A stretch of 64,000 nucleotides of DNA from Patescibacteria group bacterium. GTDB lineage: Bacteria > Patescibacteriota > Minisyncoccia > UBA6257 > JACRHW01. Location of the stretch: the NCBI GenBank assembly GCA_028865725.1, contig JAGWJP010000001.1, positions 143,143-207,142 on the forward strand, read 5' to 3'. The position numbers and the translations under genes were made by a program. Below the pieces are notes generated by a model. That model was given only the letters and a program-made list of their open reading frames with translations. It had not been told where the DNA came from and made no database searches. Below, piece after piece: positions 1 through 64,000 of this stretch (positions within the stretch are counted from its first letter, which is position 1; the number at the start of each line of letters is the position of its first letter).

Positions 1-2382
1 CAAAACTGGCAATTTAGAGAACCAACTGGAATAGCGGTAAATGATCCTAGTAATTTATACAATAGTCATATATATATAGCAGATTATGGTGCGAGACAAA
101 TATATGACTTTTATAATTCATGGCAACTACGCACTATATGGACCTCTCTTGGAAGTATAAATGGTCAATATTATGCTCCCCGTCGTATTGTTGCAGACAG
201 TTCTGGAAATACCTATGTTTTGTTTCCTAATCAACAGCTTATTCAACGATTTTCTTACATTGCTAGTTCATATCAGTATAGTGGTGGCTGGGGATCTCAA
301 GGAAGCGGGAATGGCCAGTTTGAATTTGGCAGTGGTGGCGATCTCGCAATTGGTGCTGGCGGAAATATATATGTGGCCGATACCCTCAATCGTCGGATTC
401 AGGAATTTACAAGTTCTGGACAATATATCAGACAATGGGGGTCAGGAGGAAGCGGGAACGGGCAATTTGATTACCCTGAAGGTATTACGATAGACAATTC
501 TGGAAATGTATTTGTGGCTGACTGCTCAGAAACTAGTTCGATATATAATTGTCGTATTCAAGAATTTGACAGTAATGGGACATATCTTACCCAATTTGGA
601 TCTCGAGGAAGCGGGAACGGGCAATTTAATGGAATAGGTGGGGTGGCTGTGGATAAGAATGGAAATGTGTTTGTAACCGATACTGGAAACAATCGTGTTG
701 AAAAATTTGGGTCTGTGATCACATCTGCAGGTGGGAGTGGCACAACAGGGATTACTACTACTTTGTGCCCTGACCCTACATCAACACCAGGAAGCACGCC
801 TTCTAATTCAGTAACGGGTTATGCGTGGTCTTCGAATATCGGGTGGGTGAAATTCTGCGGATCAAATTATGGCGTGCATATCGATCCTTCTTCCGGATTA
901 TTTTCCGGCTATGCGTGGAGTGAAAATGTAGGGTGGGTGAAATTTGATCCTGCGGGTCCGTATCCCGCTTCTGCGCAAACAGGTGCCCATTTAGATTGTA
1001 CAACCGGAAAAGTTTCTGGATGGGCGCGCGTGTGTACCGCGGCCGCAGATCCTCTTAATTGCTCCGGGGGTGCGGGGAGTAATACGGGCGGATGGGATGG
1101 GTGGATAAATCTTGGAAGTACAGGGCATAGCGATGGTGTTTCAAAATTTAATAATGCACTTATGGGTTGGGCATGGGGAGATGACAAGGTGGGGTGGTTG
1201 AGTTTTGATAGCGGAAGCGCAGGAAGTGCAGTTCCCTATGGGGTTAAGGTAGATTCGCGCATTTGTAGCAACAATGCCGTAGGCGATGTGGGGGTTACGC
1301 TTCACGCAAGCCCGCTTACTGTCACCTCGGGCGGTACGACTACCCTTACCTGGACTTCGGCACATGCGACTTCGTGTGTTGCCTCCAACAACGCCTCAAA
1401 TAGCTGGACCGGGTCAAAAGGAATCAACAATACTGCGGGAGACACAAGCGGCCCTATTACCACTCCGACCACATTTACGCTTACGTGTATGGGGCCGAAT
1501 GGTTCTGCGACCGCGTCGGCTACCGTGGCGCCTCTTGGAGATGTGGCGGTAACCTTGAATGCGAATCCAGTGAAGGTAAATTCCGGAGATACGACCACGT
1601 TAAGCTGGACTTCAGAAAATGCTACTTCGTGCACTGCTTCAAACACAACTTCTAATAGTTGGACAGGATCTAAATCTTTGAACAATGCGTCAGGAGAATC
1701 AAGCGGCCCCATTACTTCGACAACCGTCTTTACTCTTATTTGTACTGGCGCAGGAGGTACTGCGACCGCGAATGCGACCGTCATCGCAAACGGAGGAGGC
1801 GCTGCGCCAACGCTTGATTTGGAAGCAAATGGAACAAAAAATCCAGTAGTGTCACAGGGCACTCCCGTCACCCTTTCATGGACGTCTACCAATACTACTT
1901 CTTGCACCGCTTCAAATGGATGGAGCGGCGCTAAGGCATTAAGCGGATCAGAACCGAGCAATCCTATCACTGCAAATACGGTCTTTACTCTTTCTTGCGT
2001 AGGTCCGAGAGGTTCGGTCACTGATTCTGTTTCAGTATCGTTACCTTCAACAAATGGAGGCGGAGGCGGCGGTGGTGGTGGTACGGGCGGAGGAGGCGGC
2101 GGCACTCAATCGCAACTTGTATTCGACGCTACGCCGTCTCATATTTCAAGCGGCGGTACCTCAACACTTGTGTGGAATGCGACTGGCTTCAATTCCTGTA
2201 CCGCGGACGGCGCGACTCAAGCTGGGCAAGCGGTTTCGGATCCTAATTGGTCAGGGAATCTGGCAACTTCCGGATTGGTTCATGTTTCTCCCCATAAATC
2301 TACTATCTATAAATTGACGTGTGACGGTACCTCGCTTACTGCCGCAGTAGTTGTGACGAATATCACCGAAATCAACCCCTAG
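1..2382 (+). CDS. 5'-partial secreted/surface protein. It has NHL repeats (YVADTLNRRIQEF-type), three W-rich about 30-aa repeats, four tandem Ig/PKD-like domains and a poly-Gly linker.
   Basis: Frame 1 is open from base 1 (QNWQFREPTGIAV...) and continues into the listed ORF 220..2382, so the gene starts upstream of the window. Repeated NRIQEF/NGQF NHL motifs are present. The unit TLTWTS..ATSC..SNSWTGSK..SGPIT..TFTLTC occurs four times. The linker is GGGGGGGGGTGGGGGG. Confidence 0.7.
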   Translation, partial: QNWQFREPTGIAVNDPSNLYNSHIYIADYGARQIYDFYNSWQLRTIWTSLGSINGQYYAPRRIVADSSGNTYVLFPNQQLIQRFSYIASSYQYSGGWGSQGSGNGQFEFGSGGDLAIGAGGNIYVADTLNRRIQEFTSSGQYIRQWGSGGSGNGQFDYPEGITIDNSGNVFVADCSETSSIYNCRIQEFDSNGTYLTQFGSRGSGNGQFNGIGGVAVDKNGNVFVTDTGNNRVEKFGSVITSAGGSGTTGITTTLCPDPTSTPGSTPSNSVTGYAWSSNIGWVKFCGSNYGVHIDPSSGLFSGYAWSENVGWVKFDPAGPYPASAQTGAHLDCTTGKVSGWARVCTAAADPLNCSGGAGSNTGGWDGWINLGSTGHSDGVSKFNNALMGWAWGDDKVGWLSFDSGSAGSAVPYGVKVDSRICSNNAVGDVGVTLHASPLTVTSGGTTTLTWTSAHATSCVASNNASNSWTGSKGINNTAGDTSGPITTPTTFTLTCMGPNGSATASATVAPLGDVAVTLNANPVKVNSGDTTTLSWTSENATSCTASNTTSNSWTGSKSLNNASGESSGPITSTTVFTLICTGAGGTATANATVIANGGGAAPTLDLEANGTKNPVVSQGTPVTLSWTSTNTTSCTASNGWSGAKALSGSEPSNPITANTVFTLSCVGPRGSVTDSVSVSLPSTNGGGGGGGGGTGGGGGGTQSQLVFDATPSHISSGGTSTLVWNATGFNSCTADGATQAGQAVSDPNWSGNLATSGLVHVSPHKSTIYKLTCDGTSLTAAVVVTNITEINP

Positions 2383-2478
2383 CGAGTATTAGCAGCTTGT
2401 GATCGAATAGTCTGAATTTGAAAAGTCCGCCGAAAGGCGGATTTGAGTATACCACTCATTACCACAGCACGTGATACA

Positions 2479-3783
2479 TTATACAAACGTAGATAAGAAT
2501 GCTTCTATTTCGCGCGCATGGCGCAAGAAGGTTTGCATATGGGTTTGATTGCAAAATATGCGCAGAGCAAGAAATGATTCCTCATAGGTGGTAAGGAGCG
2601 GTCGCATATCGGCGTAGTGATCAAACAAATCTACAGTATCTTTCAAGTTGCGCAGGAGGATGGGGGTCGAGTGAGGAGAAAATCGTTTGTGTCCAAGTTT
2701 TGTGACGGGTACAAAAAGAATGTCCGCAGGAGGTAGGTGGGCGATGCGCGCGATATTGTGTTCTATTGTTTCAAGTTCTCCTGCAGTCCTATCTTCAAAA
2801 GCAGTGAGGAGCGGTCTTGTTCCTGCGCGCAGATATACATTTTTTTCACATTGTTCCTCGTGGAGGTAAGGTGCGAGACGCAGTACTAACGCGCGATGCA
2901 GTTTGCGCTCCGCTCCGTATGCAAAGAGTTTGCGGACATCTTTGTTATTCGAAAGTTTCAAACGTCCTTCCAGCTCCCCGTCATTTAAGTTCCAGAGCGT
3001 ATGCTCGGTAAAGGCATGGGTTGCCAGTTCCGTATGTATCATCTTTTGAAAGAGACGCTGGTAGAACAGCGCTTTGGGACTAAAATAAACGTCTTTGTAC
3101 GCGTTCCAATAAAATACGATCAAATTTCGTACTGCATGCACGACTTCGCTGTCAATCATAATGCGGTTGTCGTACCAGATGACATGCTTTTCAATCTCCT
3201 TAAGATGGGGAGGCGCCATGATTCCCGCGCCGGTAAAATGCAGGTCTCGTTCAAGGTAGTCCCATTTTTCCGACCCCAGGACTTTATCATCGACAATGCG
3301 CCCTAACGGATCTTGTTTTCCGAGCATCGCATATATTTTGGTTGGATTTCCATGTGAGGCCCGGATCGCATTTTTGATGTTATGCCTGATAAGCGCTTGT
3401 CCATTTTGTTCGTGATTGAGCGTAGTCACATCCTCGATAATATGACTTAAGGGTCCGTGTCCAATATCGTGGATAAGCGCGTAGATGATCACATCGCGTT
3501 CTTCTTGCGGTGATAAGACGTTCACCCCTTTTTTCTTTAATGCGCGGGGCGTATCGCGCCATGCATGCAGGCGCATTTTTGTGCGATGATAGGCGCCTAT
3601 GCAATGTCCGAATCGATTGTGCGTGGCATTGGGATAGAGATTGATTGTGGTACCAAGCTGTTTGACTCTCCGCAGACGTTGAAAATCAGTGGTGTCCACG
3701 ATAGGCGCCACATCGGTAATATCTATTTCTCCGAGTAATGGGTCTGGTACGGTGATAGGTCTCATTACTTGTATTGTAGGCAC
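2479..3783 (-). CDS. HD-domain dNTP triphosphohydrolase (dGTPase family)-like protein.
   Basis: Motifs FQRLRRVKQLG...HNRFGHCIGAYH and ALIHDIGHGPLSH match the H...HD metal-binding pattern and the N-terminal pattern of the dGTPase family. Confidence 0.75.
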   Translation of the reverse strand: MPTIQVMRPITVPDPLLGEIDITDVAPIVDTTDFQRLRRVKQLGTTINLYPNATHNRFGHCIGAYHRTKMRLHAWRDTPRALKKKGVNVLSPQEERDVIIYALIHDIGHGPLSHIIEDVTTLNHEQNGQALIRHNIKNAIRASHGNPTKIYAMLGKQDPLGRIVDDKVLGSEKWDYLERDLHFTGAGIMAPPHLKEIEKHVIWYDNRIMIDSEVVHAVRNLIVFYWNAYKDVYFSPKALFYQRLFQKMIHTELATHAFTEHTLWNLNDGELEGRLKLSNNKDVRKLFAYGAERKLHRALVLRLAPYLHEEQCEKNVYLRAGTRPLLTAFEDRTAGELETIEHNIARIAHLPPADILFVPVTKLGHKRFSPHSTPILLRNLKDTVDLFDHYADMRPLLTTYEESFLALRIFCNQTHMQTFLRHAREIEAFLSTFV

Positions 3784-3814
3784 GAATACAAACGAAACAC
3801 AAGGATATGATTAT

Positions 3815-3856
3815 TTGGCTATTCGTTCAGTCTATGGTTATAATATGAGTATAATT
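3815..3856 (+). promoter_or_regulatory. Candidate sigma70-like promoter for gatC: TTGGCT, 18-nt spacer, TATAAT, with a second TATAAT 11 nt before the ATG.
   Basis: ttggct at 3815-3820, tataat at 3839-3844 and again at 3850-3855. No obvious RBS precedes ATG 3867. Confidence 0.3.
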
Positions 3857-3866
3857 TTTATTGTGT

Positions 3867-4172
3867 ATGCTGACTGCAAAAGACATCCAACATTATGCGG
3901 ACCTAGGAAGAATACGCCTTTCTTCTGCCGAGAAGGCGGCGCTTGTAAAAGACTTCAAAACGATCATTGCCTATGTCGCAAAACTTAGTGAAGTGAATAC
4001 CGACGCGGTTTTACCTATGAATGGCGGTGTTCTTTTTTTTAATCGTTTTCGTGATGATGGTGTGGATTTGGAACGGAAGACAGAAAAAATGAATGAAACG
4101 TCGCAGATCGTGCGAGGTTTTCCTGAGGCGCATGAGGGCTACTTAAAAGTTCCTCCTGTGTTTACCGATTAA
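3867..4172 (+). CDS. gatC: Asp-tRNA(Asn)/Glu-tRNA(Gln) amidotransferase subunit C.
   Basis: MLTAKDIQHYADLGRIRLSSAEKAALVKDFKTIIAYVAKL is a typical GatC sequence. The gene lies upstream of gatA. Confidence 0.8.
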   Translation: MLTAKDIQHYADLGRIRLSSAEKAALVKDFKTIIAYVAKLSEVNTDAVLPMNGGVLFFNRFRDDGVDLERKTEKMNETSQIVRGFPEAHEGYLKVPPVFTD

Positions 4173-4217
4173 ACGTAGTAAATAGAATCTAGAATTTAGA
4201 AAATAGAGTACGGATAT

Positions 4218-4568
4218 ATGCAATCTTTTAAAGATCTCATCGTGTGGCAAAAAGCATTTGATCTGGCCATGGAGATATATCAAATAACCAACCTTTTTCC
4301 AAGAGTTGAACTTTATGGATTATCTAGCCAAATGAGGCGTTCCGCTGTTTCTATTTCTTCAAACATCGCTGAGGGGTTTAATAGAAACAATAAGCGGGAA
4401 AGCCTTCAGTTTATTATGATTGCGTTTGGTTCTAGCGCAGAGTTGGAAACTCAATTACTGTTGGCAGAAAAACTAAGGTTTGTGAATAAGACACAATTTC
4501 AGAAATCTTATTCATTATTAGAAGAGGTAAGAAAAATATTAAGCACAGTTCGAAAAAAATCATCGTAA
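4218..4568 (+). CDS. Four-helix-bundle protein of the 23S rRNA intervening-sequence (IVS) protein family.
   Basis: Contains the signature DLIVWQKAFDL...IYQITNLFPRVELYGLSSQMRRSAVSISSNIAEGFNR...AFGSSAELETQLLLAEKL. Confidence 0.85.
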   Translation: MQSFKDLIVWQKAFDLAMEIYQITNLFPRVELYGLSSQMRRSAVSISSNIAEGFNRNNKRESLQFIMIAFGSSAELETQLLLAEKLRFVNKTQFQKSYSLLEEVRKILSTVRKKSS

Positions 4569-4613
4569 TCGTATCTTCTTATTTTCTGTTTACTAATTTT
4601 TATTTTCTTCGTT

Positions 4614-6086
4614 ATGCATTTAGAAGAATTATCAGTTGAATATATTCATCATGGCCTGCTTGCCAAAGATTTTTCAGCTACGGAACTGGTCGAAGCGCTT
4701 TTGAAGTATATAGAAGACCGCGATGCGGAGTATGGCGCATTCCTGCATGTGATGGCGGATGACTCGTTAAAGACCGCGCGTGAGGTGGATTTGAATATTG
4801 CGCGAGGTGACGACCTTCCCATGTTGGCAGGCGTTCCTATTGCGTTGAAAGACAATATTGTCGTAGCACAGCATCCCACGACGGCAGGGTCGCGTATTTT
4901 AGAACATTACCAAGGAGCATATGATGCAACGGTAGTAAAAAGATTGAAAGCGTCACGCGCGGTTCTTATGGGCAAGACAAATATGGATGAGTTTGCCATG
5001 GGTTCTTCGGGTGAGAACTCTGCTTTTTTTCCAACGAAAAATCCGCATGATACGACGCGTGTACCTGGAGGATCCTCATCTGGATCGGCGGTGGCCGTCG
5101 CATTAGGGGATGTCGTATGTGCTTTGGGTTCGGAAACAGGAGGATCGGTGCGACAACCCGCGTCATTTTGCGGGCTTGTAGGACTCAAGCCTACTTATGG
5201 GGCGGTATCGCGGTATGGGCTTATTGCTATGGCCTCATCACTTGATCAGATCGCTCCTCTTGGGCGTACGACGATGGATGTGGCACATGCGTTCGAAGGG
5301 ATCAGCGGATTCGATACGCTTGATGGGACAACTGCGCGCGAGTATACATTCCGCGCCGAAGCAGTAAAGAAGTTTTCGTTAGAATCATTGCGAGGACTTA
5401 CTATTGGTATTCCCAAAGAGTATTTCACAGATGGCATCGCGCAGGAAACAAGAACAGAAGTTGATGCGGCGATTGCGCTGCTCAAGAGTTTTCATATTGC
5501 GTTTCGTGAAATCTCGCTGCCGCATACCGAGTATGCGTTGGCCTGTTATTACATTATCATGCCCGCAGAGGTGAGTTCGAACCTTGCCCGGTTTGATGGC
5601 ATCAGGTTTGGTGCGCGAAAAGGAGGTGCGACGCTTCTTGATGTATATGAGACGACGCGCGGAGAAGGATTTGGGAGGGAGGCCACACGGCGCATTTTAT
5701 TGGGAAATTACGTATTGTCCGCAGGGTATTATGATGCTTATTATTTGAAGGCGCAGAAAGTGCGCGCCCTTATCGCTGAAGATTTTGCGCGCGCGTTCCG
5801 CGATGTGGATATGATTCTTACCCCTGCCACCCCTACTCCTGCGTTTAAGTTCGGAGAAAAAACACAGGATCCTGTTGCGATGTATCTCTCTGATATCTTT
5901 ACCGTTCCTGTTAATTTGGCGGGGCTTCCTGCAATCACGTTTCCTACTCGCGCGCTGAACAATCCTCCTGGCAATGACGGGCTCCCTGTAGGTGTGCAGT
6001 TGATCGGAAAGCATTTCGATGAAGCGACGCTACTCGGGGTAAGCAGGTTTTACGAGGAAGCCGTTCGAGTAAACAAATCAGGATAG
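4614..6086 (+). CDS. gatA: Glutamyl-tRNA(Gln) amidotransferase subunit A.
   Basis: Amidase signature GKTNMDEFAMGSSGENSAF...GGSSSGSAVAVA, about 490 aa. Confidence 0.9.
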   Translation: MHLEELSVEYIHHGLLAKDFSATELVEALLKYIEDRDAEYGAFLHVMADDSLKTAREVDLNIARGDDLPMLAGVPIALKDNIVVAQHPTTAGSRILEHYQGAYDATVVKRLKASRAVLMGKTNMDEFAMGSSGENSAFFPTKNPHDTTRVPGGSSSGSAVAVALGDVVCALGSETGGSVRQPASFCGLVGLKPTYGAVSRYGLIAMASSLDQIAPLGRTTMDVAHAFEGISGFDTLDGTTAREYTFRAEAVKKFSLESLRGLTIGIPKEYFTDGIAQETRTEVDAAIALLKSFHIAFREISLPHTEYALACYYIIMPAEVSSNLARFDGIRFGARKGGATLLDVYETTRGEGFGREATRRILLGNYVLSAGYYDAYYLKAQKVRALIAEDFARAFRDVDMILTPATPTPAFKFGEKTQDPVAMYLSDIFTVPVNLAGLPAITFPTRALNNPPGNDGLPVGVQLIGKHFDEATLLGVSRFYEEAVRVNKSG

Positions 6087-6098
6087 AATATACGTGAT

Positions 6099-6668
6099 AT
6101 GCCAAACATTCCCTACATCATCCATTTCGGCTTTATTGAGCTTCAATTTTTTCTTCACGCAATATCATGGATACATAATGCATTTATCCATGGATCACCA
6201 TTGTTCTTTTACGTAAAACTGGTCTCAGGAATTGTTTCTTTTCTATTTTTTATTGGCATTGTGTGGCTGGTTATGAAAACAAGGTTTTTGACTCTCCGCG
6301 TTGAACGTTTCAAGAACTTGGTTGCGGCACCCGCATATGTCGATAAAAAACGGGTGTTGCACGGATGGCTTAAGGTGCAAGAGCGCATGGCAAAAGGCGA
6401 TGAGGCGAATATGCGCCTTGCGATCGTTGACGCTGATAAGCTTATTGATTCCGTCTTAAAGCAGATGGGGTATGCAGGGGACACGATGGCAGAGCGTTTG
6501 AAGCAAATTACTCCGGCGCAGCTTTCAAGTATTCAGGACTTGTGGACTGCGCATAAGATACGCAACAATATCGTGCACGATCCCGAGCATATGATTTCAC
6601 AGGAACAGGCGCGAGACGTGATCCTTATGTATGAAAAGGTGTTTCGCGAGATGGCATTAATTGATTAA
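6099..6668 (+). CDS. Hypothetical membrane protein.
   Basis: ORF with hydrophobic N-terminal segments, starting 12 nt after gatA. Confidence 0.45.
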   Translation: MPNIPYIIHFGFIELQFFLHAISWIHNAFIHGSPLFFYVKLVSGIVSFLFFIGIVWLVMKTRFLTLRVERFKNLVAAPAYVDKKRVLHGWLKVQERMAKGDEANMRLAIVDADKLIDSVLKQMGYAGDTMAERLKQITPAQLSSIQDLWTAHKIRNNIVHDPEHMISQEQARDVILMYEKVFREMALID

Positions 6669-6773
6669 AAGATCGTGTCGGAGTCGTACCTGATGAGGTC
6701 GCGTACCGCACAAGGGTTTGACATTTTTCTTTTTTACTCTATAATACTCTCCTAGAAGGAGGGGTACCGTCCG

Positions 6774-7838
6774 GGCTCAATCCGAACACCCCCCACTTCT
6801 TTTTTTCTCCGCGCTCAGGCGCATTTTTTGTTTTCTCAAGCGTTCTAAGACTTCTTCCGGTGTAGAGAAACGAAGCACTTCGAGAATTCTTCGATTCAGT
6901 TTCGCCTCAAGATTTCTGATGAATTGTTTTGTGTAGTGTGAGAGATCGCTTCCTTTCGGAATCTCACGCCGTATGTATTTGTTCACATTCTCCACCGTAC
7001 CGTTCTCCCATGAATGGTAGGGATTGCAGAAGTAGATCTTCAAACCCAACAACTGTTCTAATTCCTTGTGACGTTGAAAGAGAATATCGTTGTCGAGGGT
7101 GAGTGTTCTCATCTCAGAAAATCGTTTTTTAATACATTGAAACGCACGGTGTACGTTTGCAATCGTGACCTTGAGAATGAGTTCGAGAAACGCAGCGCGG
7201 CTCTTGCGATCGACGACGACGAGCAGAATGCCTTTTCCTCCTTTTCCCGAGACAATGAAGTCTGCTTCCGCATTGCCAAGACGCCTTCTTCTATTGATAG
7301 AATCAGGCCTTTTGTCGATAAACACACGATCAGAGAGAGATCCTTTGCTCTGCGATCGTTTCTTTGCGTTGCCGTTCTTTTTCTTTTTCCGATAGGCCTC
7401 CACAAGTCTTCCATACACGCTCCCTACGTAACGATAAATGCTTTCTTTAGAGACACGCCGCGAGGCGTCTTTTTTGTGTTCTTTCTTCAAGCGTCCGGCA
7501 ATCGCTCGAGGTGATTGATCATCGAAGAGCAAGGTTTCGATATGATGTTGCAATGCCCGATTTCCTACAATTTTCATGGCTTGATATTTCGCGTTCTGTC
7601 TTCGTACGCGTGCCTTTGCGTGCGCTTTTTCGGGATCGTACACCCCATTCGCAGAGTTTCTCGCAATCTCATCGGAGAGCGTTGAGACACTTCGATGAAG
7701 AACGCGTGCGATCGAACGCAATGAATACTGTCGGTTCAAAAGAATTTTGATTTCATTTCGTTCGCTTTTCTTAATGTGAGTGTGGCTTTGTATCTTTTTT
7801 TCATATCTTTCATTCTACCAAGTGTTCGGATTCAAATG
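6774..7838. mobile_element. IS30-family insertion sequence, about 1.07 kb.
   Basis: A single transposase ORF is flanked by imperfect terminal inverted repeats. The left repeat is tcaatccgaacac (6777-6789). The right repeat is gtgttcggattca (7823-7835), which is the reverse complement with 12 of 13 bases matching. Confidence 0.75.
6777..7739 (-). CDS. IS30-family DDE transposase.
   Basis: An N-terminal HTH (LRSIARVLHRSVSTLSDEIARNS) is followed by a DDE integrase core with ...YFCNPYHSWENGTVENVNKYIRREIPKG, which is typical of IS30. Confidence 0.9.
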   Translation of the reverse strand: MNRQYSLRSIARVLHRSVSTLSDEIARNSANGVYDPEKAHAKARVRRQNAKYQAMKIVGNRALQHHIETLLFDDQSPRAIAGRLKKEHKKDASRRVSKESIYRYVGSVYGRLVEAYRKKKKNGNAKKRSQSKGSLSDRVFIDKRPDSINRRRRLGNAEADFIVSGKGGKGILLVVVDRKSRAAFLELILKVTIANVHRAFQCIKKRFSEMRTLTLDNDILFQRHKELEQLLGLKIYFCNPYHSWENGTVENVNKYIRREIPKGSDLSHYTKQFIRNLEAKLNRRILEVLRFSTPEEVLERLRKQKMRLSAEKKRSGGCSD

Positions 7839-7860
7839 AGACATTAGGAGGGACCAAACA

Positions 7861-8103
7861 ATGGCGAAATGTTGGTTCATCATCGCGCTCGCGATGCGAA
7901 TGACGCGAAAGGATCTTTCTTTTGTTGCTGAATCTGAAGTTTATCCCATTTTTTATGTAGGCACGAAGGAAAGTGCGATAGGAAGCGCATATATCGAACT
8001 CCAGAAGGAGAATCCTGAGAGCAAAGAGTGGGTTCATACAGTGAAGGCTCGCCACCTTACTAAAAAAGAACTTCAAAAACTTGTTGACTCCATTGATGAG
8101 TAA
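7861..8103 (+). CDS. Hypothetical small protein (80 aa).
   Basis: ORF lying between the IS30 and tRNA-Met, followed by a hairpin and T-tract. Confidence 0.4.
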   Translation: MAKCWFIIALAMRMTRKDLSFVAESEVYPIFYVGTKESAIGSAYIELQKENPESKEWVHTVKARHLTKKELQKLVDSIDE

Positions 8104-8106
8104 TAA

Positions 8107-8137
8107 AAAGACTCGCTCGCAGGCGGGTTTCTTTTTT
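8107..8137 (+). terminator. Putative intrinsic terminator.
   Basis: aaagaCTCGCtcgcagGCGGGtttctttttt: an imperfect stem followed by a T-run. Confidence 0.35.
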
Positions 8138-8156
8138 AATTTATGGGGTCTGATTA

Positions 8157-8185
8157 TTGTCGGATTTCCTTTTTTTGTGTATAGT
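8157..8185 (+). promoter_or_regulatory. Candidate promoter for tRNA-Met: TTGTCG, 17-nt spacer, TATAGT.
   Basis: ttgtcg at 8157-8162 and tatagt at 8180-8185, 12 nt upstream of the tRNA 5' end. Confidence 0.4.
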
Positions 8186-8197
8186 GATTTCACCCGA

Positions 8198-8271
8198 GTC
8201 AGGGTAGCTCAGTTGGTCAGAGCATAGCACTCATAACGCTAAGGTCGTGGGTTCGATCCCCACCCCTGACA
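8198..8271 (+). tRNA. tRNA with CAT anticodon (Met elongator or Ile2-lysidine type). It is not initiator-like.
   Basis: Cloverleaf: acceptor gtcaggg/ccctgac; D-arm gctc-agttggtca-gagc; anticodon loop cuCAUaa; T-arm gtggg-ttcgatc-cccac; discriminator A; CCA is not encoded. Confidence 0.85.
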
Positions 8272-8351
8272 CAAACGACAAACGAAGTGCAGTGGCAGGG
8301 AGCGAGACAACGTCTTGATTCCTTCCTCTTGAACAATAGGAAGGAAAATTC

Positions 8352-8377
8352 AGCGATCAATTGCGGGTCGCTTTTTA
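8352..8377. terminator. Hairpin with T-run between the tRNA and the convergent mntH gene, possibly a bidirectional terminator.
   Basis: agcgatcaattgcgggtcgcttttt. Confidence 0.4.
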
Positions 8378-9640
8378 TTATCGAAACGTGCTCCAGATAA
8401 ATGCAACAGATGTCGCCGTAGTAAGGAGAAGAGTGATGCCCATAAGAACGTTCGAAATAACCCCGCTTCTCATGTTGCCCATAATGGTTTTGTTGTTGGC
8501 AATAAGAAGCAGGATGAAAATAAGCGGAGGCGAAATAAGTCCAAAGAGAAGCGCGGTAAATATGAGGAGCTGGATTGGATTTATTCCAAAGACACTGATA
8601 CTTGCTCCGAGAATAGTTGCGGCGATCATGGTACTGTAGAATCCCTTTGCTTCACGAAATGTAAGATCGAGTCCTTCGCGCCACCCCCAGAGCTGCGCAA
8701 CTACATATGATACGGATCCTGCAAGAACGGGAATGGCAAGAAAACCGGTACCTACAATCCCAAGCGCAAAGATGAGCGAAGCTGCATTTCCGGCAATAGG
8801 TTTTAAGGCGGCCGCTGCTTCTGCTGCTGTGGTAATGGTGGTAATGCCGTGTGTGTGGAGTGTTGCGCCTGCAGCGATGATAATAAACCAGCTCACTACG
8901 TTGCTAAAAAACATGCCGAGCGTGGTATCTTCTTGCATAAGGTGGATACGATGTTTTGATACCATCCATCTTCGCGATGTTTTGTGCGATTCGCGATATT
9001 CCTCAATCTCTTCATCTGCCTGCCAGAAGAAAAGGTAAGGAGATATTGTGGTACCAAGAAACGCGACAAAAAGGGTGAGGTTTGTGCCGTTCCACGGGAG
9101 TGCAGGGATGAAGGTATTTTTGAGGACATCGCCCCAATCTATGTGAATGGTGAAGGGTACTATGAGGTAGGCGACGAGGACAAGTGCAAGCCACTTCATG
9201 TAAGACGCAAAACGAGGATAAGGAAGATAAATCATACTCCCGACAATGATAAAAGGAAATACGATTACATAACCAATTTCAGAAAACGGAACTACCAAGT
9301 GCGCGGCGGCGGCCATTCCCGCGAGATCTGCCCCGATGTTCAATATATTTGCAATGAGAACAATAAGGGCGAGGAGAGATAAGAGCCAGATCGAATAATG
9401 TTTTTTTAAATTCGCGGTGAGCCCAAGCCCGGTGGCAAGTCCGATACGCGCGCATGTCTCTTGCACGGCGGTCATGAGGGGGAACGTGATCACGGTAGCC
9501 CACAGCAGTTTAAATCCGCTTTGAGCACCCACCTGAGAATAGGTGGCGATTTCAGAGGGGTCATCATCGGAAGCGCCGGTAATAAGTCCAGGACCAAGGA
9601 TGGTACGAAAGAATTTTTTTATTTTTTTTGATGCGGTCAT
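8378..9640 (-). CDS. mntH: Nramp-family divalent metal (Mn2+/Fe2+) transporter.
   Basis: GPGLITGASDDDPSEIATYSQVGAQ is the Nramp consensus. The protein is polytopic, 420 aa. Confidence 0.85.
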   Translation of the reverse strand: MTASKKIKKFFRTILGPGLITGASDDDPSEIATYSQVGAQSGFKLLWATVITFPLMTAVQETCARIGLATGLGLTANLKKHYSIWLLSLLALIVLIANILNIGADLAGMAAAAHLVVPFSEIGYVIVFPFIIVGSMIYLPYPRFASYMKWLALVLVAYLIVPFTIHIDWGDVLKNTFIPALPWNGTNLTLFVAFLGTTISPYLFFWQADEEIEEYRESHKTSRRWMVSKHRIHLMQEDTTLGMFFSNVVSWFIIIAAGATLHTHGITTITTAAEAAAALKPIAGNAASLIFALGIVGTGFLAIPVLAGSVSYVVAQLWGWREGLDLTFREAKGFYSTMIAATILGASISVFGINPIQLLIFTALLFGLISPPLIFILLLIANNKTIMGNMRSGVISNVLMGITLLLTTATSVAFIWSTFR

Positions 9641-9795
9641 AAAAAAGATATACCACTCTTGAAAGTATATCAGATTTTTTTATAAACGGAGAGTTCGTGT
9701 GCCTATCGTATGGGGGGGTTATCCACACTCCAGACTGTAGTAGACATGCTAGAATAAAAAAAAGAGTAACAAGTGTGGAGTAGCATTAAACTTGA

Positions 9796-12700
9796 ATGGA
9801 AAAGGGTGTTATGGAGTTTATTTTTTCCCGCAATACCATACAAAAAAGATACATCGCTCGTGCAGTGAGCGGAGTGTTTTTTGTGCTGTGTTCTTTTGCG
9901 GCATTTATCGTTACCGTGCCCACCACGTCGGCCACGATCACCTCCCTTATTTCTTATCAAGGAAAACTGACGAATACGAGCAATGTCGCAGTAAGCGATG
10001 GGAGCTACACAATTAAGTTTCGCCTTTATACCGCTTCGAGCGGAGGAGTTGCTATTTATGCTGAACAGCAAACGGTTTCTGTCTCGAATGGTCTTTTTTC
10101 CGCCCTTATAGGAAACGGTACTCAGATTGAGGGGAGCGGTGCTTTGAGCTCCGTTAATTTTAACCAGGATCCTATCTATCTTGGCGTGCAAGTGCAATCC
10201 GATGCTGAAATGACACCGCGCAAACAGCTTGCTGCCGCCCCGTTTAGTTTTAATTCTGAACAGTTAGGTGGTAGGGCAGAATCTGCCTATGCGGTGCTTG
10301 CGGGGAGATCCGGCGGTCAAACCTTACAAGGCGGAACTGCCTCGGGCGAGGATCTTACGTTGCAATCAACCGCCAACGCGACGAAAGGAAAAATATTATT
10401 TGGAGCGAATTCTGCATATGATGAGGTGAATTCACGATTAGGAATTGCAACAACCACCCCAGGGTCAAGCCTTGTTATTCTTGGTGCTGATAATTTTGCT
10501 TCTTCCTCTGCGCTCAATGTTGTGAACGCAAGCGGGACATCGCTTTTATTTGTGCAGGACGATGGTGGTGTGGGTATTGGTACTTCCTCTTTATTGCAAT
10601 CTAAATTTGAGGTGAAGGGTTCAGATACCTCTCCTACGACGTCCGCCTTTTCTGTATATGATGGGAATGTTTCGAATCTTTTCAATGTGCACGATGACGG
10701 ATTTGTGTCGATAGGAACCGCGCTGTTACCGGGTGACGGAAATCCTGCAAACTTGTTCTCGGTCGCAGGGCAATCCTCAACGGGTAGCAATACTTCGATT
10801 ATAAATTATTCGAACTCATCCGCGGGCAATGATTTAATTTTTCTCAAAGCACGCGGTACTGTCGTGACGCCCACTGCTCCGTTGGCCGGAGATACATTGG
10901 GTAGTCTTCTTTTTAGTGGACATAATGGGAGCGTATTTAACGATGCAGGCGGCTCTGCGATTACGGCGCTCGCAGAAGAAGGGTGGAGCGGATCTGCACA
11001 GGGTTCCAACTTGGCTTTTTATACGACGAGTCTTGGCGCGACTTCAAAGACTGAACGCATGCGTATTACCGCAAACGGTTTGGTGGGAATCGGCACATCA
11101 ACTCCTGCTTCAGCGCTTGAGGTAAACGGCATTTCCGATATCACACAATTTACTATTCGCGCTAACAGTACACAGTCGACGTCCAGCCCCCTTATTACTG
11201 TACTTACAAGTACTAGTACCGAGTTGTTTCGGCTTTCTTCTGATGATCCATCAAATTTGTTTTTAGGAGCAAGCGCCGGAGCAGACAATACTGCAACACT
11301 TGGAGGAATTGATAATGTATTTATTGGTGGCACAGCGGGTAGCGTAAACACTACGGGGCAGGAGAATACGGGTATTGGGCAATCCACGTTGTTTAGTAAT
11401 GTAACCGGAATACAAAACTCTGCATTAGGGACCGGTTCATTATTGTCCAATGTGGGTGGTTCTGGAAATGTAAGCATTGGGTATAATGCAGGGCACGCAA
11501 ATGTCTCTGGAAATGATAATGTTTTTCTCGGTAATCAAGCGGGGTATAGCGAAACAGGCTCGAATAAGCTTTATGTTGCGAACAATTCCAGCACGCCGCT
11601 TATTTATGGTGATTTTGCTTCTGGAACCGTAGGTTTCAATACGACGTCAATTATCTCTCCCGCACATGTTACTGTTTCCAACGCGCTTGCAGTATCAACG
11701 TATGCCTCCTCCTTTTTCAGTACAAGTCCTGCGTCTAACTCAATACTTGTCCTTGCTGACTCGCGAGGAACTGCAGGGGCTCCTTCTGCGATACAGACGA
11801 ATGATCATTTGGGTATCATTGCGTTTACGGGTTATGGTTCTAGTACTATTGGAACAACGGGGGGGTCAGGGCTGTTAGGCTCTGCTACGGGAAATTGGTC
11901 TGATACTTCTCAACCATCGAGTCTCGGTTTCCTTACTACCTCAGTCGGCACTTCCACAAAAGCTGTCCGTATGATTATTGATGATGCGGGAAACGTAGGT
12001 ATTGGTACGACCGCACCTGCTTCTATGCTGGATGTATATGATGCTACAAGTTCGGGAAATACAGATGTATTTCGTATTCTCTCAGATGCAAGCAGTACTG
12101 GTAATGTAAAGTTTCGTGTTGATTCGGGGGGAAATGTATACAGCGATGGGGGAACGACAATGGGTACCCCTGCTGACGTCGCAGAAAATTATACTACCAT
12201 TGATCCTACGATCACTGCAGGAGATATCGTGAGCCTTACTCAAAATTCACTCGAAGTTGCAAAAGCATCAAGTCCGTATGATGCGCATCTCTTTGGTGTT
12301 GTTTCTACGAATCCTGGGGTACTTCTCGCGGGAAATCTTGGAAAAACAGGGAGTGCGAAACCTATTGCTCTTATGGGACGTATCCCTGTCCATGTTTCCA
12401 ATGAAAATGGACCGATTGCCATAGGGGATCCGATTACTTCAAGTCATACGCCTGGATTCGGGATGAAGGCTGTGCAATCCGGGCAAATTATCGGATATGC
12501 CTTGGAACCATACGATGGCGTGGCTTCCTCATCTACTATTTTGGTGTTCGCAGATTTGGGATATCACGCTGCTGATTCCGCGCTTGGCGGATTAGAGGGG
12601 GGTAGTTTGACTACGGGTGCTTCTACGCTATTTGAAAACGCGGTGACGCTCTTTAACGGCGCATTTAAGACGGCAGGAACCTGGTTGTTTGATACCATTC

Positions 12701-13047
12701 AGGCACATTTTGTGCAGTCTGATGTCGTGCATGTAAATACAGGTATTGAACTGGTGGATTCCAGCACCAACGATGTGTATTGTGTCACGATTCATGCGGG
12801 TGAAATTGTGAAAACAAAAGGAACATGTTCTGTAGATTCAACTTCGTTGCAAGCCCCCTCAGATTCTGCGAGTACGGAACAGACAGATTCTTTGCAAAAG
12901 ATAACGAGTTCTTCAACTCCTGCAGATTCCGTAACGCAAGCCTCTTCTTCTCCAAATGTAGATACTGATAAGAATGTTTCCTCGTCTTCTCCTGCCGTTT
13001 CCGCTACTTCTACAACCGAGGTATCCTCGAGTACCGCTTCCGAATAG
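9796..13047 (+). CDS. Large secreted repeat protein (1083 aa), resembling a phage tail-fibre or cell-surface fibre. It has IGTxxPxxxLEV-type repeats and a Ser/Thr-rich C-terminus.
   Basis: An N-terminal signal/TM segment (FFVLCSFAAFIVTVPTTSA) is present. Recurrent motifs include VGIGTSSLLQSKFEVKG, VGIGTSTPASALEVNG and VGIGTTAPASMLDVYD. The tail is SSSTPADSVTQASSSP...STTEVSSSTASE. Confidence 0.65.
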   Translation: MEKGVMEFIFSRNTIQKRYIARAVSGVFFVLCSFAAFIVTVPTTSATITSLISYQGKLTNTSNVAVSDGSYTIKFRLYTASSGGVAIYAEQQTVSVSNGLFSALIGNGTQIEGSGALSSVNFNQDPIYLGVQVQSDAEMTPRKQLAAAPFSFNSEQLGGRAESAYAVLAGRSGGQTLQGGTASGEDLTLQSTANATKGKILFGANSAYDEVNSRLGIATTTPGSSLVILGADNFASSSALNVVNASGTSLLFVQDDGGVGIGTSSLLQSKFEVKGSDTSPTTSAFSVYDGNVSNLFNVHDDGFVSIGTALLPGDGNPANLFSVAGQSSTGSNTSIINYSNSSAGNDLIFLKARGTVVTPTAPLAGDTLGSLLFSGHNGSVFNDAGGSAITALAEEGWSGSAQGSNLAFYTTSLGATSKTERMRITANGLVGIGTSTPASALEVNGISDITQFTIRANSTQSTSSPLITVLTSTSTELFRLSSDDPSNLFLGASAGADNTATLGGIDNVFIGGTAGSVNTTGQENTGIGQSTLFSNVTGIQNSALGTGSLLSNVGGSGNVSIGYNAGHANVSGNDNVFLGNQAGYSETGSNKLYVANNSSTPLIYGDFASGTVGFNTTSIISPAHVTVSNALAVSTYASSFFSTSPASNSILVLADSRGTAGAPSAIQTNDHLGIIAFTGYGSSTIGTTGGSGLLGSATGNWSDTSQPSSLGFLTTSVGTSTKAVRMIIDDAGNVGIGTTAPASMLDVYDATSSGNTDVFRILSDASSTGNVKFRVDSGGNVYSDGGTTMGTPADVAENYTTIDPTITAGDIVSLTQNSLEVAKASSPYDAHLFGVVSTNPGVLLAGNLGKTGSAKPIALMGRIPVHVSNENGPIAIGDPITSSHTPGFGMKAVQSGQIIGYALEPYDGVASSSTILVFADLGYHAADSALGGLEGGSLTTGASTLFENAVTLFNGAFKTAGTWLFDTIQAHFVQSDVVHVNTGIELVDSSTNDVYCVTIHAGEIVKTKGTCSVDSTSLQAPSDSASTEQTDSLQKITSSSTPADSVTQASSSPNVDTDKNVSSSSPAVSATSTTEVSSSTASE

Positions 13048-13105
13048 GAATTCTTGACTTCACTTTTTTCTGAAGTTACAGTAATTTATACGCTACGAAT
13101 ATTTT

Positions 13106-15448
13106 ATGGAGGACCCCCATTTTTTTTCTTTACAAGGTAACAAGGGACAGCGTTTGGATGTTGTGTTGCGCATTATTTTTGTTTCTGCGTTTTTTTTGAC
13201 GCCGCTTTTTTTTACCTCTATCACATTTTCTGGGATTCTTTTTGATAAATGGATGTGGTGGTGTGGCCTTACTCTTGTTGGGTTTGTGGTGTGGATTATT
13301 CGGGGCGCACTTCAGGGGAGTCTTTTTGTGCGAAGAAGTGCGCTCGATTTTTTTATTTTACTTTTTCTTTTGGTTGCAGGAATATCCACGCTATTTGGCG
13401 TGGATATTCGGCAAAGTATTCAAGGGACCCCCAGTGATCCTTCCTACGGCCTGGTTGCATTTGTAGCGCTTGCGGTGTGGTACATGGTTTTTCTTTCTTC
13501 CCTCGTGGCAAAAGAAGAAGTCATTTTTTATATTAAAACGCTAGTTTTTTCTCTTGGTATTGCTTTTGTGTATGCTTTTTTACAGCTTACTGGTATTTTT
13601 CTTCTTCCTTTTCAACTCACTCGTACGCGTTTATTTAATACGGTCGGCGGGATAGTTGATATGGCAATGGTGGCTGGAATTTTTATTCCATTATGTATGG
13701 GATGGGCGGGGAGCATGGCGGAAGGATTTGGCGCATGGGCGGCCGGAATTCTTTTTCTTATCGTGCTTGCCTATCTTGTTATGGTGAATGTCTATTTTGT
13801 GTGGATTGGACTTCTGGTCGGGATTGCGATTTACCTTGCATTTTTGATTTCACATCGCGTTGCGTATCCCAACAGACGTGCGGTATTGTGGATGGGTTTT
13901 GCAACCTTTCTCGTCTCGTTATTGTTTGTTTCTGTGGGTAGCTTTGGATTAAGTCCTTCTTTGAATCTTCCCCCCGTAGTTCATTTAAGCGCCCAATCTT
14001 CTTTTCAAATCATAACGCATGTGTTTCATGCTCACCCGCTATTTGGCAGTGGCCCTTCTACGTTTTCCTATTCATTTAGCGCATTTAGACCCCTCATGCT
14101 TAATCAGGGCTCTTATTGGAGTTTGCGTTTTTCGGTTCCGTCCCATTCGTGGTTCAACCTAGCAAATGATGAGGGAGTTATTGGGTTGCTGGCGGGCATT
14201 ATAATATTGTTCTTCCTCTCTTTTATATTTGCTAAACGACTTATCCGCAATTCTCATGATCTTTATTCTGGATGGTATGCTTCGCTTGTAATCTCTTTTT
14301 TCATATGTCTCATTTATTCTTTTTTTAACATCATTCATGGAGGAGTGCTTTTGATCATGTATAGTATTCTTGCGCTTGCTTTGGGATTACTCGTGTTTGA
14401 GGATCCTTCTTTTACGCATCATAGACGCATTTCTTTTTTATTTTCCCCTAAGCATTCATTATTGCTTTCTTTTCTTGTGGTTCTTGGCATTGCGTTTTCT
14501 GTTGTGATGGCGACAGTGCTTGTGCGTGCATGGATTGCCGATGTAGATGTCCATTATGCATTTTCCGCCCCGACTCTGGAAACAACCGTAGCGGCATTAC
14601 AGCACGCAATTATTCTTGCCCCCTGGCGCCCCGATTATCTTGAAATTCTTGCGAATGCGTATCTTACGGGTGCGCTTAATGAAGCGCAGCAAAAAAAACC
14701 CGATCCTGCTCGTTTTGAGCACGCTGCTTCGCTTGCTGTTGAGGCGGCCACTCACGCTACCGTAATGTCGCCGCGACAAATGGAGTTCTGGCAAACTTTG
14801 GGAGATATTTATGCAAAGCTCGGATCATTTATACAGGGTCCTTATGATCTTGCGATTGCAAGCTATCAGCATGCATCTTCGATTGAACCCAACAATCCGG
14901 GTCTTTTTCTGAGGATCGGTGACGTTGAGAGATTTTATTCCTCCTCTGCTTCTACTAATGCAGAGCGTACCGATGCGGCTACAAAAGCATATAATGCATA
15001 CATGAACGCCCTGCAACTTAAGAGTGATTATGCAGATGCATATGTGGGGTTGTCGCATCTTGCCGAAGCACAAGGAAATCTTGATGAAGCGATACAGGAT
15101 ATGGAATCTGCAGCGCGTATTGCCCCCTCTGATGTTACTATTCATCTCTATCTCGCCACATTATATTATAACAATGCGGTGGCGAAGGGAGATGATCAAA
15201 CGTCTCTGGCACGCGCAGAAACAGAAGCACAGCAGATTATCATTGCAGTGCCCAACAATCTCGATGCCTATGTGATATTGGGACGTATTTATGAGAAACA
15301 AGGAAAGATCTCCGACAGTAAGAGTGCGTTTCAAAAAGCCCTAGAGTTGGCAGATGATCCAACGCTTAAAACTTCGATTCAGCAAGAACTTGATGCCTTA
15401 CAGAACCCTCCCGCCCCCCTTTCCCATAGTTCTCCAAAAAAGAAATAA
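13106..15448 (+). CDS. Polytopic membrane protein with an O-antigen-ligase-like (Wzy_C) region and C-terminal TPR repeats.
   Basis: The N-terminal half, about 450 aa, is multi-TM. The C-terminal part has TPR-like repeats (AYVGLSHLAEAQGNLDEAIQDMESAARIAP, AYVILGRIYEKQGKISDSKSAFQKALEL). Confidence 0.6.
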   Translation: MEDPHFFSLQGNKGQRLDVVLRIIFVSAFFLTPLFFTSITFSGILFDKWMWWCGLTLVGFVVWIIRGALQGSLFVRRSALDFFILLFLLVAGISTLFGVDIRQSIQGTPSDPSYGLVAFVALAVWYMVFLSSLVAKEEVIFYIKTLVFSLGIAFVYAFLQLTGIFLLPFQLTRTRLFNTVGGIVDMAMVAGIFIPLCMGWAGSMAEGFGAWAAGILFLIVLAYLVMVNVYFVWIGLLVGIAIYLAFLISHRVAYPNRRAVLWMGFATFLVSLLFVSVGSFGLSPSLNLPPVVHLSAQSSFQIITHVFHAHPLFGSGPSTFSYSFSAFRPLMLNQGSYWSLRFSVPSHSWFNLANDEGVIGLLAGIIILFFLSFIFAKRLIRNSHDLYSGWYASLVISFFICLIYSFFNIIHGGVLLIMYSILALALGLLVFEDPSFTHHRRISFLFSPKHSLLLSFLVVLGIAFSVVMATVLVRAWIADVDVHYAFSAPTLETTVAALQHAIILAPWRPDYLEILANAYLTGALNEAQQKKPDPARFEHAASLAVEAATHATVMSPRQMEFWQTLGDIYAKLGSFIQGPYDLAIASYQHASSIEPNNPGLFLRIGDVERFYSSSASTNAERTDAATKAYNAYMNALQLKSDYADAYVGLSHLAEAQGNLDEAIQDMESAARIAPSDVTIHLYLATLYYNNAVAKGDDQTSLARAETEAQQIIIAVPNNLDAYVILGRIYEKQGKISDSKSAFQKALELADDPTLKTSIQQELDALQNPPAPLSHSSPKKK

Positions 15449-15485
15449 TCCGAAGCCGCCTATCTACACATATTATTCATATACG

Positions 15486-15941
15486 ATGGATATTTCTAAG
15501 GTCGCCGAGCATCTTTATGTAGGAGTTCAGCCCCGGGGCTCCGATTATGATATTTTGATTGATCTTCATGTGAAGCTTCTCATTGATATGCGAGCATTTC
15601 ATCCACCTCATGCCGATCCTGAAGGACGTGATATAGAAATGGTGTGGTTTCGGACGTATGATTCCTTTTTGACTCCCATTCCTGTATCTGTGTTGCATGA
15701 AGGGGCCGCTAAAGCCCTTCCGTTTTTAGAGGAGGAGAAGAGTGTCTTTGTGCATTGTAAAGGGGGACGGCATAGGTCGGTTGCTATGGCGTGCGCTATT
15801 CTCATCGCGCAAGGTTATTCTGCCAAAGAGGCTATGGGGTTGGTGGCGTATGCACGCCGCGCCGCCGATCCTTATATTTGGTATATCAAGCGACAGATTC
15901 AACAATTTGAGCGACAATGGAAGGAACGGCCGGTGAGTTGA
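15486..15941 (+). CDS. Dual-specificity/tyrosine protein phosphatase (CX5R).
   Basis: The P-loop VHCKGGRHRSVAMAC is present. The listed ORF start 15354 overlaps the upstream gene, so the in-frame ATG at 15486 (MDISKVAEHLYVGV) was chosen. Confidence 0.7.
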   Translation: MDISKVAEHLYVGVQPRGSDYDILIDLHVKLLIDMRAFHPPHADPEGRDIEMVWFRTYDSFLTPIPVSVLHEGAAKALPFLEEEKSVFVHCKGGRHRSVAMACAILIAQGYSAKEAMGLVAYARRAADPYIWYIKRQIQQFERQWKERPVS

Positions 15942-15974
15942 TAATCTAATACCCAAAAATGTGCGTTGTAATTT

Positions 15975-16001
15975 AAAAAACCGTCTCGGCGCGGTTTTTT
16001 A
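15975..16001 (+). terminator. Intrinsic terminator.
   Basis: aaaaaaCCGtctcggcgCGGtttttt. Confidence 0.5.
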
Positions 16002-16292
16002 TAGTTTGCGTGTCTTGTAGCGATGAAGGAGAAGAGGGGGGAGAGGGATGAACGAACTGAAACTATTATGTCATATTATAATATTTATGCCAATTTTTCG
16101 TGTGTTCTTATAGGTAGACAGGTCTATGCGTAGGGATAGCTTGGTGATCGGCTGGCTCAAGAACGATCTGAGAGGATTACGTTGCGGTATTGAGAATTAT
16201 CTCCTCATTGCATATGGTTTACAAATTATTTTGATATGATATGCTTTTAGTAGCTTTTTCATAAATAAATCGAATAGTGGAGGAAGAACATT

Positions 16293-16436
16293 ATGGAGGA
16301 AGATACGGTTCTACGAACGATCAATTTTCCCAGATCTTTGGATGACGCGTTGCGAGAAGAGGCGCGTCGAAGACGTATTTCCAAGAATGATCTTATTCGG
16401 CTTTTCTTACAGGAGGCACTAAGTAAGAAAAGTTAA
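16293..16436 (+). CDS. Ribbon-helix-helix (CopG/Arc/MetJ-like) DNA-binding protein, 47 aa. It is orphan, with no adjacent toxin ORF.
   Basis: Translation: MEEDTVLRTINFPRSLDDALREEARRRRISKNDLIRLFLQEALSKKS. An RBS (ggaggaag) sits 6 nt upstream. The gene is not in the ORF track because it is under 60 aa. Confidence 0.55.
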   Translation: MEEDTVLRTINFPRSLDDALREEARRRRISKNDLIRLFLQEALSKKS

Positions 16437-16462
16437 TTGTTCCTTATTTCAAATCAAAATTT

Positions 16463-16492
16463 CCCCGGTCAGATCGGGGTTTTTTCTTTTTT
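16463..16492 (+). terminator. Strong intrinsic terminator.
   Basis: CCCCGgtcagatCGGGGttttttctttttt. Confidence 0.65.
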
Positions 16493-16684
16493 CTTGCCAT
16501 ATTTTTGAAATATCGTAGGTATGGAAACCTGTGAAATGAATTTTTCTATGATTTATTATCATATATAAGTATTACGTGTCTTATTATAAGCCGCAGAATT
16601 AATCTTTGTAATGCAATTATTGTTATTTCCTTCTCATGTGTTAAAATACCCGCAGTTCATAAAATATGAAGAAGGAGTGAAGTC

Positions 16685-17041
16685 GTGCACGAACGGCTTG
16701 GAAAATGTGGACCTCTTCTCCAAATTCTTTTATCAGAAGGAAATCATTCGAAAAGATTGGTTGTTGAGGTGTGTCTGTCGGAATATCAATTACCGATTCG
16801 GGTGCATGGTGAGTCAAGAGATGATTTTATAGAAAAAGCAAAACATTATTTTGAAGAGCGTTCTGGATGTTTGAAAAATTTTTTTGCTTCTTCTGGTGTA
16901 CGTATCATGGATGAGCTTTGGTTAACAGGTAGCTTACGGGTTGAGTTAGAGGCACAGTTTCTTTTTTGTTTAATGGATAATCCTCTTTTTTCTCAAATTC
17001 GTTCGATTGAGCTTCCTCATGAGATTATTCCTGATTTTTGA
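16685..17041 (+). CDS. Hypothetical protein (118 aa) with a GTG start.
   Basis: RBS gaaggagtgaag lies upstream of a GTG. The ORF is followed by a 12-bp perfect palindrome. Confidence 0.4.
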   Translation: MHERLGKCGPLLQILLSEGNHSKRLVVEVCLSEYQLPIRVHGESRDDFIEKAKHYFEERSGCLKNFFASSGVRIMDELWLTGSLRVELEAQFLFCLMDNPLFSQIRSIELPHEIIPDF

Positions 17042-17047
17042 TCCAGA

Positions 17048-17074
17048 ATAACCCTATCTATCAGATAGGGTTAT
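17048..17074. repeat. Perfect 12-bp inverted repeat with a 3-nt spacer (ataaccctatct atc agatagggttat). It is either a terminator stem or a protein-binding palindrome.
   Basis: The exact reverse-complement arms are read directly from the sequence. The downstream T-tract is weak. Confidence 0.5.
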
Positions 17075-17232
17075 GTATTTATAGGATAGATTTTTTCAGT
17101 ATCACTTCACATTTGTCCCTCAAATAACATTCCACAGGCTTACGCTCGTGGTATTTCTTGATCCCTTCGGTTGCCAAGGAATACCCGAGTCGCGCGCCCT
17201 CTTCCTGCGGTATACGCTCTCCTGGGTTTAAT

Positions 17233-17253
17233 AAAAAACCACCGTTTTGGTGG
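17233..17253 (-). terminator. Intrinsic terminator for the minus-strand gene 17314..17622.
   Basis: The minus-strand reading is CCACCaaaacGGTGGtttttt. Confidence 0.55.
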
Positions 17254-17313
17254 AAGAAAATTTACTTTCATTAAGAAATTTTATATTCAGGAATTTCGGC
17301 GGCCCGCTATATT

Positions 17314-17622
17314 TTATGTGTGGGATTTTTTGGTTGCAAACCAATGGCGCCAATTCCACCAAGGATACCAGTGCTTTGGGGCGTCCTCAATAACGATGCT
17401 TCCGTAATTTCGTAACGTTTCTTCAAATTTTTCGGGCTTAGCCACATTTTGAGGAATTCCTTTTTCGACGGCACAAGGTTTGCAATGTCCATAAAAGAGT
17501 TCATAAGCGCGTCTTTTACAATACTGACACAACAACGTGGGTGGTGCTCCAAAAAGTCCTCCTGCATCAGCCAAGTAACCAGGGTGCTTTTCCCATTCGG
17601 GTTTGGAAGTGTTCTCGGTCAT
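17314..17622 (-). CDS. Hypothetical Cys-rich protein (102 aa) with a CxxC-x11-CxxC zinc-ribbon-like motif.
   Basis: RBS aaggtga lies upstream of the ATG. The motif is CQYCKRRAYELFYGHCKPC. Confidence 0.5.
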   Translation of the reverse strand: MTENTSKPEWEKHPGYLADAGGLFGAPPTLLCQYCKRRAYELFYGHCKPCAVEKGIPQNVAKPEKFEETLRNYGSIVIEDAPKHWYPWWNWRHWFATKKSHT

Positions 17623-17741
17623 TTTTTCTCACCTTTTTGGTTTGTGAACTAATGTAAGCATATCATTATTTATGTTTTTTGACAACAAAATTATTATAAT
17701 ATACTATTGTTATAGTACATTATTCTATTTTTGGGGGTACT

Positions 17742-18041
17742 ATGTCCGATCTATATCGTAAGGTTGATCCACAGACGCAATTTTTTTTGGAAGAAAAAAT
17801 AAACGCTGGTATTAATATTGCTTGTGAAGGATTTGTTGTCGTGTTTCAGGAGAGACTTGCAGAATTTCATGGGTGGTTGCGGCAAAATGAGTTGTGCATT
17901 GACTCTGAAATACAAGGAATTTGCACGTTTCATAATTGGTCAATTTCAGATATTCTTGGAATTTTGCGAGAAGATCCCCCTTGTCTTCAAAGGGTTGAGC
18001 TTGATAAGGGTTTTATTTCCGACGCGATGAATCAAGACTAG
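17742..18041 (+). CDS. Hypothetical protein (99 aa).
   Basis: The ORF has a ggggg run upstream and is followed by a hairpin. Confidence 0.4.
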   Translation: MSDLYRKVDPQTQFFLEEKINAGINIACEGFVVVFQERLAEFHGWLRQNELCIDSEIQGICTFHNWSISDILGILREDPPCLQRVELDKGFISDAMNQD

Positions 18042-18065
18042 TTTTCATCGTTAAATTATTATGAT

Positions 18066-18095
18066 AAAGGGCACACATGCCCTTTTCTTTATAGT
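18066..18095 (+). terminator. Putative intrinsic terminator.
   Basis: aAAGGGCAcacaTGCCCTTttcttt. Confidence 0.45.
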
Positions 18096-18354
18096 GGTTT
18101 CTCCATGTTTTGAAAATTTAACATAAAATTCTGGGTCTGACAGAATTTTTATTTTTGATAACGTGTGTGTTGTGGCACAGTGGATGTGATGCGAGGGTGA
18201 AAGAATATAAGATAGTTTCTATTAAACCTAAGACGAATACCCCGAGCGTGATGGCCGGGAAGTTTATTTTTTGGTATTAGGATCTTCTTAGTGTTCGTTT
18301 TTTTATTGCGAGTGCGCAATCGAAACCATCGATTTCTGTACGGATATAATAAAA

Positions 18355-18378
18355 ATCCCCTTATGGGGATTTTGTTTT
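18355..18378. terminator. Bidirectional hairpin terminator between convergent genes.
   Basis: ATCCCCttatGGGGATtttgtttt has T-runs on both strands. Confidence 0.5.
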
Positions 18379-18382
18379 CGGG

Positions 18383-18922
18383 TTATACCTGAAGCAGTTT
18401 TTGAAGGACAGCTAGTTCGTTGCGCACGCCATTGATAGCGCGGTGGGGCCTTGGTTCTTTAGGGATATCGAAATACTCGCAGAGTGCATCAAGGCTGAGC
18501 TTGGTGAGACCATGAAACTGGTTCACCCTCGACCACGCAATCGTCAGCAAATCGATTCTGTGGTAATCCATTCTATTTTTTGCCCCTGTTCTTTTGAACG
18601 CCTCATCAATAAACGACCAATCAAATGTGACATTGTGAGCGACAAATAGGGCGTGTTGGGTTTTTGTGGCGTATATGTCCATAACCGATTGAAGGCTTGG
18701 TGCGTTCTGCCAATCAGTTTCATTGTACCCGTTAACTTCAAGGGATTGCGGATTCATAACATCCAATCGGATCGGTTTTATTTTTGCTTCATATTCGTCT
18801 ACAATCTCTAGAGTTTTCTGATCGACCAGTAATAGACCGAGTTCGATGATTTCATGAATGTGTGCATCCAGACCTGTGGTTTCCACATCTGTGATCGCAA
18901 GAGGGCGTTCGAGGATGTTCAT
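18383..18922 (-). CDS. DEDDh 3'-5' exonuclease (DnaQ/DNA polymerase III epsilon-like).
   Basis: Exo I motif ITDVETTGLD, then ...FVAHNVTFDWSFI... and H-x4-D. Start moved to the internal ATG (MNILERP), which is preceded by the strong RBS aggaaggtga. Confidence 0.8.
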   Translation of the reverse strand: MNILERPLAITDVETTGLDAHIHEIIELGLLLVDQKTLEIVDEYEAKIKPIRLDVMNPQSLEVNGYNETDWQNAPSLQSVMDIYATKTQHALFVAHNVTFDWSFIDEAFKRTGAKNRMDYHRIDLLTIAWSRVNQFHGLTKLSLDALCEYFDIPKEPRPHRAINGVRNELAVLQKLLQV

Positions 18923-19138
18923 GGCATTCACCTTCCTATTCATTTATTAACATAACTTATTTTAGCGTAACATTTCTATTTGATCTGTACAGGATTGTCA
19001 TGGAAATTATGTTAAGAGACAGAGAAGTTTTTTCAAATATTCAAGCTTTAAGGGGCAGGGGATGAAGCATTGGTAGCAGTTTTATGTTTGGAAAGATAGA
19101 GGGTTGGAGATAGTTCCTCCGTGTTTGTCGTGTCTGAT

Positions 19139-19738
19139 TTAGTTTACTGATTCCTCCGTTACCGCATAGTTAATGATATCGAGATTACAACTCTTATGTT
19201 CCGAACACCATACTTGGCACTTTTCTGCCATGTTCTTGTCCAGATAAAGTAAACCACACTCATTACATTTATAATAATGTCTTTTGGGTTTAAACAGATA
19301 CTTATCCATACTCCATTCTTCCCAGCTTTTACTGATAAGAAGCGCGGCAAAAACCAGTATATAAATTACCGCAGTGCCAATATCGGTAGAACCGGCTTTA
19401 TATGGCCCACCGAAACCTTCCGCGGTGGACCAAATGATAAAAGAAAGAGTTATTCCTCCGTAACAAGCCAAACGTGTGAATATACCAAAAACAAGGCTTA
19501 ACGCGAGAGCCGTTTCCGCGAGAGCTACAAATACGGCAAAAAAATGAGGATTTATACCAATGATACTAATCCATAAATGAACCCATTTTTGTACGAGTAC
19601 CGATTGTTCTTCTGCTCCACTAGCTAAGTAATCTATGAAGTTTCTAAAGAAGTCAGGTTGCCACTTAAAGAAACTATCAATAGCCCAAATAAATCCGAAA
19701 ACGATACGAAGAATAGCAAATTTTTTTGTTGATTCCAT
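19139..19738 (-). CDS. DoxX-family membrane protein with a C-terminal Cys-rich (zinc-ribbon-like) tail.
   Basis: The N-terminus LRIVFGFIWAIDSFFKW is DoxX-like with 4 TM segments. The C-terminal tail is KCNECGLLYLDKNMAEKCQVWCSEHKSC. Confidence 0.6.
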   Translation of the reverse strand: MESTKKFAILRIVFGFIWAIDSFFKWQPDFFRNFIDYLASGAEEQSVLVQKWVHLWISIIGINPHFFAVFVALAETALALSLVFGIFTRLACYGGITLSFIIWSTAEGFGGPYKAGSTDIGTAVIYILVFAALLISKSWEEWSMDKYLFKPKRHYYKCNECGLLYLDKNMAEKCQVWCSEHKSCNLDIINYAVTEESVN

Positions 19739-19879
19739 ACATTAATTATAAAGCAATTTATTTCATCTAGCCACTTCTGTCGTTCAGCGAAAATTTGTAA
19801 ATAATTTACTCCATAGCGTGTTTCGCCATCGGGAAAAGAAAAAGCCATCATTATTGCAAGATGGCCCCTACTTGTTGTA

Positions 19880-20230
19880 TCAATCGAATTGCGTATCTGT
19901 TCCGTAACACCAACGGAACAATAGGGTTTCGGTGAGTTTCTCTACTATCTGTTTCTTGATATCGTTAGGATTTTTGATGGTTCTTTCTACCACGACATAA
20001 AAAAGGCGATAAGGAACATCATCTTCTTTTTCACTTTTCTTTGGCATATCCTTCATAGTCGTAGGCACAACCGCCGCTGCTCCCATATCAAACACTTTTA
20101 GCGGCAAACTCTCCAAAGCTGGTTTGACAAGCGTTGTGTCAGAATCTGTGAGCACGATGCTCATAAAGTGTTTCTTAAAGAGATGCATTTTCAACCAATA
20201 CGGCATAAGCTTTTCAAGCATACAAAACAC
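19880..20230 (-). CDS. Hypothetical protein (116 aa).
   Basis: ORF only; no recognisable motif. Confidence 0.35.
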   Translation of the reverse strand: MFCMLEKLMPYWLKMHLFKKHFMSIVLTDSDTTLVKPALESLPLKVFDMGAAAVVPTTMKDMPKKSEKEDDVPYRLFYVVVERTIKNPNDIKKQIVEKLTETLLFRWCYGTDTQFD

Positions 20231-20315
20231 CTCTTTTCAATGAACATGAAACAACAATAGCACTTTGTGTTCTGATTTGCAATGAGTTTAAGTTTTTCGC
20301 TTCCATGAATTGTTT

Positions 20316-20352
20316 AAAAAATAAAAACCCCCACTTATACAGCGGGGGCTTT
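20316..20352 (-). terminator. Intrinsic terminator for 20357..21007 (minus).
   Basis: The minus-strand reading is CCCCCGCtgtataaGTGGGGGtttttatttttt. Confidence 0.55.
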
Positions 20353-20356
20353 TCTA

Positions 20357-21007
20357 TCATGAATGCGTGATAGATTTTTTTATTTTATAACTTATGAGCG
20401 GTAGGACCACTGATATCTGGAATAGTCCAATCGCAATCGGTAAAAAGCTGGAATCGAATGTCCACTGTTGGATCGCAAGAGAACTGAATATTGTTCCCAT
20501 GACCATCAGGAGCCACCCGCTTATTGTTTCAGTCCATGGTTCTTTCCACGCCTTTAGGGTTGTGGGGATTCCACCAACACATGATGCACTCACACTTGCA
20601 ATCAATCCAAGGCGCGGGGAACCTGTTGTTGCCCAAAGAAGGATACCTAATCCGCTTAAGACAAGACATATTTTCTCTAATCCAGTGATGGGTGCGTAAT
20701 TTCCTTTTTTGAATGAAAGAACTACCACAATTCCTGTACCCAGTGTCCAGACCGATGGCATTACTGTCGCAGGACCGATGCCACCACAGAGTGCGCTTGT
20801 AAACATCAGCCCGTCTTGAATAAACCAAATTATCCACGACATTCTATTCGGAATAACAGTCCCTTTCACGGTTCCTACGATAAAGGGGATATACGCAATG
20901 CTAATTGTCAAAGCCGAGAGCACCACAAAAAGTCGTTCCACGGTTTTTACCTCCTCCAGGGGTAAGCTTCTAGCTGTTGTTATAGCACATAAACACACTC
21001 TAGTCAA
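20357..21007 (-). CDS. Hypothetical polytopic membrane protein.
   Basis: Multiple hydrophobic helices. The start codon is uncertain. Confidence 0.45.
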   Translation of the reverse strand: MTRVCLCAITTARSLPLEEVKTVERLFVVLSALTISIAYIPFIVGTVKGTVIPNRMSWIIWFIQDGLMFTSALCGGIGPATVMPSVWTLGTGIVVVLSFKKGNYAPITGLEKICLVLSGLGILLWATTGSPRLGLIASVSASCVGGIPTTLKAWKEPWTETISGWLLMVMGTIFSSLAIQQWTFDSSFLPIAIGLFQISVVLPLISYKIKKSITHS

Positions 21008-21103
21008 TTTTTTAATGAGCTCCCTTTTCTCATCCTCATCACCAAAAACATCCTGTCCAAATCAGGGTATTTTCTTTGGTTTACACTGAGCTTGCCGAAG
21101 TGT

Positions 21104-21181
21104 TGCGGAGGTGGGAGTCGAACCCACTATTCCCAGGTTATGAGCCTGATGTGATATAAAATATCCGTTTCACTCCCCCGC
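21104..21181 (-). tRNA. tRNA-like gene with CAT anticodon and an aberrant 25-nt D region. It may be a noncanonical tRNA or a pseudogene.
   Basis: On the minus strand: acceptor gcggggg/cctccgc (with a G5-U68 wobble); anticodon arm tcagg-cuCAUaa-cctgg; T-arm gtggg-ttcgact-cccac; discriminator A. The 25 nt between the acceptor and the anticodon stem do not fold into a standard D-arm. Confidence 0.4.
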
Positions 21182-21241
21182 GATGAGATTTTTTCTAGTA
21201 TAGCTGATTGTAGGGAAAATTCAAGGAGGGGATATAAATGC

Positions 21242-21276
21242 TTGACATTCACACATAAATCTGGTATATATAGTTA
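21242..21276 (+). promoter_or_regulatory. Sigma70-like promoter: TTGACA, 17-nt spacer, TATATA.
   Basis: ttgaca at 21242-21247 and tatata 17 nt downstream. RBS aaggaggg lies 8 nt before ATG 21307. Confidence 0.5.
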
Positions 21277-21306
21277 GCTCTATCATGGAAAAGGAGGGTG
21301 CTGTTT

Positions 21307-21984
21307 ATGCAGTCGATAAGGGAAAAACTTTTGGAAGGAAAGGATCGTTTGTGGAAATCTCGGTTGGAGTATCAGATTCGTGAGACTCTTGTTTTTCCTG
21401 AAGTGGAAAGGTGCGCGGCTTTGGTTGCGGCTTTCTGGAACGAGGGAATCATGAGTCGGATCGCGCCGACGCACATCTTCGAGCGTCAGGCACGTGAAAG
21501 GACTCAAAGACTCTTGTGGCCGGGCACTCGGGAGGACATCGAATTGTATTGGAGGATTCTCTATGCACTCGGGTTTTCAATTGAAGCGATTAAAAAAAAT
21601 TTTTCTCTTATCGCATCGAACGAAAGTTTTGTGGCCGGAGTATTTCAGAACATTGAGCTTGTTTTTAGTCCTGAAGTAAAAGCACTTTTTCCTCATCATC
21701 GCAATAATCCTTATATCGGGATCTGCGAAGCGCTGATGGATTATGCTCGTGAAGAGATTACAAAGCGAGGCGCTGTGCCTCATAATCCTTTGATTCCATG
21801 GGAATCCGTCGGTACCTGGGAGGGCATGGAACTCACAGTGGATCGTTATACCCAAGATGGTTTGATTTCTTTTAGGGCAAGGAATTTTCAGGATCACAGG
21901 CGCCTTTCTGATCTTATGGGTGCAAATTTCTCGGGAATTTCTCCGAGTTGCGTGAATCCGCAAGATTTTAAAGTGACGAATTAA
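21307..21984 (+). CDS. Hypothetical protein (225 aa).
   Basis: Start chosen at MQSIREK, which has a strong RBS. A strong terminator follows. Confidence 0.55.
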   Translation: MQSIREKLLEGKDRLWKSRLEYQIRETLVFPEVERCAALVAAFWNEGIMSRIAPTHIFERQARERTQRLLWPGTREDIELYWRILYALGFSIEAIKKNFSLIASNESFVAGVFQNIELVFSPEVKALFPHHRNNPYIGICEALMDYAREEITKRGAVPHNPLIPWESVGTWEGMELTVDRYTQDGLISFRARNFQDHRRLSDLMGANFSGISPSCVNPQDFKVTN

Positions 21985-21991
21985 AAAATGG

Positions 21992-22015
21992 GCCGCAGCA
22001 GTGCGGCTTTTTTAT
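21992..22015 (+). terminator. Intrinsic terminator.
   Basis: GCCGCAgcagTGCGGCtttttt. Confidence 0.65.
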
Positions 22016-22086
22016 CGAATTACGAATAATAAGGCACTGTCCGAATGGGTAGCGGTTTTCTTTCGTACACTGGCGATTGAATTGAG

Positions 22087-22164
22087 TGGCGCGGACGATG
22101 GGATTTGAACCCACGGCCTCCTCAGTGACAGTGAGGCGTTCTAACCGGGCTGAACTACGTCCGC
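22087..22164 (-). tRNA. tRNA-Asp (GTC) with encoded CCA.
   Basis: On the minus strand: gcggacg-ta-gttc..gaac; anticodon loop cuGUCac; T-arm gtggg-ttcaaat-cccat; acceptor cgtccgc; discriminator G; CCA. Confidence 0.9.
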
Positions 22165-22278
22165 ATAAGTATTGTTCCTATCATAGCGATTTTTATAAAT
22201 AAATCAATGTATGATTTGTGCGGAGCATTGATATAGACCGCAGTATCAGGTATTCTGAAAATATGTTTTTCTCTTTAT

Positions 22279-23298
22279 ATGATTATGACGATCAATGAAA
22301 TTGAACATTCCGTATTTGCGGAAATTCATAACACCCATACCGCAAAGGAGCTTGAGGAAGTGCGCGCCCGCTATCTTGGTCGGAAGGGTACTCTTACTTC
22401 CGTGTTGCGAGGTCTTGCAGAATTGAGCTTGGAGGATCGGCGCGAGATCGGCCCCCGCGCACAGGCTCTGCGTGATCGTATTGAAGAAGCATGTGAGGAT
22501 CGACTTCAGGATTTTGAGGCCACATCGGAAACATTTTTTGATGTTTCGTTTCCTGGAAAGAAAATTACTGTCGGACATCATAACCCACTTTCATTACTTA
22601 TCCAGGATACAGAGGATATTTTTCTTTCGCTGGGATTTTCTGTGGTGGATGGACCGGAGGTGGAAACTGAGTTTAATAATTTCGATGCGCTTAATATCCC
22701 CGCCAATCATCCTGCGCGCGAAATGTGGGATACCTTTTGGCTGAAGCGTGCTCACAATACCGAGCCTCGTAAACTTCTCCGTACGCATACGAGCCCCGTG
22801 CAGATTCGCTATATGCAGACGCACGAGCCACCTTTTCGTATTATTGTGCCCGGTACGACGTATCGCTATGAAGCAACTGACGCGCGCCATGAAATGCAGT
22901 TTTCTCAGATAGAGGGGCTTGCGGTCGGGGAAACGGTGACGCTTGCGAATTTCAAATCGATCATCACCGCGTTTTTTAGTAGGCTTTTTGCGCAAAAGGT
23001 GGAGATTCGATTGCGCCCTAGTTACTTTCCGTTTGTGGAGCCAGGGGTAGAAGTAGACGCAACGTGTCCCCGATGTCACAAGAGGGGTTGTGAACTTTGC
23101 ACATTTACCGGTTGGCTGGAGCTTGGAGGGGCAGGCATGGTGCATCCTCACGTATTCGATGCGGTGGGGTATAATCCGAACACGATTCAAGGGTTTGCAT
23201 TTGGCGTAGGCGCAGAACGTCTCGCGATGATTAAATACGGTATTCCCGATATCCGTTTATTTCGCTCGAGTGATTTGCGATTTATTCAGCAATTTTAA
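22279..23298 (+). CDS. pheS: Phenylalanine--tRNA ligase alpha subunit.
   Basis: Class II aaRS core with FRIIVPGTTYRYEATDARHEMQFSQIEGLAVGE. Confidence 0.9.
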   Translation: MIMTINEIEHSVFAEIHNTHTAKELEEVRARYLGRKGTLTSVLRGLAELSLEDRREIGPRAQALRDRIEEACEDRLQDFEATSETFFDVSFPGKKITVGHHNPLSLLIQDTEDIFLSLGFSVVDGPEVETEFNNFDALNIPANHPAREMWDTFWLKRAHNTEPRKLLRTHTSPVQIRYMQTHEPPFRIIVPGTTYRYEATDARHEMQFSQIEGLAVGETVTLANFKSIITAFFSRLFAQKVEIRLRPSYFPFVEPGVEVDATCPRCHKRGCELCTFTGWLELGGAGMVHPHVFDAVGYNPNTIQGFAFGVGAERLAMIKYGIPDIRLFRSSDLRFIQQF

Positions 23299-23301
23299 CT
23301 T

Positions 23302-25329
23302 ATGAAGTTTAGCATCGAATGGCTTAAAGATTATGTGGCGATCAACGATACTCCTGAAGCGTTGGCGGAACGTATCACGTTACATAGTTTCGAAGTAGAA
23401 GGACTTGAGAAACACGACCATGATATTCTGATGGATGTTTCATTTCTTCCCAACCGTTTTCCTGATGCAGCAAACTATTATGGTTTTGCACGCGAAGTAA
23501 GTGCGGTGACTGGCGTTCCGTTGATAGGGCCGCACAGTCTTTCTCAACAAAACCCATTTTCTAAAAAGAAGTGGAAACAGACATGGCCACTTGAGGTGCA
23601 AAATGCAGACGATTGTCCGCGTTACTCAGGGCTTCTTATGAAAGGTGTGCGTGTGGAAGGCTCGCCTACGTGGCTTCGCGAACGGCTAGAAATAAATGGC
23701 CTTCGTTCTATCAATACCGTGGTGGATATAACAAATTATGTGATGTTAGAGCTCGGTCAACCTCTTCATGCGTTTGATGCAGCGAAGGTAGATAATGGCA
23801 TTGTAGTGCGTCGCGCACGAGGAAGGGAGCATATGACAACACTTGATGGAAAGGATGTTGATTTGTCTCCTGAAGATCTTGTGATCGCTGATCAATCAAA
23901 CGTGCTCGCGCTTGCAGGAATAAAGGGCGGAAAGGCGGCGGAGATTATTTCTTCTACCACTTCAATACTTCTTGAGGCGGCGAATTTTAATGCGGATTTT
24001 GTGCTTCGCACTGCGCGGAGAGTTGGGATCACCACTGATGCGTCCTATCGATTTAAGTACGGTCTCGACCCCAACCTTACCGAAGTGGCGCTTGCGCGCG
24101 CTGCGGAGCTGGTAAAAAAGATTTGCGGTGGCTCTATAGAAACATTTGCGGACGCATATCCCCATAAGGTACTTCCCCGTGTAATTGCGTTTGATCCCCG
24201 GCGTTATGAGGCGCTGATCGGCGAACCGGTAAGCCTTTCTTCCGCGCGATCGCTTTTTAAACGTTTAGGATGGGGAGTAGTAAAAGCAGTGAAAGGACTT
24301 GTGTGGGTAGAAGTGCCCACCTTTCGGAGAGACGTCGAACGATTTGAGGACGTAGTGGAAGAGGTTGCGCGGTTGCGAGGGTATGAAGAATTAGGAAGCA
24401 TCCCTCCCGTTACCGTGCTTCTTCATGCGGCTCAAGACGAATCTATTGCGTTTTCTCGCTCTGTGAAAAAACGCATGCTTACGTTTGGATTTGACGAATT
24501 GTATAGCTATTCGTTTATTCCGGAGAGCTGGAATGTGGTGTGTGACGAGAAGACACTCGTGCAGCTTGAGAACCCTGTAAGTACCGAGTATTTCTATTTA
24601 CGTCCTCTTCTTTTGCTTTCCCTATTTCGTGCACTTGAAAGTAATGCAAAGTTTTTTTCCTCACTTCGTTTTTATGAAATAGGAAAAGCGTTTACGCATG
24701 ACGAAGAAGCGGGAATTGTAGAACGCGCAAAATTGGCAGGCATGGTTATGAGCGAAGAAAAAGGGGGTGCGTCGTTTTATGAACTTAAAGGGGTGCTTGA
24801 TGCGTTATTTCAAGGATATGGTATTGCAGATGTGGAATACTGTCCCTCAGATGCATGGAAAGGAGTGTTTGCACAGGGTCAGGTTGCGGAACTCATGGTG
24901 GATGGGACGTCGATTGGGTTTCTGGGTATGATCGATTCGAAGTGGCTTTCACGGTTTGGCGTAGCGCGCCCCGTGGCCGCATTTGAACTTGATCTTGAAC
25001 TTCTTTGTTCTGCCGCGAATGAGGAACGTGAATTTGTGCCGCTTCCGAAATATCCGGCGGTGATACGCGATGTTTCGTTTCTCATTGATACTACAGTACG
25101 AATTGACGATATGCGTCGTGTGATTAATGATGCAGGCAGCAAAATGCTTCAGGATGTCGATCTTTTTGATATGTTCGAAGATGAAAAGCTTGGAACTGGA
25201 AAAAAGAGTATATCATTTCATCTTACGTTTCGTTCCGATGGACGTACCTTGACGAGTGAGGAGGTCGGTCATGATATGGAAACGATCATTGCCGCGCTTC
25301 AGAAACAATTTGCAATCGAAGTGAGATAA
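23302..25329 (+). CDS. pheT: Phenylalanine--tRNA ligase beta subunit, short form (675 aa).
   Basis: Lies immediately after pheS. It has B3/B4 and B5-like regions and a C-terminal anticodon-binding-like region. Confidence 0.85.
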   Translation: MKFSIEWLKDYVAINDTPEALAERITLHSFEVEGLEKHDHDILMDVSFLPNRFPDAANYYGFAREVSAVTGVPLIGPHSLSQQNPFSKKKWKQTWPLEVQNADDCPRYSGLLMKGVRVEGSPTWLRERLEINGLRSINTVVDITNYVMLELGQPLHAFDAAKVDNGIVVRRARGREHMTTLDGKDVDLSPEDLVIADQSNVLALAGIKGGKAAEIISSTTSILLEAANFNADFVLRTARRVGITTDASYRFKYGLDPNLTEVALARAAELVKKICGGSIETFADAYPHKVLPRVIAFDPRRYEALIGEPVSLSSARSLFKRLGWGVVKAVKGLVWVEVPTFRRDVERFEDVVEEVARLRGYEELGSIPPVTVLLHAAQDESIAFSRSVKKRMLTFGFDELYSYSFIPESWNVVCDEKTLVQLENPVSTEYFYLRPLLLLSLFRALESNAKFFSSLRFYEIGKAFTHDEEAGIVERAKLAGMVMSEEKGGASFYELKGVLDALFQGYGIADVEYCPSDAWKGVFAQGQVAELMVDGTSIGFLGMIDSKWLSRFGVARPVAAFELDLELLCSAANEEREFVPLPKYPAVIRDVSFLIDTTVRIDDMRRVINDAGSKMLQDVDLFDMFEDEKLGTGKKSISFHLTFRSDGRTLTSEEVGHDMETIIAALQKQFAIEVR

Positions 25330-25413
25330 ACTGATTCTACTACTTGCGAAAAGAACACCGCTATGCTAGTATAAGTTAGTTCGTTGAAAGCTCCTGGGAC
25401 TTAGGAGGTTGCT

Positions 25414-25677
25414 ATGGAACACAAGATCGGCGTGTTTCTTACGAATCTCTTGAAGAGTGTGGAGAATCAAGAACAAGAAATTAATGTCATTGTAAGAATA
25501 AGCTCCACTGCTGATGTCCAAAGGGTGCTTTCAGAGCTTGCCAAGGTTGGATTTAGGAAACATTCAAGTGGATCTTTAATTATCACAGGATCAATTGCAG
25601 CGCAGAATATTAAGGCTCTCGCGGCGCTTTCTTTTGTTTTGAGCGTAGAGGCTCCTCGTCGATTATTTACGTGTTAA
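25414..25677 (+). CDS. Hypothetical protein (87 aa).
   Basis: Strong RBS taggaggt. A terminator hairpin follows. Confidence 0.45.
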   Translation: MEHKIGVFLTNLLKSVENQEQEINVIVRISSTADVQRVLSELAKVGFRKHSSGSLIITGSIAAQNIKALAALSFVLSVEAPRRLFTC

Positions 25678-25685
25678 TTTTTCGC

Positions 25686-25711
25686 GATCTCACATTAGTG
25701 AGGTCTTTTTT
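25686..25711 (+). terminator. Intrinsic terminator.
   Basis: GATCTCACattaGTGAGGTCtttttt. Confidence 0.45.
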
Positions 25712-25866
25712 ATATTGAATTAAGAGGTTTTATTTTTTGCACCACTTCTTTAAAATCAATCATCTTTTTCTAACCCACTCAACTAAGTACAATAATAACA
25801 AATATTGTCAAGTCATCCAGTTGCGTTTGCGGTGGTGTTTCGTTATAATGAAAGGCATCATTATAG

Positions 25867-27888
<2,022 letters not shown>

Positions 27889-28231
27889 AACTCACGCATG
27901 TGGCAAATTTTGGTGTCGAGAGTTCCGGTGCGCGTTCACTGTATTTTTAATACAGCTCACTTTGCTTCTCACTCTCTCCTAAAAATTTGCCCATCTTCGT
28001 GGGTTTTATACCCCGTTTCTCGTGTGCGTCTCACATCGTATTCAAACATAAATGTTTTTTGTTTCTTGTTTAATTTCGATATAACGTTGGAGTCCTCGCT
28101 TCGATACTCGGTTTTTCCTTGAATTGTATCCAAACGCATCTTTTTTACCTGAAAACGTTGCTCACGCGTATGAGTTTTTGTGTCCGAATCGCGAATATAA
28201 AAAACCGGCGGTGTTTCCGTCGGATGTTTTT

Positions 28232-28531
28232 TTATTCTTCAGAAAATGATGCGGCACGGAGTGCGCGCAGCTTCACTTCGGTATGTGCGACTAGCCAACT
28301 GACAACCCATGGACGCGTGTTGAGCGCAGGGAGCGCGCTGTTATCACCCGTGCTCCACCGTTCGATAGTAGAGGAATCAAAACAAAATTCATCTATCGCA
28401 TCCTTTAAGGTTATAATTTTCAATTCAATAGCCGTTGCAAACGCTTCTTTAAAAAATCCGTCATCATTTTCATTTCCATTTTGAAGCGTATGAAGATACC
28501 GCTCCAGGTCTCTTGGTTTTGGATTTGTCAT
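28232..28531 (-). CDS. Hypothetical protein (99 aa).
   Basis: Strong RBS aggaggagg 6 nt upstream. Confidence 0.5.
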   Translation of the reverse strand: MTNPKPRDLERYLHTLQNGNENDDGFFKEAFATAIELKIITLKDAIDEFCFDSSTIERWSTGDNSALPALNTRPWVVSWLVAHTEVKLRALRAASFSEE

Positions 28532-28548
28532 AAGCGCCTCCTCCTTTT

Positions 28549-29013
28549 TTATCTTGTACGTTCAGATTGTTTACGGCGCGCACACGCGGCAAGCCATTTC
28601 AATACCGCTGTTCTTAATGAAGGGTGAGGAATAGCAGTTCCGGTGCCCCAACGCCAAATTGTCATTTTGCTATACCCAAAACGGCGCGCGAGGCTTGTAC
28701 GATTTGTAATATTGAGCTCGAATGCTCTTAGGATTGCCTGCTTAAAATTTTCGCTCTCAGAAACATCCAGTGTAGTGACGCGGGCAATATATTACTTGAT
28801 TTTTTCGTCGTGGTCGGCGGGAACTCTTTTTTCCTCTTTCCGTACGAGAGGGGCGAGTGCATTAAGGAGTAATCGCTGTGCTGCCGCATATGTTATCAAT
28901 TCATCTCGGGTAAGTTTCGTGAGGTCTTCATCCATCGTAATATCCCCCATAGTTGTATAAAGATCCGAACTTATTATACACATATTGACATTTTTATCAA
29001 GCGGATGTACCAT
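28549..29013 (-). pseudogene. HTH-containing gene interrupted by a single in-frame TAA. The upstream segment is 73 aa. The downstream 80-codon segment carries a resolvase/AlpA/IS3-OrfA-like HTH.
   Basis: ORF 28792..29013 (minus) ends in TAA. The same frame continues as YIARVTTLDVSESENFKQAILRAFELNITNRTSLARRFGYSKMTIWRW...RKQSERTR. Before the TAA there is no ATG, GTG or TTG start. The only in-frame ATG would give a 38-aa product. Confidence 0.35.
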
Positions 29014-29068
29014 GTGAGTAAGAAATAAGGAGCCCCGGAAGGGCTTTTAAAAATGATTTTTTTATATT

Positions 29069-29266
29069 ATGACGAAATTGTTTGGCAATATCATACCGTA
29101 TACGAAGGAAGTCTATTTTGAGCTTAAAAAGGTTAACTGGCTTTCCCAAAAACAGTTAATACAGTACACGATTGCGGTGATCGGGCTATCGTTATTTGTT
29201 GCATTGTTTCTTGGCCTACTCGATGCGGGGTTTGTCTACGCAATCACTAACTATTTTGTTAAATAA
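29069..29266 (+). CDS. secE: Preprotein translocase subunit SecE.
   Basis: 65 aa with a single C-terminal TM. The order secE-nusG-rplK is conserved. Confidence 0.75.
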   Translation: MTKLFGNIIPYTKEVYFELKKVNWLSQKQLIQYTIAVIGLSLFVALFLGLLDAGFVYAITNYFVK

Positions 29267-29306
29267 TTAAATTAATTTCTCAAGGATAGATTCTCACTAT
29301 TATATT

Positions 29307-29858
29307 ATGGCACAACAAGAGGCAAAATCAGGAGAACGGAGTTGGTATGCGGTCCATACCTATTCGGGATATGAAGACGCAGTGGTGCGCTATCTTACGC
29401 AGCGCATCGAGTCTTTTGATATGCAGAACAAAATTTTCAACGTACTTGTGCCCAAGGAACGCAAGGTGAAAATCAAGAATGGCAAACGCAAGGTCACAGA
29501 AGAAAAGATTTATCCCGGCTATGTGTTAGTAGACATGATTATGGATGAAGGCACGTGGTATGTGGTGCGCAATACTCCGCGCGTCACAGGATTCGTAGGC
29601 GCTGATTCTACCGAACCTACCCCGCTTTCAAATGAGGAAATCCATATGTTTATGGAAAAGATGGGAGTGGAAGAGCCTAAGTTTAATCTTGATGTCGAGG
29701 TGGGCGATATGGTAAAGATTAGCGATGGGCCGTTTAAAGATTATGAGGGAAAGGTGAGCGAGATTGATGAGGAGCGTGGCAAGATCAAGGTGCTTGTTTC
29801 GATGTTTGGGCGCGAGACTCCTATCGAGCTTGATTTTCTCCAGATTAAAAAGGTATAA
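29307..29858 (+). CDS. nusG: Transcription termination/antitermination factor NusG.
   Basis: NGN domain SWYAVHTYSGYE and KOW domain VGDMVKISDGPFKDYEGKV. Confidence 0.9.
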   Translation: MAQQEAKSGERSWYAVHTYSGYEDAVVRYLTQRIESFDMQNKIFNVLVPKERKVKIKNGKRKVTEEKIYPGYVLVDMIMDEGTWYVVRNTPRVTGFVGADSTEPTPLSNEEIHMFMEKMGVEEPKFNLDVEVGDMVKISDGPFKDYEGKVSEIDEERGKIKVLVSMFGRETPIELDFLQIKKV

Positions 29859-29925
29859 GATAACGTATATAGAATCCAGAGAGCGCAAATGGTTTCGTAT
29901 TTCATTTTTTTAGATTCTCAACATT

Positions 29926-30351
29926 ATGGCAAAAAAGATTAAGGTAATGTTAAAACTTCAAATTCCTGCAGGAGCTGCTACTCCTGCGCCTCCAGTTGGT
30001 CCTGCACTTGGCCAGCATGGTGTAAATATCGGAGAGTTTGTAAAACGATTTAATGATGAAACGCGTGAAAAATCCGGCGATATTATTCCTGTAGAGATTA
30101 CTGTGTATGAGGACAGGTCTTTTGAGCTTAAGTATAAAACGCCACCCGCCTCTGATATGTTGCGCAAAGCTGCTGGAGTAGAGAAGGGTTCAGGGACTGC
30201 GGGGAGGAAAAAAGCAGGGACGGTGACGCGTGCCGATTTGGTGCGTATTGCAGAAAAAAAGATGGAAGATCTCAACACGAACGATGTCGATCAGGCAGTC
30301 AAAATTATTGCGGGAACTGCGCGTTCCATGGGCATTGAGGTTACCGACTAA
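29926..30351 (+). CDS. rplK: 50S ribosomal protein L11.
   Basis: [38 protein letters not shown]. Confidence 0.95.
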
Positions 30352-30381
30352 GATTATTTTTTTGATTCTTGAAGAAAAACC

Positions 30382-30405
30382 CTTACGTTTTGTAAGAGTT
30401 TTTTA
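30382..30405 (+). terminator. Intrinsic terminator after rplK.
   Basis: CTTACgttttGTAAGagtttttt. Confidence 0.6.
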
Positions 30406-30510
30406 ATTCTTGCCACCCTACTCACATGTGGGTTATGCTGAATGTTTTGCATCGCGATGTGAATTTGTTATGCTGAAGAGAGTTCATTATCTCACAAGGG
30501 GGGTTATATT

Positions 30511-31260
30511 ATGCCACAGCTTCATTCCTATCCAGGAACATTTATTTTATTTGAAGGATTAAGCGGAAGCGGGAAAACGTTTCAAGCGCGCCGTGTTCAT
30601 GAGGAGCTGCAGCGTCAAGATGGTGCTGTTCTTTTGAATCAAGAACCCACATCGGGCGTTTTTGGCGCCATTATTCGCGAGGTGATTGAAAAAAGAACAG
30701 TTCCTGCACGGTTGCTTCAACAGGCAGGACAGGCGTTGCACGAGCATTTTCCGAGGAGATTCGATCTATTAGACATGTTCGTGAAAATCGCGGAAGACCA
30801 GCCGCTCAACGAACAGGAACGACAGGCCGTGTTTTTACTCGATCGGTTTGATGATTTGCACAACACCATCCATCCGGCTCTCCAGCGTGAAATGTGCGTG
30901 GTGCAGGATCGTTATGATTTGTCGACCTATGCATACTATAGTGCTGCACAGCCTGACGCGGCGGAAGCATTTCATACCATAGATCGTTTGCATGAAGACA
31001 TTGTAGGATCGCTTTATATCGTCCCCGATCTTATTTTTCTCTTTGATCTGCCGGCATCTGTCGCGGTAGAGCGCCTTCGCGCATCCGGAAAAACGATGGA
31101 TATGTATGAGCGTGAACGTTATCTTTCCTGTGTGCGCAAGTCGTATCGTATGGCGGGGGAATTGGCTGCCACCAAAACGCAGGTCCATCTCGTGGACGCT
31201 TCGCGGTCAAAAGATGAGGTGACAAAAGAGATTCTTGGCATAGTGAACGAGGTGGTATAA
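30511..31260 (+). CDS. Thymidylate kinase-like P-loop nucleoside/nucleotide kinase.
   Basis: FEGLSGSGKTFQ P-loop in the dTMP-kinase arrangement. rplA is absent after rplK. Confidence 0.6.
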   Translation: MPQLHSYPGTFILFEGLSGSGKTFQARRVHEELQRQDGAVLLNQEPTSGVFGAIIREVIEKRTVPARLLQQAGQALHEHFPRRFDLLDMFVKIAEDQPLNEQERQAVFLLDRFDDLHNTIHPALQREMCVVQDRYDLSTYAYYSAAQPDAAEAFHTIDRLHEDIVGSLYIVPDLIFLFDLPASVAVERLRASGKTMDMYERERYLSCVRKSYRMAGELAATKTQVHLVDASRSKDEVTKEILGIVNEVV

Positions 31261-31263
31261 ACG

Positions 31264-31288
31264 AGGATCCCCATGAGGGATCTTTTTT
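31264..31288 (+). terminator. Intrinsic terminator.
   Basis: GGATCCCcatgaGGGATCttttttc. Confidence 0.55.
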
Positions 31289-31298
31289 CTGGCTATTT

Positions 31299-32819
31299 TT
31301 GTCAGAATTTTTTATAATGGAACCACTACGTATGAGATATATTCCTACCATCGGGCTCGAAATTCATGCAGAACTGCGGACACAGACGAAGATGTTTTGC
31401 GATTGTTTGAACGTGGAGGAGATTCATCCCAACAACAATGTGTGTCCCGTGTGCCTTGGTCATCCGGGTACGCTTCCTGTTCCGAATGAAAAGGCGATTT
31501 TGCACGTGCTGCGTGTAGGAACCGCACTTCATGGCACGATTGCAAATATCACGAAGTTTGATAGAAAAAATTATTTCTACCCTGATATTCCCAAGGGATA
31601 TCAGATTTCCCAGTATGATAAACCGCTTGTGCGCGATGCTGCACTTCAGTGCTACGTGGGCAGCGCAAAAAAAACATTTGCAATCCATCGTATTCATATC
31701 GAAGAGGACACAGGGCGTCTCCAGCACGGGGAGAACAAATCTTACAGTCTTGTTGATTATAATCGCGCAGGAGTACCTCTCATGGAGCTTGTGACCGAGC
31801 CGGTTCTTGAAAGTGCGGAAGACGCAGAAGCATTTGCGGCGCATTTGCAGCTCATATTGCGTTATCTTGGCGTCTCTTACGCCCAAATGGAGAAAGGACA
31901 GATGCGGGTTGAGGTTAATATCAGTATGCGTTCCGAGAAGAGCCAGAAACTAGGCACGAAGGTTGAGATTAAAAACTTAAATTCGTTTCGCTCGGTGGGA
32001 GATTCCATCCGCTATGAAATGGCGCGCCAAGAGGAATTATTGAATGCGAAAAAGAAGGTAGTCCAAGAGACGCGCGGATGGGATGAATACAAGCGCGTGA
32101 CATTTTCTCAGCGTAAAAAGGAGTCTGCGCATGATTACCGCTATTTTCCGGAGCCGGATATCGCGCCACTCGTACTTGGAGAACACGCGCTTCGCGAGAA
32201 GGTGGAGGAGGGCATTTCCATTGCTGAGATTGGGGGCACGCTTCCAGAACTTCCTCTGCCCCGTCTTGAGCGTCTCATTCGGGAATATGGGCTTGGGTTT
32301 GCCGAAGCTGAGATTCTGGTGCAGCACAATAACACTGCAGAATTTTTTGAACACGCGGTTTCAGAGGCGATTGCCGTAGATGCTACGCTTTCACGCGAAA
32401 TAATCGCCACGCTAATCTATAATTTTCTTGTTTCAGATCTTTACGGCCTTATGGATGCGGGGGGTAGCGATTGGAGCTTCTTAAAAATTACACCGGAGAA
32501 TTTTTCTCATCTTGTAGTACTCTTTGCGACAAAAAAAATTTCAAGCCGCGTAGCAAAGGACGTTCTTCGCGAGATGTTTGAAACCGGCGCGGAGTGTGAG
32601 CATATTATCGAAGAACAAGGGCTGGAGCAAGTAAGCGATGTCGCGGCGCTCGAAGCGATTGCGCGCGATATCGTTGCCGAATTTCCCGACGCCGCTTCAG
32701 ATTACCGCAAGGGGAAAGAGGTATCGCTTCAATTTTTAGTAGGCATGCTGATGAAAAAGACGAAAGGAGCCGCGAACCCAGAAGTGGCGCGCGAAATATT
32801 AAAAAAACAATTATCCTAA
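31299..32819 (+). CDS. gatB: Asp-tRNA(Asn)/Glu-tRNA(Gln) amidotransferase subunit B.
   Basis: YIPTIGLEIHAELRTQTKMFCDC...PVCLGHPGTLP. The start is probably at MRYIP (31335). Confidence 0.9.
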   Translation: MSEFFIMEPLRMRYIPTIGLEIHAELRTQTKMFCDCLNVEEIHPNNNVCPVCLGHPGTLPVPNEKAILHVLRVGTALHGTIANITKFDRKNYFYPDIPKGYQISQYDKPLVRDAALQCYVGSAKKTFAIHRIHIEEDTGRLQHGENKSYSLVDYNRAGVPLMELVTEPVLESAEDAEAFAAHLQLILRYLGVSYAQMEKGQMRVEVNISMRSEKSQKLGTKVEIKNLNSFRSVGDSIRYEMARQEELLNAKKKVVQETRGWDEYKRVTFSQRKKESAHDYRYFPEPDIAPLVLGEHALREKVEEGISIAEIGGTLPELPLPRLERLIREYGLGFAEAEILVQHNNTAEFFEHAVSEAIAVDATLSREIIATLIYNFLVSDLYGLMDAGGSDWSFLKITPENFSHLVVLFATKKISSRVAKDVLREMFETGAECEHIIEEQGLEQVSDVAALEAIARDIVAEFPDAASDYRKGKEVSLQFLVGMLMKKTKGAANPEVAREILKKQLS

Positions 32820-32826
32820 CGAGCGT

Positions 32827-33126
32827 ATGGAAGAAGTATTTGGGAAAAAATCCAACAATAATGTTCGCGCTCACACAAAACGCGAAGCGCAAGAATGCAG
32901 GGACCGACTCGAGGTATTGCACGGCGATCGTAATAAGATTCTTGCAGACATCGATGTGCTGCTCAAGAAGATCCAGAAAGGTAATCGCCTCCACCCAACA
33001 CAAGACGAGGATCTTCACGATCTTGAACAACTTACCCGGCTGCAAGATGAGCGTATAAAATTAGAGGAGGTTATTGCGAGAGAAGAAAACGGGCTCGCGC
33101 ATATTTCTCAAACACCAAAGGAATAG
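32827..33126 (+). CDS. Hypothetical coiled-coil protein (99 aa).
   Basis: ORF, charged and helical. Confidence 0.4.
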   Translation: MEEVFGKKSNNNVRAHTKREAQECRDRLEVLHGDRNKILADIDVLLKKIQKGNRLHPTQDEDLHDLEQLTRLQDERIKLEEVIAREENGLAHISQTPKE

Positions 33127-33155
33127 AAAAAACAAGACTAAGAAAGATTAGGAAA

Positions 33156-34103
33156 TTAATGTGCTTGCTTCATAAGGCGTATAGGGCGGAGTATCCCTAC
33201 GCATGCATCATGAGGGGTTTGAAACCAGATGATATTTTTTTTGCGTCGAAACCATGTCATTTGGCGCTTTGCGTAGTGAAGAATCGCAGACTCAAGTGAC
33301 TGTTGCATATTTTCGTAGGTACATTTTTCTTGCAGGAAGAAGGCGACATGCTTGTATTCAAGACCAAATGATTCGAGACGCTTCCATGAGATGCCTTGCG
33401 TAGCGTGGAGTGCCTGAATTTCCTCAATCATGCCTTGCGTGAGGCGCATTGCAAGCCGCTTGCGTATTTTTTTTCTGAGCATTTCAAATCCGGGAAAGAT
33501 TCCTACGATGATTACAGGATAAGGAATCGGATGTTTCTGAAGCGGCCGTATTGGCTGGTGCGTTTCGGTGATGATTTCTATGGCGCGGATAATCCGGCGC
33601 GGATTATTGCTGTCCACATGATGCGCAAACGCGGGATCGAGTTTCTGGAGCAGGCCAAAGAGTTCCGTGATTGATTTTTTTTCAAGAGTCTTGCGGAGCC
33701 TGTGGTTTATGGCTGAGCGGGGAAACTCCCAGCCTTCAAGCACGGCATCAATATAGAGCCCCGTCCCTCCGCAGAAAATGGGCGTGTTGCCGCGTTTCAT
33801 AATCTCGCGGATAGCGTTCTCTGCCTGTTTTTGATACTGCATAACCGTAAACTGCCGCCGCGGGGAAGCTACATCAAGCAAGTGGTGCGGAACGCCTTTC
33901 ATTTCCCGCGAGGTGATTTTGCCGGTTCCGATGTTCATCAAGCGATAGACTTGGCGGGAATCTGCAGAGATAACTTCACCATGGACATGGCGCGCGATTT
34001 CTACCGCGCAGTCTGATTTTCCTGACGCAGTGGGACCCACGACCGCAATGATGCAAGGTCTCATTGACTTCTTCATAGCGTAATGGTACATAATTTTTAG
34101 CAC
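33156..34103 (-). CDS. miaA: tRNA dimethylallyltransferase.
   Basis: IIAVVGPTASGKSDCAVEIAR...ISADSRQVYRLMNIGTGK. Confidence 0.9.
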   Translation of the reverse strand: MLKIMYHYAMKKSMRPCIIAVVGPTASGKSDCAVEIARHVHGEVISADSRQVYRLMNIGTGKITSREMKGVPHHLLDVASPRRQFTVMQYQKQAENAIREIMKRGNTPIFCGGTGLYIDAVLEGWEFPRSAINHRLRKTLEKKSITELFGLLQKLDPAFAHHVDSNNPRRIIRAIEIITETHQPIRPLQKHPIPYPVIIVGIFPGFEMLRKKIRKRLAMRLTQGMIEEIQALHATQGISWKRLESFGLEYKHVAFFLQEKCTYENMQQSLESAILHYAKRQMTWFRRKKNIIWFQTPHDACVGILRPIRLMKQAH

Positions 34104-34135
34104 CTAGACCTGTAAAACACAAGGAGGAGATTGGT

Positions 34136-34420
34136 ATGGTGCAGACACCACGACCTTTTTTGATTGTTGTAAAAGAGACTGACTCTGAGGGTTGTGAGAC
34201 ATGTAAGATTGTTTGTGTAGAGGGTTTCGATACTATCCAGGAGGTCGAAGAATATTTTCAGGAGATAAGTGAGATCGCAACGCGGCGTCGTGTTTCCCTT
34301 GAGGTTGTCGAGATTTTCAAGAGCGAGCGTCACTATGCGGAGCGCGAGTTCAAAAATGAAAAACAGAAGCCATTTCAGCAGGTACTTCTTTCGAAAGGTC
34401 TTCCTTATGGCACAGTATAG
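34136..34420 (+). CDS. Hypothetical protein (94 aa).
   Basis: RBS aaggagga. Confidence 0.45.
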   Translation: MVQTPRPFLIVVKETDSEGCETCKIVCVEGFDTIQEVEEYFQEISEIATRRRVSLEVVEIFKSERHYAEREFKNEKQKPFQQVLLSKGLPYGTV

Positions 34421-34673
34421 ATATTTCGTATCGTATGCGATTGATCGGGTTGCGTCTAGCGGACATGGATTTCAAGTGGTGTTGAGTCGAAACGACGCGG
34501 GTCTTGTCGAGTCGGTAATTGAGAATACGATCATTATGTGTAGCGGCCCCATTACTTCTAGCCAAGATATACGAGACCTAGAACGGACAATTGGTGCGTC
34601 AAGGGATGCAATGGTATCGTATAATGTGCGCATTCTGAGTTTTCAGCTTCTTTCTAAAACAGGAGAAGTATAA
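34407..34673 (+). CDS. Hypothetical protein (88 aa) overlapping the previous gene by 14 nt.
   Basis: Internal ATG (MAQYRYFV) of listed ORF 34269..34673. Confidence 0.35.
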   Translation: MAQYRYFVSYAIDRVASSGHGFQVVLSRNDAGLVESVIENTIIMCSGPITSSQDIRDLERTIGASRDAMVSYNVRILSFQLLSKTGEV

Positions 34674-34682
34674 CACAAAAAT

Positions 34683-34707
34683 CCCCACAACGTGGGGCTT
34701 TTTATTT
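34683..34707 (+). terminator. Intrinsic terminator.
   Basis: CCCCACaacGTGGGGctttttattt. Confidence 0.65.
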
Positions 34708-34766
34708 GGAAAAAGATTCTCGATTCGTGTTGCTCGCTCGGACCCTCTTAATTTTTTATATGCGTG

Positions 34767-36524
34767 TTATGTGCGGTTTTTTATTTCTTCGAGAAGGCTT
34801 ATTGTAAACGCATCGAGCGCAAGTGCACCTTTGTCACCTTTACCGTGTTTTCTTACCGATACCGTGTTCGCCTCTACTTCTTTGTCACCGAGGACTAAGA
34901 TGTAGGGGATCTTTTTTTGTTCACTTTCGCGAATTCGTTTTCCGAGTGTTTCATTATCATCCTCGATTACCACACGTACCCCTGCGTCTTTCAGCGTGTG
35001 TGCTACGGTGTGCGCATAATCGTTGTGACGTTCGCCTACGGGAAGTAAGGCGACTTGTACGGGCGCAAGCCATGTGGGGAAGGCTCCTGCGTAGTGTTCA
35101 ATCAAAACTGCCATGAAGCGCTCCACGGAACCTAAGATGGCACGATGCACCATCACGATCCGCTCGTCCTTTCCTTTTTCATTGACGCATGACAAGGCAA
35201 AGCGTTCAGGAAGATTGAAGTCGAGTTGGATTGTCGCAAGCTGCCAATCTCTTCCGAGCGAGTCTTTCGCAATGAAGTCGATTTTTGGGCCATACATGGC
35301 TGCTTCGCCAAGGCCATCAATGTATGCGACGCCGCGTTTCTTGATCGCGGATTTCAATTGTGTTTCCGCTTTTTTCCATATCGTGGGAGTGCCGAGATAT
35401 TTTTCAAAATGCGCAGGATCATGGCGTGAAAAACGCACGGTAAGCGGCATGTTAAAGACGGCGTAGAACGTATCGATTATATCCCACACTTTCATTACCT
35501 CTTCTTCAATGTGGAGAATGCGGCAGAAGATGTGGGCATCGTCTTGCGTAATCATGCGCACGCGAGAGAGACCGCCGAGCTCTCCCGATTGTTCATCGCG
35601 GTATACGGCGGTTACTTCAGAATAGCGAAGGGGAAGTTCGCGATACGAGCGCGCGCGCGAGGCATAGATTTGCGTATGATGCGGGCAGTTCATCGGTTTC
35701 AATGCAAACTCATGACCTTCACGCGAAGTAATCTTAAACAATTCATCTTTAAACTTTTGCCAGTGTCCCGACGTTTCGTAGAGTTCTTTTTTGGTAATGT
35801 GAGGGATGCGTACGCGCTCGTAGCCCATGGGAATTTGAAGCGATTGCACAAAAGCTTCAAGCTCTTCTCGGATTACCGTACCGCGTGGAGTAAAGAGGGG
35901 GAGCCCGCCGCCTACGAGTTCTGAGAATACAAAAAGGTCAAGTTGGGGCCCAAGTTTTTTGTGGTCGCGTCGTTCCGCCTCCTGAAGCATCGTACGATAC
36001 TCATCGAGTTCTTTTTTGGTTGCAAACGCAAGTCCATAAATGCGCTGGAGTTGAGGCTTTGTTGCGTCACTCTTCCAATACGCACCTCCAATTTTTACGA
36101 GCGCAAATGATTGAGGATCAATCTCGCGTGTGTTTTTTACATGGCCACCGCGACAGAGATCGGAAAAGAAGTTTCCGGTGTGTTCAATGGTAAGTTGTTT
36201 GCCTTCTTTGGCGAACTCTTTGATGAGTTCTTTTTTGAACGGTTGTTTTTTAAAACGTGTGCGCGCTTCCTCTGGCGTTACCTTTTCTGCCTTAAAGGGA
36301 GCGGCGGATGCGATCATGCTGCGCATCGTTGACTCGAATTCTTTGAGATCGTCTGCGGTGAGACTTTGCGGGAGAAGAAAGTCATAATAAAATCCGTCCT
36401 CAATGGTAGGGCCTACTCCGAGTTTGGCATCAGGAAATTTTTTAAGCACCGCTGCCGCCAAAAGATGGGCGAGCGAATGACGGATATAATCTAATGAAGG
36501 AGTCTGTACTTTTTTGGGAACCAT
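34767..36524 (-). CDS. thrS: Threonine--tRNA ligase, short form lacking the N-terminal TGS domain.
   Basis: Class II catalytic core and anticodon-binding domain, ...HRAILGSVERFMAVLIEHYAGAFPTWLAPVQV. Confidence 0.88.
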   Translation of the reverse strand: MVPKKVQTPSLDYIRHSLAHLLAAAVLKKFPDAKLGVGPTIEDGFYYDFLLPQSLTADDLKEFESTMRSMIASAAPFKAEKVTPEEARTRFKKQPFKKELIKEFAKEGKQLTIEHTGNFFSDLCRGGHVKNTREIDPQSFALVKIGGAYWKSDATKPQLQRIYGLAFATKKELDEYRTMLQEAERRDHKKLGPQLDLFVFSELVGGGLPLFTPRGTVIREELEAFVQSLQIPMGYERVRIPHITKKELYETSGHWQKFKDELFKITSREGHEFALKPMNCPHHTQIYASRARSYRELPLRYSEVTAVYRDEQSGELGGLSRVRMITQDDAHIFCRILHIEEEVMKVWDIIDTFYAVFNMPLTVRFSRHDPAHFEKYLGTPTIWKKAETQLKSAIKKRGVAYIDGLGEAAMYGPKIDFIAKDSLGRDWQLATIQLDFNLPERFALSCVNEKGKDERIVMVHRAILGSVERFMAVLIEHYAGAFPTWLAPVQVALLPVGERHNDYAHTVAHTLKDAGVRVVIEDDNETLGKRIRESEQKKIPYILVLGDKEVEANTVSVRKHGKGDKGALALDAFTISLLEEIKNRT

Positions 36525-36566
36525 ATTGAATTAGTTAAGTTGTTGTTAAGAAGGCGGGTTTGGCCA

Positions 36567-36616
36567 CTAGGGTATAGGGTTTTTGGTACCCGAATGGTTA
36601 TACCCTATACCCTAAG
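36567..36616. repeat. 13-bp inverted repeat (ctagggtataggg ... ccctataccctaa) with an about 23-nt loop, lying between dnaE and thrS.
   Basis: Read directly from the sequence. It sits immediately downstream of the dnaE stop on the minus strand. Confidence 0.45.
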
Positions 36617-36618
36617 GA

Positions 36619-39600
36619 CTAGGTAAGGAGTTTTGCGTCTTCGCAGAGAAGTTTCAAGTCTCCGTTTCTTCGATCAATATTTGCAAGCACAATGATACAT
36701 TGGTCTTTTTGCCATACATCTTTTGTCTTTGCAAGCAATTTAGGGAAGACGATGAGTTCCTGGGTACCGGTGTGATCTTCCATGGCAACAAAGAGCATCA
36801 TGTCTCCTTTTTTCGTCATGATTTTTTTAACGGAAGAAATAATGCCTGCTGTTTTTGCTGATGTGCCCTCTGTGAGGGTAGTAAGATCGCGCAATGTCGT
36901 AAAATTTGATTTTGCGAGACGTTCTTTATGGATATCAAGCGGGTGGCCCGACACATAAAGCCCAAGGAGCTCTTTTTCGTACGCGAGCTGCACCTGTTTA
37001 GGGATAGGGTCTGCGGTTGTAAACTTGAGAGTTGGAGTATAGGAATCTGCAAACAAGCTGTTTTGTGGGCTTGCTTGCTCTTTGCGTATTTCGGACGCAT
37101 AGAATATGAGATTCTCGAGCGACGCGAGCAAGATATGACGGGGGCGAAATCCGTCGAAAGCGCCCACCTTAATTAACGACTCAAGTGATTTCTTGTTGAG
37201 GTCTTTATGATTTACGCGTTGGAGGAAGTTCTCGACATTTGCAAAACGTCCATGCGCCTCGCGTTCTTGCACAATAGCCTCGATGATGTTGCTTCCTACG
37301 TTTTTTACCGCAGAAAGTCCAAAGCGTATACTGTCATGCGCCCCATTCCCATTTTTAATGAGCGCAAACTGTCCTACGCTTTCATTGATGTTTGGAGGAA
37401 GAACAGGAATTTGCATACGGACGCATTCCGCAATGATTTCTGCTACTTTTTCGTTATCTCCCGATTCTGCAGTAAGAATAGCGGTCATATACTCTCCCGG
37501 AAAGTGGGTTTTCATGTAGGCGGTTTGATATGCTACTTGTCCATAGCTCGCCGCATGTGCCTTATTGAAACCATACCCTTGGAATGGTTCAAAGAGCGCC
37601 CAGATTTCTTCCGCTTTTTCCCGCGACATCTCGCTATGCGCGATGCACCCCTCTACAAATTTTACATGTTGTTTAGCCATTTCTTCCGGAATTTTTTTAC
37701 CGACTGCTTTTCTGAATTTATCCACCTCGCCCCATGAGTATCCTGCAAGTTCGATTGCCGTCATGAGCAAGTCGTCTTGATAGACAAGTACGCCGAAAGT
37801 CTGCGCTAAGAAGCTTTCCATTTTGGGGTGGAGATAGACAATCTGTTCGTGTCCGTTTTTTCGCGCAACATAATTACTAATATTGTCCATAGGTCCCGGA
37901 CGATAAAGCGCCACCATTACGTTAATATCGTGGACGCGCGTTGGTCTTAATTCTTTAAGCCATTTGGTCATTCCGTCCCCGTTTAATTGAAAGAGTCCGA
38001 TAGTTTCGCCGCGTGCAAGAAGTGCGAATGTGTCACGGTCATCAAAAGGAATAGTTTGGATATCGATGTCGATATTGCGATAGCGCTTTACGAGCTGAAT
38101 CGCGTCTCCTAAAATAGCCAAGTTGCGGATGCCAAGAAAGTCAAACTTCAAAAGCCCCGCTGATTCTACTGCGTGCATGTCATACTGGGTAATTATTTTT
38201 CCGCCTTTCGGATCGAGTTGAAGGGGAACATATTCAGTGAGCGGTTGCGCGGAAATGACGACGCCTGCCGCATGCACTGAGACGTGGCGCACGCAGCCCT
38301 CTAATTTTTTTGCCTGATCGATTACGCGTTTTGCGTCATCTTCTTTTTGATAGATGTCTAAAAGTTCCGGAGAAATTTCAAGAGCATAATCGATAGTCAT
38401 AGGAAATCCTTGCGAGCCCATAGGAATATTTTTTGCAATTTTATCGCCCAAGGCATAAGGGTATCCAAGCGCCCGCGCGACATCACGCACCGCCGCACGT
38501 GCCATCATGGTTCCAAACGTGCCAATCTGCGCGACGTGGTCGATGCCATATTTTTCTCGCGCGTAGTCGATCAGTTTATCTCGTTTATCATCTGCAAGAT
38601 CCATATCAATATCGGGTGCGGAAGGGCGTTCTGGATTCAAGAAGCGTTCGAACGGAAGTTCATAGGTGAGAGGATTGACTGCCGTGATTCCTGTGAGGTA
38701 AGAAACGAGCGAACCCGCTGCTGATCCGCGCGTTGTGGTGAGGATTCCAACATTACGTGCGTGTTCTAGCAAATCGGATACTACGAGGAAGTAAGGAGAG
38801 TATCCTTTTGTGTTGATGACGTTAAGTTCATACTCAATTCGTTCTGTAATTTCTGGCGTATGTTCCAGATTTCTTTTGGGAATTCCTTCATAGACCAGAC
38901 GTCGCAATTCGCCATCATACGTCGTTCCTTCTGGAATCACAAAATTAGGAAAGGTCCATGCATCCAACTCAAGTTCAATATGTGTCTTGTTCGCAATCTC
39001 TTGCGTATTGGCAATCGCCTCCGGGTGGTTTGGAAAGAGTGCTGCCATTTCTTCTCCCGATTTCATAGAGAGTTCAAAATCTTTCATGGAGAAACGGTTG
39101 GCATCGTTCAGCTGACTTCCTGTTTGCACGGATACGAGGATATCCTGTGCTTCTCTATCCTCGGGATTTAGATAATGAATATCACCCGTGGCAACAGTTT
39201 TTGCACCTGTTTTTTGAGAGAGCATAAAAAGAGTCTCGTTCACTTCACGCTGCTCGGGATGATTTGTGTGACAGCCCAATTCGAGATAAAAATTTCCTTT
39301 TCCAAAAATGTCCTCATAATCATAAATTAACTGTTCCGCGTCTTTGAGGCGATGTTGGAGAATGGTTTTGGCGAGTTCTCCGCCTAAACAGCCAGAGAGC
39401 GCGATAATGCCTTTTGCGTGTTGTTTCAAGAGCGCTTTGTCCATGCGCGGTTTGTAGTAGAAGCCCTCGAGATGGGCTTTTGTGGAGAGCTTGATGAGAT
39501 TTTTGTAGCCTTCATAACTTGTGGCGAGCAATGTTAAGTGATATCGCTTATCATCAATGCCCGGATTTTTGTCGTACATGCTTCCTTGCGCAATGTAGGC

Positions 39601-39798
39601 TTCAAGACCTATGATAGGCTTAATGCCCTCTTTTTTTGCTGCGTTATAAAATTCAATAGCACCATGAAGGTTACCATGATCGGTAAGCGCAAGACTATCC
39701 ATACCTAATGAAGCCGCTTTTTTTATGAGTTCCGGTATTTTGGGGAGTCCATCAAGAAGGCTATAATGGCTATGGACGTGAAGATGGGTAAATTTCAT
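36619..39798 (-). CDS. dnaE: DNA polymerase III alpha subunit, short form (1059 aa).
   Basis: N-terminal PHP domain MKFTHLHVHSHYSLLDGL and a Pol IIIa core. Confidence 0.9.
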   Translation of the reverse strand: MKFTHLHVHSHYSLLDGLPKIPELIKKAASLGMDSLALTDHGNLHGAIEFYNAAKKEGIKPIIGLEAYIAQGSMYDKNPGIDDKRYHLTLLATSYEGYKNLIKLSTKAHLEGFYYKPRMDKALLKQHAKGIIALSGCLGGELAKTILQHRLKDAEQLIYDYEDIFGKGNFYLELGCHTNHPEQREVNETLFMLSQKTGAKTVATGDIHYLNPEDREAQDILVSVQTGSQLNDANRFSMKDFELSMKSGEEMAALFPNHPEAIANTQEIANKTHIELELDAWTFPNFVIPEGTTYDGELRRLVYEGIPKRNLEHTPEITERIEYELNVINTKGYSPYFLVVSDLLEHARNVGILTTTRGSAAGSLVSYLTGITAVNPLTYELPFERFLNPERPSAPDIDMDLADDKRDKLIDYAREKYGIDHVAQIGTFGTMMARAAVRDVARALGYPYALGDKIAKNIPMGSQGFPMTIDYALEISPELLDIYQKEDDAKRVIDQAKKLEGCVRHVSVHAAGVVISAQPLTEYVPLQLDPKGGKIITQYDMHAVESAGLLKFDFLGIRNLAILGDAIQLVKRYRNIDIDIQTIPFDDRDTFALLARGETIGLFQLNGDGMTKWLKELRPTRVHDINVMVALYRPGPMDNISNYVARKNGHEQIVYLHPKMESFLAQTFGVLVYQDDLLMTAIELAGYSWGEVDKFRKAVGKKIPEEMAKQHVKFVEGCIAHSEMSREKAEEIWALFEPFQGYGFNKAHAASYGQVAYQTAYMKTHFPGEYMTAILTAESGDNEKVAEIIAECVRMQIPVLPPNINESVGQFALIKNGNGAHDSIRFGLSAVKNVGSNIIEAIVQEREAHGRFANVENFLQRVNHKDLNKKSLESLIKVGAFDGFRPRHILLASLENLIFYASEIRKEQASPQNSLFADSYTPTLKFTTADPIPKQVQLAYEKELLGLYVSGHPLDIHKERLAKSNFTTLRDLTTLTEGTSAKTAGIISSVKKIMTKKGDMMLFVAMEDHTGTQELIVFPKLLAKTKDVWQKDQCIIVLANIDRRNGDLKLLCEDAKLLT

Positions 39799-39898
39799 GT
39801 TAATAGTGAGTAGTGCGCATCTCGTATGTGTCTGTGCATCGAGATCCCATTACATACAAAATACCATATCATACGCAACAAACGCATATTGTCATATC

Positions 39899-40534
39899 AT
39901 GAATTTATGGTTAGAAAAAAAATTATGGCATTCTGGTTATGATACGGTTATTGGTATTGATGAAGTGGGAAGGGGGAGTTTGGCGGGGCCGCTTGTGCTT
40001 TGCGGAGTTATGATACGTCAATGCGATCTCCCGCAACTCAAGAAAATAAAAGGAGTGAATGATTCTAAGAAACTTGCGCCTGCTGCGCGCGAGGAAATTT
40101 TTTCTCACGTAAAGCAATTTGGTATTCCGTATGTGATTCAACGAATTACTCCTCGCATGATCGATGCAAAAAATATTTATAGGGCTGCCATTATGGGATG
40201 CAATGGTATTACCAAGAAATGTGAACGCGTTGTTCCTGCATCTTCCCGATTTGTCGTATGCGATGGAGGACTTTTTGTTCCACGTATGCCTTCCGCATTC
40301 CAAGAGACCTTTATAAAAGGTGACGCGCGTGTTTTTTCTATTGCTCTCGCTTCCATTGTTGCAAAGCAGGTACGCGATGCGCTTATGGTTCGTTTCTCGA
40401 AAATATATCCCATATATGGGTGGGATAAGAACAAAGGGTACGGCACCAAAGCACATCGTGATGCGTTACAGGCGCATGGGGTTACGCCGTTTCATCGGGT
40501 TACGTTTACGACTGCGTGCACAAAACCTTTGTAA
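39899..40534 (+). CDS. rnhB: Ribonuclease HII.
   Basis: VIGIDEVGRGSLAGPLV. Start moved to ATG 39899 (MNLWLEKK), giving 211 aa. Confidence 0.85.
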   Translation: MNLWLEKKLWHSGYDTVIGIDEVGRGSLAGPLVLCGVMIRQCDLPQLKKIKGVNDSKKLAPAAREEIFSHVKQFGIPYVIQRITPRMIDAKNIYRAAIMGCNGITKKCERVVPASSRFVVCDGGLFVPRMPSAFQETFIKGDARVFSIALASIVAKQVRDALMVRFSKIYPIYGWDKNKGYGTKAHRDALQAHGVTPFHRVTFTTACTKPL

Positions 40535-40576
40535 CAATGGGCGTAGCGCTCTATTTTATTCTGATTTTTGGATGCA

Positions 40577-40605
40577 TTGACGCGATTTTTAAAATACAGT
40601 ACTAT
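40577..40605 (+). promoter_or_regulatory. Candidate promoter for rpmF: TTGACG, 17-nt spacer, TACTAT.
   Basis: ttgacg at 40577-40582 and tactat at 40600-40605. Confidence 0.4.
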
Positions 40606-40650
40606 TCTAATATCGTTATTGTTTAGTAGATTAATCCTAATTTTACGCAT

Positions 40651-40854
40651 ATGGCAGGCGTACCCACCAAACATCATTCAAAATCAAAAGTAGGACGACG
40701 ACGTTCTCATCTCGCGCTTACCACGCAACAGCTAGTGGTATGCAAAGAATGTGGTGCCGCAATGAGGCCCCATCGTTATTGTGCGAATTGCGGGCACTAT
40801 AAAGGTAAAGAAATCACCTCACGCATTACAAAATTTGTTGAAAAAAAGAAGTAG
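40651..40854 (+). CDS. rpmF: 50S ribosomal protein L32.
   Basis: MAGVPTKHHSKSKVGRRRSH...CKECGAAMRPHRYCANCGHYKG. Confidence 0.9.
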   Translation: MAGVPTKHHSKSKVGRRRSHLALTTQQLVVCKECGAAMRPHRYCANCGHYKGKEITSRITKFVEKKK

Positions 40855-40876
40855 AGACTTTTGATCTTTCTTTGAA

Positions 40877-41383
40877 ATGGCTACCAGACACTTAGCACGA
40901 ACAGTGGTACTCCAATCCTTATACGAATGGGATTTTTATGGTAAAAAGGCGGATTTACTGGGAATTGTGGAGCGCAACTTACAAGAGTTTGCGCCCGGAA
41001 TTGATGAGCCTGAGTTTGTTTACAAAATCATTAACGGTGTTATTTCTCATCTTGCGGATATCGATGCGGTTATACAAAAAACTGCTCCTGAATGGCCTTT
41101 TGAACAAATCGGTGTAATCGATAGAAACGTTCTTCGTATCGGATTATATGAATTGTTTTATGCAGATAAAGCAGAAGTGCCGCCTAACGTCGCTATTAAT
41201 GAATCGATCGAACTTGCTAAAACATTTGGAGGTTCTTCAAGCGGAAAATTTGTGAATGGGGTGCTTGGTACCGTGTATCGACAGATGACAGAACTTGAGG
41301 GAGGAGGTGAGAATGAGGTTGTCGCAGATAACGTGAGCGATAACGATGAAGTGTCGAACGAGACTGAAGAAGTAAAAAATTAA
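40877..41383 (+). CDS. nusB: Transcription antitermination factor NusB.
   Basis: [14 protein letters not shown] and a NusB fold. Confidence 0.8.
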
Positions 41384-41438
41384 AGATTAAAAATCAAAGT
41401 GGGAGTGTAAAATGCAAAAAGCATAACTAAAATCATTA

Positions 41439-42191
41439 TTGAGTTTTGATGTGTCATTTTGCATTTTGATGTTTCCATTTTTGAACTTTTTTGTGGCTGA
41501 TCACACTGCACTCGAACAAAAATTAGGTATCCGCTTTCAGAATCCCGATCTTCTTATCGAGGCGCTTACGCACCGTTCTTATATTAATGAACATCCGTCA
41601 TGGCGTTTGCCTCACAATGAACGGTTGGAATTTCTCGGCGATGCAGTGCTGGAACTTGCGTCTACCCGTTTTTTGTTTGAGCAATTTCCTCATAAACCAG
41701 AAGGAGAACTGACTAGTTTCCGTGCGGCTTTGGTGAATACGGATGCGCTTGCCGAGGTTGCAACTGCCTTGGGACTTGATCAGTTCATTTTACTTTCACG
41801 CGGAGAAGCCGCGCACACCGGCAAAGCAAAAAAGAATATTTTGGCTGATGCGCTTGAGGCATTGATTGGCGCACTCTATCGCGATCAAGGGTATGAGACA
41901 GCCGAAGGATTTATCGCGCAGCATATTCTCGCGGCATTAGAGTCTGTTCTTTCTACGCAGCGCTATCGCGATCCGAAGAGTGTCTTTCAAGAAAAGGCGC
42001 AAGCCCATGTTTCCATTACCCCTGTCTATCAGGTAGTGGATGAATGGGGTCCCGATCACGATAAACGGTTTTTGGTCGGTGTGTTTTTGGGGGATGAACG
42101 CGTCGCGACAGGTGAGGGTGCTTCTAAGCAAGAAGCGGAGACGAATGCGGCACGCGAGGGGCTTACTGTGAAAGGATGGAATAAAAAATAA
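41439..42191 (+). CDS. rnc: Ribonuclease III.
   Basis: ALTHRSYINEH...NERLEFLGDAVLEL signature and a C-terminal dsRBD. The start may be downstream, at MFPFLNF. Confidence 0.88.
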   Translation: MSFDVSFCILMFPFLNFFVADHTALEQKLGIRFQNPDLLIEALTHRSYINEHPSWRLPHNERLEFLGDAVLELASTRFLFEQFPHKPEGELTSFRAALVNTDALAEVATALGLDQFILLSRGEAAHTGKAKKNILADALEALIGALYRDQGYETAEGFIAQHILAALESVLSTQRYRDPKSVFQEKAQAHVSITPVYQVVDEWGPDHDKRFLVGVFLGDERVATGEGASKQEAETNAAREGLTVKGWNKK

Positions 42192-42220
42192 GGCAAAAAT
42201 TGGAATTAAAACTTAAGATC

Positions 42221-42340
42221 ATGCAGTGCCCAAAATGTAAAAAAGAGATGGTTACAAAAAGACGAGATACGAGCTATGGCGTGAGAAATAAAAAAGAATA
42301 TAGCCGAATCGTATATTGGTGTGAAAAGGATGACATTTAG
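42221..42340 (+). CDS. Possible small Cys-containing protein (39 aa).
   Basis: Translation: MQCPKCKKEMVTKRRDTSYGVRNKKEYSRIVYWCEKDDI. No clear RBS. It is below the ORF-track cutoff. Confidence 0.2.
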   Translation: MQCPKCKKEMVTKRRDTSYGVRNKKEYSRIVYWCEKDDI

Positions 42341-42409
42341 GTATGTATCGAAACGCCTAGAACGGTTTCATAACTAAGCCAGTTTCGTAATTTTTTGCAT
42401 TTTGAACTT

Positions 42410-44524
42410 ATGTTGAAGTCTATTGAGCTTATTGGATTCAAATCATTTGCGAACAAGACTATACTTGAATTTCCTGCGCGTGTGACCGCAATTGTGGGTC
42501 CTAATGGGTCAGGAAAATCGAATATCGTCGATGCGTTTCGATGGATTTTAGGGGAGCGGGGCGCAACGAATCTTCGCTCAGAGAATCAGGAGAGTCTCAT
42601 TTTTTCCGGCAGTCATAAAAAGAGCGCCATGTCGTTTGCAGAGGCGCGCTTTCATTTTGATAATAGTAATGCCCTCTTTCCGCTTGAGTTTTCCGAGTTT
42701 TCTATAGGACGGCGCGTCGAGCGGGATGGGTCTTCCCGTTTTTTCTTAAATCAAGAAGAAATGCGGTTGAGGGATCTCGCACAATTGTTTGCACGTGCCA
42801 AAATAGGGACCAAAGGAGTTTCCATTATCAATCAAGGGGAGGCAGATCATTTTATTCGCGTCACCCCGGAAAAGCGCCGTGAACTTATCGAAGAAGCGGT
42901 GGGACTTAAGGAATACCAACTCAAGCAACGCGAGACGCTTGCCAAACTTGCTGCTGCCGAACAAAATCTTGCGCAGACAACTCAACTGTTGGCCGAAATT
43001 ACTCCGCATTTACGCTCTCTTCGTAGAAGTGCGGAACGTTACGCAAAACGGGATGAACTTGAACAGGCGTGTTCTGATGCTGCGTGTCGCTATTTCGCAT
43101 CGTTCTATGGGGAGATAGAAACAGAAATACAAAAAGTAAGCGCTGATCGTGAGTTTCTTTCCGGTCATATTATGGAACAACAGGCGATACTTGCCACACA
43201 TGAACAGGCACTCCAAGTGAATACTGTCGATACCGATCGTTCAAGTCTCGTGGCTCTTATGGAAACGCGAAGAATGCGAGAAGACGCAAGGCAAACATTG
43301 CTCTCTGAGTTAAATGCCGCCGAACGTATGCTTACACGTAAGCTTCAGGAACGAAACGTTGGGGGAGAACCTGCCTATCAAGCGCTTCGCGATATGGTTC
43401 ATGATGTTGAAGAGGCATGCGAAGCATTACTTTCTGTTCACGACGTTGCGTCTATTCACGTCACATTGGGCAATCTTCTTACCCGCGTGAAGGATCTTTT
43501 TCGTGGTTCGCATCACGAAGATGAGAGCTCTGCAGAGTATGAGGAAAAGAAACAAGCGCTCCTGCACGATCTTCATGCGCTTGAAGATGAAATCGCGATG
43601 CTTCTTGTACAGGAAAAAGAAGAGGAGCAGCGTTACGGGGAACGCACGCGCTCGTTTTCCACGCTTTTACACAATGTGGATCAGGCGCGAAAAGATTTAT
43701 TTTCTCTTCGTACACAAGAGGATGCGCTGCATTTTGAAGAAGAGCGTTTGAATCTTCGTGTCGAACATATCAAAGAAAAATTGAAAGAATATGATATTTC
43801 TTTTGATTCGCTGTTGTCGCGACGCCGCATGTTTCCACCTCTTACTGTTTCCGAGCGGAATGCGCTTGAGGAGCGTATGATGCGCTTGAAACGCGAGCTT
43901 GCATTAATAGGAAGCGCCGATGAGTCATTACTGTCTGAATTGGCATCCACTGAGGAGCGCCATGCATTTTTATCGTCACAATCATCTGATCTTGTGCGCG
44001 CGACGGAAGATTTGCGCACACTTGGCGCAGAATTGGATTTAAAAATTAAAACCGATTTTCAAGACGCAACAATCAAACTTAACACGGAATTTACTCATGC
44101 GTTTGGTTTACTCTCTGATGGCGGGAAAGCACGTTTAGTCATGCAAAAAGAACCCCATACCGTATCTGAAGGAGAAGAGCTTATGGCTCCTCCCGGCGTA
44201 GATATCGCCCTTGAACTTCCGCGTAAAAAAATTACCAGTTTAGATATGCTTTCCGGAGGAGAGCGTACGCTCGTGGCTCTTGCGTTTATGTGTGCGCTCG
44301 TCGCTGTTGCAGAACCGCCATTTTTAGTGCTGGATGAGGTAGATGCGGCTCTTGATGAACAGAATGCGGTAAAATTTGGTACCCTTATGCGTACTCTTGC
44401 CAAAAATACACAATTTGTTATTATTACCCACAACCGCGCCACGATGGAGGCTGCCGATGTGCTCTATGGTGTCACCATGGCGGATGACGGTATTTCCAGA
44501 CTTTTATCACTCAAGCTTTCGTAA
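42410..44524 (+). CDS. smc: SMC-family chromosome segregation ATPase, short form (about 704 aa).
   Basis: N-terminal Walker A FKSFANKTILEFPARVTAIVGPNGSGKSNIVDA, a coiled coil, and C-terminal LSGGERTLVALAFMCAL...LVLDEVDAALD. The synteny rnc-smc is conserved. Confidence 0.8.
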   Translation: MLKSIELIGFKSFANKTILEFPARVTAIVGPNGSGKSNIVDAFRWILGERGATNLRSENQESLIFSGSHKKSAMSFAEARFHFDNSNALFPLEFSEFSIGRRVERDGSSRFFLNQEEMRLRDLAQLFARAKIGTKGVSIINQGEADHFIRVTPEKRRELIEEAVGLKEYQLKQRETLAKLAAAEQNLAQTTQLLAEITPHLRSLRRSAERYAKRDELEQACSDAACRYFASFYGEIETEIQKVSADREFLSGHIMEQQAILATHEQALQVNTVDTDRSSLVALMETRRMREDARQTLLSELNAAERMLTRKLQERNVGGEPAYQALRDMVHDVEEACEALLSVHDVASIHVTLGNLLTRVKDLFRGSHHEDESSAEYEEKKQALLHDLHALEDEIAMLLVQEKEEEQRYGERTRSFSTLLHNVDQARKDLFSLRTQEDALHFEEERLNLRVEHIKEKLKEYDISFDSLLSRRRMFPPLTVSERNALEERMMRLKRELALIGSADESLLSELASTEERHAFLSSQSSDLVRATEDLRTLGAELDLKIKTDFQDATIKLNTEFTHAFGLLSDGGKARLVMQKEPHTVSEGEELMAPPGVDIALELPRKKITSLDMLSGGERTLVALAFMCALVAVAEPPFLVLDEVDAALDEQNAVKFGTLMRTLAKNTQFVIITHNRATMEAADVLYGVTMADDGISRLLSLKLS

Positions 44525-44564
44525 ACAATAGCCCAATTTATTAACCAACTATCTAAGTTCATAC

Positions 44565-44852
44565 ATGTTAAGAATTCGTCTCAATCGTGTAGGCAAAAAG
44601 CATCAGGCCACGTATCGTGTGGTGGTGCTGCCTCAGCGATCAAAACCGCGCGGGGGAAAGGTGAATGAAGATCTCGGATGGTGGAATCCTCACACCGGCA
44701 CCCATGCGCTTTCAGAAGATCGCGCACAGTATTGGTTGCATCAAGGCGCTAAACCGTCTGATACCGTTTATAACTTGTTTGTGCACGCAGGGATTGTCAG
44801 AGGCGCTAAACGGCCAGTGCATAACACAAAAAAAGAAGGCAAGAAGAAATAG
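44565..44852 (+). CDS. rpsP: 30S ribosomal protein S16.
   Basis: MLRIRLNRVGKKHQATYRVVV. Confidence 0.95.
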   Translation: MLRIRLNRVGKKHQATYRVVVLPQRSKPRGGKVNEDLGWWNPHTGTHALSEDRAQYWLHQGAKPSDTVYNLFVHAGIVRGAKRPVHNTKKEGKKK

Positions 44853-44861
44853 AAGAAAGTA

Positions 44862-44890
44862 TTGACAAATTTTATTGTTTCTGATATAGT
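44862..44890 (+). promoter_or_regulatory. Consensus-like promoter: TTGACA, 17-nt spacer, TATAGT, between rpsP and the KH gene.
   Basis: ttgaca at 44862-44867 and tatagt at 44885-44890. Confidence 0.45.
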
Positions 44891-44967
44891 ATAGATATCA
44901 TAGCATGCTTTCCAGATTCTAACAGGGAAGGAAAGGTCGAACACTAATACCATAAAGAACCAGAGAT

Positions 44968-45264
44968 ATGGACGACAAAGGATTTCTTGAATATTTGATT
45001 AAATCAATCGTTGATCATCCGGATGATGTCCGCGTTGATCGAAAAGTGGACGAGATGGGTGTTCTCCTTTCATTAAAAGTGAATGCGGAGGACATGGGTC
45101 AAGTGATTGGCCGCCAGGGTTCCACCTCGAAAGCGATTCGCACCTTGCTTCGTATCGTCGGACTCAAGAATCACGCACGTGTGAACTTGAAGATCGAAGA
45201 GCCGGAAGGAGGTATGCGTCCACATAGCAGAGTGGATCAAGAAATGGGAGACTTGAACATATAA
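44968..45264 (+). CDS. KH-domain RNA-binding protein (YlqC/UPF0109-like).
   Basis: LIKSIVDHPDDVRV...MGQVIGRQGSTSKAIRTLL carries the GxxG KH motif. The position after rpsP is conserved. Confidence 0.85.
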   Translation: MDDKGFLEYLIKSIVDHPDDVRVDRKVDEMGVLLSLKVNAEDMGQVIGRQGSTSKAIRTLLRIVGLKNHARVNLKIEEPEGGMRPHSRVDQEMGDLNI

Positions 45265-45286
45265 TTTTTTTCAGAATCCCGTTAGA

Positions 45287-45322
45287 AACACAACACCCCG
45301 AACTATTTCGGGGTGTTGTGTT
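45287..45322. repeat. Long hairpin (14-bp stem) without a T-tract.
   Basis: AACACAACACCCCGaactatttCGGGGTGTTGTGTT. Confidence 0.4.
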
Positions 45323-45584
45323 GTGGGTGAAACGTGGTTTCGTGCATTCTTCTTGATTTATATACTTCAAGTAATATATGGAGTGTTGCTTTCACGAAGG
45401 AGTGTGAGGGTGTATGGCCGTTTCTCCGTCTAGTAACAGGGTCCTGCGATACGGTTTCACTATCGGCATCATAGTACGTATGAAGCCACATATCGGTCAG
45501 AGCACAAAAGATTTTCTCCTCGCGATTTACTAATTCAATGAAAAAACCGAGATTGTGTTCTCGGTTATTTTTTATGGTTTCTCT

Positions 45585-45884
45585 TTATCTCCAGACCGAA
45601 AATCCTTCTGTTTTTTTCCAATCCTTATGATGTACTATTCGTGTTTTGGGATCTGATCTTCGCACATGTACTCCAAAAGGTCTGACATGGTAGCCGCGGG
45701 CTTGGGATGATGCCACACGTCGTGCGTCGGCTTCGTTATGAAATGTTGCATAAAACAACCCTTCTCCCTCAATATTGAAACCTGTCGATTCTGCCTCATC
45801 AGGATCCTCTATTCCTAAAAATTCCATTTTTGACCTCCATTCATCGTTCAGGAAAATCATATCATGTACCTTCATGCATGCCAA
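45585..45884 (-). CDS. Hypothetical protein (99 aa).
   Basis: ORF only. Confidence 0.35.
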   Translation of the reverse strand: MACMKVHDMIFLNDEWRSKMEFLGIEDPDEAESTGFNIEGEGLFYATFHNEADARRVASSQARGYHVRPFGVHVRRSDPKTRIVHHKDWKKTEGFSVWR

Positions 45885-45932
45885 ACAATTATCGTGGGTT
45901 CATAGTAAAGAGGTTCTCAGTTTATTCTTTTG

Positions 45933-46424
45933 TTAAGACGCACCGACCGGTAGGAGGCTTATTCCTCCTTCTTGGGTAATCAGAAAATAAGAACTTCTTG
46001 TTGCGGCCGCAATTTCATTTCTGTTTTCGCCAACAGGACGAAGAGTAATCCTTACGTGAAGGTTATGATATCTATCGTGTGCATATGCGATGAGCACATC
46101 GATTCTTCGTACAAATTCCTGTGGTTCAAGCTGGAGAATCGTCCATTGGAGCGTTCTCTTGAGATTATTGATAAGGAATATGATGCTTTTGTGTTCTGGA
46201 GGAGTCAACGTGCAGGGTATTTGGGCGCGCATCGCTTCCTCAAAAAAATGAAAGAGAAGATCAAACTCCTTGTCCATATCGGGAGCGGGGGATGAACGCT
46301 CTGCTCCTCCGCGCCATACGAGCTTGGCCTCCATAGACGTGATACGAGGACACATTGCGCGTTTCATCATGTATATTCCGAATGCCATCAATCCTACTCC
46401 CAGTACGCATTCCTGAACTATCAT
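45933..46424 (-). CDS. Hypothetical protein (163 aa) with an N-terminal TM.
   Basis: ORF only. Confidence 0.4.
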   Translation of the reverse strand: MIVQECVLGVGLMAFGIYMMKRAMCPRITSMEAKLVWRGGAERSSPAPDMDKEFDLLFHFFEEAMRAQIPCTLTPPEHKSIIFLINNLKRTLQWTILQLEPQEFVRRIDVLIAYAHDRYHNLHVRITLRPVGENRNEIAAATRSSYFLITQEGGISLLPVGAS

Positions 46425-46568
46425 AGAGAAGGCCTCCTTTCAAAGCATGTTATCTAGAATCTAATAAAGCATATGGGGAAATCATTGTCAATTTAATTCT
46501 TTTATGATATGACCACTTTGAATAAGGCCAATGTATTTCACGCGATCCTATAAGGAGGTGGATTATGA

Positions 46569-46976
46569 ATGAATAATATAGCGATATTTTTTGCACGTTT
46601 CGACTGGCATTGGATTTTTCTTGTTCCTTGTATTGCTGGCTATGCAGTGCGATTGCGCCCAAGTGCAGGGACAATATTCGTATTGATTGCATCGGTGTGC
46701 AGCGTAGGAGGAGTCGCGTATCGTGTACACACAGGAGAAAGTCTTGACGCGATTTTCTTATGCACCCTCATAGTAATTGGCATAGGGTATGCAGGACCAG
46801 ATGTGGGGCACTCGGTGAGCACGGCGCTACGTCATCCTCGTACGTGCGTGGGTCTGATCATCGTGTGCGTTCTCGCATATGTCGTGGTCCATCCTGATCT
46901 TCTGGACAACTTATGCACGCTGCTTGTTATCCTTACGGCGATTTGGATGATAATGGGTCGTCCGCGTTTACATTAG
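46569..46976 (+). CDS. Hypothetical membrane protein (135 aa).
   Basis: 4 predicted TM segments. Confidence 0.4.
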   Translation: MNNIAIFFARFDWHWIFLVPCIAGYAVRLRPSAGTIFVLIASVCSVGGVAYRVHTGESLDAIFLCTLIVIGIGYAGPDVGHSVSTALRHPRTCVGLIIVCVLAYVVVHPDLLDNLCTLLVILTAIWMIMGRPRLH

Positions 46977-47250
46977 CACGCGCCCTTTGCACAGATAAAC
47001 ACTCTTCACACGCGTGAGGAGTTTTTCTTTCTTCAAGAACTTGAGGACGGAGATCATCGATGAAGGCGCGCCATGACGATAGGTCATCACGATCGCATAC
47101 CGCATGCGCGAGTGATGTGCTATGATCGTAATCTCATAAAGATTAACTAAGGCATGAGCGCGTAGGCTTTGTGAAGAAATGACTTTGTTTGTTTTTCGCG
47201 CGGCTATTGTTATAATTAATTATTATTTATCCATCCTTTAACTTGCTCAT

Positions 47251-48222
47251 ATGAGTCACATGGAAATGCCGCCCTTACAGGAATCAGGTTTGGAGACGAT
47301 GCGCCGCGCCGCGCAGGAGCTTATTGATCGTGCACACGAGGATATCAACGCATTATATCGACAAGACACTGACAAACCTCTCGAGCGAAGAGAGTATCAC
47401 AACATAGGACACACGAAAGGAGTAGAGAAAAACGCAGAACGTATTTTGCGTACGATCCAAGAAGCCGATTCTTCCCTTGGAGTTACTCCACGCGATGTTA
47501 TTCTCGCACGTCTTATTGCCGCATATCATGATATCGATCAGAGCCAGGATAAGCCGAATGAAGTCAAAGAAAATGTAGAAGGGGAAGAATTAACAAAATC
47601 TCTCCGCAAACGTTTTATCGCGACAATTGAAAAAAATAGCGCCGGAATTCTTCTTGGGCGCATGCAGCAGATGAATGAGGAACAAGGAGAATTATTTACC
47701 GAACATGATAAAGATATCGTGAAAGAAGCGATTCTTGCCACTGTTCCTGGGTTTGATCGAAGTCTGGGCACAGTGACTCAGCCCAACCTTCATGAAGATG
47801 CATCATTTATTACAAAGGCGGTCGCATTGGCAGATCTTGGCGCGATGATGGGGGGTGGTGAAGAGTTTTTGGAAGATGGCAACCGCGTATTTCGAGAGGA
47901 TAATATTGATATTGCAGAGGCTCTTGAACATCCAGAAATGATTGATGAGCGAAAAAAACGTTATTTTGCAACGCGCATACAAAACTGGTATCGCACGCAA
48001 GTCTCGTTTGTGGAAGGACGCCAGCAGATCTTTGAGATTCAGCTTCTTTCATTTCCTGAATCGGTTCGCGACAAGGTAAAAGAGCTTTTTAAGTTCGACG
48101 AGGCGATTGCTGCAGCAAGACAACGCATCGCAGATATTGAGAACGCCACGCAGGCAGGCCGCCCCTACTCATTTGAACAGATGATGGAATCGATGGGGTA
48201 TGCGCTTCCTTCAGCACACTAG
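47251..48222 (+). CDS. HD-motif protein, paralog A (323 aa), function unknown.
   Basis: YHNIGHTKGVEKNAERIL...LIAAYHDIDQ matches the H..H...HD pattern. The protein is colinear with the downstream paralog along its full length. Confidence 0.6.
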   Translation: MSHMEMPPLQESGLETMRRAAQELIDRAHEDINALYRQDTDKPLERREYHNIGHTKGVEKNAERILRTIQEADSSLGVTPRDVILARLIAAYHDIDQSQDKPNEVKENVEGEELTKSLRKRFIATIEKNSAGILLGRMQQMNEEQGELFTEHDKDIVKEAILATVPGFDRSLGTVTQPNLHEDASFITKAVALADLGAMMGGGEEFLEDGNRVFREDNIDIAEALEHPEMIDERKKRYFATRIQNWYRTQVSFVEGRQQIFEIQLLSFPESVRDKVKELFKFDEAIAAARQRIADIENATQAGRPYSFEQMMESMGYALPSAH

Positions 48223-48266
48223 CATAAGCGGCGTTTTCGCGCGCGCGGGGACACTTTTCAGAAGTC

Positions 48267-48344
48267 TTGACTAATCTGCATCTTTAGTGTAGTATCTACT
48301 GCTAGAAAAGGCTCGTAAGAGCCTTTTGAAAAAAAGAAGGAGAG
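48267..48344 (+). promoter_or_regulatory. Promoter (TTGACT, 17-nt spacer, TAGTAT), leader hairpin and RBS. The module is nearly duplicated upstream of lemA at 63472.
   Basis: ttgact at 48267-48272; tagtat at 48290-48295; hairpin AAAAGGCTCgtaaGAGCCTTTT at 48306-48327; RBS gaaggagag. Confidence 0.5.
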
Positions 48345-48351
48345 ACGTAAG

Positions 48352-49332
48352 ATGGCAGAATGTAGGCGGAGACGTCGTAACGTGATTGTCCCACCACCGC
48401 TTTCGTGGGTAGTAATGAAGAATTTAATCAGGAGAGCATATATCGACATTGAAAAAATGTATCCCGGTGAGGGGTGGGCTGGAAACGATCCTTTTGTAGA
48501 GCGCGCATACCACAACATTACGCATACGCACGGTGTTGTGTGGGCTACAGATAAGATCTTGGGAACGATGAGCAACGATCCAAGGAGTGAAATTAATGCA
48601 CGCGGTATTAATCTCGGGTGTCTTATTGCCGCATGTCATGATATCGATCAGCGGCAAGGTGCGCCTACCGCAAGCCATATCAGCTTAGGCGGTCAAATGT
48701 ATACGAAAGAGATGCGCCATCGTTTTGTGGGGCTCATCGAAGAGAATAGCGTTGAGATTTTGCTGGGTCGAATGTGTCAGGAAAACATGACTTATGGCAC
48801 CGAGCTTTTTACCGAAGAGGATATGCGGATTGCGAGAGAGGCAATTTTGGCCACCGTTCCCGGATTTGATCCGGAATTGGGTACCGTGATTCAGCCAAAC
48901 CTGAGTGAAGGCGCATCGTTCATCACGCACGCGCTCGCACTTGCAGATCTGCATGCTGCGATGATGCGCGGAGGGGCTGCTTTTTTGGCAGACGGAAACG
49001 CGGTGTTTCGCGAAGAGAATATTGACGTTGCGAGAACGCTCCTGCGTTCCCCCAATATTTCCCAGGCAGAGAAAGATTTTATCTGTGAGCGCATTATGGC
49101 GTGGTATAGAATGCAGATTCGGTTTGCTGAAGGGCGTAAAATTGTCGTTCAAAAGCAGCTTCTTTGGTTGCCGGAAACGATGCGAGATCCGGTCATGAAT
49201 CTTTTTAAGTTCGATAGGGCGATTGCTGCCGCAAGAAAGCGTGTGAAATCAATTGATGCTAAGGTTCAGGCGGGGTATCCTCCTTCGTTTGAAGAAATGG
49301 TATTGTCTATGGGATATACCGTCATACTTTAG
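48352..49332 (+). CDS. HD-motif protein, paralog B (326 aa), function unknown.
   Basis: YHNITHTHGVVWATDKIL...LIAACHDIDQ. It aligns with paralog A with many identical blocks (ATVPGFD, GTV.QPNL, ASFIT, ALADL, DGN.VFRE.NID, LFKFD.AIAAAR, AG.P.SFE.M..SMGY). Confidence 0.6.
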   Translation: MAECRRRRRNVIVPPPLSWVVMKNLIRRAYIDIEKMYPGEGWAGNDPFVERAYHNITHTHGVVWATDKILGTMSNDPRSEINARGINLGCLIAACHDIDQRQGAPTASHISLGGQMYTKEMRHRFVGLIEENSVEILLGRMCQENMTYGTELFTEEDMRIAREAILATVPGFDPELGTVIQPNLSEGASFITHALALADLHAAMMRGGAAFLADGNAVFREENIDVARTLLRSPNISQAEKDFICERIMAWYRMQIRFAEGRKIVVQKQLLWLPETMRDPVMNLFKFDRAIAAARKRVKSIDAKVQAGYPPSFEEMVLSMGYTVIL

Positions 49333-49345
49333 ACTCTAAGAAAAA

Positions 49346-49370
49346 CCCCCTCCATGCGAGGGGTTTTGTT
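49346..49370 (+). terminator. Intrinsic terminator.
   Basis: CCCCTCcatgcGAGGGGttttgtt. Confidence 0.65.
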
Positions 49371-49950
49371 ATAAATAAGATGAGTGCCTTAGGATGGATT
49401 AATGTAGAGAATGATGGATTTTATGTCATGGAAGATTTCCCTCCGGTTCCTTGGTATTTTTGGCTGAATATTCTCGGCGTCGTTTTGTTAATAGGTCTTA
49501 CGATATGGACCTTTTCTCAAATATGACGCCACTCTTTACGCACGTAAAGATTCTAACATACCTTTTCGCGGTGTGTTTTTATTTACAAGCTCCGAGTGGA
49601 TCTGAGGAGATTCCTTCACGAAACGCTCTTGACTAAGAGAATCAAATTTTTGCCCCTCGCCACTTCGCGCTCATATTTTCACCTTTGGTGGACTTGGTAC
49701 GAAACCAGTGGAACGAAATATTGCGAGAATTGGCCGAATGGAATCAGCTCAAGATCGCCCACGAAGCACTGCTTGCTACCAGATAATCACAGTTTAGCCG
49801 ATTTTTCCGAGTTTGTGAATGGAACTAACCGGACACAAACTTAACTCACCGATTTCTGCCCCGTGTTTGCCCCTGGGGCGAGCTTTGTACCGAGAGTAGA
49901 CACCTCGACCATGGCCCACCGGTTTGACCAAAATTGAGAGCCTAAAACGA

Positions 49951-49969
49951 TTTGCTTAACTTAAGCAAA
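49951..49969. repeat. Perfect 9-bp palindrome with a 1-nt spacer (tttgcttaa c ttaagcaaa).
   Basis: Read directly. It is 48 nt upstream of ORF 50017. Confidence 0.4.
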
Positions 49970-50016
49970 TATGACTCCTCGCTGGACTTGTTCCGAGGGC
50001 AAGCGTATGTTCTTGC

Positions 50017-50328
50017 TTGCCTATGAACGAGGACATCGAAGCCGTCCTCCGGGACGCAAAAAATGTACGATTGCCACATCAGCGCGGATCATTCAATCCG
50101 CTATCCTCGCTTCCAGAACCTAAAGCCAAAATCAAACAAGCGATCAAGGAACGAATCAGACTTCTTGCCGGTGCTTATATTTCCCTTGCCGGATTTGTGG
50201 ACGATGACGATATTCGGTTTGCCGAAGCAAATCAGAAATCAGTCAAAACAAAAGCAATATATCAAAAAATTCTCGAGGAGATGGAAACAGCGATTGAGGA
50301 AATAAGGCAGTTTAAAATTATTGATTAA
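50017..50328 (+). CDS. Hypothetical protein (103 aa).
   Basis: ORF only. Confidence 0.35.
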   Translation: MPMNEDIEAVLRDAKNVRLPHQRGSFNPLSSLPEPKAKIKQAIKERIRLLAGAYISLAGFVDDDDIRFAEANQKSVKTKAIYQKILEEMETAIEEIRQFKIID

Positions 50329-51450
50329 TTACTTCAACCCTAAGGCCTTTTCTCCCTGTTCAAAGAGATCGAGAAACTCCCTTGATAGAATGAGCGGTAT
50401 AAATTTTTGCTTATCGCCGTCTGATAATTTTGGGAGAGAATCAATATCCCACGCTTCAAAACCTATTGCCTTGCCGGTTTCTATTTTCAAATCTTTGATA
50501 TCACCATCGAATAAATAAACATATTGGGCCCTGAGAGTATTGTTGGTGAGACCGGTAGCTTCGTCGAAACTCTTTTTTGGCATTGTCTTTACCAATTTCA
50601 GTTTGGCCGGATCAAGAGTGATCCCGGTTTCTTCCAGAGCTTCTTTTAAAGCGGTTGCTTCATATGACATTCCCGGATCTACATGACCACCAACCGTTGC
50701 ATCGAGTTTATCAGGATAGGTATCTTTATCTTTTGCCCGGTGTTGGAAGATTAGCTTGCGATCTGGTGTCATAAACCAAATATGAATTTCTCTGTGAAGC
50801 AATCCTTCTTTGTGGATTTTCTTTCTGTTCTCCAGTCCGATTACTTCGTTCTTTTCATTTACCACCTCAAGCAATTCAATACCTGAAATCCTATCATGCG
50901 CAATCGCAATTAGTCTGTTGAACGGTCCAAAGCCATCATCCGAAGTGATGTGTCCGCCCTTCGGAATGGTTATAACCTCAGATCCGAGAAGCTTTTCAAA
51001 TTTTTCTTTAGTTTTCTCGTATGGCACCCAAGGATCATTATCTCCCAATAAGGTGACCAAGAAGCCCAAATTGCTTCTTACTTTTGCAGTATCGATGGGA
51101 GTCTCTGTCCAAGGTTTTGCGATTGCTTCTGCATCCGGCCCCTCAAGATTTTCAAGATCAAACCAGCCAGCGACAAATATTGCGCCACCAACTTTTATAT
51201 TAATAGTTTGTAGATAGCGCATTATAGTCTGACACCCAATACTATGCCCAATAAAGTATGTATCCTGATCCGGAGTGCCAACGATACGATCAAGAAAGGG
51301 CACCCAATCCTCGATGGTAGGATTTTCAGTATGTGGCAAATCTGGACAGACAACCTCGTAGCCAAGCTTCTTGAATTCTGTGGTTGTCCAAGGCATCCAA
51401 TCCCGATCCGATGCCCCATCCCAACCATGAACAATAATTATTTTTTTCAT
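50329..51450 (-). CDS. Fusion protein: an N-terminal alpha/beta-hydrolase (YdeN/RBBP9-like serine hydrolase) joined to a C-terminal Nudix hydrolase.
   Basis: The N-terminus IIIVHGWDGASDRDW...YFIGHSIGCQ is Ser-hydrolase-like. The Nudix box GGHVDPGMSYEATALKEALEETGI is present. Confidence 0.7.
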   Translation of the reverse strand: MKKIIIVHGWDGASDRDWMPWTTTEFKKLGYEVVCPDLPHTENPTIEDWVPFLDRIVGTPDQDTYFIGHSIGCQTIMRYLQTINIKVGGAIFVAGWFDLENLEGPDAEAIAKPWTETPIDTAKVRSNLGFLVTLLGDNDPWVPYEKTKEKFEKLLGSEVITIPKGGHITSDDGFGPFNRLIAIAHDRISGIELLEVVNEKNEVIGLENRKKIHKEGLLHREIHIWFMTPDRKLIFQHRAKDKDTYPDKLDATVGGHVDPGMSYEATALKEALEETGITLDPAKLKLVKTMPKKSFDEATGLTNNTLRAQYVYLFDGDIKDLKIETGKAIGFEAWDIDSLPKLSDGDKQKFIPLILSREFLDLFEQGEKALGLK

Positions 51451-51860
51451 AAATTTTCTTTGATTTTTTTATAAATTTCCATAAGCACATCTTCAGGAAT
51501 CTTGAAACTATGGTCAGTTTTATAATTATGACCCCACAATTTATCTTCAAAAGTGGTGTTCAGAAATTCCTTTGGTTTTGCATAGCGAGGAATAAAATGT
51601 CCATGCAAATGTCTGGTTTCATTGCCAAGAAAAGCATAATTAAACCAATCTGGCTGAAAAACTTTACTGATCGCATTTTTCAAGTCCGTAAGAACTGAAA
51701 ATAATTCCTGCTGTTCTTCTTGTGTGGCTTCGGTAAGATCAAGAGCATTTTCTCTTTTGCACCAAACCACACATCGTCCTAAATATCCCTGATTTTCGTG
51801 GATATATACAGACCAGTATCTATATTCTTTGATTAAAAATTTTGAGTAGTTATCTGACAT
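51447..51860 (-). CDS. HIT (histidine triad) family nucleotide hydrolase/transferase.
   Basis: HLHGHFIPR histidine triad. It overlaps the downstream gene by 4 nt. Confidence 0.65.
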   Translation of the reverse strand: MSDNYSKFLIKEYRYWSVYIHENQGYLGRCVVWCKRENALDLTEATQEEQQELFSVLTDLKNAISKVFQPDWFNYAFLGNETRHLHGHFIPRYAKPKEFLNTTFEDKLWGHNYKTDHSFKIPEDVLMEIYKKIKENL

Positions 51861-51861
51861 A

Positions 51862-52818
51862 TTAATATGCGGTTGTCCTTGTTAAATGATAGGGCTTGTC
51901 ATCGGGGTATTTCGTTTGAGTATATAGCCAAAGATGATCGTTTATGTCCATAGAAGTGATTCCATCAAACCTTTTTTGAACCTCTTGTTTTATAAACTCA
52001 ACCGCCCAGATCGTATTAGCCCTGATTTCAATTTCTTCCTCGCTGTCATGCGGAATGGGGGTTTTAGAATCGATTTTTTCGGCCAGTGAATCGACATAGG
52101 AGAGAATGCCGAATTTTCTAAGTGCTTGAGGCAATTTATAATCAGCACAAGCGGTGATTTCATTGGCATTTTTGAAATCGCCGGGTCCCTGATGTTTAAA
52201 TAACTGGTAGATATCGGCAATTAAAAGCTGGGCTCTTTTATAAAAATCTATCTCTTTTCCTTTATAAATACTTACGTCTCTAAAAGAAGGGAACGTTTCG
52301 ATAATGAACTCGAGTAAATGAACAGCGTCTTTATTTGCTTGCAAAATAAAATCAGAGAAATTGCCGTTGTTCTTTGCGATCAATGCTTTACCAGTCTCGA
52401 CCATAATGACATGTCGTTCATTAAGCAATGGAATCTCTGAATTACCTCGCAGGATCTCGGCGAGTTCCTGCCTGCTCATTTTAGATCGATAGTCGGCACT
52501 TAAAATATCTCGTCCTTCATCTATGGCTCGCTTGAGTGCAACAATCATTCCCCATGCACCGTCAAATTGCTGATCTTTATAAGTTATCGTCCATTTGGGG
52601 TTGCCCCAATAGCTGAAGCTAAGAGCGTTAAAAACAAATAGAAAGTTAAGTTTGTCATCATCGGATAATTCGGAAAAACCAAACGGGGCGGCTGAGAGCC
52701 AGTGCTGAACGTTGGTATGGTCAAAATTCTTTGCGAATTCCAAAACCTTGTCTTGGTTAATTCGGACAAATTGAGATTGATCGATTACCAACTTAGTTGT
52801 TTCTAAAACTTTATTCAT
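51862..52818 (-). CDS. Uncharacterised protein. It possibly belongs to the DUF2419/queuosine-salvage (QNG1-like) family, but that assignment is tentative.
   Basis: 318 aa with FNALSFSYWGNPKW. The family assignment rests on recollection only. Confidence 0.35.
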   Translation of the reverse strand: MNKVLETTKLVIDQSQFVRINQDKVLEFAKNFDHTNVQHWLSAAPFGFSELSDDDKLNFLFVFNALSFSYWGNPKWTITYKDQQFDGAWGMIVALKRAIDEGRDILSADYRSKMSRQELAEILRGNSEIPLLNERHVIMVETGKALIAKNNGNFSDFILQANKDAVHLLEFIIETFPSFRDVSIYKGKEIDFYKRAQLLIADIYQLFKHQGPGDFKNANEITACADYKLPQALRKFGILSYVDSLAEKIDSKTPIPHDSEEEIEIRANTIWAVEFIKQEVQKRFDGITSMDINDHLWLYTQTKYPDDKPYHLTRTTAY

Positions 52819-53138
52819 AGTGTTTCAATAGGATAAATATCGAAAGCAACCTCCTCGTAAGGATGAACCGCTTTCACTTTTTTAATTACTTCGTCCAAAA
52901 TGGATCGAGGAACGACTGCTTCGATCCGCTCTTCTTCGACCGATTCATAGTTTCCACTTTTACCGATAGCTGGGTGAGAATTTTCATTGCCACGATAACG
53001 TCCGATACCTCTGGATGAAAAAGAACAAAAATCATAATTGCCGACTTTACCAGCACCGGCTTCTCCAAGTGTCTGTCTTACAATATCAGCATGGGATAAT
53101 GGAACAAACACTACTAATTTCACATCTTCTGTTTTCAT
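52815..53138 (-). CDS. Small protein (107 aa) resembling the PII-like insert domain of NIF3/YqfO proteins.
   Basis: ...HPYEEVAFDIYPI C-terminal motif. It starts 12 nt after the stop of the PHP-ATPase and overlaps the next gene by 4 nt. Confidence 0.4.
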   Translation of the reverse strand: MKTEDVKLVVFVPLSHADIVRQTLGEAGAGKVGNYDFCSFSSRGIGRYRGNENSHPAIGKSGNYESVEEERIEAVVPRSILDEVIKKVKAVHPYEEVAFDIYPIETL

Positions 53139-53149
53139 TGTTTTATAAA

Positions 53150-56029
53150 TTAATCTGGAAAACTATATTTTTGTTCGCGTTTTTGAAATGCCTCTTTGCC
53201 ACCCTCGAGTATCTCGCAGACATGCTGTCTAATCCCTTTGCGATACAAGATTGCTGGTTCTTGCTCGGCATTGAACTCGAAAGTATTTTCAAGAGCACCT
53301 GACACATATTCAAATCTGTATTTTTTATTATCGCGCCCGATCTCTTGACCGGCTTGGTTCGCGACAATTGTCTCCTCCGAATCTGCACCGACTACAAGGT
53401 TTGGATTATGCGTAACAATAATGATTTGCCTCTGCAATTTTTTCTTTTTCAGAAAGTCTACAAGATCATCGTATACAGAACGGTTGTCGAGATCGTCTTC
53501 GGGCTGATCGAGAAGTATAGGCCATTCTTCATTGCTCAAATTTATGAGCAATTGAAGCAACACGAGGCCTTTCTTTCCGGGAGACATTTTATCAAGCGAA
53601 TCGTTTTTGTAGAAAATTCTAAAATCCAGGAAAAAATAATTATCTAGCAACTTTGTCGAGGCATCTTTTGCTTGGCGATTCTTGACTGTGTTAATAGTGC
53701 CACCAACTAATCCTTCGAATACCGTTGTGATATTAGCAAGGTGCTTTGCTGGGTCATATTTATAAATAAATTCGTCGCCCCACTCAGCTTCGACAATTAC
53801 ACGCTTCAGATCGTGTTTATTTATATATTCCTTGACCACGTCGGAATTAAAAATATCGTCATTAAAACTTACATGGACTCCGAGTGTGATATCTCCAAAT
53901 TTACTCTCAAATTTCTTGAATTCATTCCGCAGGTTTTCGTACTTAGCGACAATCTGCTTATAGGATTCAATGATGCTGTCGGTCTTCTTTTTATGAGACG
54001 CTTTTTTGGTCTTCAGATTATTTCTCTTTATTGCTATTTCGTTCAATTTTTGTTGCTCTTTCTTGATAGCGTCTGTTTTCTCTTGTAACTCTGATTGCAA
54101 TTGGATTTTCGCAAGTAATGGTGCAAGCTCTGCTTTTATCCTTGTCATTTCCGCATTATGAACTTTAAGCTTTGCATCTATCGTGGTGATAAGGTTGAGC
54201 GTGGCAGTTTTTAGCCCAGGTTCGAAAGAATCAATTACTTTTAATTCGCTCTTAAACTTCGTTTTTATGTCGGCGTCATTCAAATACTCTTCGCATTCGT
54301 CTGCGGTTGTTCGCAATGATTCGACTTGAGAAATCAGGCTAGTATTTAAATTCTTTATGGTCTTTTTATCCTCTTCGAGATTTGAAACCTGTGCATTGAT
54401 TTCCTTTTCCTTTGCCACTAATCCCTCATACTGTTTGAGCTGTTCATCGGTCAGACCCGATTTTGCCTTGATAGCATCTGCCTGATTTTGAAGCGTTTTA
54501 ATATAACTCTCTATACCTTTCTCATCCCCTGCCTGTTTCAACTCCTCCTCGGTCTTTCCGATATCGTTGCGATCCAAAAATAACTCATTGATTGCAGTTG
54601 GGATAGACTTAGCTTCAGCTTTTATTTCTCGAAGGGTCTCCTCATATTTTTCTTTTACCGCTGGATCTTGCAAGATCACGTTGAGTACGAACTCATTCAG
54701 GGCCTCACGGCTCTTAATATTGGCTTCCGAAAGTGTATTCAGGTAACGCTGTGGTATATAAAGGATTTTACGTTCTTTTGATTCTTCTTCCGCTGATCCC
54801 TCCGGAACCCGAAGCAGAGTGTGCTGGCCGTCTTTCCATGTGACTTCGAAATTGAAATCCACCGAGTTATCAAAATCGTATTTGACCGGAACCCCGCTGT
54901 CTGAAGTACGACTTTTAACTTCCTGCTGGTCGATCGTTTTGGCCATGTAATAAAGCAGGAGAGATTTACCCGTAGATTTTCCACCGATAATGGTGGTCAG
55001 GTTCTGATTCACTTCTATAGGATCACTTCCAAATTTTGCATCACTTGTATTATCCAAAAAACGGACTTTGTCTATGACGAAATATGACTTTTTCTCCTCC
55101 GGTTTCTGGGGTCCGACAAAAATGCGCTGATCAGATTCGAAGACTATCTGTTTAAGACCTTCGAACGTTGGATCGGCTTTAATCCAAAGGAAGTTACCGT
55201 CTTGATCAGCTTTACCAAGATCACGCAATGATCTGGCGTCCGAGCTTATATGAGAACAAAACTTTGAGGTAAGCGACGTGTTAGTTTTGATATAGTCAGA
55301 GACGGAAGCTGATGACTGTTGACGCTGAGACTGCAAAAGGTTCATCTTTTGATAATTAAAGATATCAGCCAAGTGTGTCCGATCAGTCGCCGTACGTTCT
55401 TGGAAAAGACCGTTACTGCTGTTGCAATGAGGATAAATTATAATCCCTCCGTTTCTTTTGACTTCGTCTATGATTTCCTTGATATCAGTGCTTGTGGTCG
55501 TGAGAACTCCTTGGCTGTTTGTCCGGTTATTGATATTGAATTTTGTTAGAAACGCTTGAATGCCGGCAGAAAATGTAGACTTTTGGTACAGCTTGTCCGA
55601 AAAGAATAACAACATGTGAATGCCTTGGCAGTTGATCTCTACACCAGGGATGATTTTACAACGAGACTCTTTTGAATACTCTATGAACGTATCGAGCAGG
55701 CAATCGTCAAAATAATTATGATCGGTTATGCCTATACAATCTAAGTCGGGATTGAAGGTATCGAGAAAAGCAAAATAATTCCTGATGTGATTCACGCACC
55801 TATCGTTTTTTGTAATTTGAGCATTATTAAAATAAACCTTCGAGTCGTAGAGCAAGGCATTTTCTTCGCCCCCAACCTTAGCGATGTACTGTTGCCAAGC
55901 TGTCGGGTTAGCCGACTTTAATTCCTCTGAATAGTTTGCGAGAGGGATATAGTTGTCGTCCAAAATGGTCTGTGTTTGCAGGTCCCACTTTCTCCATATC
56001 GAACCTTTTGGATAAGGAAAATTATTCAT
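53150..56029 (-). CDS. 959-aa fusion of an N-terminal PHP-family phosphoesterase, a long coiled coil and a split ABC/SMC-type ATPase. It is a candidate defence effector.
   Basis: PHP-like His/Asp motifs CIGITDHNYFDD, IIPGVEINCQGIHMLLFF and IIIYPHCNSSNG. Walker A TTIIGGKSTGKSLL. About 350 aa of heptad-like K/E-rich sequence. Signature-like MSPGKKGLVLLQLL. Walker B PILLDQPEDDLD. H-loop IIIVTHNP. Confidence 0.75.
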   Translation of the reverse strand: MNNFPYPKGSIWRKWDLQTQTILDDNYIPLANYSEELKSANPTAWQQYIAKVGGEENALLYDSKVYFNNAQITKNDRCVNHIRNYFAFLDTFNPDLDCIGITDHNYFDDCLLDTFIEYSKESRCKIIPGVEINCQGIHMLLFFSDKLYQKSTFSAGIQAFLTKFNINNRTNSQGVLTTTSTDIKEIIDEVKRNGGIIIYPHCNSSNGLFQERTATDRTHLADIFNYQKMNLLQSQRQQSSASVSDYIKTNTSLTSKFCSHISSDARSLRDLGKADQDGNFLWIKADPTFEGLKQIVFESDQRIFVGPQKPEEKKSYFVIDKVRFLDNTSDAKFGSDPIEVNQNLTTIIGGKSTGKSLLLYYMAKTIDQQEVKSRTSDSGVPVKYDFDNSVDFNFEVTWKDGQHTLLRVPEGSAEEESKERKILYIPQRYLNTLSEANIKSREALNEFVLNVILQDPAVKEKYEETLREIKAEAKSIPTAINELFLDRNDIGKTEEELKQAGDEKGIESYIKTLQNQADAIKAKSGLTDEQLKQYEGLVAKEKEINAQVSNLEEDKKTIKNLNTSLISQVESLRTTADECEEYLNDADIKTKFKSELKVIDSFEPGLKTATLNLITTIDAKLKVHNAEMTRIKAELAPLLAKIQLQSELQEKTDAIKKEQQKLNEIAIKRNNLKTKKASHKKKTDSIIESYKQIVAKYENLRNEFKKFESKFGDITLGVHVSFNDDIFNSDVVKEYINKHDLKRVIVEAEWGDEFIYKYDPAKHLANITTVFEGLVGGTINTVKNRQAKDASTKLLDNYFFLDFRIFYKNDSLDKMSPGKKGLVLLQLLINLSNEEWPILLDQPEDDLDNRSVYDDLVDFLKKKKLQRQIIIVTHNPNLVVGADSEETIVANQAGQEIGRDNKKYRFEYVSGALENTFEFNAEQEPAILYRKGIRQHVCEILEGGKEAFQKREQKYSFPD

Positions 56030-56034
56030 AAATA

Positions 56035-56832
56035 CTAAAGAATTACAGTCACTTTTTCATAAAGCATAGGCCAGCTATCCTGACGCATTCTAAATTTAGT
56101 ACCGTGGTTATGACCACTGCGAGCATCGAAGTCGACGAGAATCTTTGCTTCTTCAATAGCTTTCAAAAATCCTTCAAAGCTGAATTTTTGAAGCATCATA
56201 ACCTTATTGTATTTGTAATATTCCTTACCTCGGACAGTTTTGACCTCTGCCTGAACATAAAAACTATTCAAAAGTTTTGTACCGGCCTTATGTTCAAGAT
56301 CATCAAAACCCCAATATGGCTGTGGATTAAGTTCGCCAAGTCCTACTCGTTCCTTTACCACCTTAAGCCATTCGGCGTGTCGGATGTCCACGCTCTTCGC
56401 ATCAAATGATATTAAGACTTTCTTTTCGGTCCGATCGATTTTTACCATAAAACCACGATCGCTACGTGTAAGACCATGAATAGTCTGTCGAAAACTCATC
56501 TCACCTTTTGGATACTTCTTGCCATCTTCCTGATGCGCCCAACCATATTTCGGTAAAAGAACTTGTGGCACAAAACGAATAGCTCTGGGGGAGGGTTCAA
56601 TGTGAAATAAAGTACAAAGAGAAGTTGAATTCAATCGTTGGGCTTTTAATTCCCATTCGGCCGCATTTGGAATAGGTAGATTATTTTCTTTGATTCCGAG
56701 TAAGTCTTCGAGAGTATTCCCGATACCGCCGTGATTGCCCTTGCGAGCATTAGGAACCCACCCCATATTGGCAATCTCTTTTAATTTTTCAATAAGGGCC
56801 GGCTTTGTGTAAATTTTCGGTTTGTTTGGCAT
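56035..56832 (-). CDS. Putative Type II restriction endonuclease (by recollection, MvaI/BcnI-like).
   Basis: Immediately downstream of the MTase. Start moved from the listed TTG (56913, overlapping the MTase by 77 nt) to the ATG at 56830-56832 (MPNKPKIYTK), 4 nt after the MTase stop. The family call is tentative. Confidence 0.5.
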   Translation of the reverse strand: MPNKPKIYTKPALIEKLKEIANMGWVPNARKGNHGGIGNTLEDLLGIKENNLPIPNAAEWELKAQRLNSTSLCTLFHIEPSPRAIRFVPQVLLPKYGWAHQEDGKKYPKGEMSFRQTIHGLTRSDRGFMVKIDRTEKKVLISFDAKSVDIRHAEWLKVVKERVGLGELNPQPYWGFDDLEHKAGTKLLNSFYVQAEVKTVRGKEYYKYNKVMMLQKFSFEGFLKAIEEAKILVDFDARSGHNHGTKFRMRQDSWPMLYEKVTVIL

Positions 56833-56836
56833 ATCT

Positions 56837-57658
56837 TTATAAAAGTTTTTGTTGGGCTTTATGGTTTTTAATTCTCTTCTCGGCCATCTCGCAATACTCC
56901 GGCGAAAGATCAATACCGATATAATGCCGGTTAAAATTTATTGCAGAAAGTGCGGTAGTACCAGAACCCATAAATGGGTCCAGAATAATTTTCGCATTGG
57001 TAGACGACACAATACGATCTATAAGATTTACAGGGAAAGCGGCTGGATGTTCGTTATTCATCTCCTGTGTAAATTCCCATACGTCACCGTGGCCACTTGC
57101 CTTAGGTGATAATTTAAATTTAGGTTTGGCGATAAGATAGATCACTTCGTATGTCGGCACAAAGTAACCGGGGTTAAAATTGAAACCGCCCTTTCTTCTC
57201 CAAATTATTATCTGGCGCACAGGAAAGCCACTTACAATATCCTGCCGATCCTGCAAAACACCTCCTTGTACGCGCCATTTATGATTGTAGAAAATCGCAC
57301 CATCTTCAGGAATAATCCTCATCATCTCCGCCAAGCATTCACGTTGCCATTTCACATACTCATCATGAGGCATACAGTCGTTATGGTGGGAGTAACCTTT
57401 TTGAAGTGCGGCATTTGCCCATTTACCACCACGGCCATCTTTCATGCCATTACCTGTAGAATTTTTAAGATTATAGGGTGGCGAAGTCACTATTAAATCA
57501 ACCGAGCCATCAGGTATTTTTTTCATGATATCAACTGCATTACCGCAGATGATTTTATTTAAAAAGTGATTAGGATATTCTAACTTCATAACCTTAGATT
57601 TAATGGGGCTCGTCTTTATTTTTACTTGAGTTTCCATATTATTTTGAATGCTTTTCAT
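56837..57658 (-). CDS. Beta-class DNA amino-methyltransferase (N4-cytosine or N6-adenine).
   Basis: Motif IV DLIVTSPPY precedes motif I FMGSGTT, which is the beta-class order. Confidence 0.85.
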   Translation of the reverse strand: MKSIQNNMETQVKIKTSPIKSKVMKLEYPNHFLNKIICGNAVDIMKKIPDGSVDLIVTSPPYNLKNSTGNGMKDGRGGKWANAALQKGYSHHNDCMPHDEYVKWQRECLAEMMRIIPEDGAIFYNHKWRVQGGVLQDRQDIVSGFPVRQIIIWRRKGGFNFNPGYFVPTYEVIYLIAKPKFKLSPKASGHGDVWEFTQEMNNEHPAAFPVNLIDRIVSSTNAKIILDPFMGSGTTALSAINFNRHYIGIDLSPEYCEMAEKRIKNHKAQQKLL

Positions 57659-57842
57659 TTTTCTTTTTTACGTTACTCGTCTCCTCAAGAAAGGTGTTGA
57701 GGTCTGATTGTTTGATCCGCCAAACCCCCAACTTAGACGCTTTTAATCTACCGGACTCGATATATCGGGTTACGGTGCGAGTATGTACTCGTAATATTTC
57801 GGCAATTTCCTCAATGGTAAAAAGTTTTTCGATTTCGTTCAT
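57639..57842 (-). CDS. Small HTH DNA-binding protein (excisionase/MerR-type HTH). It may be the R-M controller.
   Basis: FTIEEIAEILRVHTRTVTRYIESGRLKASKLG..WRI. It overlaps the MTase start by 20 nt. Confidence 0.65.
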   Translation of the reverse strand: MNEIEKLFTIEEIAEILRVHTRTVTRYIESGRLKASKLGVWRIKQSDLNTFLEETSNVKKKNEKHSK

Positions 57843-58003
57843 AAAAATAAATTAAGTCGTTGGTATCATTTTACCGCTTTCAGATTTCGTTGTCAAAATT
57901 GCCGGTTTTTGTCATAATGTACTTATGAGCTAATCTGATAAAGTTTAGTGAATGGGAGACATAAAATAGGTCCGATTCACTAAAATTTGATTAATCGGCT
58001 TGA

Positions 58004-58026
58004 GTTATTCGAAAATTTCGAATAAC
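58004..58026. promoter_or_regulatory. Perfect 11-bp-arm palindrome (gttattcgaaa a tttcgaataac) just upstream of ORF 58038. It is operator-like.
   Basis: Read directly from the sequence. Confidence 0.45.
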
Positions 58027-58037
58027 TGCATAAAAAA

Positions 58038-58721
58038 ATGAGTATGAAAATGAAAAAGGTCGCCAAGACCACCGAGTACAAATTTAATATAAGAAAACCG
58101 GTTGAGTTTATGTCCACTTACCGGCTATCAGTGGCTACCACTGAAAAGATTTTGCGGTTATCGATGAAATCAGCTGGCATAACCGACAGCGTTCAGATAA
58201 TAAAACACAATCAACCAGCTATCGGGCTTCTAACGAAAGAAATCATCGAAACCAAGCTCGAGGTAAAGAGTATCCGGTCCCTTTTAGAACGCCGAACTAG
58301 CAAATTTGAAGGGTTAACCGAATATGATCAGCATTTTATAAATACATTTGCCAAAGTGGCCGCAATTTCTTTCGCTGAATATTTTTCTCAAGGCAAAACC
58401 AAACCAGTATTAAACCAGACAATTCTCCACTTGTCGGCCGAGGCAGATTTATACCGTGAGCCGAAAAACAAGTATTGCTACCCTATGGGCAAAGAGCAGT
58501 CGCGTCACCAGATAGTTAAATACTTGATTGGCAAAGGATATCAAGCCACACCGGATATTCGCATGGCAACCAGTGCCAAAAGCGACTCATCCGTCCGTTC
58601 AGCAATCATGAAAATAAACGCTAAAGCCAAGCACGACCTAGAAATAGAGAAGAAATTGATTGAGGGCCGTCGCACTGGTGGTTACCGCATCAATCCAGAA
58701 TACAGAATTTTCTTGAAGTGA
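58038..58721 (+). CDS. Hypothetical protein (227 aa), first gene of a phage/plasmid-like module.
   Basis: ORF; a terminator lies downstream. Confidence 0.45.
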   Translation: MSMKMKKVAKTTEYKFNIRKPVEFMSTYRLSVATTEKILRLSMKSAGITDSVQIIKHNQPAIGLLTKEIIETKLEVKSIRSLLERRTSKFEGLTEYDQHFINTFAKVAAISFAEYFSQGKTKPVLNQTILHLSAEADLYREPKNKYCYPMGKEQSRHQIVKYLIGKGYQATPDIRMATSAKSDSSVRSAIMKINAKAKHDLEIEKKLIEGRRTGGYRINPEYRIFLK

Positions 58722-58758
58722 CGCTCGTAGTCCTCAAGTAATGTTAATAACTTTTCCG

Positions 58759-58787
58759 AAACGCTCACAAAATGGGCGTTTTTTGTT
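58759..58787 (+). terminator. Intrinsic terminator.
   Basis: AACGCtcacaaaatggGCGTTtttttg. Confidence 0.45.
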
Positions 58788-58848
58788 TGCCAAAATTTAT
58801 CCGCGGACTATTTAAGGCATAGCGGGTCGTTCGCTACGATAAACGCAT

Positions 58849-59064
58849 ATGTTAAGCGTTGAGCGAGTCAAACAATTAGCGAACGATCCCACTCTCTCTG
58901 ATAAGCAAATCGAGGAAATCAGAGACGGCTTTTATATGCTCTCACAAGTGATCTTTGAACAGTGGCAAGCCGAGAGAAACAAGGCTAAAGAAGCTGAGCA
59001 AAAAGATAATAAGAAAATTAATAATCAAAATGAATATGAAAAACCAACCGGACAACAGCAGTAA
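58849..59064 (+). CDS. Hypothetical small protein (71 aa).
   Basis: ORF only. Confidence 0.35.
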   Translation: MLSVERVKQLANDPTLSDKQIEEIRDGFYMLSQVIFEQWQAERNKAKEAEQKDNKKINNQNEYEKPTGQQQ

Positions 59065-59296
59065 TTTTATCACCAGCGACTTCTACGTAGCCGCTTTTTT
59101 GCTCGCTAGCAAATATAAGCTTGTCGGCATAAACAAAACTGACATTCGTCGGTTTCGTTTTGTTTTTGTTGATCAGCCGGGACGGGTCCAATTCGTGGAA
59201 GGATATTTTTTAGGTTATACCGACGTGAATGTTAAAGAATTCGTCTCAGCGATTAAGGAACTCAAATCGCTGATGTATAACGACGCGATCAGTTGA
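59030..59296 (+). CDS. Hypothetical small protein (about 88 aa), overlapping the previous ORF by 35 nt.
   Basis: Internal ATG of listed ORF 58955..59296. Translation: MNMKNQPDNSSNFITSDFYVAAFLLASKYKLVGINKTDIRRFRFVFVD.... Confidence 0.4.
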   Translation: MNMKNQPDNSSNFITSDFYVAAFLLASKYKLVGINKTDIRRFRFVFVDQPGRVQFVEGYFLGYTDVNVKEFVSAIKELKSLMYNDAIS

Positions 59297-59315
59297 AAAT
59301 AACTGAATATGAAAT

Positions 59316-60089
59316 ATGGAAAATCTGCCATTCGAAATAGATAACAATGATTACGTAAAGCTTCCCCGAAGCATCAAGACCGCCCTTGTGGACGGCTATT
59401 TGAGTTTTGAGGAATACTCGGTCCTTGTCTGGCTGTGGATCAATGCCAATCCCCGGATCGGCAAAGCCCATGTAAGCTACGCCGGCCTTTCCAAAGACTT
59501 CAAGGAAAAATACTCCAAGAATCACATCAACCGGCTGATGTTAAACCTAAAGTTCAAGAAGTGGATATGGTTTCCAGTACAGCAAGGTCGCAGAAGTTCG
59601 TTCCATGTTGATATCGCCAATTATCCTTTATCTAACGGTGGTTTTGTTGAGCTTGAGAAGCGTATCAAACAGAAGTCCGGCAGAAGTGAAAGTGATACTG
59701 GTACACAATTACCAACAGAAGTGTCGACAGAAGTCAGCGACGTTCGGCAGAAGTTGGAAAGCGACAAAAATGCTTTGGTAGATAGGTTTTCGTTCGGTTC
59801 AGAAAGTTCGCTCGGCAGAAGTTCCAAAAACGACAACGAGAATGAAAATAAAAACAACCGATCGAATCGTGGTCGACCCGTAAGAGAATTTACCCCCAAG
59901 TCTTACGAGGAACAGAAATGCTGGGAGATAGCTCAAAAGTTGGGAGAAAAAGACATGACCTTCATCCTCTCAGCTCTCAAAAAATACGGACTGACAAGAA
60001 TTGAGGAAGCTTACCGGTCAGTCATGGATCAACCGAGCGAGAAAATCCGAAGCCGAGGTGCGTATTTTAATCGTCTACTAAATTTGTAA
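59316..60089 (+). CDS. Putative replication initiation or replisome-organiser-like protein. It has a wHTH N-terminus and a DnaD-like C-terminus. The call is tentative.
   Basis: The N-terminus LVDGYLSFEEYSVLVWLWINAN is HTH-like. A low-complexity acidic/Ser linker follows. The C-terminus CWEIAQKLGEKDMTFILSALKKYGLTRIEEAYRSV is helical. Confidence 0.35.
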   Translation: MENLPFEIDNNDYVKLPRSIKTALVDGYLSFEEYSVLVWLWINANPRIGKAHVSYAGLSKDFKEKYSKNHINRLMLNLKFKKWIWFPVQQGRRSSFHVDIANYPLSNGGFVELEKRIKQKSGRSESDTGTQLPTEVSTEVSDVRQKLESDKNALVDRFSFGSESSLGRSSKNDNENENKNNRSNRGRPVREFTPKSYEEQKCWEIAQKLGEKDMTFILSALKKYGLTRIEEAYRSVMDQPSEKIRSRGAYFNRLLNL

Positions 60090-60090
60090 C

Positions 60091-60588
60091 ATGCCCAAGC
60101 TCACATACCTAAGACCAAAACATAAACGAGCCATAGAAATGAAATGGCAGGGTTCTCAGTACAAAGAAATTGCCAACGAGTTTGGAGTCTCGATTGATAC
60201 GGTTAAGTTTTGGTTTAGAGCGAAAGGTTTTTTGAGAGAAGCCTATAGTAAATACAGAGGCGAGCAAATTCTGAACAGGGATATTCAGGAAAAACAAGAA
60301 CGAATAAAAGCACTTACCGGCAATGGTTCGCATCAGGGCACAACGGACATCATAAATTCTTTGAGTCTTCCGATCCGTAAAATGTTCCAAAAGTTACCGG
60401 TGAAAGAAAAAGACGCTGTAATGGAACGATTCTATGAATTGAATCGGGAGTCCGAGGAGAGATTTAATAACTACACTAAACGGCACCAACTCACACCAAA
60501 TGACACCAAAAATGAGAAAGAAATAAATACACTTACACCCAATAAGCCCCCAAATAAGCCACCGAACCGTGCAAAACCATGCGAATAA
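60091..60588 (+). CDS. HTH-domain protein (sigma-70 region-4 or terminase-small-subunit-like).
   Basis: KRAIEMKWQGSQYKEIANEFGVSIDTVKFWFRAKG. Confidence 0.45.
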   Translation: MPKLTYLRPKHKRAIEMKWQGSQYKEIANEFGVSIDTVKFWFRAKGFLREAYSKYRGEQILNRDIQEKQERIKALTGNGSHQGTTDIINSLSLPIRKMFQKLPVKEKDAVMERFYELNRESEERFNNYTKRHQLTPNDTKNEKEINTLTPNKPPNKPPNRAKPCE

Positions 60589-60761
60589 CTACACTTAAAT
60601 ACAACAAAATGCAGTTAATTACAGCGTTTGAGCAAAATAAATGGAGATAAATAGTGATAAATGGTGTTTTTTGGAGAAAAATCCGAGACTGTGGGCAACT
60701 CGAGCTTAGCTTGTCCACCAAAATAGCGTATGTTGTGTGTTGAGAAATCTCTGCGAAAAAT

Positions 60762-62357
60762 ATGATGAAAGGAATTATTTACACAAGAGTATCAAGCGAT
60801 GAACAGGTCAAAGGTACCTCGCTGGAACACCAAGAGGAACTTTGCCGGAAATACTGCAAAGACAAAGGCATCGAAGTCGATGTGGTTTTCCGTGAGGAAG
60901 GAGAAAGTGCAAAAGACCTGAGCTTGCAGAATCGCAAAAGGTTTCTGGAAGCTCTTGAGTTCTGTCGCAAGAACAAAGACAAGGTCCAGGCCTTTGTGGT
61001 TTTGCGCGTGGATAGATTTGCCCGTAATGCCGATGACCATTTTGCTATTAGAAAAATCCTAGCGACGTATGGCACAACACTGCATTCAGTCACCGAACCG
61101 ATCGGAAATGAGCCGGTAGCTAAGCTTTTGGAAACATTCCTTGCCGGTATTGCTGAATTTGATAACGCCATCAGAAAACAAAGATGCAGTGATGGAATGC
61201 TTGCCAGAATCAACCAAGGTATCTATCCATGGAAACCGCCGATCGGTTATAAATGCGTTAACTTCAAAAAGCACGGCGAGAAAAAGACCCACGCCGATCC
61301 GCCCCACGAGCAGATATTCCCGATTATCCAAAGAGGACTGAAAGAATTCGCTCAGGGTCTGCACTCGCAAAGCGAGCTGATGAGAAAACTGGACGAATGG
61401 GGTCTTAAGGATTTGACCGGAAAGAAAAGCACGCCCCAGCTTGTAAGCCGATTAGTGACCAACTACCTAAAGTTTTATGCCGGCATAATTACCAATCCGT
61501 GGACAGGCAAAGATGTTGAGGGCCAGCATATTCCGATGATTACCAAAGACGAGATGTATCAAATCAAAATGATCCTGACCGGTAAAAAGAGATTGGTGGC
61601 TAAATACAACATCTTCAATCCAGACTTTCCGCTTAGACGAACCGTAACCTGCGCTGTTTGCGGACGACCGCTGACCGGAAGCGCGCCTCGAGGCGGAATG
61701 GGAGGACGATATAACTATTACCACTGCGGAAATAAGAACTGCCGGGTATTTGGTAAAAGCACACCCAAGCTGGAATTGGAAAAGATGTTTTTTGAATATT
61801 TAGAGAGAGTTACTCCCAAACAAGCGTTCCTCGATATTTTCAAGGAAAGCGTGATTGATATTTGGAAAGAAAAAGGCCAGAGGTTTGAAATGGAAGCCGA
61901 GAAGTGGAAAAAGAAGCTGGAAACGCTTGAGGCAAAGAAAAAACGCATCTACGAAATGCGAGAGGACGGTTCATATACCAAAGAGGAGTTTGTGGAACGG
62001 AAAGATGAAATTGAGAACGAGATATCAACCACCAGAATATTATCCAACGAAGCCCGAATCGAGCAGTTCGATATTGAAGGATCAGTCATTTATGCGACCA
62101 AGTTCATAAGCAACCTCGGCCGACAATGGTTCGACCTTGTGCCACACTTACAGCCCAAGTTCCAGAAACTAGTCTTCCCAGAAGGAATACCGTTTGAATG
62201 GAAAAAAGGATTTGGAACTGCCAAATTAGCAGTCATTTACGAGATGAATCGGGAATTCTCGACTGAAAATTCCGCTTTGGTGGACCTAGCGAGAATCGAA
62301 CTCGCGTCTCTACAATGCGAATGTAGCGTCTTGCCACTGGACCATAGGCCCAAATGA
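60762..62357 (+). CDS. Large serine recombinase (phage-integrase type).
   Basis: The resolvase catalytic domain IIYTRVSSDEQ carries the catalytic Ser. A recombinase domain and zinc ribbon CAVCGRPLTGS...YYHCGNKNC follow. The last 25 codons are antisense to tRNA-Ala. Confidence 0.85.
   Translation: MMKGIIYTRVSSDEQVKGTSLEHQEELCRKYCKDKGIEVDVVFREEGESAKDLSLQNRKRFLEALEFCRKNKDKVQAFVVLRVDRFARNADDHFAIRKILATYGTTLHSVTEPIGNEPVAKLLETFLAGIAEFDNAIRKQRCSDGMLARINQGIYPWKPPIGYKCVNFKKHGEKKTHADPPHEQIFPIIQRGLKEFAQGLHSQSELMRKLDEWGLKDLTGKKSTPQLVSRLVTNYLKFYAGIITNPWTGKDVEGQHIPMITKDEMYQIKMILTGKKRLVAKYNIFNPDFPLRRTVTCAVCGRPLTGSAPRGGMGGRYNYYHCGNKNCRVFGKSTPKLELEKMFFEYLERVTPKQAFLDIFKESVIDIWKEKGQRFEMEAEKWKKKLETLEAKKKRIYEMREDGSYTKEEFVERKDEIENEISTTRILSNEARIEQFDIEGSVIYATKFISNLGRQWFDLVPHLQPKFQKLVFPEGIPFEWKKGFGTAKLAVIYEMNREFSTENSALVDLARIELASLQCECSVLPLDHRPK
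62278..62351 (-). tRNA. tRNA-Ala (CGC) with G3:U70 and encoded CCA.
   Basis: On the minus strand: gggccta/taggtcc acceptor with the G3-U70 wobble, which is the Ala identity element; anticodon arm ctaca-uuCGCau-tgtag; T-arm gcgag-ttcgatt-ctcgc; discriminator A; CCA. Confidence 0.8.
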
Positions 62358-62684
62358 ATGGATTTGTGAAAATATGAATGAAGAACAAGGTGCGCATGCG
62401 ATGCAGTACCGCGTTACTGCGGACCGCACATATAATTTTATTTGTAGCACAGAATTTTTTTCTTATCTAGTATTTTCTTGTCAGGCTTGTCACGTTTTAT
62501 ACACGACACTTCAATTCACAGATATCCACATCGTTTCTATTTTATTCGCTTGTTTCCTGTGCTATAGTGATTGCAAGACAGTATCTCTTGTTTGAGAGGG
62601 ACACTAAAGGTCGTAATGTGTATTATGTGTATCCCTGCTTTTCTGTGATATGTCGTACATCACATAAAAGAATTTCCAGGGCTT

Positions 62685-63401
62685 TTGTTTATCATTTTAT
62701 TTTTAATTTACAATCATATGACGGTTCAAGCATGGCTTGATATTTTGTTTCAGTCTCTTACTGAGCTAGGGAGGAGTACCGCAGCCTTTATTCCTGCGCT
62801 TGTCGGTGCGCTTCTTACTCTTTTGGTGGGGTGGATTGTAGCTGCAGGGCTTTCTACATTAGTGGAGAAAGTCGTCGACCTCTTAAAGGTTGACATGTTG
62901 CTCAAGAAAACAGGTTTTGAGGCGGGTGTAGAGCGTGCCGGAATGAAATTGAATTCCGGACACTTTTTGGGAAGGCTAGTCTATTGGTTTATTATGATCG
63001 GATTCCTTATCGCGGTTTCCGATATCTTGGGCCTCCCTCAATTCTCGATGTTTTTAACTGAGGTGATGGGATACCTCCCCAGCGTATTTGCAGCAGCTGT
63101 TATTTTACTCGCAGGCGTATGGGCCGCTAATCTTGTAAAAACACTAGTGGGAGGGTCTGCAAAAGGAGCTGCACTCGCAGGTGCTGAGTTGGTGGGTACG
63201 ATCGCGTGGTGGGCAGTCTTTATATTTGGATTGTTCGCGGCGCTTGTGCAATTGCAAGTTGCAGAGACGATTGTACAGATTGTGGTGACAGGACTTGTTG
63301 CGATGTTTGCGATTGCAGGAGGATTGTCGTTCGGGCTTGGCGGCAAGGCATATGCAGAACACTTAATCGAAAAGTTTCGCAGGATCGTAGAATCTCGATA
63401 A
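62685..63401 (+). CDS. Membrane protein with MscS-N-terminal-type conserved TM-helix repeats.
   Basis: Repeated LVGWIVA..LS.LVEKVVDLLKVD-like segments. The start is ambiguous, either TTG 62685 or ATG 62718. Confidence 0.5.
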   Translation: MFIILFLIYNHMTVQAWLDILFQSLTELGRSTAAFIPALVGALLTLLVGWIVAAGLSTLVEKVVDLLKVDMLLKKTGFEAGVERAGMKLNSGHFLGRLVYWFIMIGFLIAVSDILGLPQFSMFLTEVMGYLPSVFAAAVILLAGVWAANLVKTLVGGSAKGAALAGAELVGTIAWWAVFIFGLFAALVQLQVAETIVQIVVTGLVAMFAIAGGLSFGLGGKAYAEHLIEKFRRIVESR

Positions 63402-63425
63402 GACCGTTTGTTACGAAAAAGCAAA

Positions 63426-63455
63426 CAAACCCGCCTGAAAAGGCGGGTTTGTTGG
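63426..63455 (+). terminator. Hairpin terminator.
   Basis: CAAACCCGCCtgaaaaGGCGGGTTTGttgg. Confidence 0.5.
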
Positions 63456-63471
63456 TGTTCAGCGGAAAAGC

Positions 63472-63553
63472 TTGACTAATTCATATTTTTGTGTAGTATA
63501 TATCACGAAGGCTCGCAAGAGTCTTTTGAAAAAAGAAAAGGAGGATCTGAATT
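63472..63553 (+). promoter_or_regulatory. Promoter (TTGACT, 16-nt spacer, TAGTAT), leader hairpin and RBS for lemA. It is a near-duplicate of the element at 48267.
   Basis: ttgact at 63472-63477; tagtat at 63494-63499; hairpin AAGGCTCgcaaGAGTCTT at 63508-63528; RBS aaaggagg. Confidence 0.5.
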
Positions 63554-64000
63554 ATGAGAATGGTTGGCATGGTACTGGGGGGTCTCGTTTTATTTTTCTT
63601 GTTTATTACTTTTGTCGTCGTTTCGTATGGTATCTCCAAACACAACGAGATTGTGCGATTGGACAACGCCGTTGCAAAGCGCGCGGGGTACGTGAATAGC
63701 GCGCTTCAGCGTCGCTATGATTTGATCCCGAATCTCGTGGCTACTGTGAAGGCGTATGCTGCGCACGAACGTGGCACGTTTGAAGCGGTGGCTAAGGCTC
63801 GCGCTGCGGTTGGCCAGTTTACGGTGACGCCGCAGATGCTGGCGAACCCTGAGATGCTGAAGAAGTTTCAGGCAGCTCAAGGAGAGTTGTCTTCGGCACT
63901 CAGTCGTTTGATGGTGGTTTCGGAGCGTTATCCGGATTTGAAGGCGAATCAGAATTTCTTGGAGCTCCAGGCACAGCTTGAGGGAACCGAGAACCGCATC
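63554..64000 (+). CDS. lemA: LemA-family protein, 3'-partial.
   Basis: N-terminal TM followed by ...LQRRYDLIPNLVATVKAYAAHERGTFEAV...YPDLKANQNFLELQAQLEGTENRI. It is absent from the ORF track because it runs off the window. Confidence 0.8.
   Translation, partial: MRMVGMVLGGLVLFFLFITFVVVSYGISKHNEIVRLDNAVAKRAGYVNSALQRRYDLIPNLVATVKAYAAHERGTFEAVAKARAAVGQFTVTPQMLANPEMLKKFQAAQGELSSALSRLMVVSERYPDLKANQNFLELQAQLEGTENRI

Follow-up and report, generated by a model that had tools for sequence, protein, structure and literature searches.

The stretch of DNA analysed here (the window, 64 kb of a Patescibacteria MAG with locus tags KGI50_, on a 462,897-bp contig; the genome has also been assembled as GCA_028868355.1) carries one promoter-plus-leader cassette of ~85 bp, with a small RNA hairpin, which is common to two unrelated genes. 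Copy A (48266–48351, on the plus strand, as are all features below unless stated otherwise) lies upstream of the HD-like gene HD-B (48352–49332), and copy B (63471–63553) lies upstream of lemA (63554–64000, cut by the window end). The preliminary description had placed the two copies there, and both are present. It had also called the two downstream genes unrelated, and this is confirmed by their products, one of which is a LemA protein (PF04011, E = 6e-36) and the other a 326-aa protein without a Pfam match. To our knowledge, almost nothing has been learned by experiment about how gene expression is controlled within the tiny genomes of Patescibacteria (Candidate Phyla Radiation, CPR).

Results

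Organization of the two copies

The blocks common to copies A and B are CTTGACTAAT, GTGTAGTAT and AAGGCTCG(T/C)AAGAG(C/T)CTTTTGAAAAAA...GGAG, and the spacers between these blocks have diverged. In copy A, the –35 hexamer TTGACT (48267–48272) is within the conserved block CTTGACTAAT (48266–48275) and the –10 hexamer TAGTAT (48290–48295) is within GTGTAGTAT (48287–48295), with a 17-nt spacer between the hexamers. The leader hairpin AAAAGGCTC-GTAA-GAGCCTTTT (48306–48327) has 9 pairs, and its first base lies 10 nt past the –10 hexamer. Next come an A-rich tract without pairing (G, A7, GAA) and the Shine–Dalgarno sequence (SD) GGAG (48339–48342), which together span 48328–48342, and the ATG start codon of HD-B is at 48352. 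The A-rich tract and SD of copy A, with the TT that precedes them, form a generic TTGAAAAA..GGAG ribosome-binding site (RBS) context. In copy B, the –35 hexamer TTGACT (63472–63477, in the block CTTGACTAAT at 63471–63480) and the –10 hexamer TAGTAT (63494–63499, in the block GTGTAGTAT at 63491–63499) are separated by a 16-nt spacer; the leader hairpin GAAGGCTC-GCAA-GAGTCTTT (63507–63526) begins 7 nt past the –10 hexamer and has 8 pairs, two of which are G.U, and it is followed by unpaired T, G, A6, G, A4 and the SD GGAGG (63540–63544), together 63527–63544. The ATG of lemA is at 63554, and the deposited annotation, with a 198-aa product (P0027), starts at the second ATG (63560). A distance of 16–17 nt had been given between cttgactaat and gtgTAGTAT; the true gap is 11 and 10 nt, and 16–17 is the spacing of the hexamers.

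Two positions of the hairpin differ between the copies. From A to B, the stem undergoes a single C-to-T transition that gives a G.U pair, and a T-to-C change falls at the N position of the GNRA loop (GTAA to GCAA). In addition, copy A has a spacer longer by 4 nt, mostly absorbed by an A-U extension of the stem; this stem has one pair more than that of copy B, with a basal A.U in place of copy B's G.U.

A sigma-70-type promoter was defined by a TTGACA-like and a TATAAT-like hexamer that are separated by 16–18 bp and precede a gene of the same strand. Both TTGACT-17-TAGTAT (A) and TTGACT-16-TAGTAT (B) have this arrangement, with 9/12 matches each, both appear in the list of the consensus scan, and the two are accordingly classed as predicted promoters. 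That they deviate from consensus in the same way indicates common descent. Another promoter-like site with a TAGTAT hexamer, TTGCGA-17-TAGTAT, is found at 25330–25413 of the window, where a leader hairpin, CUCCU-GGGACUU-AGGAG, would pair the SD of an 87-aa ORF at 25414.

Extent and pattern of the similarity

The resemblance had been judged to exceed chance, and it does: even when three mismatches are permitted, the 25-nt pattern of the hairpin turns up in the window only at copies A and B, with 0 occurrences expected (100 shuffles). Self-BLAST of the window gave a shared core of just 36 nt. Because the flanks of A and B do not align, a segmental duplication including neighbouring DNA is ruled out, and the homology is confined to the promoter-to-RBS stretch. 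A dispersed repeat (REP or MITE-like) was also rejected, as the 64-kb window has no more than two copies and the 10 kb downstream of lemA have none, and the copies bear no marks of a mobile element, i.e. no terminal inverted repeats, target duplication or further copies.

About 28 of 90 aligned columns differ between A and B, 2/34 among the functional columns and 26/56 elsewhere (hypergeometric P ~3e-5); these counts are approximate, the alignment having been made by hand with one row a column short. The 34 functional columns (–35 hexamer, –10 hexamer, 18-nt hairpin and SD) were set in advance. For the hairpin alone, 2/18 columns are changed, compared with 26/56 in the remaining columns (Fisher P = 0.01), and the hairpin block is thus indeed better conserved than the spacers, which are near random. 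Stem, GNRA loop and flanking U4-G-A6 are the same in A and B at 25/27 positions. By our own count, ~20% of possible single substitutions and ~50% of transitions in such a hairpin are harmless, so that the two hairpin differences taken alone are weak evidence.

HD paralogs and the interval between the copies

Immediately upstream of copy A lies HD-A (47251–48222, 323 aa), which has a weak PF01966 match (E = 1.5e-4) and is the ortholog of a gene that is single-copy in relatives. HD-B (326 aa) is its lineage-specific tandem paralog, 51% identical to it, with copy A as its predicted promoter. The name 'HD' given to HD-B by the preliminary description is not borne out by Pfam, which finds no HD domain in this protein and only the weak match in HD-A. 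The HD family has 26 detectable members, the nearest at 49–51% identity in a thinly sampled lineage. The single-copy homologs of two relatives, P0003 and P0004 (L007 and L009), are 57–59% identical to HD-A and 49% identical to HD-B. Since these homologs are closer to HD-A than to HD-B, HD-B is, judging from protein identities, a derived, faster-evolving, lineage-specific tandem duplicate. The leader motif is absent upstream of P0003 and P0004 and upstream of HD-A.

Between the two copies, the DNA at 49400–62400 has a lower GC content (0.39–0.42 versus 0.45–0.47). It encodes a Ser_hydrolase–NUDIX fusion, HIT, Q_salvage, an SMC-like protein of 959 aa, HTH_17, DUF5659 and a serine recombinase, and also a restriction–modification pair composed of an MvaI/BcnI endonuclease and an N4/N6 methyltransferase. 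The syntenic locus L007 is without this 49.4–62.4 kb block, and its HD and MS-channel genes are ~1 kb apart. Its absence from this syntenic locus gives the block the look of an integrated element; most of the 15 kb between the copies is then secondary, and they would have been ~2 kb apart before the insertion. We considered whether the copies could be duplicated attachment sites and rejected this, as there are no att-like direct repeats at the borders of the block and the copies are not at these borders. At its 3' end, the ORF of the serine recombinase (60762–62357) crosses a tRNA-Ala(cgc) gene on the minus strand (62278–62351), an overlap at which the element may have integrated. The same MAG has one assembly with a break at ~60.3–60.5 kb. 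In L007, at 7350–7700, between the neighbourhood of the HD gene and the MS-channel gene, two copies of a ~25-nt inverted-repeat pair (ggtggaccccgttagaRgtaga ... tctaacggggtggac) flank tRNA-like fragments.

The lemA locus and its counterparts in relatives

Copy B is preceded by an MS_channel_1st_1 gene (62718–63401) and, between this gene and the cassette, by a terminator-like hairpin (63424–63453) that is conserved in relatives and for which the terminator scan reports the full 13-pair stem on the minus strand and a 5-pair version (63433–63448) on the plus strand. A TPM_phosphatase gene lies 3' of lemA. The MS_channel_1st_1 protein is 77–81% identical within a small clade (81% in L017), much better conserved than LemA, and it served as the handle for fetching orthologous loci. 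The nearest foreign LemA, also from L017, is 66% identical over its full length. The second-closest one, P0029 (L032), was set aside, since it belongs to an AT-rich organism that is unrelated and in which the upstream structure is different.

The terminator hairpin, AAACCCGC...GCGGGTTT, follows the MS-channel gene in all the orthologous loci that were fetched, and after it a related promoter is found in L017, L019/L020, L021 (TTGACT) and L007 (TTGACA), with GTGT preceding the –10-like hexamer in several relatives. What lies downstream of this promoter varies: lemA, a TPM fusion, a 121-aa protein, a Zip transporter or RNA-like regions. L017 (L018 is identical) is the only relative with lemA at this position, in the same MS-channel to lemA order. 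Its leader reads terminator, TTGACTAAA-N14-TATTAT, 10 nt, AAGGCU-GAAA-GGCCUU, UGACAACAAAAAAGGGAGG (A-rich, with GGAGG), 8 nt and ATG. A GNRA hairpin is kept at the same position before this lemA ortholog, in line with the preliminary description, which had taken the hairpin for a functional one. In the covariance alignment the loop-closing C-G pair is lost symmetrically in L017, leaving the stem one pair shorter, and the AAGGC and GCCTT halves are 13 bp apart in A and B and 11 bp apart in L017. The A/B hairpin is absent at the MS-channel relatives P0149 to P0153 and P0162, where the orthologous terminator and promoter are kept. In L022 and L021 the orthologous promoter is used without a comparable hairpin, and so this promoter can do without one.

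Two side observations were made on these loci. In L007 (8720–8990), the orthologous promoter is followed by a G-rich leader of ~250 nt, structured-looking, before a gene for a Zip-family metal transporter, and this leader could be a riboswitch-like element. LemA and TPM_phosphatase genes are also found 3' of the MS-channel gene in L019 (5827–9130) and L016 (3904–4635), with PspA/IM30 in L019, which suggests that the MS-channel/LemA/TPM_phosphatase/PspA neighbourhood forms a membrane-stress module in the clade.

Folding of the leader RNAs

On the sense strand, the hairpin has a predicted energy of –13.4 kcal/mol (z = –4.2) in copy A, –9.6 kcal/mol (z = –2.5) in copy B and about –7 kcal/mol in L017. 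The hairpin does not arise on the minus strand of copy B, and for both B and L017 the antisense strand folds less well than the sense strand. One hairpin dominates the predicted ensemble in leaders A and B. In the centroid structures, the SDs of A, B and L017 remain free of pairing, which leads us to reject an SD-sequestering switch (a fourU or ROSE-like thermometer). SD sequestration by the pyrimidine-rich 3' arm, which the predicted ensembles do not favour, was likewise rejected, and a leader peptide was discarded because the leaders have no plausible start codon with an SD.

The stems have 9 (A), 8 (B) and 6 (L017) pairs, and the loops, GUAA, GCAA and GAAA respectively, are all of the GNRA type, with variation confined to the N position. 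The two stem transitions, C to U in B and A to G in L017, each produce a G.U pair on the sense strand where the opposite strand would have C.A, so wobble changes are tolerated on the sense strand only; the chance that both transitions would be compatible with sense-strand wobble is 0.25. Over the three hairpins, 22/23 pair cells (95.7%) are standard pairs, and 3 pairs vary on one side. Two-sided changes are found at 0/8 pairs in the three sequences, with n=3 sequences making covariation shuffles uninformative, so covariation gives the structure no statistical support. The stem change that had been called compensatory is therefore a single wobble-compatible transition, no pair being changed on both sides. 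Nevertheless, four weaker indications, namely the GNRA loops, the sense-only wobbles, the paired loss in L017 and the 13- versus 11-bp spacing of the halves, make it likely that the conserved element is a sense-strand RNA hairpin. The stem core AAGGC...GCCUU is kept in sequence as well, so that a factor binding this RNA by its sequence could have a place here; such conservation would likewise agree with a binding site of specific sequence or with copying that took place fairly recently. The earlier proposal of a functional RNA hairpin thus stands as far as the non-chance similarity, the GNRA hairpin at the L017 lemA gene and the sense-strand bias are concerned; it draws nothing from covariation, and a specific RNA function is something that we infer.

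Searches for further copies

A covariance model (R1) was built from copies A and B. In the window it recovers, besides these two, the reverse strand of the copy A palindrome (16 bits) and 40820–40858 (21 bits), the latter rejected since it matches by its A-run only and has no stem. Within this interval, TTGAAAAAAAGAAGTAGAGAC (40838–40858) is identical to copy A (48326–48346) at 20/21 positions, with no hairpin upstream; the L32 gene has its 3' end here (stop codon at 40852–40854), directly before nusB. Over the relatives' loci, L017 is the sole credible match and the best foreign one (18.7 bits). No further hairpin copies were found in ~74 kb of the genome (the window and 10 kb downstream of lemA) and none beyond L017 in ~60 kb of the fetched loci of relatives by the kind of covariance search that the preliminary description had proposed. 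As far as could be seen, the hairpin is not a genome-wide or clade-wide motif.

The Rfam scan of the window at gathering thresholds returned 3 tRNAs only, and a permissive Rfam scan of 48230–48400 returned only noise (11.5–13 bits versus thresholds of 39–80). The exact hairpin pattern GGCTCGNNAGAGNCTTTTGAAAA has 4 matches in GTDB species genomes, 6 in metagenome contigs and 0 in viral contigs; these scans demand an exact match, to which diverged forms such as that of L017 are invisible. All GGCTCGNNAGAGNCTTTTGAAAA matches are in unrelated contexts (coding regions or other terminators, for example), with no promoter upstream. A near-identical hairpin, GGCTCGAAAGAGCC followed by TTTT, is present on an unrelated Athalassotoga plasmid, without a comparable promoter context.

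The part of the cassette downstream of the hairpin is of another kind. TTGAAA is found within 45 nt upstream of 7/72 start codons in the window, where ~2 would be expected. Relatives likewise have TTGAAA..GGAGG-like leaders, both where a comparable hairpin is lacking (L022 and L021) and where a small, unrelated stem is present (L019). TTGAAA(A) followed by GGAG(G), as seen in the window, L019, L021 and L022, may be the RBS context typical of the clade. The preliminary description had considered that the motif might be just a common promoter/RBS consensus; this turns out to be so for the downstream TTTTGAAAAAA..GGAG, which is generic in the genome and in the clade, and not for the hairpin, which is specific.

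Discussion

Origin of the cassette

The comparison with relatives bears on which copy came first. Promoter and hairpin are kept at the lemA gene of L017, which indicates that the lemA copy is ancestral, and the loci compared here show copying in the direction from lemA to HD-B. The cassette would first have driven lemA and, within this lineage, would have been copied to the front of the new duplicate HD-B. As far as the data reach, we regard it as a real, local and fairly ordinary expression signal, confined to this lineage and to its lemA ortholog.

Possible role of the hairpin

A plausible though tentative reading is that the cassette is a promoter whose mRNA begins in a stem-loop that protects the message or sets its expression, followed by an open A-rich region for ribosome loading. 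The first paired base lies 10 (A), 7 (B) and 10 (L017) nt after the –10 hexamer; transcription usually starts 6–8 nt past this hexamer, so in all three leaders the stem would be at the predicted 5' end or within ~4 nt of it. The transcript would probably start 0–4 nt before a stem-loop of 6–9 pairs with a GNRA tetraloop. This hairpin would act as a 5'-terminal stem-loop limiting 5'-end-dependent decay (of the pyrophosphohydrolase, RNase J or RNase E type), the limited decay would set a high expression level common to HD-B and lemA, and the unpaired A-rich tract and free SD would give efficient ribosome loading. A stable sense-strand hairpin, as a 5'-terminal stabilising stem-loop calls for, is predicted in A, B and L017. 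Both the transcription start and the stabilising function are what we infer from predicted positions and folds, and a start more than ~5 nt upstream of the stem would make the protective model weaker.

The same features can be read in other ways. The hairpin might be a functionless passenger of a recent copying of the promoter-to-RBS stretch by illegitimate recombination or gene conversion, the uneven distribution of differences then reflecting chance in part and, for the rest, selection acting on promoter and RBS only. There are indeed just two copies in the genome region seen, without two-sided covariation, the contrast between hairpin and spacers is modest (P = 0.01) and other relatives use the orthologous promoter without the hairpin. 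It is the L017 locus that makes a passenger unlikely, as the hairpin persists there before lemA despite 66% LemA identity and diverged spacers, the paired deletion and the wobble change preserve the fold, and the loop is still GNRA. Persistence in L017 of the core AAGGC...GCCUU with a GNRA loop, together with 25/27 conserved positions in stem, loop and U4-G-A6 against near-random spacers, and with two stem changes that both favour the sense strand, would agree with a different role, that of a sequence-specific RNA site for a regulatory protein or ribonuclease, HD-B and lemA then forming a small post-transcriptional regulon. We consider such a site improbable, since there is no candidate binding protein, no more sites were found in ~74 kb of the genome or in the relatives' loci, no collection scanned with exact patterns gave a match in a related context, and the stem length varies among the copies (9, 8 and 6 pairs).

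Two further readings place the activity of the repeat in transcription. As a DNA operator, the inverted repeat would bind a dimeric repressor just past the start site and co-regulate both genes. The half-sites are conserved in sequence, and in copy A they form a perfect 9+9 palindrome at approximately +1 to +25, the classic operator position; in copy B, by contrast, one half-site is asymmetric (GAGTC) and the minus strand does not fold, and the half-sites of L017 are closer together by 2 bp (11 instead of 13 bp), which a hairpin tolerates and a dimeric DNA site would not. Symmetric half-sites at a fixed spacing, as expected of a palindromic operator, are thus not found across A, B and L017, both substitutions keep RNA pairing on the sense strand only, and an operator appears highly doubtful. 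Still less credence can be given to the idea that hairpin and U-run form a promoter-proximal intrinsic terminator, i.e. an attenuator aborting most transcripts unless overridden. A GC-rich stem followed by UUUU would suit this role, as would the near-identical hairpin with TTTT on the Athalassotoga plasmid, but neither copy is in the terminator-scan list, as the 8 bases that follow the stem include fewer than 5 T, the U's of copy A pair with upstream A's, a U-tract is missing past the stem of L017, and no alternative antiterminator fold competes with the one hairpin that dominates the ensemble. Attenuation, which the preliminary description had listed among the possible functions, is consequently a poor fit.

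A more far-reaching form of regulation can be imagined, in which a putative RNA-binding regulator or ribonuclease of the clade recognises the hairpin by its GNRA loop and AAGGC/GCCUU stem and thereby ties the membrane-stress module (the MS-channel-like protein, LemA and TPM, with PspA in relatives) to an HD-family paralog, HD proteins being a phosphohydrolase family. We view this as a long shot; if true, such a dedicated post-transcriptional regulon would be a first for these reduced genomes.

The cassette opens no new class of element. It offers a small, clean case of a new paralog gaining expression signals by reuse of the promoter–leader cassette of a neighbouring gene, and the architecture of its leader, in which a GNRA stem-loop placed at the predicted 5' end precedes an A-rich tract and an SD, is testable in a heterologous host. 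Its practical value is modest: a defined CPR promoter and 5' UTR part, and a candidate co-expressed gene pair.

Relation to known systems

Small stem-loops with a GNRA fold near a promoter are also known from phage lambda boxB and other protein-bound GNRA-type hairpins; unlike lambda boxB, the leaders described here have no boxA-like partner, N-like protein or antitermination context. With intrinsic terminators and leader attenuators they share a GC-rich stem followed by U residues, and they differ from these in their short stem, in the four U's that are partly paired with upstream A's, in the lack of a U-tract in the ortholog and in the lack of an antiterminator. The protective stem-loop that we tentatively favour has closer counterparts. 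As outlined in PMC3997798 and the references cited there, bacterial mRNAs such as ompA, papA and aprE are protected by 5'-terminal stem-loops, and RppH requires at least 2 unpaired 5' nt (PMC3997798). Like the leaders of E. coli ompA and papA and of B. subtilis aprE, the cassette has a short stable hairpin predicted at or near the 5' end, after which come a stretch free of structure and an SD open to ribosomes, and no alternative fold is needed. Unlike in these leaders, to which it has no sequence relation, the start and the role in mRNA half-life are here predicted only, and the GNRA loop and sequence-level conservation of the stem exceed what simple 5' protection needs. As to its origin, the copy shows no terminal inverted repeats, target duplication or further copies that would mark a mobile element, and the cassette resembles other cases of promoter duplication or capture in that one promoter-to-RBS unit is found both at the ancestral lemA gene, as in L017, and at the duplicate HD-B gene, with a homology that stops at the borders of the cassette.

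Follow-up and report, generated by a model that had tools for sequence, protein, structure and literature searches.

The window analysed here, a 64,000-nucleotide stretch of a Patescibacteria group bacterium contig, carries a gene for a large serine recombinase (LSR) whose reading frame runs through the antisense strand of an intact tRNA-Ala(CGC) gene (Table 1). This arrangement had been noted in a preliminary description made from the sequence alone, and both partners were confirmed by their matches to the Resolvase domain and to the Rfam tRNA model. The LSR match to Zn_ribbon_recom (24.7 bits) is slightly below the 25.3-bit cut-off. The top Foldseek matches are the SPbeta, Bxb1, phiC31 and A118 integrases, and sequence matches in the PDB concur. 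The last 26 codons of the LSR gene traverse the whole tRNA in antisense.

The cargo is mainly defence (type II restriction-modification and a Ppl-like ATPase), together with a queuosine-salvage/HIT/NUDIX cluster. The 959-aa ATPase has weak Pfam matches to SMC_N and AAA_21, and its best Ppl stretch is the C-terminal ATPase half; where an operon of restriction-modification and PHP-ATPase genes had been proposed, the restriction-modification genes and an ATPase are indeed present, but no Pfam PHP domain was detected in the latter. The HTH genes and operator palindrome were also correctly recognized, whereas the label ‘Rep/organiser-like’ for the 257-aa protein found no support, as it yields no Pfam, PHROG or fold match and an AlphaFold2 pLDDT of 57. 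Candidate roles of the HTH_17 protein are those of a recombination directionality factor or a controller of restriction-modification.

Table 1. Features of the proposed integrative element and its junctions (positions in the window).
Feature	Position	Strand	Evidence or remark
attL common core CTTTGGTGGAC	49683..49693	+	exact repeat of 62275-62285; codon-aligned junctions, 10 loci
attL inferred crossover dinucleotide GT	49688-49689		left, host (B) arm; right, element (P') arm
Orphaned integrase 3' end, LVD-LVRNQWNEILRELAEWNQLKIAHEALLATR + stop (49784-49786)	49685..49786	+	tail-only HMM; tails of 42-45 homologs
Small ORF (gene called 50023-50328, 101 aa)	50017..50328	+	no Pfam, PADLOC or PHROG match
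Cargo: serine hydrolase + NUDIX fusion	50329..51450	-	Pfam Ser_hydrolase 3e-24, NUDIX 5e-11
Cargo: HIT-family hydrolase	51447..51860	-	Pfam HIT 1e-6
Cargo: queuosine salvage protein (Q_salvage/DUF2419)	51862..52818	-	Pfam PF10343, E 7e-79
Cargo: 107-aa protein	52815..53138	-	no Pfam, PADLOC or PHROG match
Cargo: 959-aa SMC/ABC-like ATPase resembling Ppl defence protein	53150..56029	-	PADLOC Ppl E 3.3e-18
Cargo: MvaI/BcnI-family type II restriction endonuclease	56035..56913 (called 56035-56832)	-	Pfam 8e-67; PADLOC REase_II 4e-84
Cargo: N4/N6 DNA methyltransferase	56837..57658 (called 56837-57589)	-	Pfam N6_N4_Mtase 7e-40; PADLOC MTase_II 6e-123
HTH_17 (excisionase/MerR-like) DNA-binding protein	57639..57842	-	Pfam HTH_17 4e-16; PHROG excisionase families 2e-11
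Divergent control region	57940..58027		18-nt inverted repeat 57940-57957 / 57971-57988
Perfect 12-nt palindrome in control region	58003-58014 / 58016-58027
Core module: 227-aa protein	58038..58721	+	syntenic in L003/L009, L007, L013; no family match
Core module: 71-aa ORF + DUF5659 protein (59036-59296)	58849..59296	+	Pfam DUF5659 2e-8
Core module: 257-aa protein	59316..60089	+	68-94% identical across many Parcubacteria lineages
Core module: 165-aa sigma-70 region-4-type HTH protein	60091..60588	+	Pfam Sigma70_r4_2 1.5e-7
LSR, integrated-form ORF, 531 aa	60762..62357	+	Resolvase domain E 1.5e-26
attR common core CTTTGGTGGAC	62275..62285	+	exact repeat of 49683-49693
attR inferred crossover GT	62280-62281		first two bases of invariant Val507; antisense to tRNA A73-C74
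tRNA-Ala(CGC), intact, encoded CCA, attB target	62278..62351	-	Rfam tRNA 62.7 bits

The window contains exactly two copies of the 11-mer CTTTGGTGGAC, separated by a span of 12,592 bp, and none of 100 shuffled windows held two or more copies. The preliminary description had recognized this repeat and placed its right copy correctly, but its distal copy, given there as 49679-49689, lies 4 nt farther right. The direct repeat includes only 8 nt of the tRNA, whose 3' part is not repeated at length, and the tRNA remains intact after insertion. GC content is 41.1% in the enclosed DNA and 44.9% elsewhere, and the former value lies below that of every 12.6-kb stretch sampled leftward (minimum 42.7%). 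As had been stated, the distal end is free of genes, with none called between 49333 and 50022.

Translated in the frame of the 11-mer, the DNA on the right-hand side of the left copy encodes LVDLVRNQWNEILRELAEWNQLK and onward to a stop codon, which is the conserved native C-terminus of the LSR family. A tail-only HMM gave a single match in the six-frame translation of the window (49637-49783, plus strand, E 3.4e-5; next best E 2), in the register fixed by the 11-mer. From this position of the native tail, attP is shown to be located inside the LSR gene, at its 3' end. When the excised circle is reconstructed, the ORF from 60762 would continue across the joint into 49694-49786 and specify a protein of 538 aa. 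A flexible linker and then a conserved amphipathic helix (..WNxIxxELxxWxxL..) form its C-terminus, which resembles those of native-tail homologs. In the integrated form, residues 1-506 are encoded by element DNA alone, codon 507 (Val) straddles the inferred crossover, and residues 508-531 (24 aa) are encoded by the tRNA antisense strand. Because attP is located in the enzyme’s own gene, integration swaps its last ~30 aa for a tRNA-antisense-encoded tail, with the last 31 native codons giving way to 24 unrelated ones. A site inside the integrase gene had not been foreseen in the preliminary description.

The same arrangement recurs in other genomes. The 120 homologs listed comprise forms with a native tail (~45), forms with a tRNA-antisense tail, and a small number whose ends are truncated or of another kind. 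A minus-strand tRNA (Ala, Glu, Lys, Met, Arg, Ile or Tyr) underlies the LSR 3' end at 44 of 80 related genome loci, and at 14 of these 44, not counting the present locus, an orphan native tail also lies upstream of the LSR on the same strand, at a distance of 7-11 kb where measured; nine of these 14 are codon-aligned at both junctions, and all tail-HMM matches reported at E<=1 are on the LSR strand. Native-tail LSRs occupy 15 of the 80 loci, all 15 outside Patescibacteria, and such intact-tail genes are embedded there in large chromosomal contigs (e.g. 2.55 Mb), where a junction other than the in-gene site is evidently in use. In relatives, Prim-Pol or Toprim+AAA_25 proteins are encoded beside the LSR, which fits a replicating circular stage.

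An empty tRNA-Ala site in a relative, proposed beforehand as a check, was found in a syntenic Parcubacteria genome (L087), in which an HD-family ortholog, tRNA-Ala(cgc) and an MS-channel gene (81% aa identity) follow one another and the element is absent. The relationship of this genome to the window is rather distant (49-93% aa identity), its empty site has odd repeats beside the tRNA, and the left-flank HD-family gene is tandemly duplicated in the window. Another metagenome-assembled genome (L007) shares 56036-62303 at ~90% nucleotide identity, located at tRNA-Ala(TGC); the core and restriction-modification module are conserved, and the cargo farther left is different. Neither an excised circle (attP junction) nor a same-species empty attB was found, the single metagenome scan yielded nothing, and all contigs with the identical flanking protein have the integrated form.

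Four independent lines, namely the orphan tail, its recurrence in other genomes, the empty site and the ~90% copy at a different tRNA-Ala, thus show the two 11-mers to be the cores of attL and attR, bounding an integrated element of ~12.6 kb that ends at tRNA-Ala, in agreement with the preliminary description. We assign a probability of about 0.85 to the reading that ~49688-62281 is a 12.6-kb non-viral integrative element, inserted by its LSR at the very 3' end of tRNA-Ala(CGC), with attP in the LSR gene.

Junction cores at 10 loci measure 2-11 bp, and GT, antisense to tRNA positions A73-C74, is present in every one and is their sole common intersection; the only 2-bp core (L064) rests on the codon alignment used here. 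The Val codon that begins with this GT is invariant in 30 aligned LSRs, and 32 of 33 tail copies have it. On the assumption that the loci are cleaved at homologous positions, we infer that strand exchange occurs at GT, the first two positions of the invariant Val codon and the complement of A73-C74, in which case C75-A76 of the tRNA and everything downstream would now be supplied by the element. A GAAC motif is found at +22..25 in the P' arm and at +17..20 in the B' arm (where it is the tRNA T-loop GAAC), and is thus 5 bp farther from the centre in P'. This is the same shift as that of LSR zinc-ribbon-domain motifs between attP and attB; in LI integrase, the ZD motif is 5 bp nearer the centre in attB than in attP (PMC3783163). 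No clear attP dyad symmetry was seen across the family.

The tail swap might be a neutral by-product, with attP merely overlapping the end of the integrase gene and both protein forms behaving alike, and we consider this a serious possibility at somewhat under even odds. Conservation of the tail would then reflect only that its DNA forms the P' arm of the site, and directionality would be conferred by a conventional factor (perhaps the excisionase-like HTH_17 protein that the element does encode) or be absent, as in TndX-type enzymes. DNA-level conservation nearest the crossover agrees with such a view (third positions of the Asn and Asp codons are 0.94 and 0.88 identical), as does the freedom of tRNA-encoded tails to vary in sequence and length (10-30+ aa), which implies that the integrated form tolerates almost any tail. 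However, the invariant E, L, W and L are encoded 36-60 nt past the crossover, beyond a typical ~25-bp half-site, and in the distal tail codons the second position is more strongly conserved (0.67) than the third (0.45), which points to selection acting on the tail peptide. Moreover, the AlphaFold2 model of a native-tail homolog (P0005) predicts a disordered linker (486-500) and then a defined terminal helix (511-531), and the tail is preserved across phyla at 57-65% overall identity.

The remaining alternatives are far less probable. The mobile unit could comprise only the core and restriction-modification genes (~56.0-62.3 kb), with an incidental 11-mer match and with 49.7-56.0 kb being a separate older island or host DNA. 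The L007 homology ends at 56036, the first 635 bp (49694-50328) have a host-like GC content of 45.5%, and a Logan contig terminates at 50031. We nevertheless judge this shorter unit improbable: the orphan integrase tail occupies precisely 49694-49786, in the reading frame of the 11-mer, L087 lacks the entire 12.6 kb and not merely 6 kb, and the GC content stays low between 50.3 and 60.6 kb. Cargo differences are also expected between related elements, and in L009 the restriction-modification genes are of type I. A degraded prophage or phage satellite, rather than an autonomous integrative element, is slightly less credible still. In PHROG, the LSR and the HTH_17 protein have matches to ‘integrase’ and ‘excisionase’ families, and the HTH protein at 60091-60588 weakly matches small-terminase-like families, but Pfam and PHROG searches found no capsid, portal, tail or large-terminase genes in the element, the closest relatives of the LSR family in IMG/VR are just 34% identical, and complete relatives of the element span only 7-9 kb with primase or helicase genes instead. 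That the repeat and the read-through are coincidental features of a fixed chromosomal recombinase is very unlikely, since, even though excision was not directly observed, the empty site, the 14 other orphan tails, the L007 copy and the junction comparison all contradict it.

Among known systems, large serine integrases (phiC31, Bxb1, A118/LI, SPbeta, TP901-1) share the plan of resolvase catalytic domain, recombinase domain and zinc ribbon with long coiled coil, and match the LSR structurally over its full length; they likewise use short att sites with few identical bases around a 2-bp crossover and a motif 5 bp farther out in attP than in attB. However, they target protein-coding genes rather than a tRNA CCA end, and the present attP lies in the enzyme’s own coding sequence such that the two states encode different C-termini; the LSR also has an extra C-terminal linker and helix, and its family was not found in viral contigs. 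The SSV1-type (‘suicidal’) archaeal tyrosine integrases also have the site inside the integrase gene and a tRNA target, and upon integration the 3' portion of that gene ends up separated, at the opposite end of the element (PMC8371274). Those enzymes of archaeal viruses use other chemistry and their gene is split and disrupted, whereas the LSR exchanges just its last 31 codons, and its ORF remains open with all catalytic and DNA-binding domains kept. In mycobacteriophage BPs and its relatives, attP lies in the 3' end of a regulatory gene beside int, and integration into a tRNA gene therefore alters the C-terminus and behaviour of the protein (integration-dependent immunity); there a phage repressor is affected and the integrase is a tyrosine enzyme, whereas here the serine integrase of a non-viral element is itself altered. 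Classical tRNA-associated islands and integrative mobilizable elements resemble the element in having an integrase gene abutting an intact tRNA 3' end, defence and accessory cargo that is modular between relatives, and GC below that of the host, but they use a tyrosine recombinase, and their long direct repeat of the tRNA 3' portion contrasts with the 8 nt found here. According to a review of integrative mobilizable elements, those with a serine recombinase usually insert inside genes (PMC5704250).

We found no published description of such a tail exchange. Engineered integrase-directionality factor fusions offer a functional precedent for directional control by a C-terminal tail: as in phiC31 Int-gp3, a peptide joined to the LSR C-terminus by a flexible linker is able to set the direction of recombination (PMC5737554). 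Such a construct is artificial, with a directionality factor of ~240 aa, whereas the putatively functional helix here is natural, has ~20 residues and is gained and lost by recombination itself. A degron role for native tails is only hinted at by the 12 of 42 that end in AA or VA, and the tail in the window terminates in ..LLATR. As a hypothesis, the tail swap might bias directionality, or might alter the stability or expression of the integrase, the latter via antisense overlap with the transcribed tRNA gene. Given that the integrated element would make a 531-aa enzyme and the excised element a different one of 538 aa, the exchange could thus act as a built-in sensor of the element’s state.

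The large serine recombinase (LSR) gene of the putative island ends over an intact tRNA-Ala gene, whose antisense it was proposed to read through in a preliminary description of this DNA. Our analysis bears this out, in that the final 26 codons cover, in antisense, the entire tRNA gene, which was found by ARAGORN and Rfam alike; over 49-64 kb, Rfam gave no other match. The enzyme carries a Resolvase domain (Pfam E 1.5e-26) with the catalytic-type motif YTRVSSDEQ, and residues R9, S11, S12, Q15, R85 and R88, together with cysteines C297, C300, C322 and C327, are invariant among 30 LSR homologs. A Zn_ribbon_recom match scores 24.7 bits, slightly below the Pfam cut-off of 25.3. The sequence matches PDB entry 3guv (E 5e-14), full-length Foldseek matches include the SPbeta, Bxb1, phiC31 and A118 integrases (E 9e-17 to 9e-9), and the AlphaFold2 model of P0005, a homolog retaining the native tail of the family, has long helices at 351-428. 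On these sequence and fold searches, the LSR is firmly placed among the large serine integrases. Pfam detected no tyrosine recombinase or phage-integrase domain among the ORFs of the element, and its sole recombinase is of the serine type. An exact-protein look-up returned no record of the 531-residue sequence, perhaps because gene callers picked a different start or end.

Many Patescibacteria loci (among them L020, L026, L029, L037, L054 and L059) have a conserved stem-loop of ~75 nt (AAAGGGGCGGTCTGCC...GGTCAACCAGACCGTCCCTTTAAG) that ends 5-20 nt 5' of the integrase ATG, and a shorter hairpin is present in the window. RNAalifold predicts 28 pairs, 10 of them with compensatory changes. This structure has no Rfam match; a role as leader or attenuator in the control of integrase expression is possible.

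Coordinates of the features discussed (in the window unless another genome locus, L-number, is named)
Feature	Coordinates (strand)	Remark
HD-related paralogs	47251-48222; 48352-49332	left of element
Frame matching tail-only HMM	49637-49783 (+)	
attL core	49683-49693	
Predicted crossover	49688-49689; 62280-62281	
Cargo cluster	50329-52818	
MvaI/BcnI-type restriction endonuclease		PADLOC REase_II, 4e-84
N4/N6 methyltransferase		PADLOC MTase_II, 6e-123
959-aa ATPase		PADLOC Ppl, E 3e-18
HTH_17 excisionase-like protein	57639-57842	candidate directionality factor
Likely operator	57940-58027	57941-57989 conserved in L013
Hairpin 5' of LSR	60690-60718	
Inverted core copy	60712-60720	
LSR, integrated form	60762-62357 (+)	531 aa
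attR core	62275-62285	
tRNA-Ala(cgc)	62278-62351 (-)	Rfam, 62.7 bits
MS-channel gene	62718-63398	
Stem-loop	L020:9923-9998; L026:9926-10000	
Paired repeats	L087:11360-11660	
Stray tRNA-Ala 3' half	L087:11473-11504	
tRNA-Ala(cgc)	L087:11643-11715 (-)	
Four-unit array	L047:11460-16482	
Additional tail	L044:17023-17073	
Shared third kind of tail	L014:~11515-11680; L021:~6170-6385	

The window is contig JAGWUQ010000002.1 of GCA_028868355.1. An 11-mer shared by the tRNA end and a distal site had also been put forward as a possible boundary of the element. The duplication stands, since CTTTGGTGGAC occurs in exactly two copies in the window and two or more copies appeared in 0 of 100 dinucleotide-preserving shuffles; its distal position, previously put at 49679-49689, was 4 nt off. 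Eight of the 11 nt come from the tRNA, and no other tRNA-derived repeat was seen in the window. An inverted copy of the core, GTCCACCAA, located 5' of the LSR start was treated as a chance occurrence because it is not conserved in three other loci (L007, L008, L013). The element has 41.1% GC, against 44.9% elsewhere. A Logan contig (L002) stops at 50031, 340 bp within the element, and therefore represents the integrated form only and is uninformative on the boundary.

Directly after the distal 11-mer comes the C-terminus that the integrase lacks. A protein search returned 827 LSR homologs, and the best 120 of these, which are 57-94% identical, part directly after an invariant valine (Val507, encoded by the GTG within TGGTGGAC) into two kinds of tail. 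The first is plain tRNA antisense, exemplified by VDLGGIEPPxRQCECRVIPLYYRP and VDxxGLEPATSSVQxRRSTR, and the second, present in ~45 of the best 120, is a conserved peptide, KSxLVxxxxxxWNQIIxELxxWQxL. When the window is translated from the distal 11-mer in its own frame, it reads LVDLVRNQWNEILRELAEWNQLKIAHEALLATR followed by a stop codon at 49784-49786, which is a tail of the second kind; this orphan tail spans 49685-49786. An HMM of the tail only, made from the 24 residues 3' of the repeat-encoded ones in 42 homologs, found a single match in the six-frame translation of the window (E 3.4e-5; runner-up E 2). Joining 60762-62285 to 49694-49786 produces a 538-aa protein that ends as the native-tail homologs do. 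Given this reconstruction, and that the distal 11-mer runs in frame into the native tail, attP resides inside the integrase gene. Integration separated the final 31 codons from the rest of the gene by 12.6 kb, with 24 tRNA-antisense codons taking their place, and the resulting ORF retains all domains at 531 rather than 538 aa.

In the P0005 model, a low-confidence linker (486-500) precedes a terminal helix at 511-531 (pLDDT about 76-80), and the crossover codon, Val504, falls between the two. In 33 unique tail copies, the residues W, N, E, L and W vary little or not at all. Of 42 native tails, 12 end in AA or VA (P0016, P0044, P0055, P0080, P0089, P0094, P0096, P0103 and others), which resembles ssrA-like C-terminal degradation signals; the tail in the window has no such ending, and neither AA nor VA is among the endings seen most often in the other 78 homologs.

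For 10 loci, attL and attR could be aligned by codon, and the shared cores (TGGTAG, TTGGTAG, GTGGAC, GTGTCCC, TGGTGGAA, ATGTGGAC, TGGTGGA, TGGTGACCC, GT and CTTTGGTGGAC) are 2-11 bp long and contain GT in every case. Because the cores intersect only in GT, we infer that this is the crossover dinucleotide. It opens the invariant Val codon and complements the discriminator base A73 and C74 of the tRNA, and C75-A76 is re-supplied by the element, so that the tRNA stays intact. Thirteen native (attP-like) sites give the consensus AAAAATCCC.T.TG[GT]GGACTTC..G...ATC.ATTGGAACCA, and 49 tRNA junctions give ..TG[GT]GGACC....GGGAATCGAACCC. A GAAC motif occurs at +22..25 in the P' arm, where it belongs to Trp-Asn codons, and at +17..20 in the B' arm, where it is part of the T-loop; the left arms have no clear motif. 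For the LI integrase, the zinc-ribbon-domain motif in attB is reported to be 'shifted by 5 bp toward the center' relative to attP (PMC3783163), and the right-arm offset observed here agrees with that shift, a likeness that is only suggestive because the left arms are without clear dyad symmetry. No clear attP dyad symmetry was evident across the 13 native loci, and in the window alone GAA is found at 23-25 from the centre in both P arms, a weak signal read by eye. The predicted junction sequences are tgaatcgggaattctcgactgaaaattccgCTTTGGTGGACttggtacgaaaccagtggaacgaaatattgcg for attP and cccctcgccacttcgcgctcatattttcacCTTTGGTGGACctagcgagaatcgaactcgcgtctctacaatg for attB.

The same arrangement recurs well beyond this genome. 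In a survey of one genome per species that yielded 80 loci, the LSR 3' end lies over a minus-strand tRNA gene in 44, nearly all from Patescibacteria (25 Ala, 6 Glu, 4 Lys, 3 Met, 3 Arg, 2 Ile and 1 Tyr). An intact native tail without a tRNA is present in 15, all from other phyla (Omnitrophota, Ignavibacteria, Bacteroidetes, Smithella and others); the 3' end is of another kind in 12 and is cut by a contig end in nine. Other phyla have native-tail LSRs embedded in large chromosomes, which shows that the junction in use need not be the in-gene site. Besides the window, 14 loci have an orphan native tail 5' of the LSR and on the same strand, the distance being 7.2-11.3 kb in the nine that were codon-aligned at both junctions, and every reported tail-HMM match at E<=1 is on the LSR strand. 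Loci of the tRNA-junction type also occur in bins labelled Bdellovibrionales (L025, L027, L028, L033), Gammaproteobacteria (L030, L058, L086) and Planctomycetales (L041), which reflects either a wider host range or mis-binned small contigs. Two loci from separate candidate phyla, Yonathbacteria and Sungiibacteriota (L014, L021), share an LSR tail, VVIIPKSSD.FPAE.RMRHARSAWWLETKS, that is neither tRNA nor native, from which we suspect a second conserved target, perhaps some other structured RNA gene.

An empty tRNA-Ala site was sought in relatives, and the nearest syntenic one found is a Parcubacteria locus (L087, GCA_016217555.1) that is not close, at 49-93% aa identity. It shares with the window the gene order DnaE, RNase HII, L32, NusB, RNase III, SMC, S16 and KH, and continues with an ortholog of the HD-family gene on the left flank, tRNA-Ala(cgc) and an MS-channel gene 81% aa identical to that of the window. 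The flanking genes are ~970 bp apart with no recombinase between them, and this arrangement, a check that the preliminary description had itself suggested, supports insertion at tRNA-Ala. The relative has a single HD-family copy (58% identical to the first paralog of the window and 49% to the second), and the window has a tandem duplicate whose members are 51% identical. A JGI metagenome scan for an empty site or circle found no relatives of the left-flank protein, and no excision product was observed. The L087 locus also contains two copies of TGGTGGACCCCGTTAGA(G/A)GTAG, each paired with an inverted CTAC(C/T)TCTAACGGGGTGGAC, and a stray 3' half of a tRNA-Ala sharing 97% identity with the tRNA of the window; the resident tRNA of L087 ends ..GTCCACCC, with CCA not fully encoded. 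The repeats and stray half could be remnants left by earlier insertions, or else a small MITE, at the same hot spot.

Related elements point to a mobile and modular entity. In L007, located at tRNA-Ala(TGC), the LSR is 98% aa identical and the segment at 56036-62303 is shared at ~90% nt identity, and left of the restriction enzyme gene this locus is unlike the window. L009 (LSR 83% identical) retains the core genes and carries type I restriction-modification, AAA_14/DUF4143 and DUF6119 genes. In more distant complete elements of 7-9 kb, only the LSR is common by BLASTP, and next to it several encode replication proteins of the Prim-Pol or Toprim+AAA_25 type, which fits a circular replicating stage. 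Unlike a prophage, which has virion structural and packaging genes, the element has no capsid, portal, tail or large-terminase genes by Pfam and PHROGs, and IMG/VR contains no relative of the LSR family above 34% identity; thus, we consider it a non-viral integrative element. PADLOC recognises the REase_II, MTase_II and Ppl defence systems among its cargo. A further cluster encodes a serine hydrolase-NUDIX fusion, a HIT hydrolase and a queuosine-salvage protein (Q_salvage/DUF2419), which suggests nucleoside or queuosine salvage borne by a mobile element in a reduced-genome bacterium. Between the divergent genes for HTH_17 and a 227-aa protein are an 18-nt inverted repeat and a perfect 12-nt palindrome, AGTTATTCGAAA/TTTCGAATAACT.

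We strongly infer that the LSR recombines the CCA/acceptor/T-arm end of tRNA genes with an attP set in the 3' end of the LSR coding sequence, that strands are exchanged at GT, and that the excised and integrated elements encode different enzymes. A bolder functional reading, with a probability of roughly 0.25, is that exchange of the C-terminal helix could be a self-contained directionality or state switch, wherein the recombination product reprograms the recombinase. The excised circle would produce a native-tail integrase that is integration-competent or short-lived, and the integrated element would produce a tail-swapped isoform that can carry out excision or is confined to it, and that is damped further because its gene overlaps the tRNA gene in antisense.

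The neutral alternative, to which we give somewhat less than even odds, is that attP merely overlaps the end of the integrase gene. In 33 unique copies, conservation of the distal tail codons is 0.67 at position 2 versus 0.45 at position 3, which indicates selection on the tail peptide past the reach of a ~25-bp half-site; close to the crossover, conservation extends to certain third positions (Asn 0.94), a sign of constraint at the DNA level. That the tail swap matters functionally in at least one of three ways is, in our judgement, rather unlikely. The tail may act in cis to modulate the directionality machinery of the coiled-coil and zinc ribbon; in engineered C-terminal Int-RDF fusions, a tethered C-terminal module can set direction (PMC5737554). 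It may instead be a stability determinant, given the AA or VA endings of 12 of 42 native tails, and integration-dependent immunity phages employ ssrA-like tags (PMC4557955). Antisense collision with tRNA transcription is the third possible route.

An Ignavibacteriales locus (L047, PLNZ01000273.1; L048 is identical) has a four-unit array 3' of a native-tail LSR. Each unit of 1.1-1.5 kb comprises a conserved block of ~300 nt, a new tail-coding copy and a different small minus-strand ORF. The tail copies are preceded by non-LSR DNA (...CTCTGTTTCGTG joined to GTGGTC...), and the final one is the LSR tail of L052; L044 has one additional tail. The array looks like serial, integron-like insertion of tail-carrying cassettes into the in-gene site, and a related in-gene site may therefore capture such small cassettes.

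Canonical LSR integrases share the enzyme and site logic described here, but their att sites are outside the gene and tRNA ends are not targeted. SSV1-type integrases likewise have the site in their own gene and move its 3' part to the other end on integration, although they use tyrosine chemistry and the integrated gene is disrupted, whereas the serine enzyme here keeps all domains. In integration-dependent immunity of the BPs type, attP lies in a repressor gene and an ssrA-like tag is involved, whereas here the integrase is altered, and the likeness is analogous, not homologous. Classical tRNA islands have a tyrosine integrase and a substantial tRNA 3' repeat, in contrast to the serine LSR and 11-nt repeat of this element. 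A review assigns integration within genes to serine-recombinase elements and integration at tRNA 3' ends to tyrosine integrases (PMC5704250). The literature searched describes no LSR whose gene contains its attP or that targets the CCA ends of tRNAs, though earlier publication is possible.

Serine integrases are major genome-engineering tools, and their choice of direction is an active structural question. A natural, widespread family whose recombination rewrites the C-terminus of its own enzyme would offer a directly testable model of state-dependent control, and exact predicted attP and attB sequences are now available for experiments. Integration uses the CCA/T-arm end of tRNA genes, a near-universal target, and leaves these genes undamaged. 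The family also emerges as a means by which defence systems and accessory metabolism commonly travel in Patescibacteria, a group with little-known mobile elements.

Follow-up and report, generated by a model that had tools for sequence, protein, structure and literature searches.

A restriction-modification and TrlF operon as probable cargo of a serine-recombinase island at tRNA-Ala in a Patescibacteria genome

The sequence analysed here, which we call the window, is a 64,000-nt stretch of a Patescibacteria contig. It contains a type II restriction-modification (R-M) system in one operon with a gene of the TrlF family, whose products are ATPases distantly related to the defence protein Ppl. 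We propose that this operon is the cargo of a serine-recombinase island and that the adjoining gene for a 107-aa protein is a chromosomal neighbour, a reading to which we assign a probability of roughly 0.7. A large serine recombinase would have placed an island of ~9.1 kb at the 3’ side of tRNA-Ala(CGC), directly 5’ of the 107-aa gene, so that this gene and further housekeeping genes would now lie 3’ of the inserted operon. The cargo would be a single operon, transcribed from promoter sites in a divergent intergenic region, in the order helix-turn-helix (HTH) protein, methyltransferase (MTase), restriction endonuclease (REase) and TrlF. The first-pass annotation of this DNA described an undescribed module; we correct this to a named, Ppl-related family with a bystander small protein. 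Among Patescibacteria, we regard the locus as a clean case of a defence island that targets a tRNA gene by means of a serine recombinase.

Table 1. Features of the island and its flank, numbered from the first nucleotide of the window.
Feature	Position	Strand	Basis or remark
Ser_hydrolase-NUDIX	50329..51450	minus	chromosomal flank, outside island
HIT	51447..51860	minus	chromosomal flank, outside island
Q_salvage	51862..52818	minus	chromosomal flank, outside island
107-aa NIF3-type PII-like domain, stand-alone	52815..53138	minus	outside island
TrlF-family protein, 959 aa	53150..56029	minus	NF045780, AlphaFold, Foldseek, motif tables
MvaI/BcnI-family type II REase, 265 aa	56035..56832	minus	PF15515, PADLOC REase_II
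Beta-class DNA MTase	56837..57658	minus	PF01555, PADLOC MTase_II
HTH_17/excisionase-family DNA-binding protein, 67 aa	57639..57842	minus	operon gene 1
Divergent intergenic region with promoter-like sites	57843..58037		consensus scan
TTGACA-17-TAAAAT	57896-57868	minus	26 nt 5’ of HTH ATG; consensus match only
TTGTCA-17-CATAAT	57890-57918	plus	facing 227-aa gene; consensus match only
Accessory module: 227-aa and 257-aa proteins (no family match), 113-aa DUF5659, 165-aa sigma70-region-4-like HTH	58038..60588	plus	
Large serine recombinase (integrase)	60762..62357	plus	Resolvase, Zn_ribbon_recom, phrog_95
tRNA-Ala, anticodon CGC	62278..62351	minus	ARAGORN; 3’ end faces island; proposed integration end

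The five minus-strand open reading frames (ORFs) that had been assembled into one block are real and lie at the coordinates claimed for them, as seen in the ORF list, and the domain calls for all five proteins were borne out by profile searches, AlphaFold and Foldseek. The HTH and MTase genes overlap by 20 nt (or are separated by 1 nt, counted from the second ATG), and gaps of 4, 5 and 11 nt separate MTase from REase, REase from TrlF, and TrlF from the 107-aa gene, respectively. The end that had been given to the block, at 52815, is not one: the 107-aa gene overlaps Q_salvage by 4 nt, and co-directional genes run on through HIT and Ser_hydrolase-NUDIX.

The MTase and REase genes form an intact-looking type II R-M system, as the first-pass annotation had recognised. 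The MTase matches the full N6_N4_Mtase model (PF01555, 6.9e-40; 137.8 bits against a cut-off of 26.7) as well as PADLOC MTase_II (PDLC03305, 6e-123). Its motifs run TSPPY, then FxGxG, and because SPPY precedes FxGxG the enzyme belongs to the beta class; the motif suggests that it is probably specific for N4-cytosine. The REase matches MvaI_BcnI (PF15515, 8e-67) with 226 bits against a cut-off of 25, over model positions 1-227 of 227, and PADLOC REase_II at 3.8e-84. Its longest ORF occupies 56035-56913, homology begins at residue 31-41, and initiation at the ATG at 56832 yields 265 aa. One PADLOC model of a fused MTase-REase covers the two proteins in order. The pair resembles MvaI/BcnI systems, in which an REase matched end to end by PF15515 adjoins a beta-class SPPY MTase; an excisionase-type HTH gene 5’ and TrlF 3’ are here in addition. 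By analogy with these enzymes, the expected target is of the CCWGG or CCSGG type. In the 64 kb of the window only, CCWGG occurs 39 times against 63.7 expected (0.61), which is suggestive at most, and CCSGG 45 times against 54.6 expected (0.82). The 67-aa protein that opens the operon matches HTH_17 (PF12728, 4e-16), TIGR01764 (2.7e-11), PADLOC mad1 (1.9e-9) and the excisionase family phrog_66, and could be either a controller of the R-M system or a directionality factor of the element.

The 959-aa product of the fourth gene, a fusion of a PHP phosphoesterase domain with an ATPase, had been thought to correspond to no named system. This view has to be abandoned. The protein scores 492.9 bits (E 3e-147, positions 34-943 of 944) against the NCBIfam model NF045780, “TrlF family AAA-like ATPase”, which has a curated cut-off of 350 bits, and by this match it is a TrlF family member; it is also related to the named and experimentally validated Ppl. 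Against the Ppl model NF042955 it reaches 101.1 bits, with the best stretch at aa 809-951, and so falls outside Ppl membership by score (curated cut-off, 1000 bits); PADLOC Ppl aligns at 3e-18 (63 bits) to aa 510-951 only. Judged by these alignments it is a distant relative of Ppl, which Gao and colleagues are said to have described in 2020 as a single-gene anti-phage system. The two families have a PHP plus ATPase architecture in common, and Ppl models match the C-terminal half of TrlF; Ppl stands alone, whereas TrlF is here operonic with R-M genes and has three PHP metal-ligand histidines replaced.

The domain layout was examined in an AlphaFold model with a mean pLDDT of 78 and values >90 over aa 10-200. 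The PHP phosphoesterase domain occupies aa 1-~300, with a helical insert of ~70 aa at aa 22-95. It is followed by the N-lobe of an ABC ATPase with Walker A GGKSTGKS (aa 349-356), a coiled coil (aa ~440-712), and a C-lobe with the signature SPGKKG (816-821), Walker B ILLDQPE (838-844) and the H-switch H874; these four ATPase motifs are invariant in 48 homologues. Foldseek matched the model to MukB/Smc/JetC/Rad50 heads and to the PHP esterase 3o0f and PolC, so that the modelled fold is a PHP domain with an SMC/Rad50-like head and a coiled coil. This is the TrlF-family architecture, a PHP domain plus a coiled-coil-split ABC/SMC-like head in about 900-970 aa, and length, layout and the near-whole-model match are all shared with the family. 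Sequence searches of the PDB brought up no significant match and no detectable Ppl chain, whether TrlF was the sole query or an 11-sequence profile was used, and no CxxC zinc hook is visible in the sequence at the coiled-coil apex.

The clade to which the 959-aa protein belongs differs from the rest of the family in the helical insert, which follows the first PHP strand, and in its PHP site. Q18-T-Q20 replaces HxH and D264-A-R266 replaces DxH, so that, compared with the canonical motif, the protein lacks the metal-binding histidines of a Ppl-type exonuclease. R266 is fixed in 23/23 members of the clade, and Q18/Q20 occur in 21-22 of the 23; other TrlF clades retain HxH/QxH and DxH. Among PHP residues, D16, D103, H104, E131, H138, H201 and D264 are kept. 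The loss of the three histidines implies that Ppl-like exonuclease chemistry may not apply to this clade, which might instead use an altered chemistry or serve as an end-binding module and not as a canonical exonuclease.

Across the divergent intergenic region, plus-strand genes lead to tRNA-Ala. The recombinase matches Resolvase (PF00239, 1.5e-26), Zn_ribbon_recom (PF13408) and the phrog_95 integrase (1e-67), and the last ~26 codons of its ORF are antisense to the tRNA-Ala gene. It has what is expected of a large-serine-recombinase element: Resolvase and zinc-ribbon domains in a product of some 500 aa, whose gene adjoins a tRNA gene. The first-pass annotation spoke of a phage/plasmid-like module, and the serine recombinase and tRNA-Ala(CGC) that it named are there; phage structural genes are not, as the accessory module gave DNA-binding-type matches only. 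This is a small integrative element and not a prophage. We infer that the HTH-MTase-REase-TrlF operon is probably the cargo of an island at about 53,150-62,277, bounded by tRNA-Ala(CGC) on one side and by the 107-aa gene on the other. A search of 46-64 kb for att-type repeats copying the 3’ end of tRNA-Ala, or for long direct repeats of any kind, found none, as is expected for serine recombinases, and the left boundary is set by comparison with other loci only. GC and GC3 were tried as boundary markers and rejected: GC stays low as far as about 50 kb, and neither measure separates the island from the 107-aa gene and what follows it.

Comparison with other genomes supports the earlier view of the PHP-ATPase as a gene of defence islands and mobile elements, with variable contexts, R-M and recombinase neighbours and plasmid locations. 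TrlF loci were retrieved by searching for two peptide patterns, and their ORFs were called by a crude method; the resulting R-M linkage of 63% holds for that sample only. At 19 of 30 informative loci TrlF rides on an R-M operon, as had been suggested, being its last gene except in two operons of type I, where it is internal; the R-M genes lie directly 5’ on the same strand, with gaps of -8 to 79 nt. These operons are of types I, II, III and IIG, and include the layouts hsdM-hsdS-TrlF-hsdR, HTH-MTase-CfrBI-TrlF and EcoRI-like MTase + GmrSD/HNH + TrlF, together with ResIII and Eco57I types. The commonest Pfam families among 112 TrlF neighbours were ResIII, N6_N4_Mtase, N6_Mtase, SWI2_SNF2, Resolvase, HNH, Methylase_S and HSDR_N, and a serine recombinase lay within about 6 kb of TrlF in eight other loci. 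On a Lactococcus plasmid, TrlF is 5’ of a type III R-M system. In the sampled loci TrlF thus closes R-M operons of every mechanistic type, or lies within them in the two type I cases, which suggests that restriction is functionally coupled to an end-sensing enzyme resembling Ppl. TrlF stood without R-M genes in about one third of the sampled genes and in the three enterobacterial/staphylococcal plasmid copies that were inspected, so it needs no R-M partner.

TrlF proteins make up a large family, with 1,045 clusters at 50% identity (E up to 1e-30), and are frequent on clinical plasmids; the NCBI annotation pipeline applies the name TrlF to homologues on hundreds of plasmids, where the neighbours include Gabija-like, Abi and toxin-antitoxin genes. 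Conjugative plasmids account for 367 of 544 records, and at one sampled locus TrlF lies within a Tra-gene region. TrlF occurs patchily, and copies in genomes with different phylum labels are 74-85% identical. A TrlF-like gene occurs in only 4 of 50,697 phage records, and a scan of IMG/VR viral contigs found neither TrlF nor the 107-aa protein. In the searchable literature we found no experimental study of TrlF proteins and no paper on the family or on the origin of its name; the matches to the acronym were all unrelated.

The 107-aa protein aligns (E 1.5e-31) to residues 161-261 of 2gx8, a NIF3-related protein, and has no match in Pfam, NCBIfam or PADLOC. Compared with NIF3/YqfO proteins (2gx8, 2nyd), it is the PII-like insert domain alone, without the dinuclear-metal-centre body of NIF3, and does not belong to that family. 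Its gene is 75-85% identical over many Patescibacteria, where it is far more widespread than TrlF, and usually neighbours RibD_C, GDSL lipase, NUDIX, HIT and Ser_hydrolase genes; no R-M family is among its top 25 neighbour families. It was absent within 10 kb of TrlF at all 33 TrlF loci, and none of the 27 loci of the 107-aa gene that offered 3 kb or more of upstream sequence had TrlF. The sole other adjacency (L005/L006) has TrlF 13 nt 5’ of a 78%-identical 107-aa gene, behind methyltransferase genes; that TrlF is 28% identical to the 959-aa protein and scores 480 bits against NF045780. Ten loci have a tRNA on the same strand, no more than about 1.5 kb 5’ of the 107-aa gene, and at two loci a similar tRNA-Ala(cgc) is found 0.6-0.8 kb 5’ of it with no island between them. 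Since the 107-aa gene often lies 3’ of tRNAs, the targets of such islands, occasional adjacency to TrlF is explained. We conclude that the 107-aa gene and the genes beyond it are housekeeping genes of the chromosomal flank. At L005 the 107-aa gene lies between the TrlF cassette and the recombinase module, an arrangement by which the cluster of the 107-aa gene may belong to the island as well. A defence hot spot 5’ of the 107-aa gene (L002, L005 and the window) was considered and set aside, tRNA adjacency being the simpler explanation.

These counts weigh heavily on the pairing proposed in the first-pass annotation, in which the PHP-ATPase and its 107-aa PII-like neighbour would make up an undescribed anti-phage module of two genes that accompanies the R-M system. 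The 11-nt gap, in which no terminator-like site was found, speaks for such a module, as does the repeated order behind methyltransferase genes at L005/L006. That locus is the single other case, however, and is accounted for as an occasional adjacency by the tRNA-adjacent position of the 107-aa gene; with no co-occurrence at the 33 and 27 loci counted above, a wider distribution of the small gene, its pairing with housekeeping hydrolase genes and the lack of a PADLOC match, we consider the two-gene module highly improbable. We find it scarcely credible that the 959-aa protein is instead a housekeeping repair ATPase, an analogue of SbcC/Rad50/RecN with a built-in PHP nuclease. Its SMC/Rad50-like fold and weak matches to SMC_N (Pfam) and to an SbcC-like family (PHROG) would fit this role, but the NCBIfam Rad50, SbcC and RecN models do not match, the curated family is TrlF, and patchy occurrence on plasmids and islands, with high identity across phylum labels, is set against it. 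An earlier suggestion had been to check for a housekeeping SbcC or RecN assignment; with no such family match, no conserved synteny and no SbcD/Mre11 gene beside TrlF in the sampled loci, the defence association stands.

Two further explanations differ in what TrlF would serve. In the EcoprrI locus PrrC takes the place between hsdS and hsdR; RloC, likewise linked to R-M, is a Rad50-like coiled-coil ABC ATPase joined to a nuclease. TrlF might similarly be a guardian of R-M, kept inactive as long as the R-M enzymes function and triggered as an abortive-infection nuclease by phage inhibition of restriction or by DNA damage; it too lies between hsdS and hsdR in two loci, and its linkage to all R-M types would fit a generic sensor. 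PrrC and RloC are, like TrlF, ABC-type ATPases with a nuclease, embedded in or adjoining type I R-M loci, but their effector is an anticodon nuclease, whereas TrlF has no such domain and its effector is a PHP domain, and there is no sequence-family relationship. Many TrlF genes are also stand-alone, and Ppl, the only studied relative, is reported to sense DNA ends and NTP levels and not R-M status. For these reasons we regard the guardian role as unlikely. Still less probable, in our view, is that TrlF serves the mobile element itself in an exclusion or maintenance role, for instance against competing plasmids or elements in the manner of Wadjet or Lamassu, with R-M merely co-carried. Here the conjugative plasmids, the adjacent serine recombinases and the Tra-gene region agree with the idea, and the head plus coiled-coil fold of SbcCD/Mre11-Rad50, JetC (Wadjet) and LmuB (Lamassu) is the top Foldseek class for TrlF. 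Yet the nuclease-type domain of TrlF is a fused PHP domain and not a separate Mre11/SbcD, JetD or LmuA, and no kleisin, JetA/B/D or LmuA-type genes lie beside TrlF in the sampled loci. Gaps of a few nucleotides to R-M genes and insertion inside type I operons also exceed co-carriage.

We therefore return to the island reading, in which TrlF would be an anti-phage or anti-invader ATPase/phosphoesterase directed to DNA ends in the manner of Ppl. According to the review PMC12904381 and to papers citing Xu et al. (Mol Cell 2026), Ppl is an NTP-inhibited PHP 3’-5’ ssDNA exonuclease switched on by 3’-OH DNA ends. TrlF would most likely act on breaks cut by the co-expressed REase in unmethylated invading DNA, forming a second layer that destroys the restricted DNA or blocks its repair. 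Our literature search yielded no TrlF experiment, so the defence role is assigned from genomic association and from the distant relationship with Ppl. MvaI and BcnI cuts leave 5’ overhangs, and Ppl is reported to require 3’-OH overhangs, which counts against a Ppl-like action here. More tentatively, TrlF may be a general third component of R-M systems, a coiled-coil ABC ATPase/PHP phosphoesterase drawn to or activated by the breaks of its co-transcribed endonuclease, be this of type I, II, III or IIG, and finishing the restricted DNA; we think this possible, though doubtful. Were it true, it might matter most in small-genome Patescibacteria, with their limited end-processing machinery.

The locus combines known kinds of element (R-M system of MvaI/BcnI type, TrlF family protein, serine-recombinase island) and does not amount to a new two-gene system. 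The window belongs to a Patescibacteria metagenome-assembled genome, and its 959-aa and 107-aa proteins have identical counterparts with KGI50_ locus tags on a 462,897-bp contig. Its interest lies at the level of the TrlF family, which is uncharacterized, strongly linked to R-M genes in the sampled loci and, in the window's clade, carries a remodeled PHP site. An ORF check of the window found all five minus-strand ORFs (HTH, MTase, REase, TrlF and 107-aa protein) of the first-pass annotation at the coordinates it had claimed; that observation is confirmed, and its interpretation as a composite defence island with an undescribed module is supported in part only. Measured with homology-supported start codons, the spacings are 4 nt (MTase/REase), 5 nt (REase/TrlF) and 11 nt (TrlF/107-aa gene), and the HTH and MTase genes overlap by 20 nt or, with a second ATG, lie 1 nt apart. 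A consensus scan placed a strong promoter-like TTGACA-17-TAAAAT (11/12 matches) ahead of the HTH gene, at a distance of 26 nt and within a 195-nt divergent intergenic region; scanning the block revealed no terminator-like sites between its genes. The co-directional array continues beyond the block, with the 107-aa gene overlapping a Q_salvage gene by 4 nt, followed by HIT and Ser_hydrolase-NUDIX genes.

The 959-aa protein had been thought to match no named system. It passes the cut-off of NCBIfam NF045780, "TrlF family AAA-like ATPase" (492.9 bits, cut-off 350), and profile and PADLOC searches also reach Ppl weakly: scores fall below cut-off on the Ppl (101 bits; 1000) and Spaf_1101 (158 bits; 475) models, and the sole notable PADLOC match is Ppl (3e-18, C-terminal half). 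The AlphaFold model, built on 40 homologues, has a mean pLDDT of 78, exceeding 90 through most of residues 10-200. Foldseek matched the N-terminal ~300 residues to PHP esterases (3o0f/3e0f) and the PolC PHP domain, and the whole remainder, starting at ~residue 300, to the coiled-coil-bearing heads of MukB, Smc, JetC, Rad50 and LmuB. Walker A (GGKSTGKS), signature (SPGKKG), Walker B (ILLDQPE) and H-switch motifs are invariant in 48 homologues. In TrlF a PHP phosphoesterase is fused to an SMC/Rad50-like ATPase whose motifs are intact, and the gene is co-transcribed with the type II R-M genes of a mobile island. The family comprises 1,045 clusters at 50% identity (E up to 1e-30) and occurs in 544 plasmid records, mainly from Klebsiella, Escherichia and Enterobacter, also from Lactococcus, Staphylococcus and rhizobia; the plasmid homologues bear the name TrlF in NCBI pipeline annotation. 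A literature search for TrlF found no paper on the family, and PDB sequence and profile searches detected no solved structure.

The type II R-M system looks intact and ordinary. The HTH protein belongs to the HTH_17/excisionase family (PF12728, 4e-16; TIGR01764; PHROG excisionase families), with a weak match to PADLOC mad1. The MTase covers PF01555 end to end, and its TSPPY precedes the FxGxG AdoMet motif, the beta-class order. In amino-methyltransferases SPPY instead of DPPY points to N4-cytosine methylation, the probable activity here. The REase aligns over the full length of the MvaI/BcnI family model (8e-67), and one PADLOC fused MTase-REase model spans both genes, in order. Under a maximal-order Markov model of the 64-kb window, CCWGG is moderately depleted (39 observed, 63.7 expected), CCSGG less so and near expectation (45 and 54.6), and GGWCC and GATC are near expectation; the CCWGG depletion is compatible with an MvaI-type (CCWGG) specificity, though suggestive only.

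We compared the neighborhoods of the 107-aa gene and of TrlF. The PII/NIF3-insert-like fold guessed for the 107-aa protein was correct: it aligns (E 1.5e-31) with the PII-like insert, residues 161-261, of 2gx8, a NIF3-related protein. At a typical identity of 75-85%, its 1,469 homologues come from Paceibacterota, Moranbacteria, Wildermuthbacteria and other lineages. The proposed pairing with TrlF did not survive: the 107-aa gene lay within 10 kb of TrlF in 0 of 33 TrlF loci (32 from GTDB genomes and one metagenome contig), and TrlF was near the 107-aa gene in 0 of 27 metagenomic loci with at least 3 kb upstream. The single other adjacency is L005/L006, where a TrlF sharing just 28% identity with that of the window precedes a 107-aa orthologue by 13 nt and itself follows methyltransferase genes. 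In the surroundings of the 107-aa gene (137 flanking proteins), RibD_C, GDSL lipases, NUDIX, HIT, Peptidase_S51 and Ser_hydrolase were the most frequent Pfam families, with no R-M family in the top 25; the window's downstream genes match this usual neighborhood. By these genomic comparisons, the 107-aa protein is without link to TrlF. A 107-109-aa YgjP-like metallopeptidase-domain protein that follows hsdR in two TrlF-containing type I operons is of similar length, yet unrelated.

TrlF genome loci were retrieved with two peptide patterns, and genes were called by a simple longest-ORF rule. R-M genes lie directly upstream of TrlF on the same strand in 19/30 informative loci, the window counted, with gaps of -8 to 79 nt. 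The arrangements are hsdM-hsdS-TrlF-hsdR-YgjP (L011, L012); hsdR-hsdM-TrlF (L013, L022); HTH-N6_N4 MTase-CfrBI-TrlF, the window's layout (L017, L021, L023); an EcoRI-like MTase with GmrSD_N/HNH and TrlF (L016, L019, L031); MTases with an unassigned 337-aa protein and TrlF (L005, L007, L014); MTase with SNF2 helicase (L010); ResIII types (L025, L029); a 1,319-aa ResIII-Eco57I enzyme (L034); and DpnII-like with MTase (L020). Outside these 19, L001/L008 has a divergent AlwI R-M and a Hypoth_Ymh gene. The most frequent Pfam families among 112 TrlF-flanking proteins were ResIII, N6_N4_Mtase, N6_Mtase, SWI2_SNF2, Resolvase, Recombinase, HNH, Methylase_S, HSDR_N, GmrSD_N and Eco57I, an R-M-rich set in sharp contrast to the control set around the 107-aa gene. 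Ten loci carry TrlF without R-M, beside recombinases, a helicase, Tra genes or housekeeping genes. The TrlF genes of Klebsiella and Enterobacter plasmids are solitary, with Gabija-like, Abi and toxin-antitoxin neighbors; a Staphylococcus plasmid has a lone copy adjoining a recombinase gene, and a Lactococcus plasmid has one upstream of a type III R-M system.

The 337-aa protein, which has no Pfam or NCBIfam match, lies between N6_N4 methyltransferases and TrlF, and is probably an unclassified restriction endonuclease; the two TrlF proteins adjoining it share only ~28% identity. L001 and L008, from candidate division WWE3 (complete genome CP006914) and a groundwater contig, have the TIGR02391 (Hypoth_Ymh) gene 4 nt upstream of 83-84%-identical TrlF, and their AlwI-type R-M includes a LexA/S24-Dam fusion methyltransferase.

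Coordinates of features in the window and the comparison loci
Feature	Sequence	Coordinates	Remark
107-aa gene	window	52815-53138	minus strand
TrlF gene	window	53150-56029	minus strand
REase ATG	window	56832	minus strand
Co-directional array	window	past 52815 to 50329	
Recombinase; tRNA-Ala	window	60762-62357; 62278-62351	overlap
Recombinase	L014	17781-19394	overlaps tRNA-Ser
Recombinase	L017	5440-7062	overlaps tRNA-Pro + tRNA-Ser
Recombinase	L024	1318-2976	overlaps tRNA-His, partial
Recombinase	L026	15149-16834	overlaps tRNA-Glu
337-aa protein region	L005	5198-7987	
337-aa protein region	L007/L014	8983-12883	
TIGR02391 gene	L001; L008	7175-7996; 9124-9996	
YgjP-like gene	L011; L012	15775-16098; 15753-16082	
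AAGGCTCGTAAGAGCCTTTTGAAAAAA	window	48308-48334; 63508-63534	
Tandem paralogues	window	47251-48222; 48352-49332	left of block

The window's TrlF clade, whose 23 sequences share 58-93% identity with the window protein, has W-D-L-Q-x-Q in place of H-x-H in the first PHP motif and S-D-x-R in place of D-x-H in the last. QxQ/DxR (residues 18, 20 and 266) is nearly fixed, and D16, D24, D25, D103, H104, E131, H138, H201, C202 and D264 are invariant. In other TrlF clades these motifs remain Q-x-H/D-x-H or, in full canonical form, H-x-H/D-x-H. Pairwise identity within the clade is 66-67% in the PHP domain, 70-75% in the ATPase lobes and 53% in the coiled coil. The PHP domain is thus as conserved as the ATPase lobes and more so than the coiled coil, and hence under selection and not decaying; DNA hydrolysis is putative.

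R-M types I, II, III and IIG all break unmodified DNA, and this common property makes it the most economical hypothesis that TrlF would act on breaks made by the co-encoded R-M endonucleases. Ppl, which works as a single gene and combines an ATPase with a PHP domain, is reported to be a 3'-5' ssDNA exonuclease that NTPs bound to the two domains inhibit and 3'-OH DNA ends switch on (review PMC12904381; Xu et al., Mol Cell 2026, as cited in other papers). TrlF may act as Ppl, its only studied relative, does. Against a simple transfer of mechanism count the replaced PHP histidines of the window's clade, the many TrlF genes that stand alone, and the 5' overhangs that MvaI/BcnI enzymes leave. The main rival to action on R-M-made breaks casts TrlF as a PrrC/RloC-like guardian of the R-M system, a role that the hsdS-TrlF-hsdR arrangement suggests.

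The 107-aa gene often follows a same-strand tRNA gene, at 2 nt to ~1.5 kb in ten loci. Five of these tRNAs are tRNA-Ala, with anticodon cgc in L060 and L061, tgc in L046 and L052, and ggc in L068, where the spacing is 2 nt; those of L058, L074, L078, L094 and L111 are for Gly, Leu, Ser, Thr or Arg. The window's 107-aa gene and tRNA-Ala(CGC) share a strand but stand 9.1 kb apart, and between them are the serine recombinase, a small accessory module and the HTH-M-R-TrlF operon. Most simply read, this is a serine-recombinase island that inserted at the tRNA and whose cargo end adjoins the 107-aa gene. In eight other loci, too, a large serine recombinase lies no more than ~6 kb from TrlF, often adjoining tRNA genes. 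Less simply, the island may extend over the 107-aa gene cluster as well, since no att repeat of the window island was found and GC content did not resolve its left end; L005 hints at such arrangements.

In the window, L014, L017, L024 and L026, the 3' end of a large serine recombinase ORF crosses tRNA genes in antisense orientation, completely except in L024, which suggests an attachment site inside the end of the recombinase gene, where integration would set the recombinase C-terminus. Two copies of AAGGCTCGTAAGAGCCTTTTGAAAAAA, a 27-nt hairpin-containing sequence, lie 15.2 kb apart at 93% identity and roughly bracket the low-GC stretch; they are probably terminators of one type. Tandem paralogues adjoin the block on its left, each of ~325 aa and the first with a weak HD-domain match; they have a 78-nt stretch in common at 78% DNA identity.

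Follow-up and report, generated by a model that had tools for sequence, protein, structure and literature searches.

PII, CutA1, SbtB and CPII proteins function as trimers, with nucleotides or other small ligands bound between the subunits, and the regulation of ATP-dependent partners is a classic role of PII-type proteins. A PII-like domain is also found as an insert in NIF3 proteins, where the insert of YqfO trimerises to form the 'lids' of a hexameric NIF3 cage, while the NIF3 core itself (COG0327) carries a dinuclear metal site of five His, one Glu and one Asp. The insert of S. aureus SA1388 forms trimeric lids, and its authors left ligand binding open (PMC1779786). The domain has been described on its own as well: stand-alone COG3323 or 'YqfO-like' forms (DUF34 subgroups D and E) are defined by an HPYE motif and, according to Reed et al. 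2021, 'certainly perform a different function' from the NIF3 core, although a COG0327 core is nearly always present in the genomes that carry them; a NUDIX fusion of the YqfO-like domain has also been reported (PMC8469502). One stand-alone example, the 103-aa YqfO03 of Pseudomonas syringae, has been expressed (PMC6321441).

Here we analysed a 64-kb window (the whole stretch of 64,000 nucleotides under study) from a Patescibacteria group bacterium, in which a small gene lies directly downstream of a gene for a TrlF-family PHP-ATPase. We know of no accessory subunit in the Ppl/TrlF family, and none emerged from the present analysis. Ppl itself has been described as a single-gene anti-phage system (PMC11482910). 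A first-pass annotation had likened the small protein to the PII/CutA-like insert of NIF3/YqfO and suggested that it might act on the ATPase as a sensor or regulatory subunit; the fold assignment stands, whereas the proposed role is not supported.

Organisation of the locus

The small gene is read on the minus strand (53138→52815; no strand had been given in the first-pass annotation), and its product, MKTEDVKLVV...HPYEEVAFDIYPIETL, has the C-terminus ...VHPYEEVAFDIYPIETL, ending in HPYEEVAFDIY. The upstream TrlF ORF stops at a TAA (53152-53150) and the ATG of the small gene begins 12 nt past the last base of this stop, leaving a spacer (TTTATAAAACA) that is, judged from its sequence, too short for a promoter or terminator; no terminator-like site was found on the minus strand in this gap. 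At the other end, the TGA of the small gene (52817-52815) overlaps the ATG of Q_salvage (52818-52816) in a 4-nt ATGA, which reads 'tcat' on the plus strand at 52815-52818. The length of the ORF, the distance of its start from the ATPase stop, the 4-nt overlap and the terminal residues had all been described beforehand and were confirmed from the sequence. Translational coupling to the ATPase had also been proposed from the tight spacing. Across 46 homologous loci, however, the junctions of the small gene usually measure -4 to +5 nt with whichever gene adjoins, unrelated neighbours included, so that tight spacing is the norm for this gene in these compact genomes and uninformative on coupling.

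Table 1. Features around the small gene, with positions in the 64-kb window
Feature	Position	Strand	Basis
Ser_hydrolase (YdeN-like) + NUDIX fusion, 373 aa, 4-nt overlap with HIT	50329..51450	-	PF06821 3e-24, PF00293 5e-11
HIT-family nucleotide hydrolase/transferase, 137 aa, 1 nt after Q_salvage stop	51447..51860	-	PF01230 E 1e-6
Q_salvage (Qng1/DUF2419-like), 318 aa, first gene of downstream array	51862..52818	-	PF10343 E 7e-79
Small gene, stand-alone YqfO-like (COG3323) PII-fold protein, 107 aa, ATG start	52815..53138	-	ORF, 2gx8 match, homologs, model
Spacer, TrlF stop to small-gene ATG, 11 nt	53139..53149	-	Sequence
TrlF-family PHP + ABC/SMC-type ATPase, 959 aa, Ppl-related	53150..56029	-	NCBIfam NF045780, PADLOC Ppl
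MvaI/BcnI-family type II restriction endonuclease, 265 aa (L123 gene call)	56035..56832	-	PF15515 E 8e-67, PADLOC REase_II
N4/N6 DNA methyltransferase, endonuclease partner, 250 aa (L123 gene call)	56837..57589	-	PF01555 E 7e-40, PADLOC MTase_II 6e-123
HTH_17 (mad1-like) DNA-binding protein, 67 aa, island head	57639..57842	-	PADLOC mad1 1.9e-9, Pfam HTH_17 in L123
Best sigma-70-like promoter match in region, TTGACA-17-TAAAAT, 11/12	57868..57896	-	Consensus match only

The TrlF ORF matches the NF045780 profile with E 3e-147 and 492.9 bits (cutoff 350) over profile positions 34-943 of 944, and because the family profile is matched end to end, no domain is missing from it. Its similarity to Ppl is weaker (PADLOC Ppl 3e-18); the match to the TrlF model, a Ppl-like C-terminus and a restriction-modification setting are shared with the single-gene defence proteins of the Ppl/TrlF family. 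As assigned by their profile matches, the HTH, methylase, MvaI/BcnI and TrlF genes form an anti-phage defence island beside the small gene. The stretch 50329-57842 (7.5 kb) is identical to a second sequence (L123, GCA_028868355.1 contig JAGWUQ010000002.1), from which the gene calls for the endonuclease and methyltransferase were taken; the longest ORFs of these two genes extend to 56913 and 57658, respectively.

From the best promoter match, transcription could extend over all the co-directional genes 57842→50329. Promoter and terminator scans returned no more matches than in shuffled sequence, and at this level the scans cannot decide on a promoter of the small gene's own inside the 3' end of TrlF.

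Sequence and predicted fold of the small protein

Searched against the PDB with phmmer, the small protein matched residues 161-261 of B. cereus YqfO (2gx8_A, E 1.5e-31) and residues 137-234 of S. aureus SA1388 (2nyd/3lnl, E 6e-11), regions that in both structures are the PII-like insert domain. It had no above-threshold match in Pfam or NCBIfam. The score against the Pfam P-II family (PF00543) was 14.6 bits (E 0.041), below the cutoff of 25 and outside canonical PII; CutA1 (PF03091) gave no match even at E<=10; and the NIF3 core (PF01784) gave no match, the small protein corresponding to the insert alone. Its architecture is accordingly domain-only, a 107-aa ORF bounded by stops and without the N- and C-halves of NIF3.

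Identity to the NIF3-embedded inserts is 44-56%, and 16 residues are invariant across 24 stand-alone and NIF3-embedded sequences, among them G30, G33, Y35, C38, G44, G46, P56, G59, E69, E73 and H92-P-Y-E95. The last of these (H92-P93-Y94-E95) is the HPYE signature (IPR015867, as defined in PMC8469502). The protein also has a glycine-rich stretch, G28-A-G-K-V-G33-N-Y35, and a conserved loop (residues ~38-65) at the position of the T-loop.

An AlphaFold model, built from a shallow 25-sequence alignment of database proteins only, had a b-a-b-b-b-a-b topology at moderate confidence (mean pLDDT 67), with low confidence over the loop at residues ~38-65 (pLDDT <50). Foldseek searches with this model placed 2GX8 on top (3e-8), followed by PII, CPII, a DUF3240 protein, CutA1 and SbtB (1e-5 to 3e-4). 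Together with the 2gx8 sequence match, these structural matches bear out the likeness to the insert of NIF3/YqfO that the first-pass annotation had noted. With GlnB/GlnK, CutA1, SbtB and CPII the small protein shares the ferredoxin-like (b-a-b)2 fold and a long loop at the T-loop position, but the structural alignments with PII/CutA1-type proteins show only 12-19% identity (12-16% for CutA1), a resemblance at the superfamily level.

By sequence, the small protein is a stand-alone member of the YqfO-like family (COG3323, DUF34 subgroup D). It has every feature of COG3323 that we tested, whereas by the tests applied it does not qualify as a canonical PII or CutA1 protein, as a NIF3 core or as an accessory subunit of TrlF. 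With the insert of YqfO (BC_4286, 2GX8) and SA1388 (2NYD/3LNL) it shares full-length homology, the invariant residues including HPYE, and the fold; it differs in being free rather than inserted between the halves of the NIF3 dinuclear-metal domain, with no core nearby. With stand-alone COG3323 proteins such as YqfO03 it shares a length of ~100 aa, the domain-only architecture and HPYE, and it differs from them in belonging to a patescibacterial branch, 70-85% identical within itself, that is set among small-hydrolase arrays. The stand-alone family having been described already, the patescibacterial gene is an ordinary further member of it.

Homologs and conservation

A search of 5.8 billion proteins returned 1469 homologs of the small protein at E<=1e-3. 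The best 120 of the 1469 are all 104-128 aa long and 73-100% identical, and the named sources among these 120 are Patescibacteria MAGs (Paceibacterota, Moranbacteria, Liptonbacteria, Wildermuthbacteria). Among 1.84 billion cluster representatives, a profile search matched 3249 proteins at E<=1e-3, of which 2003 passed E<=1e-10; the matches fall into two size classes of ~105-175 aa and ~360-390 aa. Species-representative genomes were scanned, yielding 80 loci, of which 46 distinct stand-alone loci from different species were used. In all loci of the patescibacterial type the match is a free ORF of 105-115 aa, whereas in Bacillota, Bacteroidota and others the domain is embedded in a NIF3 protein of 364-390 aa. 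Neither half of the NIF3 core was found anywhere in the 64-kb window, nor in the ±10 kb that flank the stand-alone genes.

Aligned at the DNA level, the window and two related loci (L110 and L111) are conserved exactly over the small ORF, with unrelated flanks, and the differences between the three copies of the gene lie largely at third codon positions, as expected under purifying selection. The number of homologs and the confinement of DNA conservation to the ORF indicate that the small gene is real and not a chance ORF.

Neighbouring enzymes and domain fusions

In the window the small gene stands first in a series of overlapping genes with Q_salvage, HIT and Ser-hydrolase-NUDIX, and these downstream enzymes recur in part at other loci. 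In L014 the small gene is closely followed by a copy of the HIT gene (66% identical), and an ortholog of the Ser-hydrolase-NUDIX fusion (80% identical) lies two genes downstream in L111. Other loci have arrays of a similar kind, with an S51 peptidase, HD, Ham1, a metallophosphatase and NUDIX in L113, and with an AAA_18/33 kinase directly downstream followed by Ser_hydrolase, NUDIX and HD in L117. Among 174 genes at positions ±1-2 of the small gene we counted NUDIX 5, GNAT 5, Ser_hydrolase 4, His_Phos_1 4, GDSL 3, SDR 3, HIT 2 and RidA 2, besides others. Among 148 control genes more than 6.5 kb away at the same loci, each of these enzyme families was found fewer than 2 times among the top families listed, where ribosomal proteins and similar core genes came first. 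No neighbour family occurs in more than ~10% of loci, indicating that the partner enzyme is not fixed. A TGT gene, sought as a link to Q_salvage, was absent from the window; at least 3 other loci have TGT no more than 10 kb from the small gene, a frequency not clearly above chance.

Cluster representatives also included fusions of the domain to GNAT (P0141) and to a thymidylate-kinase/AAA_18 domain (P0190). Most other apparent fusions in this search, of 240-310 aa, proved to be truncated NIF3 proteins with no new architecture.

These fusions bear on the possibility that the free domain is a detached lid that caps in trans a NIF3/YbgI-type core hexamer encoded at another place in the genome, much as the insert of YqfO does in cis. 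The identity to embedded inserts and the shared invariant residues would fit such a role, as would the reported presence of a COG0327 core in nearly every genome that has a stand-alone COG3323 form; against it stand the missing core within ±10 kb of the stand-alone genes and in the window, the conclusion of Reed et al. that stand-alone forms have a different function (PMC8469502), and the GNAT and kinase fusions, which show its use with other enzymes. We consider a detached lid unlikely, and favour a stand-alone module that serves the downstream enzymes.

The variable 5' edge

Upstream of the small gene, the neighbours change from locus to locus. AbiLi (PADLOC 1e-75) and AbiLii lie directly upstream in L004 and an IS3 transposase does so in L019, while a DpnII restriction-modification cassette lies ~2 kb upstream in L001 and an integrase with a SLFN-type ATPase ~4 kb upstream in L113. 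Of 54 distinct contexts (the 46 loci, seven further contexts and the window), three have TrlF as the adjoining upstream gene, namely the window, L110 and L111, in which the small proteins of L110 and of L111/L112 are 85% and 81% identical to that of the window, respectively. The TrlF proteins of L110 and L111 (929 aa, NF045780 E ~1e-147) are of a second subtype, ~28% identical to the window TrlF over local segments only, and in L111 this second subtype follows a different methylase cassette. The 80% identity of its Ser-hydrolase-NUDIX protein marks L111 as related to the window organism. The three TrlF-bearing contexts belong to one lineage; together with a TrlF remnant downstream of the small gene in L019, they are more than random placement would give, an excess that is explained only by inferring a hotspot. 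These arrangements suggest a variable site at the 5' edge of the small gene, at which defence cassettes are exchanged.

Two related readings go further. One takes the 5' edge as a recurrent defence landing site in Patescibacteria (MvaI restriction-modification with TrlF1, methylase with TrlF2, AbiL, IS3); the other, which is stronger, takes the small protein as a PII-like host factor that is exploited or monitored by ABC/OLD-type defence ATPases (TrlF1, TrlF2, AbiLi). A host factor of this kind would explain why three different ATPases of the same class abut the small gene, yet we think these readings improbable, and prefer to regard TrlF as cargo of a defence island inserted beside the gene.

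Association with TrlF

The regulatory role proposed in the first-pass annotation, which would make the small protein a translationally coupled, PII-like sensor or regulator of the PHP-ATPase and, with that ATPase being TrlF, place it in phage defence, was examined in both directions. In the forward direction, tblastn with the window TrlF and the second subtype detected no TrlF gene up to 10 kb away from the small gene at any of the 46 stand-alone loci. One of these, L019, has a match to a 35-aa remnant of a TrlF C-terminus (63% identical) 1.7 kb downstream of the small gene. A Pfam scan of the 174 genes at positions ±1-2 found no ATPase families.

In the reverse direction we used 21 metagenome loci whose TrlF is 71-85% identical to that of the window. 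The small gene, Q_salvage, HIT and MvaI were all absent within 5 kb in 21/21 of these loci, where the neighbours were instead ResIII (5), N6_N4_Mtase (4), PDDEXK(_1) (3), DNA_methylase/HinP1I, Methylase_S, AbiEii and others. On enterobacterial plasmids (689 records), both TrlF genes that were inspected stand by themselves, surrounded by toxin-antitoxin, Abi and IS genes. A 107-aa ORF two genes downstream of the TrlF of L102, with a 963-aa ORF between them, was considered as a second instance of the pair and rejected; it is an unrelated YgjP-like HExxH metallopeptidase fragment. None of the PADLOC families matched the 107-aa protein of the window.

The adjacency is thus not conserved from either side, which the first-pass annotation had itself named as a ground for rejecting its proposal, with the window, L110 and L111 as the exception. 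Several observations would still suit a sensor of TrlF. First, the two genes are separated by only 11 nt with no terminator between them. Second, TrlF is directly upstream in three genomes and as two subtypes that are only ~28% identical, so the juxtaposition must have survived or recurred after gene replacement. Third, the pair of TrlF2 and small gene is common to L110 and L111, which differ downstream. Fourth, the AbiLi ATPase upstream in L004 is of the same AAA_15/21 class. Lastly, ATP-dependent partners are, as a matter of general knowledge, what PII-type proteins typically regulate. Weighing against these are the absence of TrlF from 46/46 species-level loci and 51/54 contexts, the absence of the small gene near 21 of 21 close TrlF homologs, and the lack of a PADLOC match. 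The small gene also forms equally tight junctions with unrelated neighbours everywhere, and its protein is conserved at 70-85% as compared with 28% between the TrlF subtypes. Furthermore, plasmid TrlF is solitary and Ppl functions as a single gene (PMC11482910). We therefore regard a sensor role, even one confined to this lineage, as very unlikely; it would have pointed to a novel PHP-ATPase defence system of two components, one of them a PII-type sensor, which the comparisons between genomes do not bear out.

The least plausible reading is that the small gene is itself a horizontally moving accessory gene, which would explain its 70-85% identity between distant patescibacterial classes and its lack of synteny and would suit the unrelated flanks even among the closest homologs and the defence or mobile genes that are frequent within 5 kb upstream (restriction-modification in L001, AbiL in L004, IS3 in L019, integrase and SLFN-type ATPase in L113), but it is absent from 21/21 TrlF-bearing islands, differs between copies largely at third codon positions, often neighbours core genes (PheS/PheT, ThrRS, RRF, SecA) and has an embedded counterpart that is similarly conserved between phyla, so that the high identity reflects constraint.

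Discussion

In our view the locus is probably best explained by a stand-alone YqfO-like PII module, a putative ligand-binding trimer for the downstream enzymes, that came to lie next to TrlF through a defence insertion; on this explanation TrlF is cargo of the defence island and no partner of the small gene. Most likely the small protein is a ligand-binding trimer that serves the salvage operon downstream of it, a role that we derive from its relatives. By analogy with the PII superfamily and the SA1388 trimer, it would form a homotrimer whose intersubunit clefts may hold a small ligand, most likely a metabolite of the nucleotide type. The conserved flexible loop at the T-loop position would then pass the ligand signal to a partner enzyme and tune it. 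The most plausible partners in the window are the overlapped downstream Q_salvage together with HIT and Ser-hydrolase-NUDIX, which would have salvage or house-cleaning roles. Mobile defence genes that inserted at the 5' edge of the array would have brought TrlF next to it.

For the Patescibacteria, the analysis gives a clean annotation to a widespread 'hypothetical protein' as a stand-alone YqfO-like/COG3323 protein with a PII fold, and offers its 5' edge as a candidate insertion point for defence islands in reduced genomes. For the wider family, the NUDIX, HIT, Ser-hydrolase, GNAT and kinase neighbours and fusions point to a role alongside enzymes acting on small molecules or nucleotides, which bears on the function of the NIF3/YqfO insert.

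Genomic neighborhood of the YqfO-like gene

The gene encoding the 107-aa stand-alone YqfO-like protein (the small gene) lies between a compact defense island and a run of salvage genes (table). All four island genes point the same way as the small gene and the downstream salvage genes, into which they read, and the region's top-scoring promoter-like site is found immediately upstream of the island genes on the minus strand. On the downstream side, the Q_salvage, HIT and Ser-hydrolase-NUDIX genes form a translationally overlapped run; the Q_salvage gene, here in a patescibacterial genome, is of the Qng1/DUF2419 type. The 64-kb window lacks a TGT gene, and elsewhere the distance between TGT and the small gene is 10 kb or less in at least three loci (L006, plus two control genes, the latter distal genes from small-gene loci).

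Features of the window and of homologous loci from other genomes (L-numbers; coordinates are those of each locus)
Feature	Locus	Coordinates	Strand	Content or position
Two tandem paralogs, ~325 aa each	window	47251-48222; 48352-49332	plus	
Salvage genes	window	50329-52818	minus	Qng1/DUF2419-type Q_salvage, HIT protein, Ser-hydrolase-NUDIX fusion
Compact defense island	window	53150-57896	minus	HTH_17/mad1-like gene, N4/N6 methylase, MvaI/BcnI endonuclease, TrlF-family PHP-ATPase
531-aa ORF	window	60762-62357	plus	
tRNA-Ala(CGC) gene	window	62278-62351	minus	
AbiLi/AbiLii abortive-infection pair	L004	4230-5986		directly upstream (14 nt) of small-gene homolog
IS3-type transposase (OrfA/OrfB)	L019	4564-5846		directly upstream of small-gene homolog
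TrlF C-terminus remnant (…GIGQHVCDVLESSEEAFQKREQKYNL*)	L019	7970-8074		intergenic, 1.7 kb downstream of small-gene homolog
Second TrlF subtype, 929 aa	L110	219-3008		upstream of small gene, position as window TrlF
Second TrlF subtype, 929 aa	L111	3222-6011		upstream of small gene, position as window TrlF

Defense genes also accompany homologs of the small gene elsewhere. The 929-aa TrlF subtype matches the full family profile, yet is only ~28% identical to the TrlF of the window. At L111, the genes before it encode a 542-aa methylase and two unannotated proteins of 360 and 337 aa, the last two with no match in PADLOC or NCBIfam. In a Moranbacteria genome (L019), the TrlF remnant and the IS3-type transposase both indicate that mobile and defense DNA turns over around the small gene. 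The organism carrying the AbiLi/AbiLii pair is abundant, with the same protein on 76 contigs.

A weak HD-domain match was detected in one of the two tandem paralogs, and at L117 a 318-aa HD protein is the last member of the Ser_hydrolase-NUDIX array that follows the small gene. Elsewhere in the window, the 3' end of the 531-aa ORF is overlapped by the opposite-strand tRNA gene; its annotated end, or the whole ORF, may be unreliable.

Groups, hosts and fusions of YqfO-like proteins

Based on stand-alone homologs at L028-L034, L037-L043, L050-L061 and L070-L087, patescibacterial stand-alone proteins form two groups, one with 67-85% identity to the query and the C-terminal end …YPIE(T/N)L, the other with 45-63% identity and, commonly, a C-terminus that ends in an acidic tail (…EE(D/E)L). 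Since Saccharibacteria-labelled genomes are present in both, the two groups may be paralogs. The patescibacterial-type gene (57-79% identity) was also found in MAGs titled 'uncultured Gammaproteobacteria' or 'Bdellovibrionales' at several loci (e.g. L013, L017, L018, L023, L025, L033, L041), titles that are probably taxonomic mislabels. Lastly, in the database proteins P0141 and P0190 an N-terminal YqfO-like domain is followed by a GNAT acetyltransferase or thymidylate-kinase/AAA_18 domain, fusions that are possible clues to the function of the YqfO-like domain.
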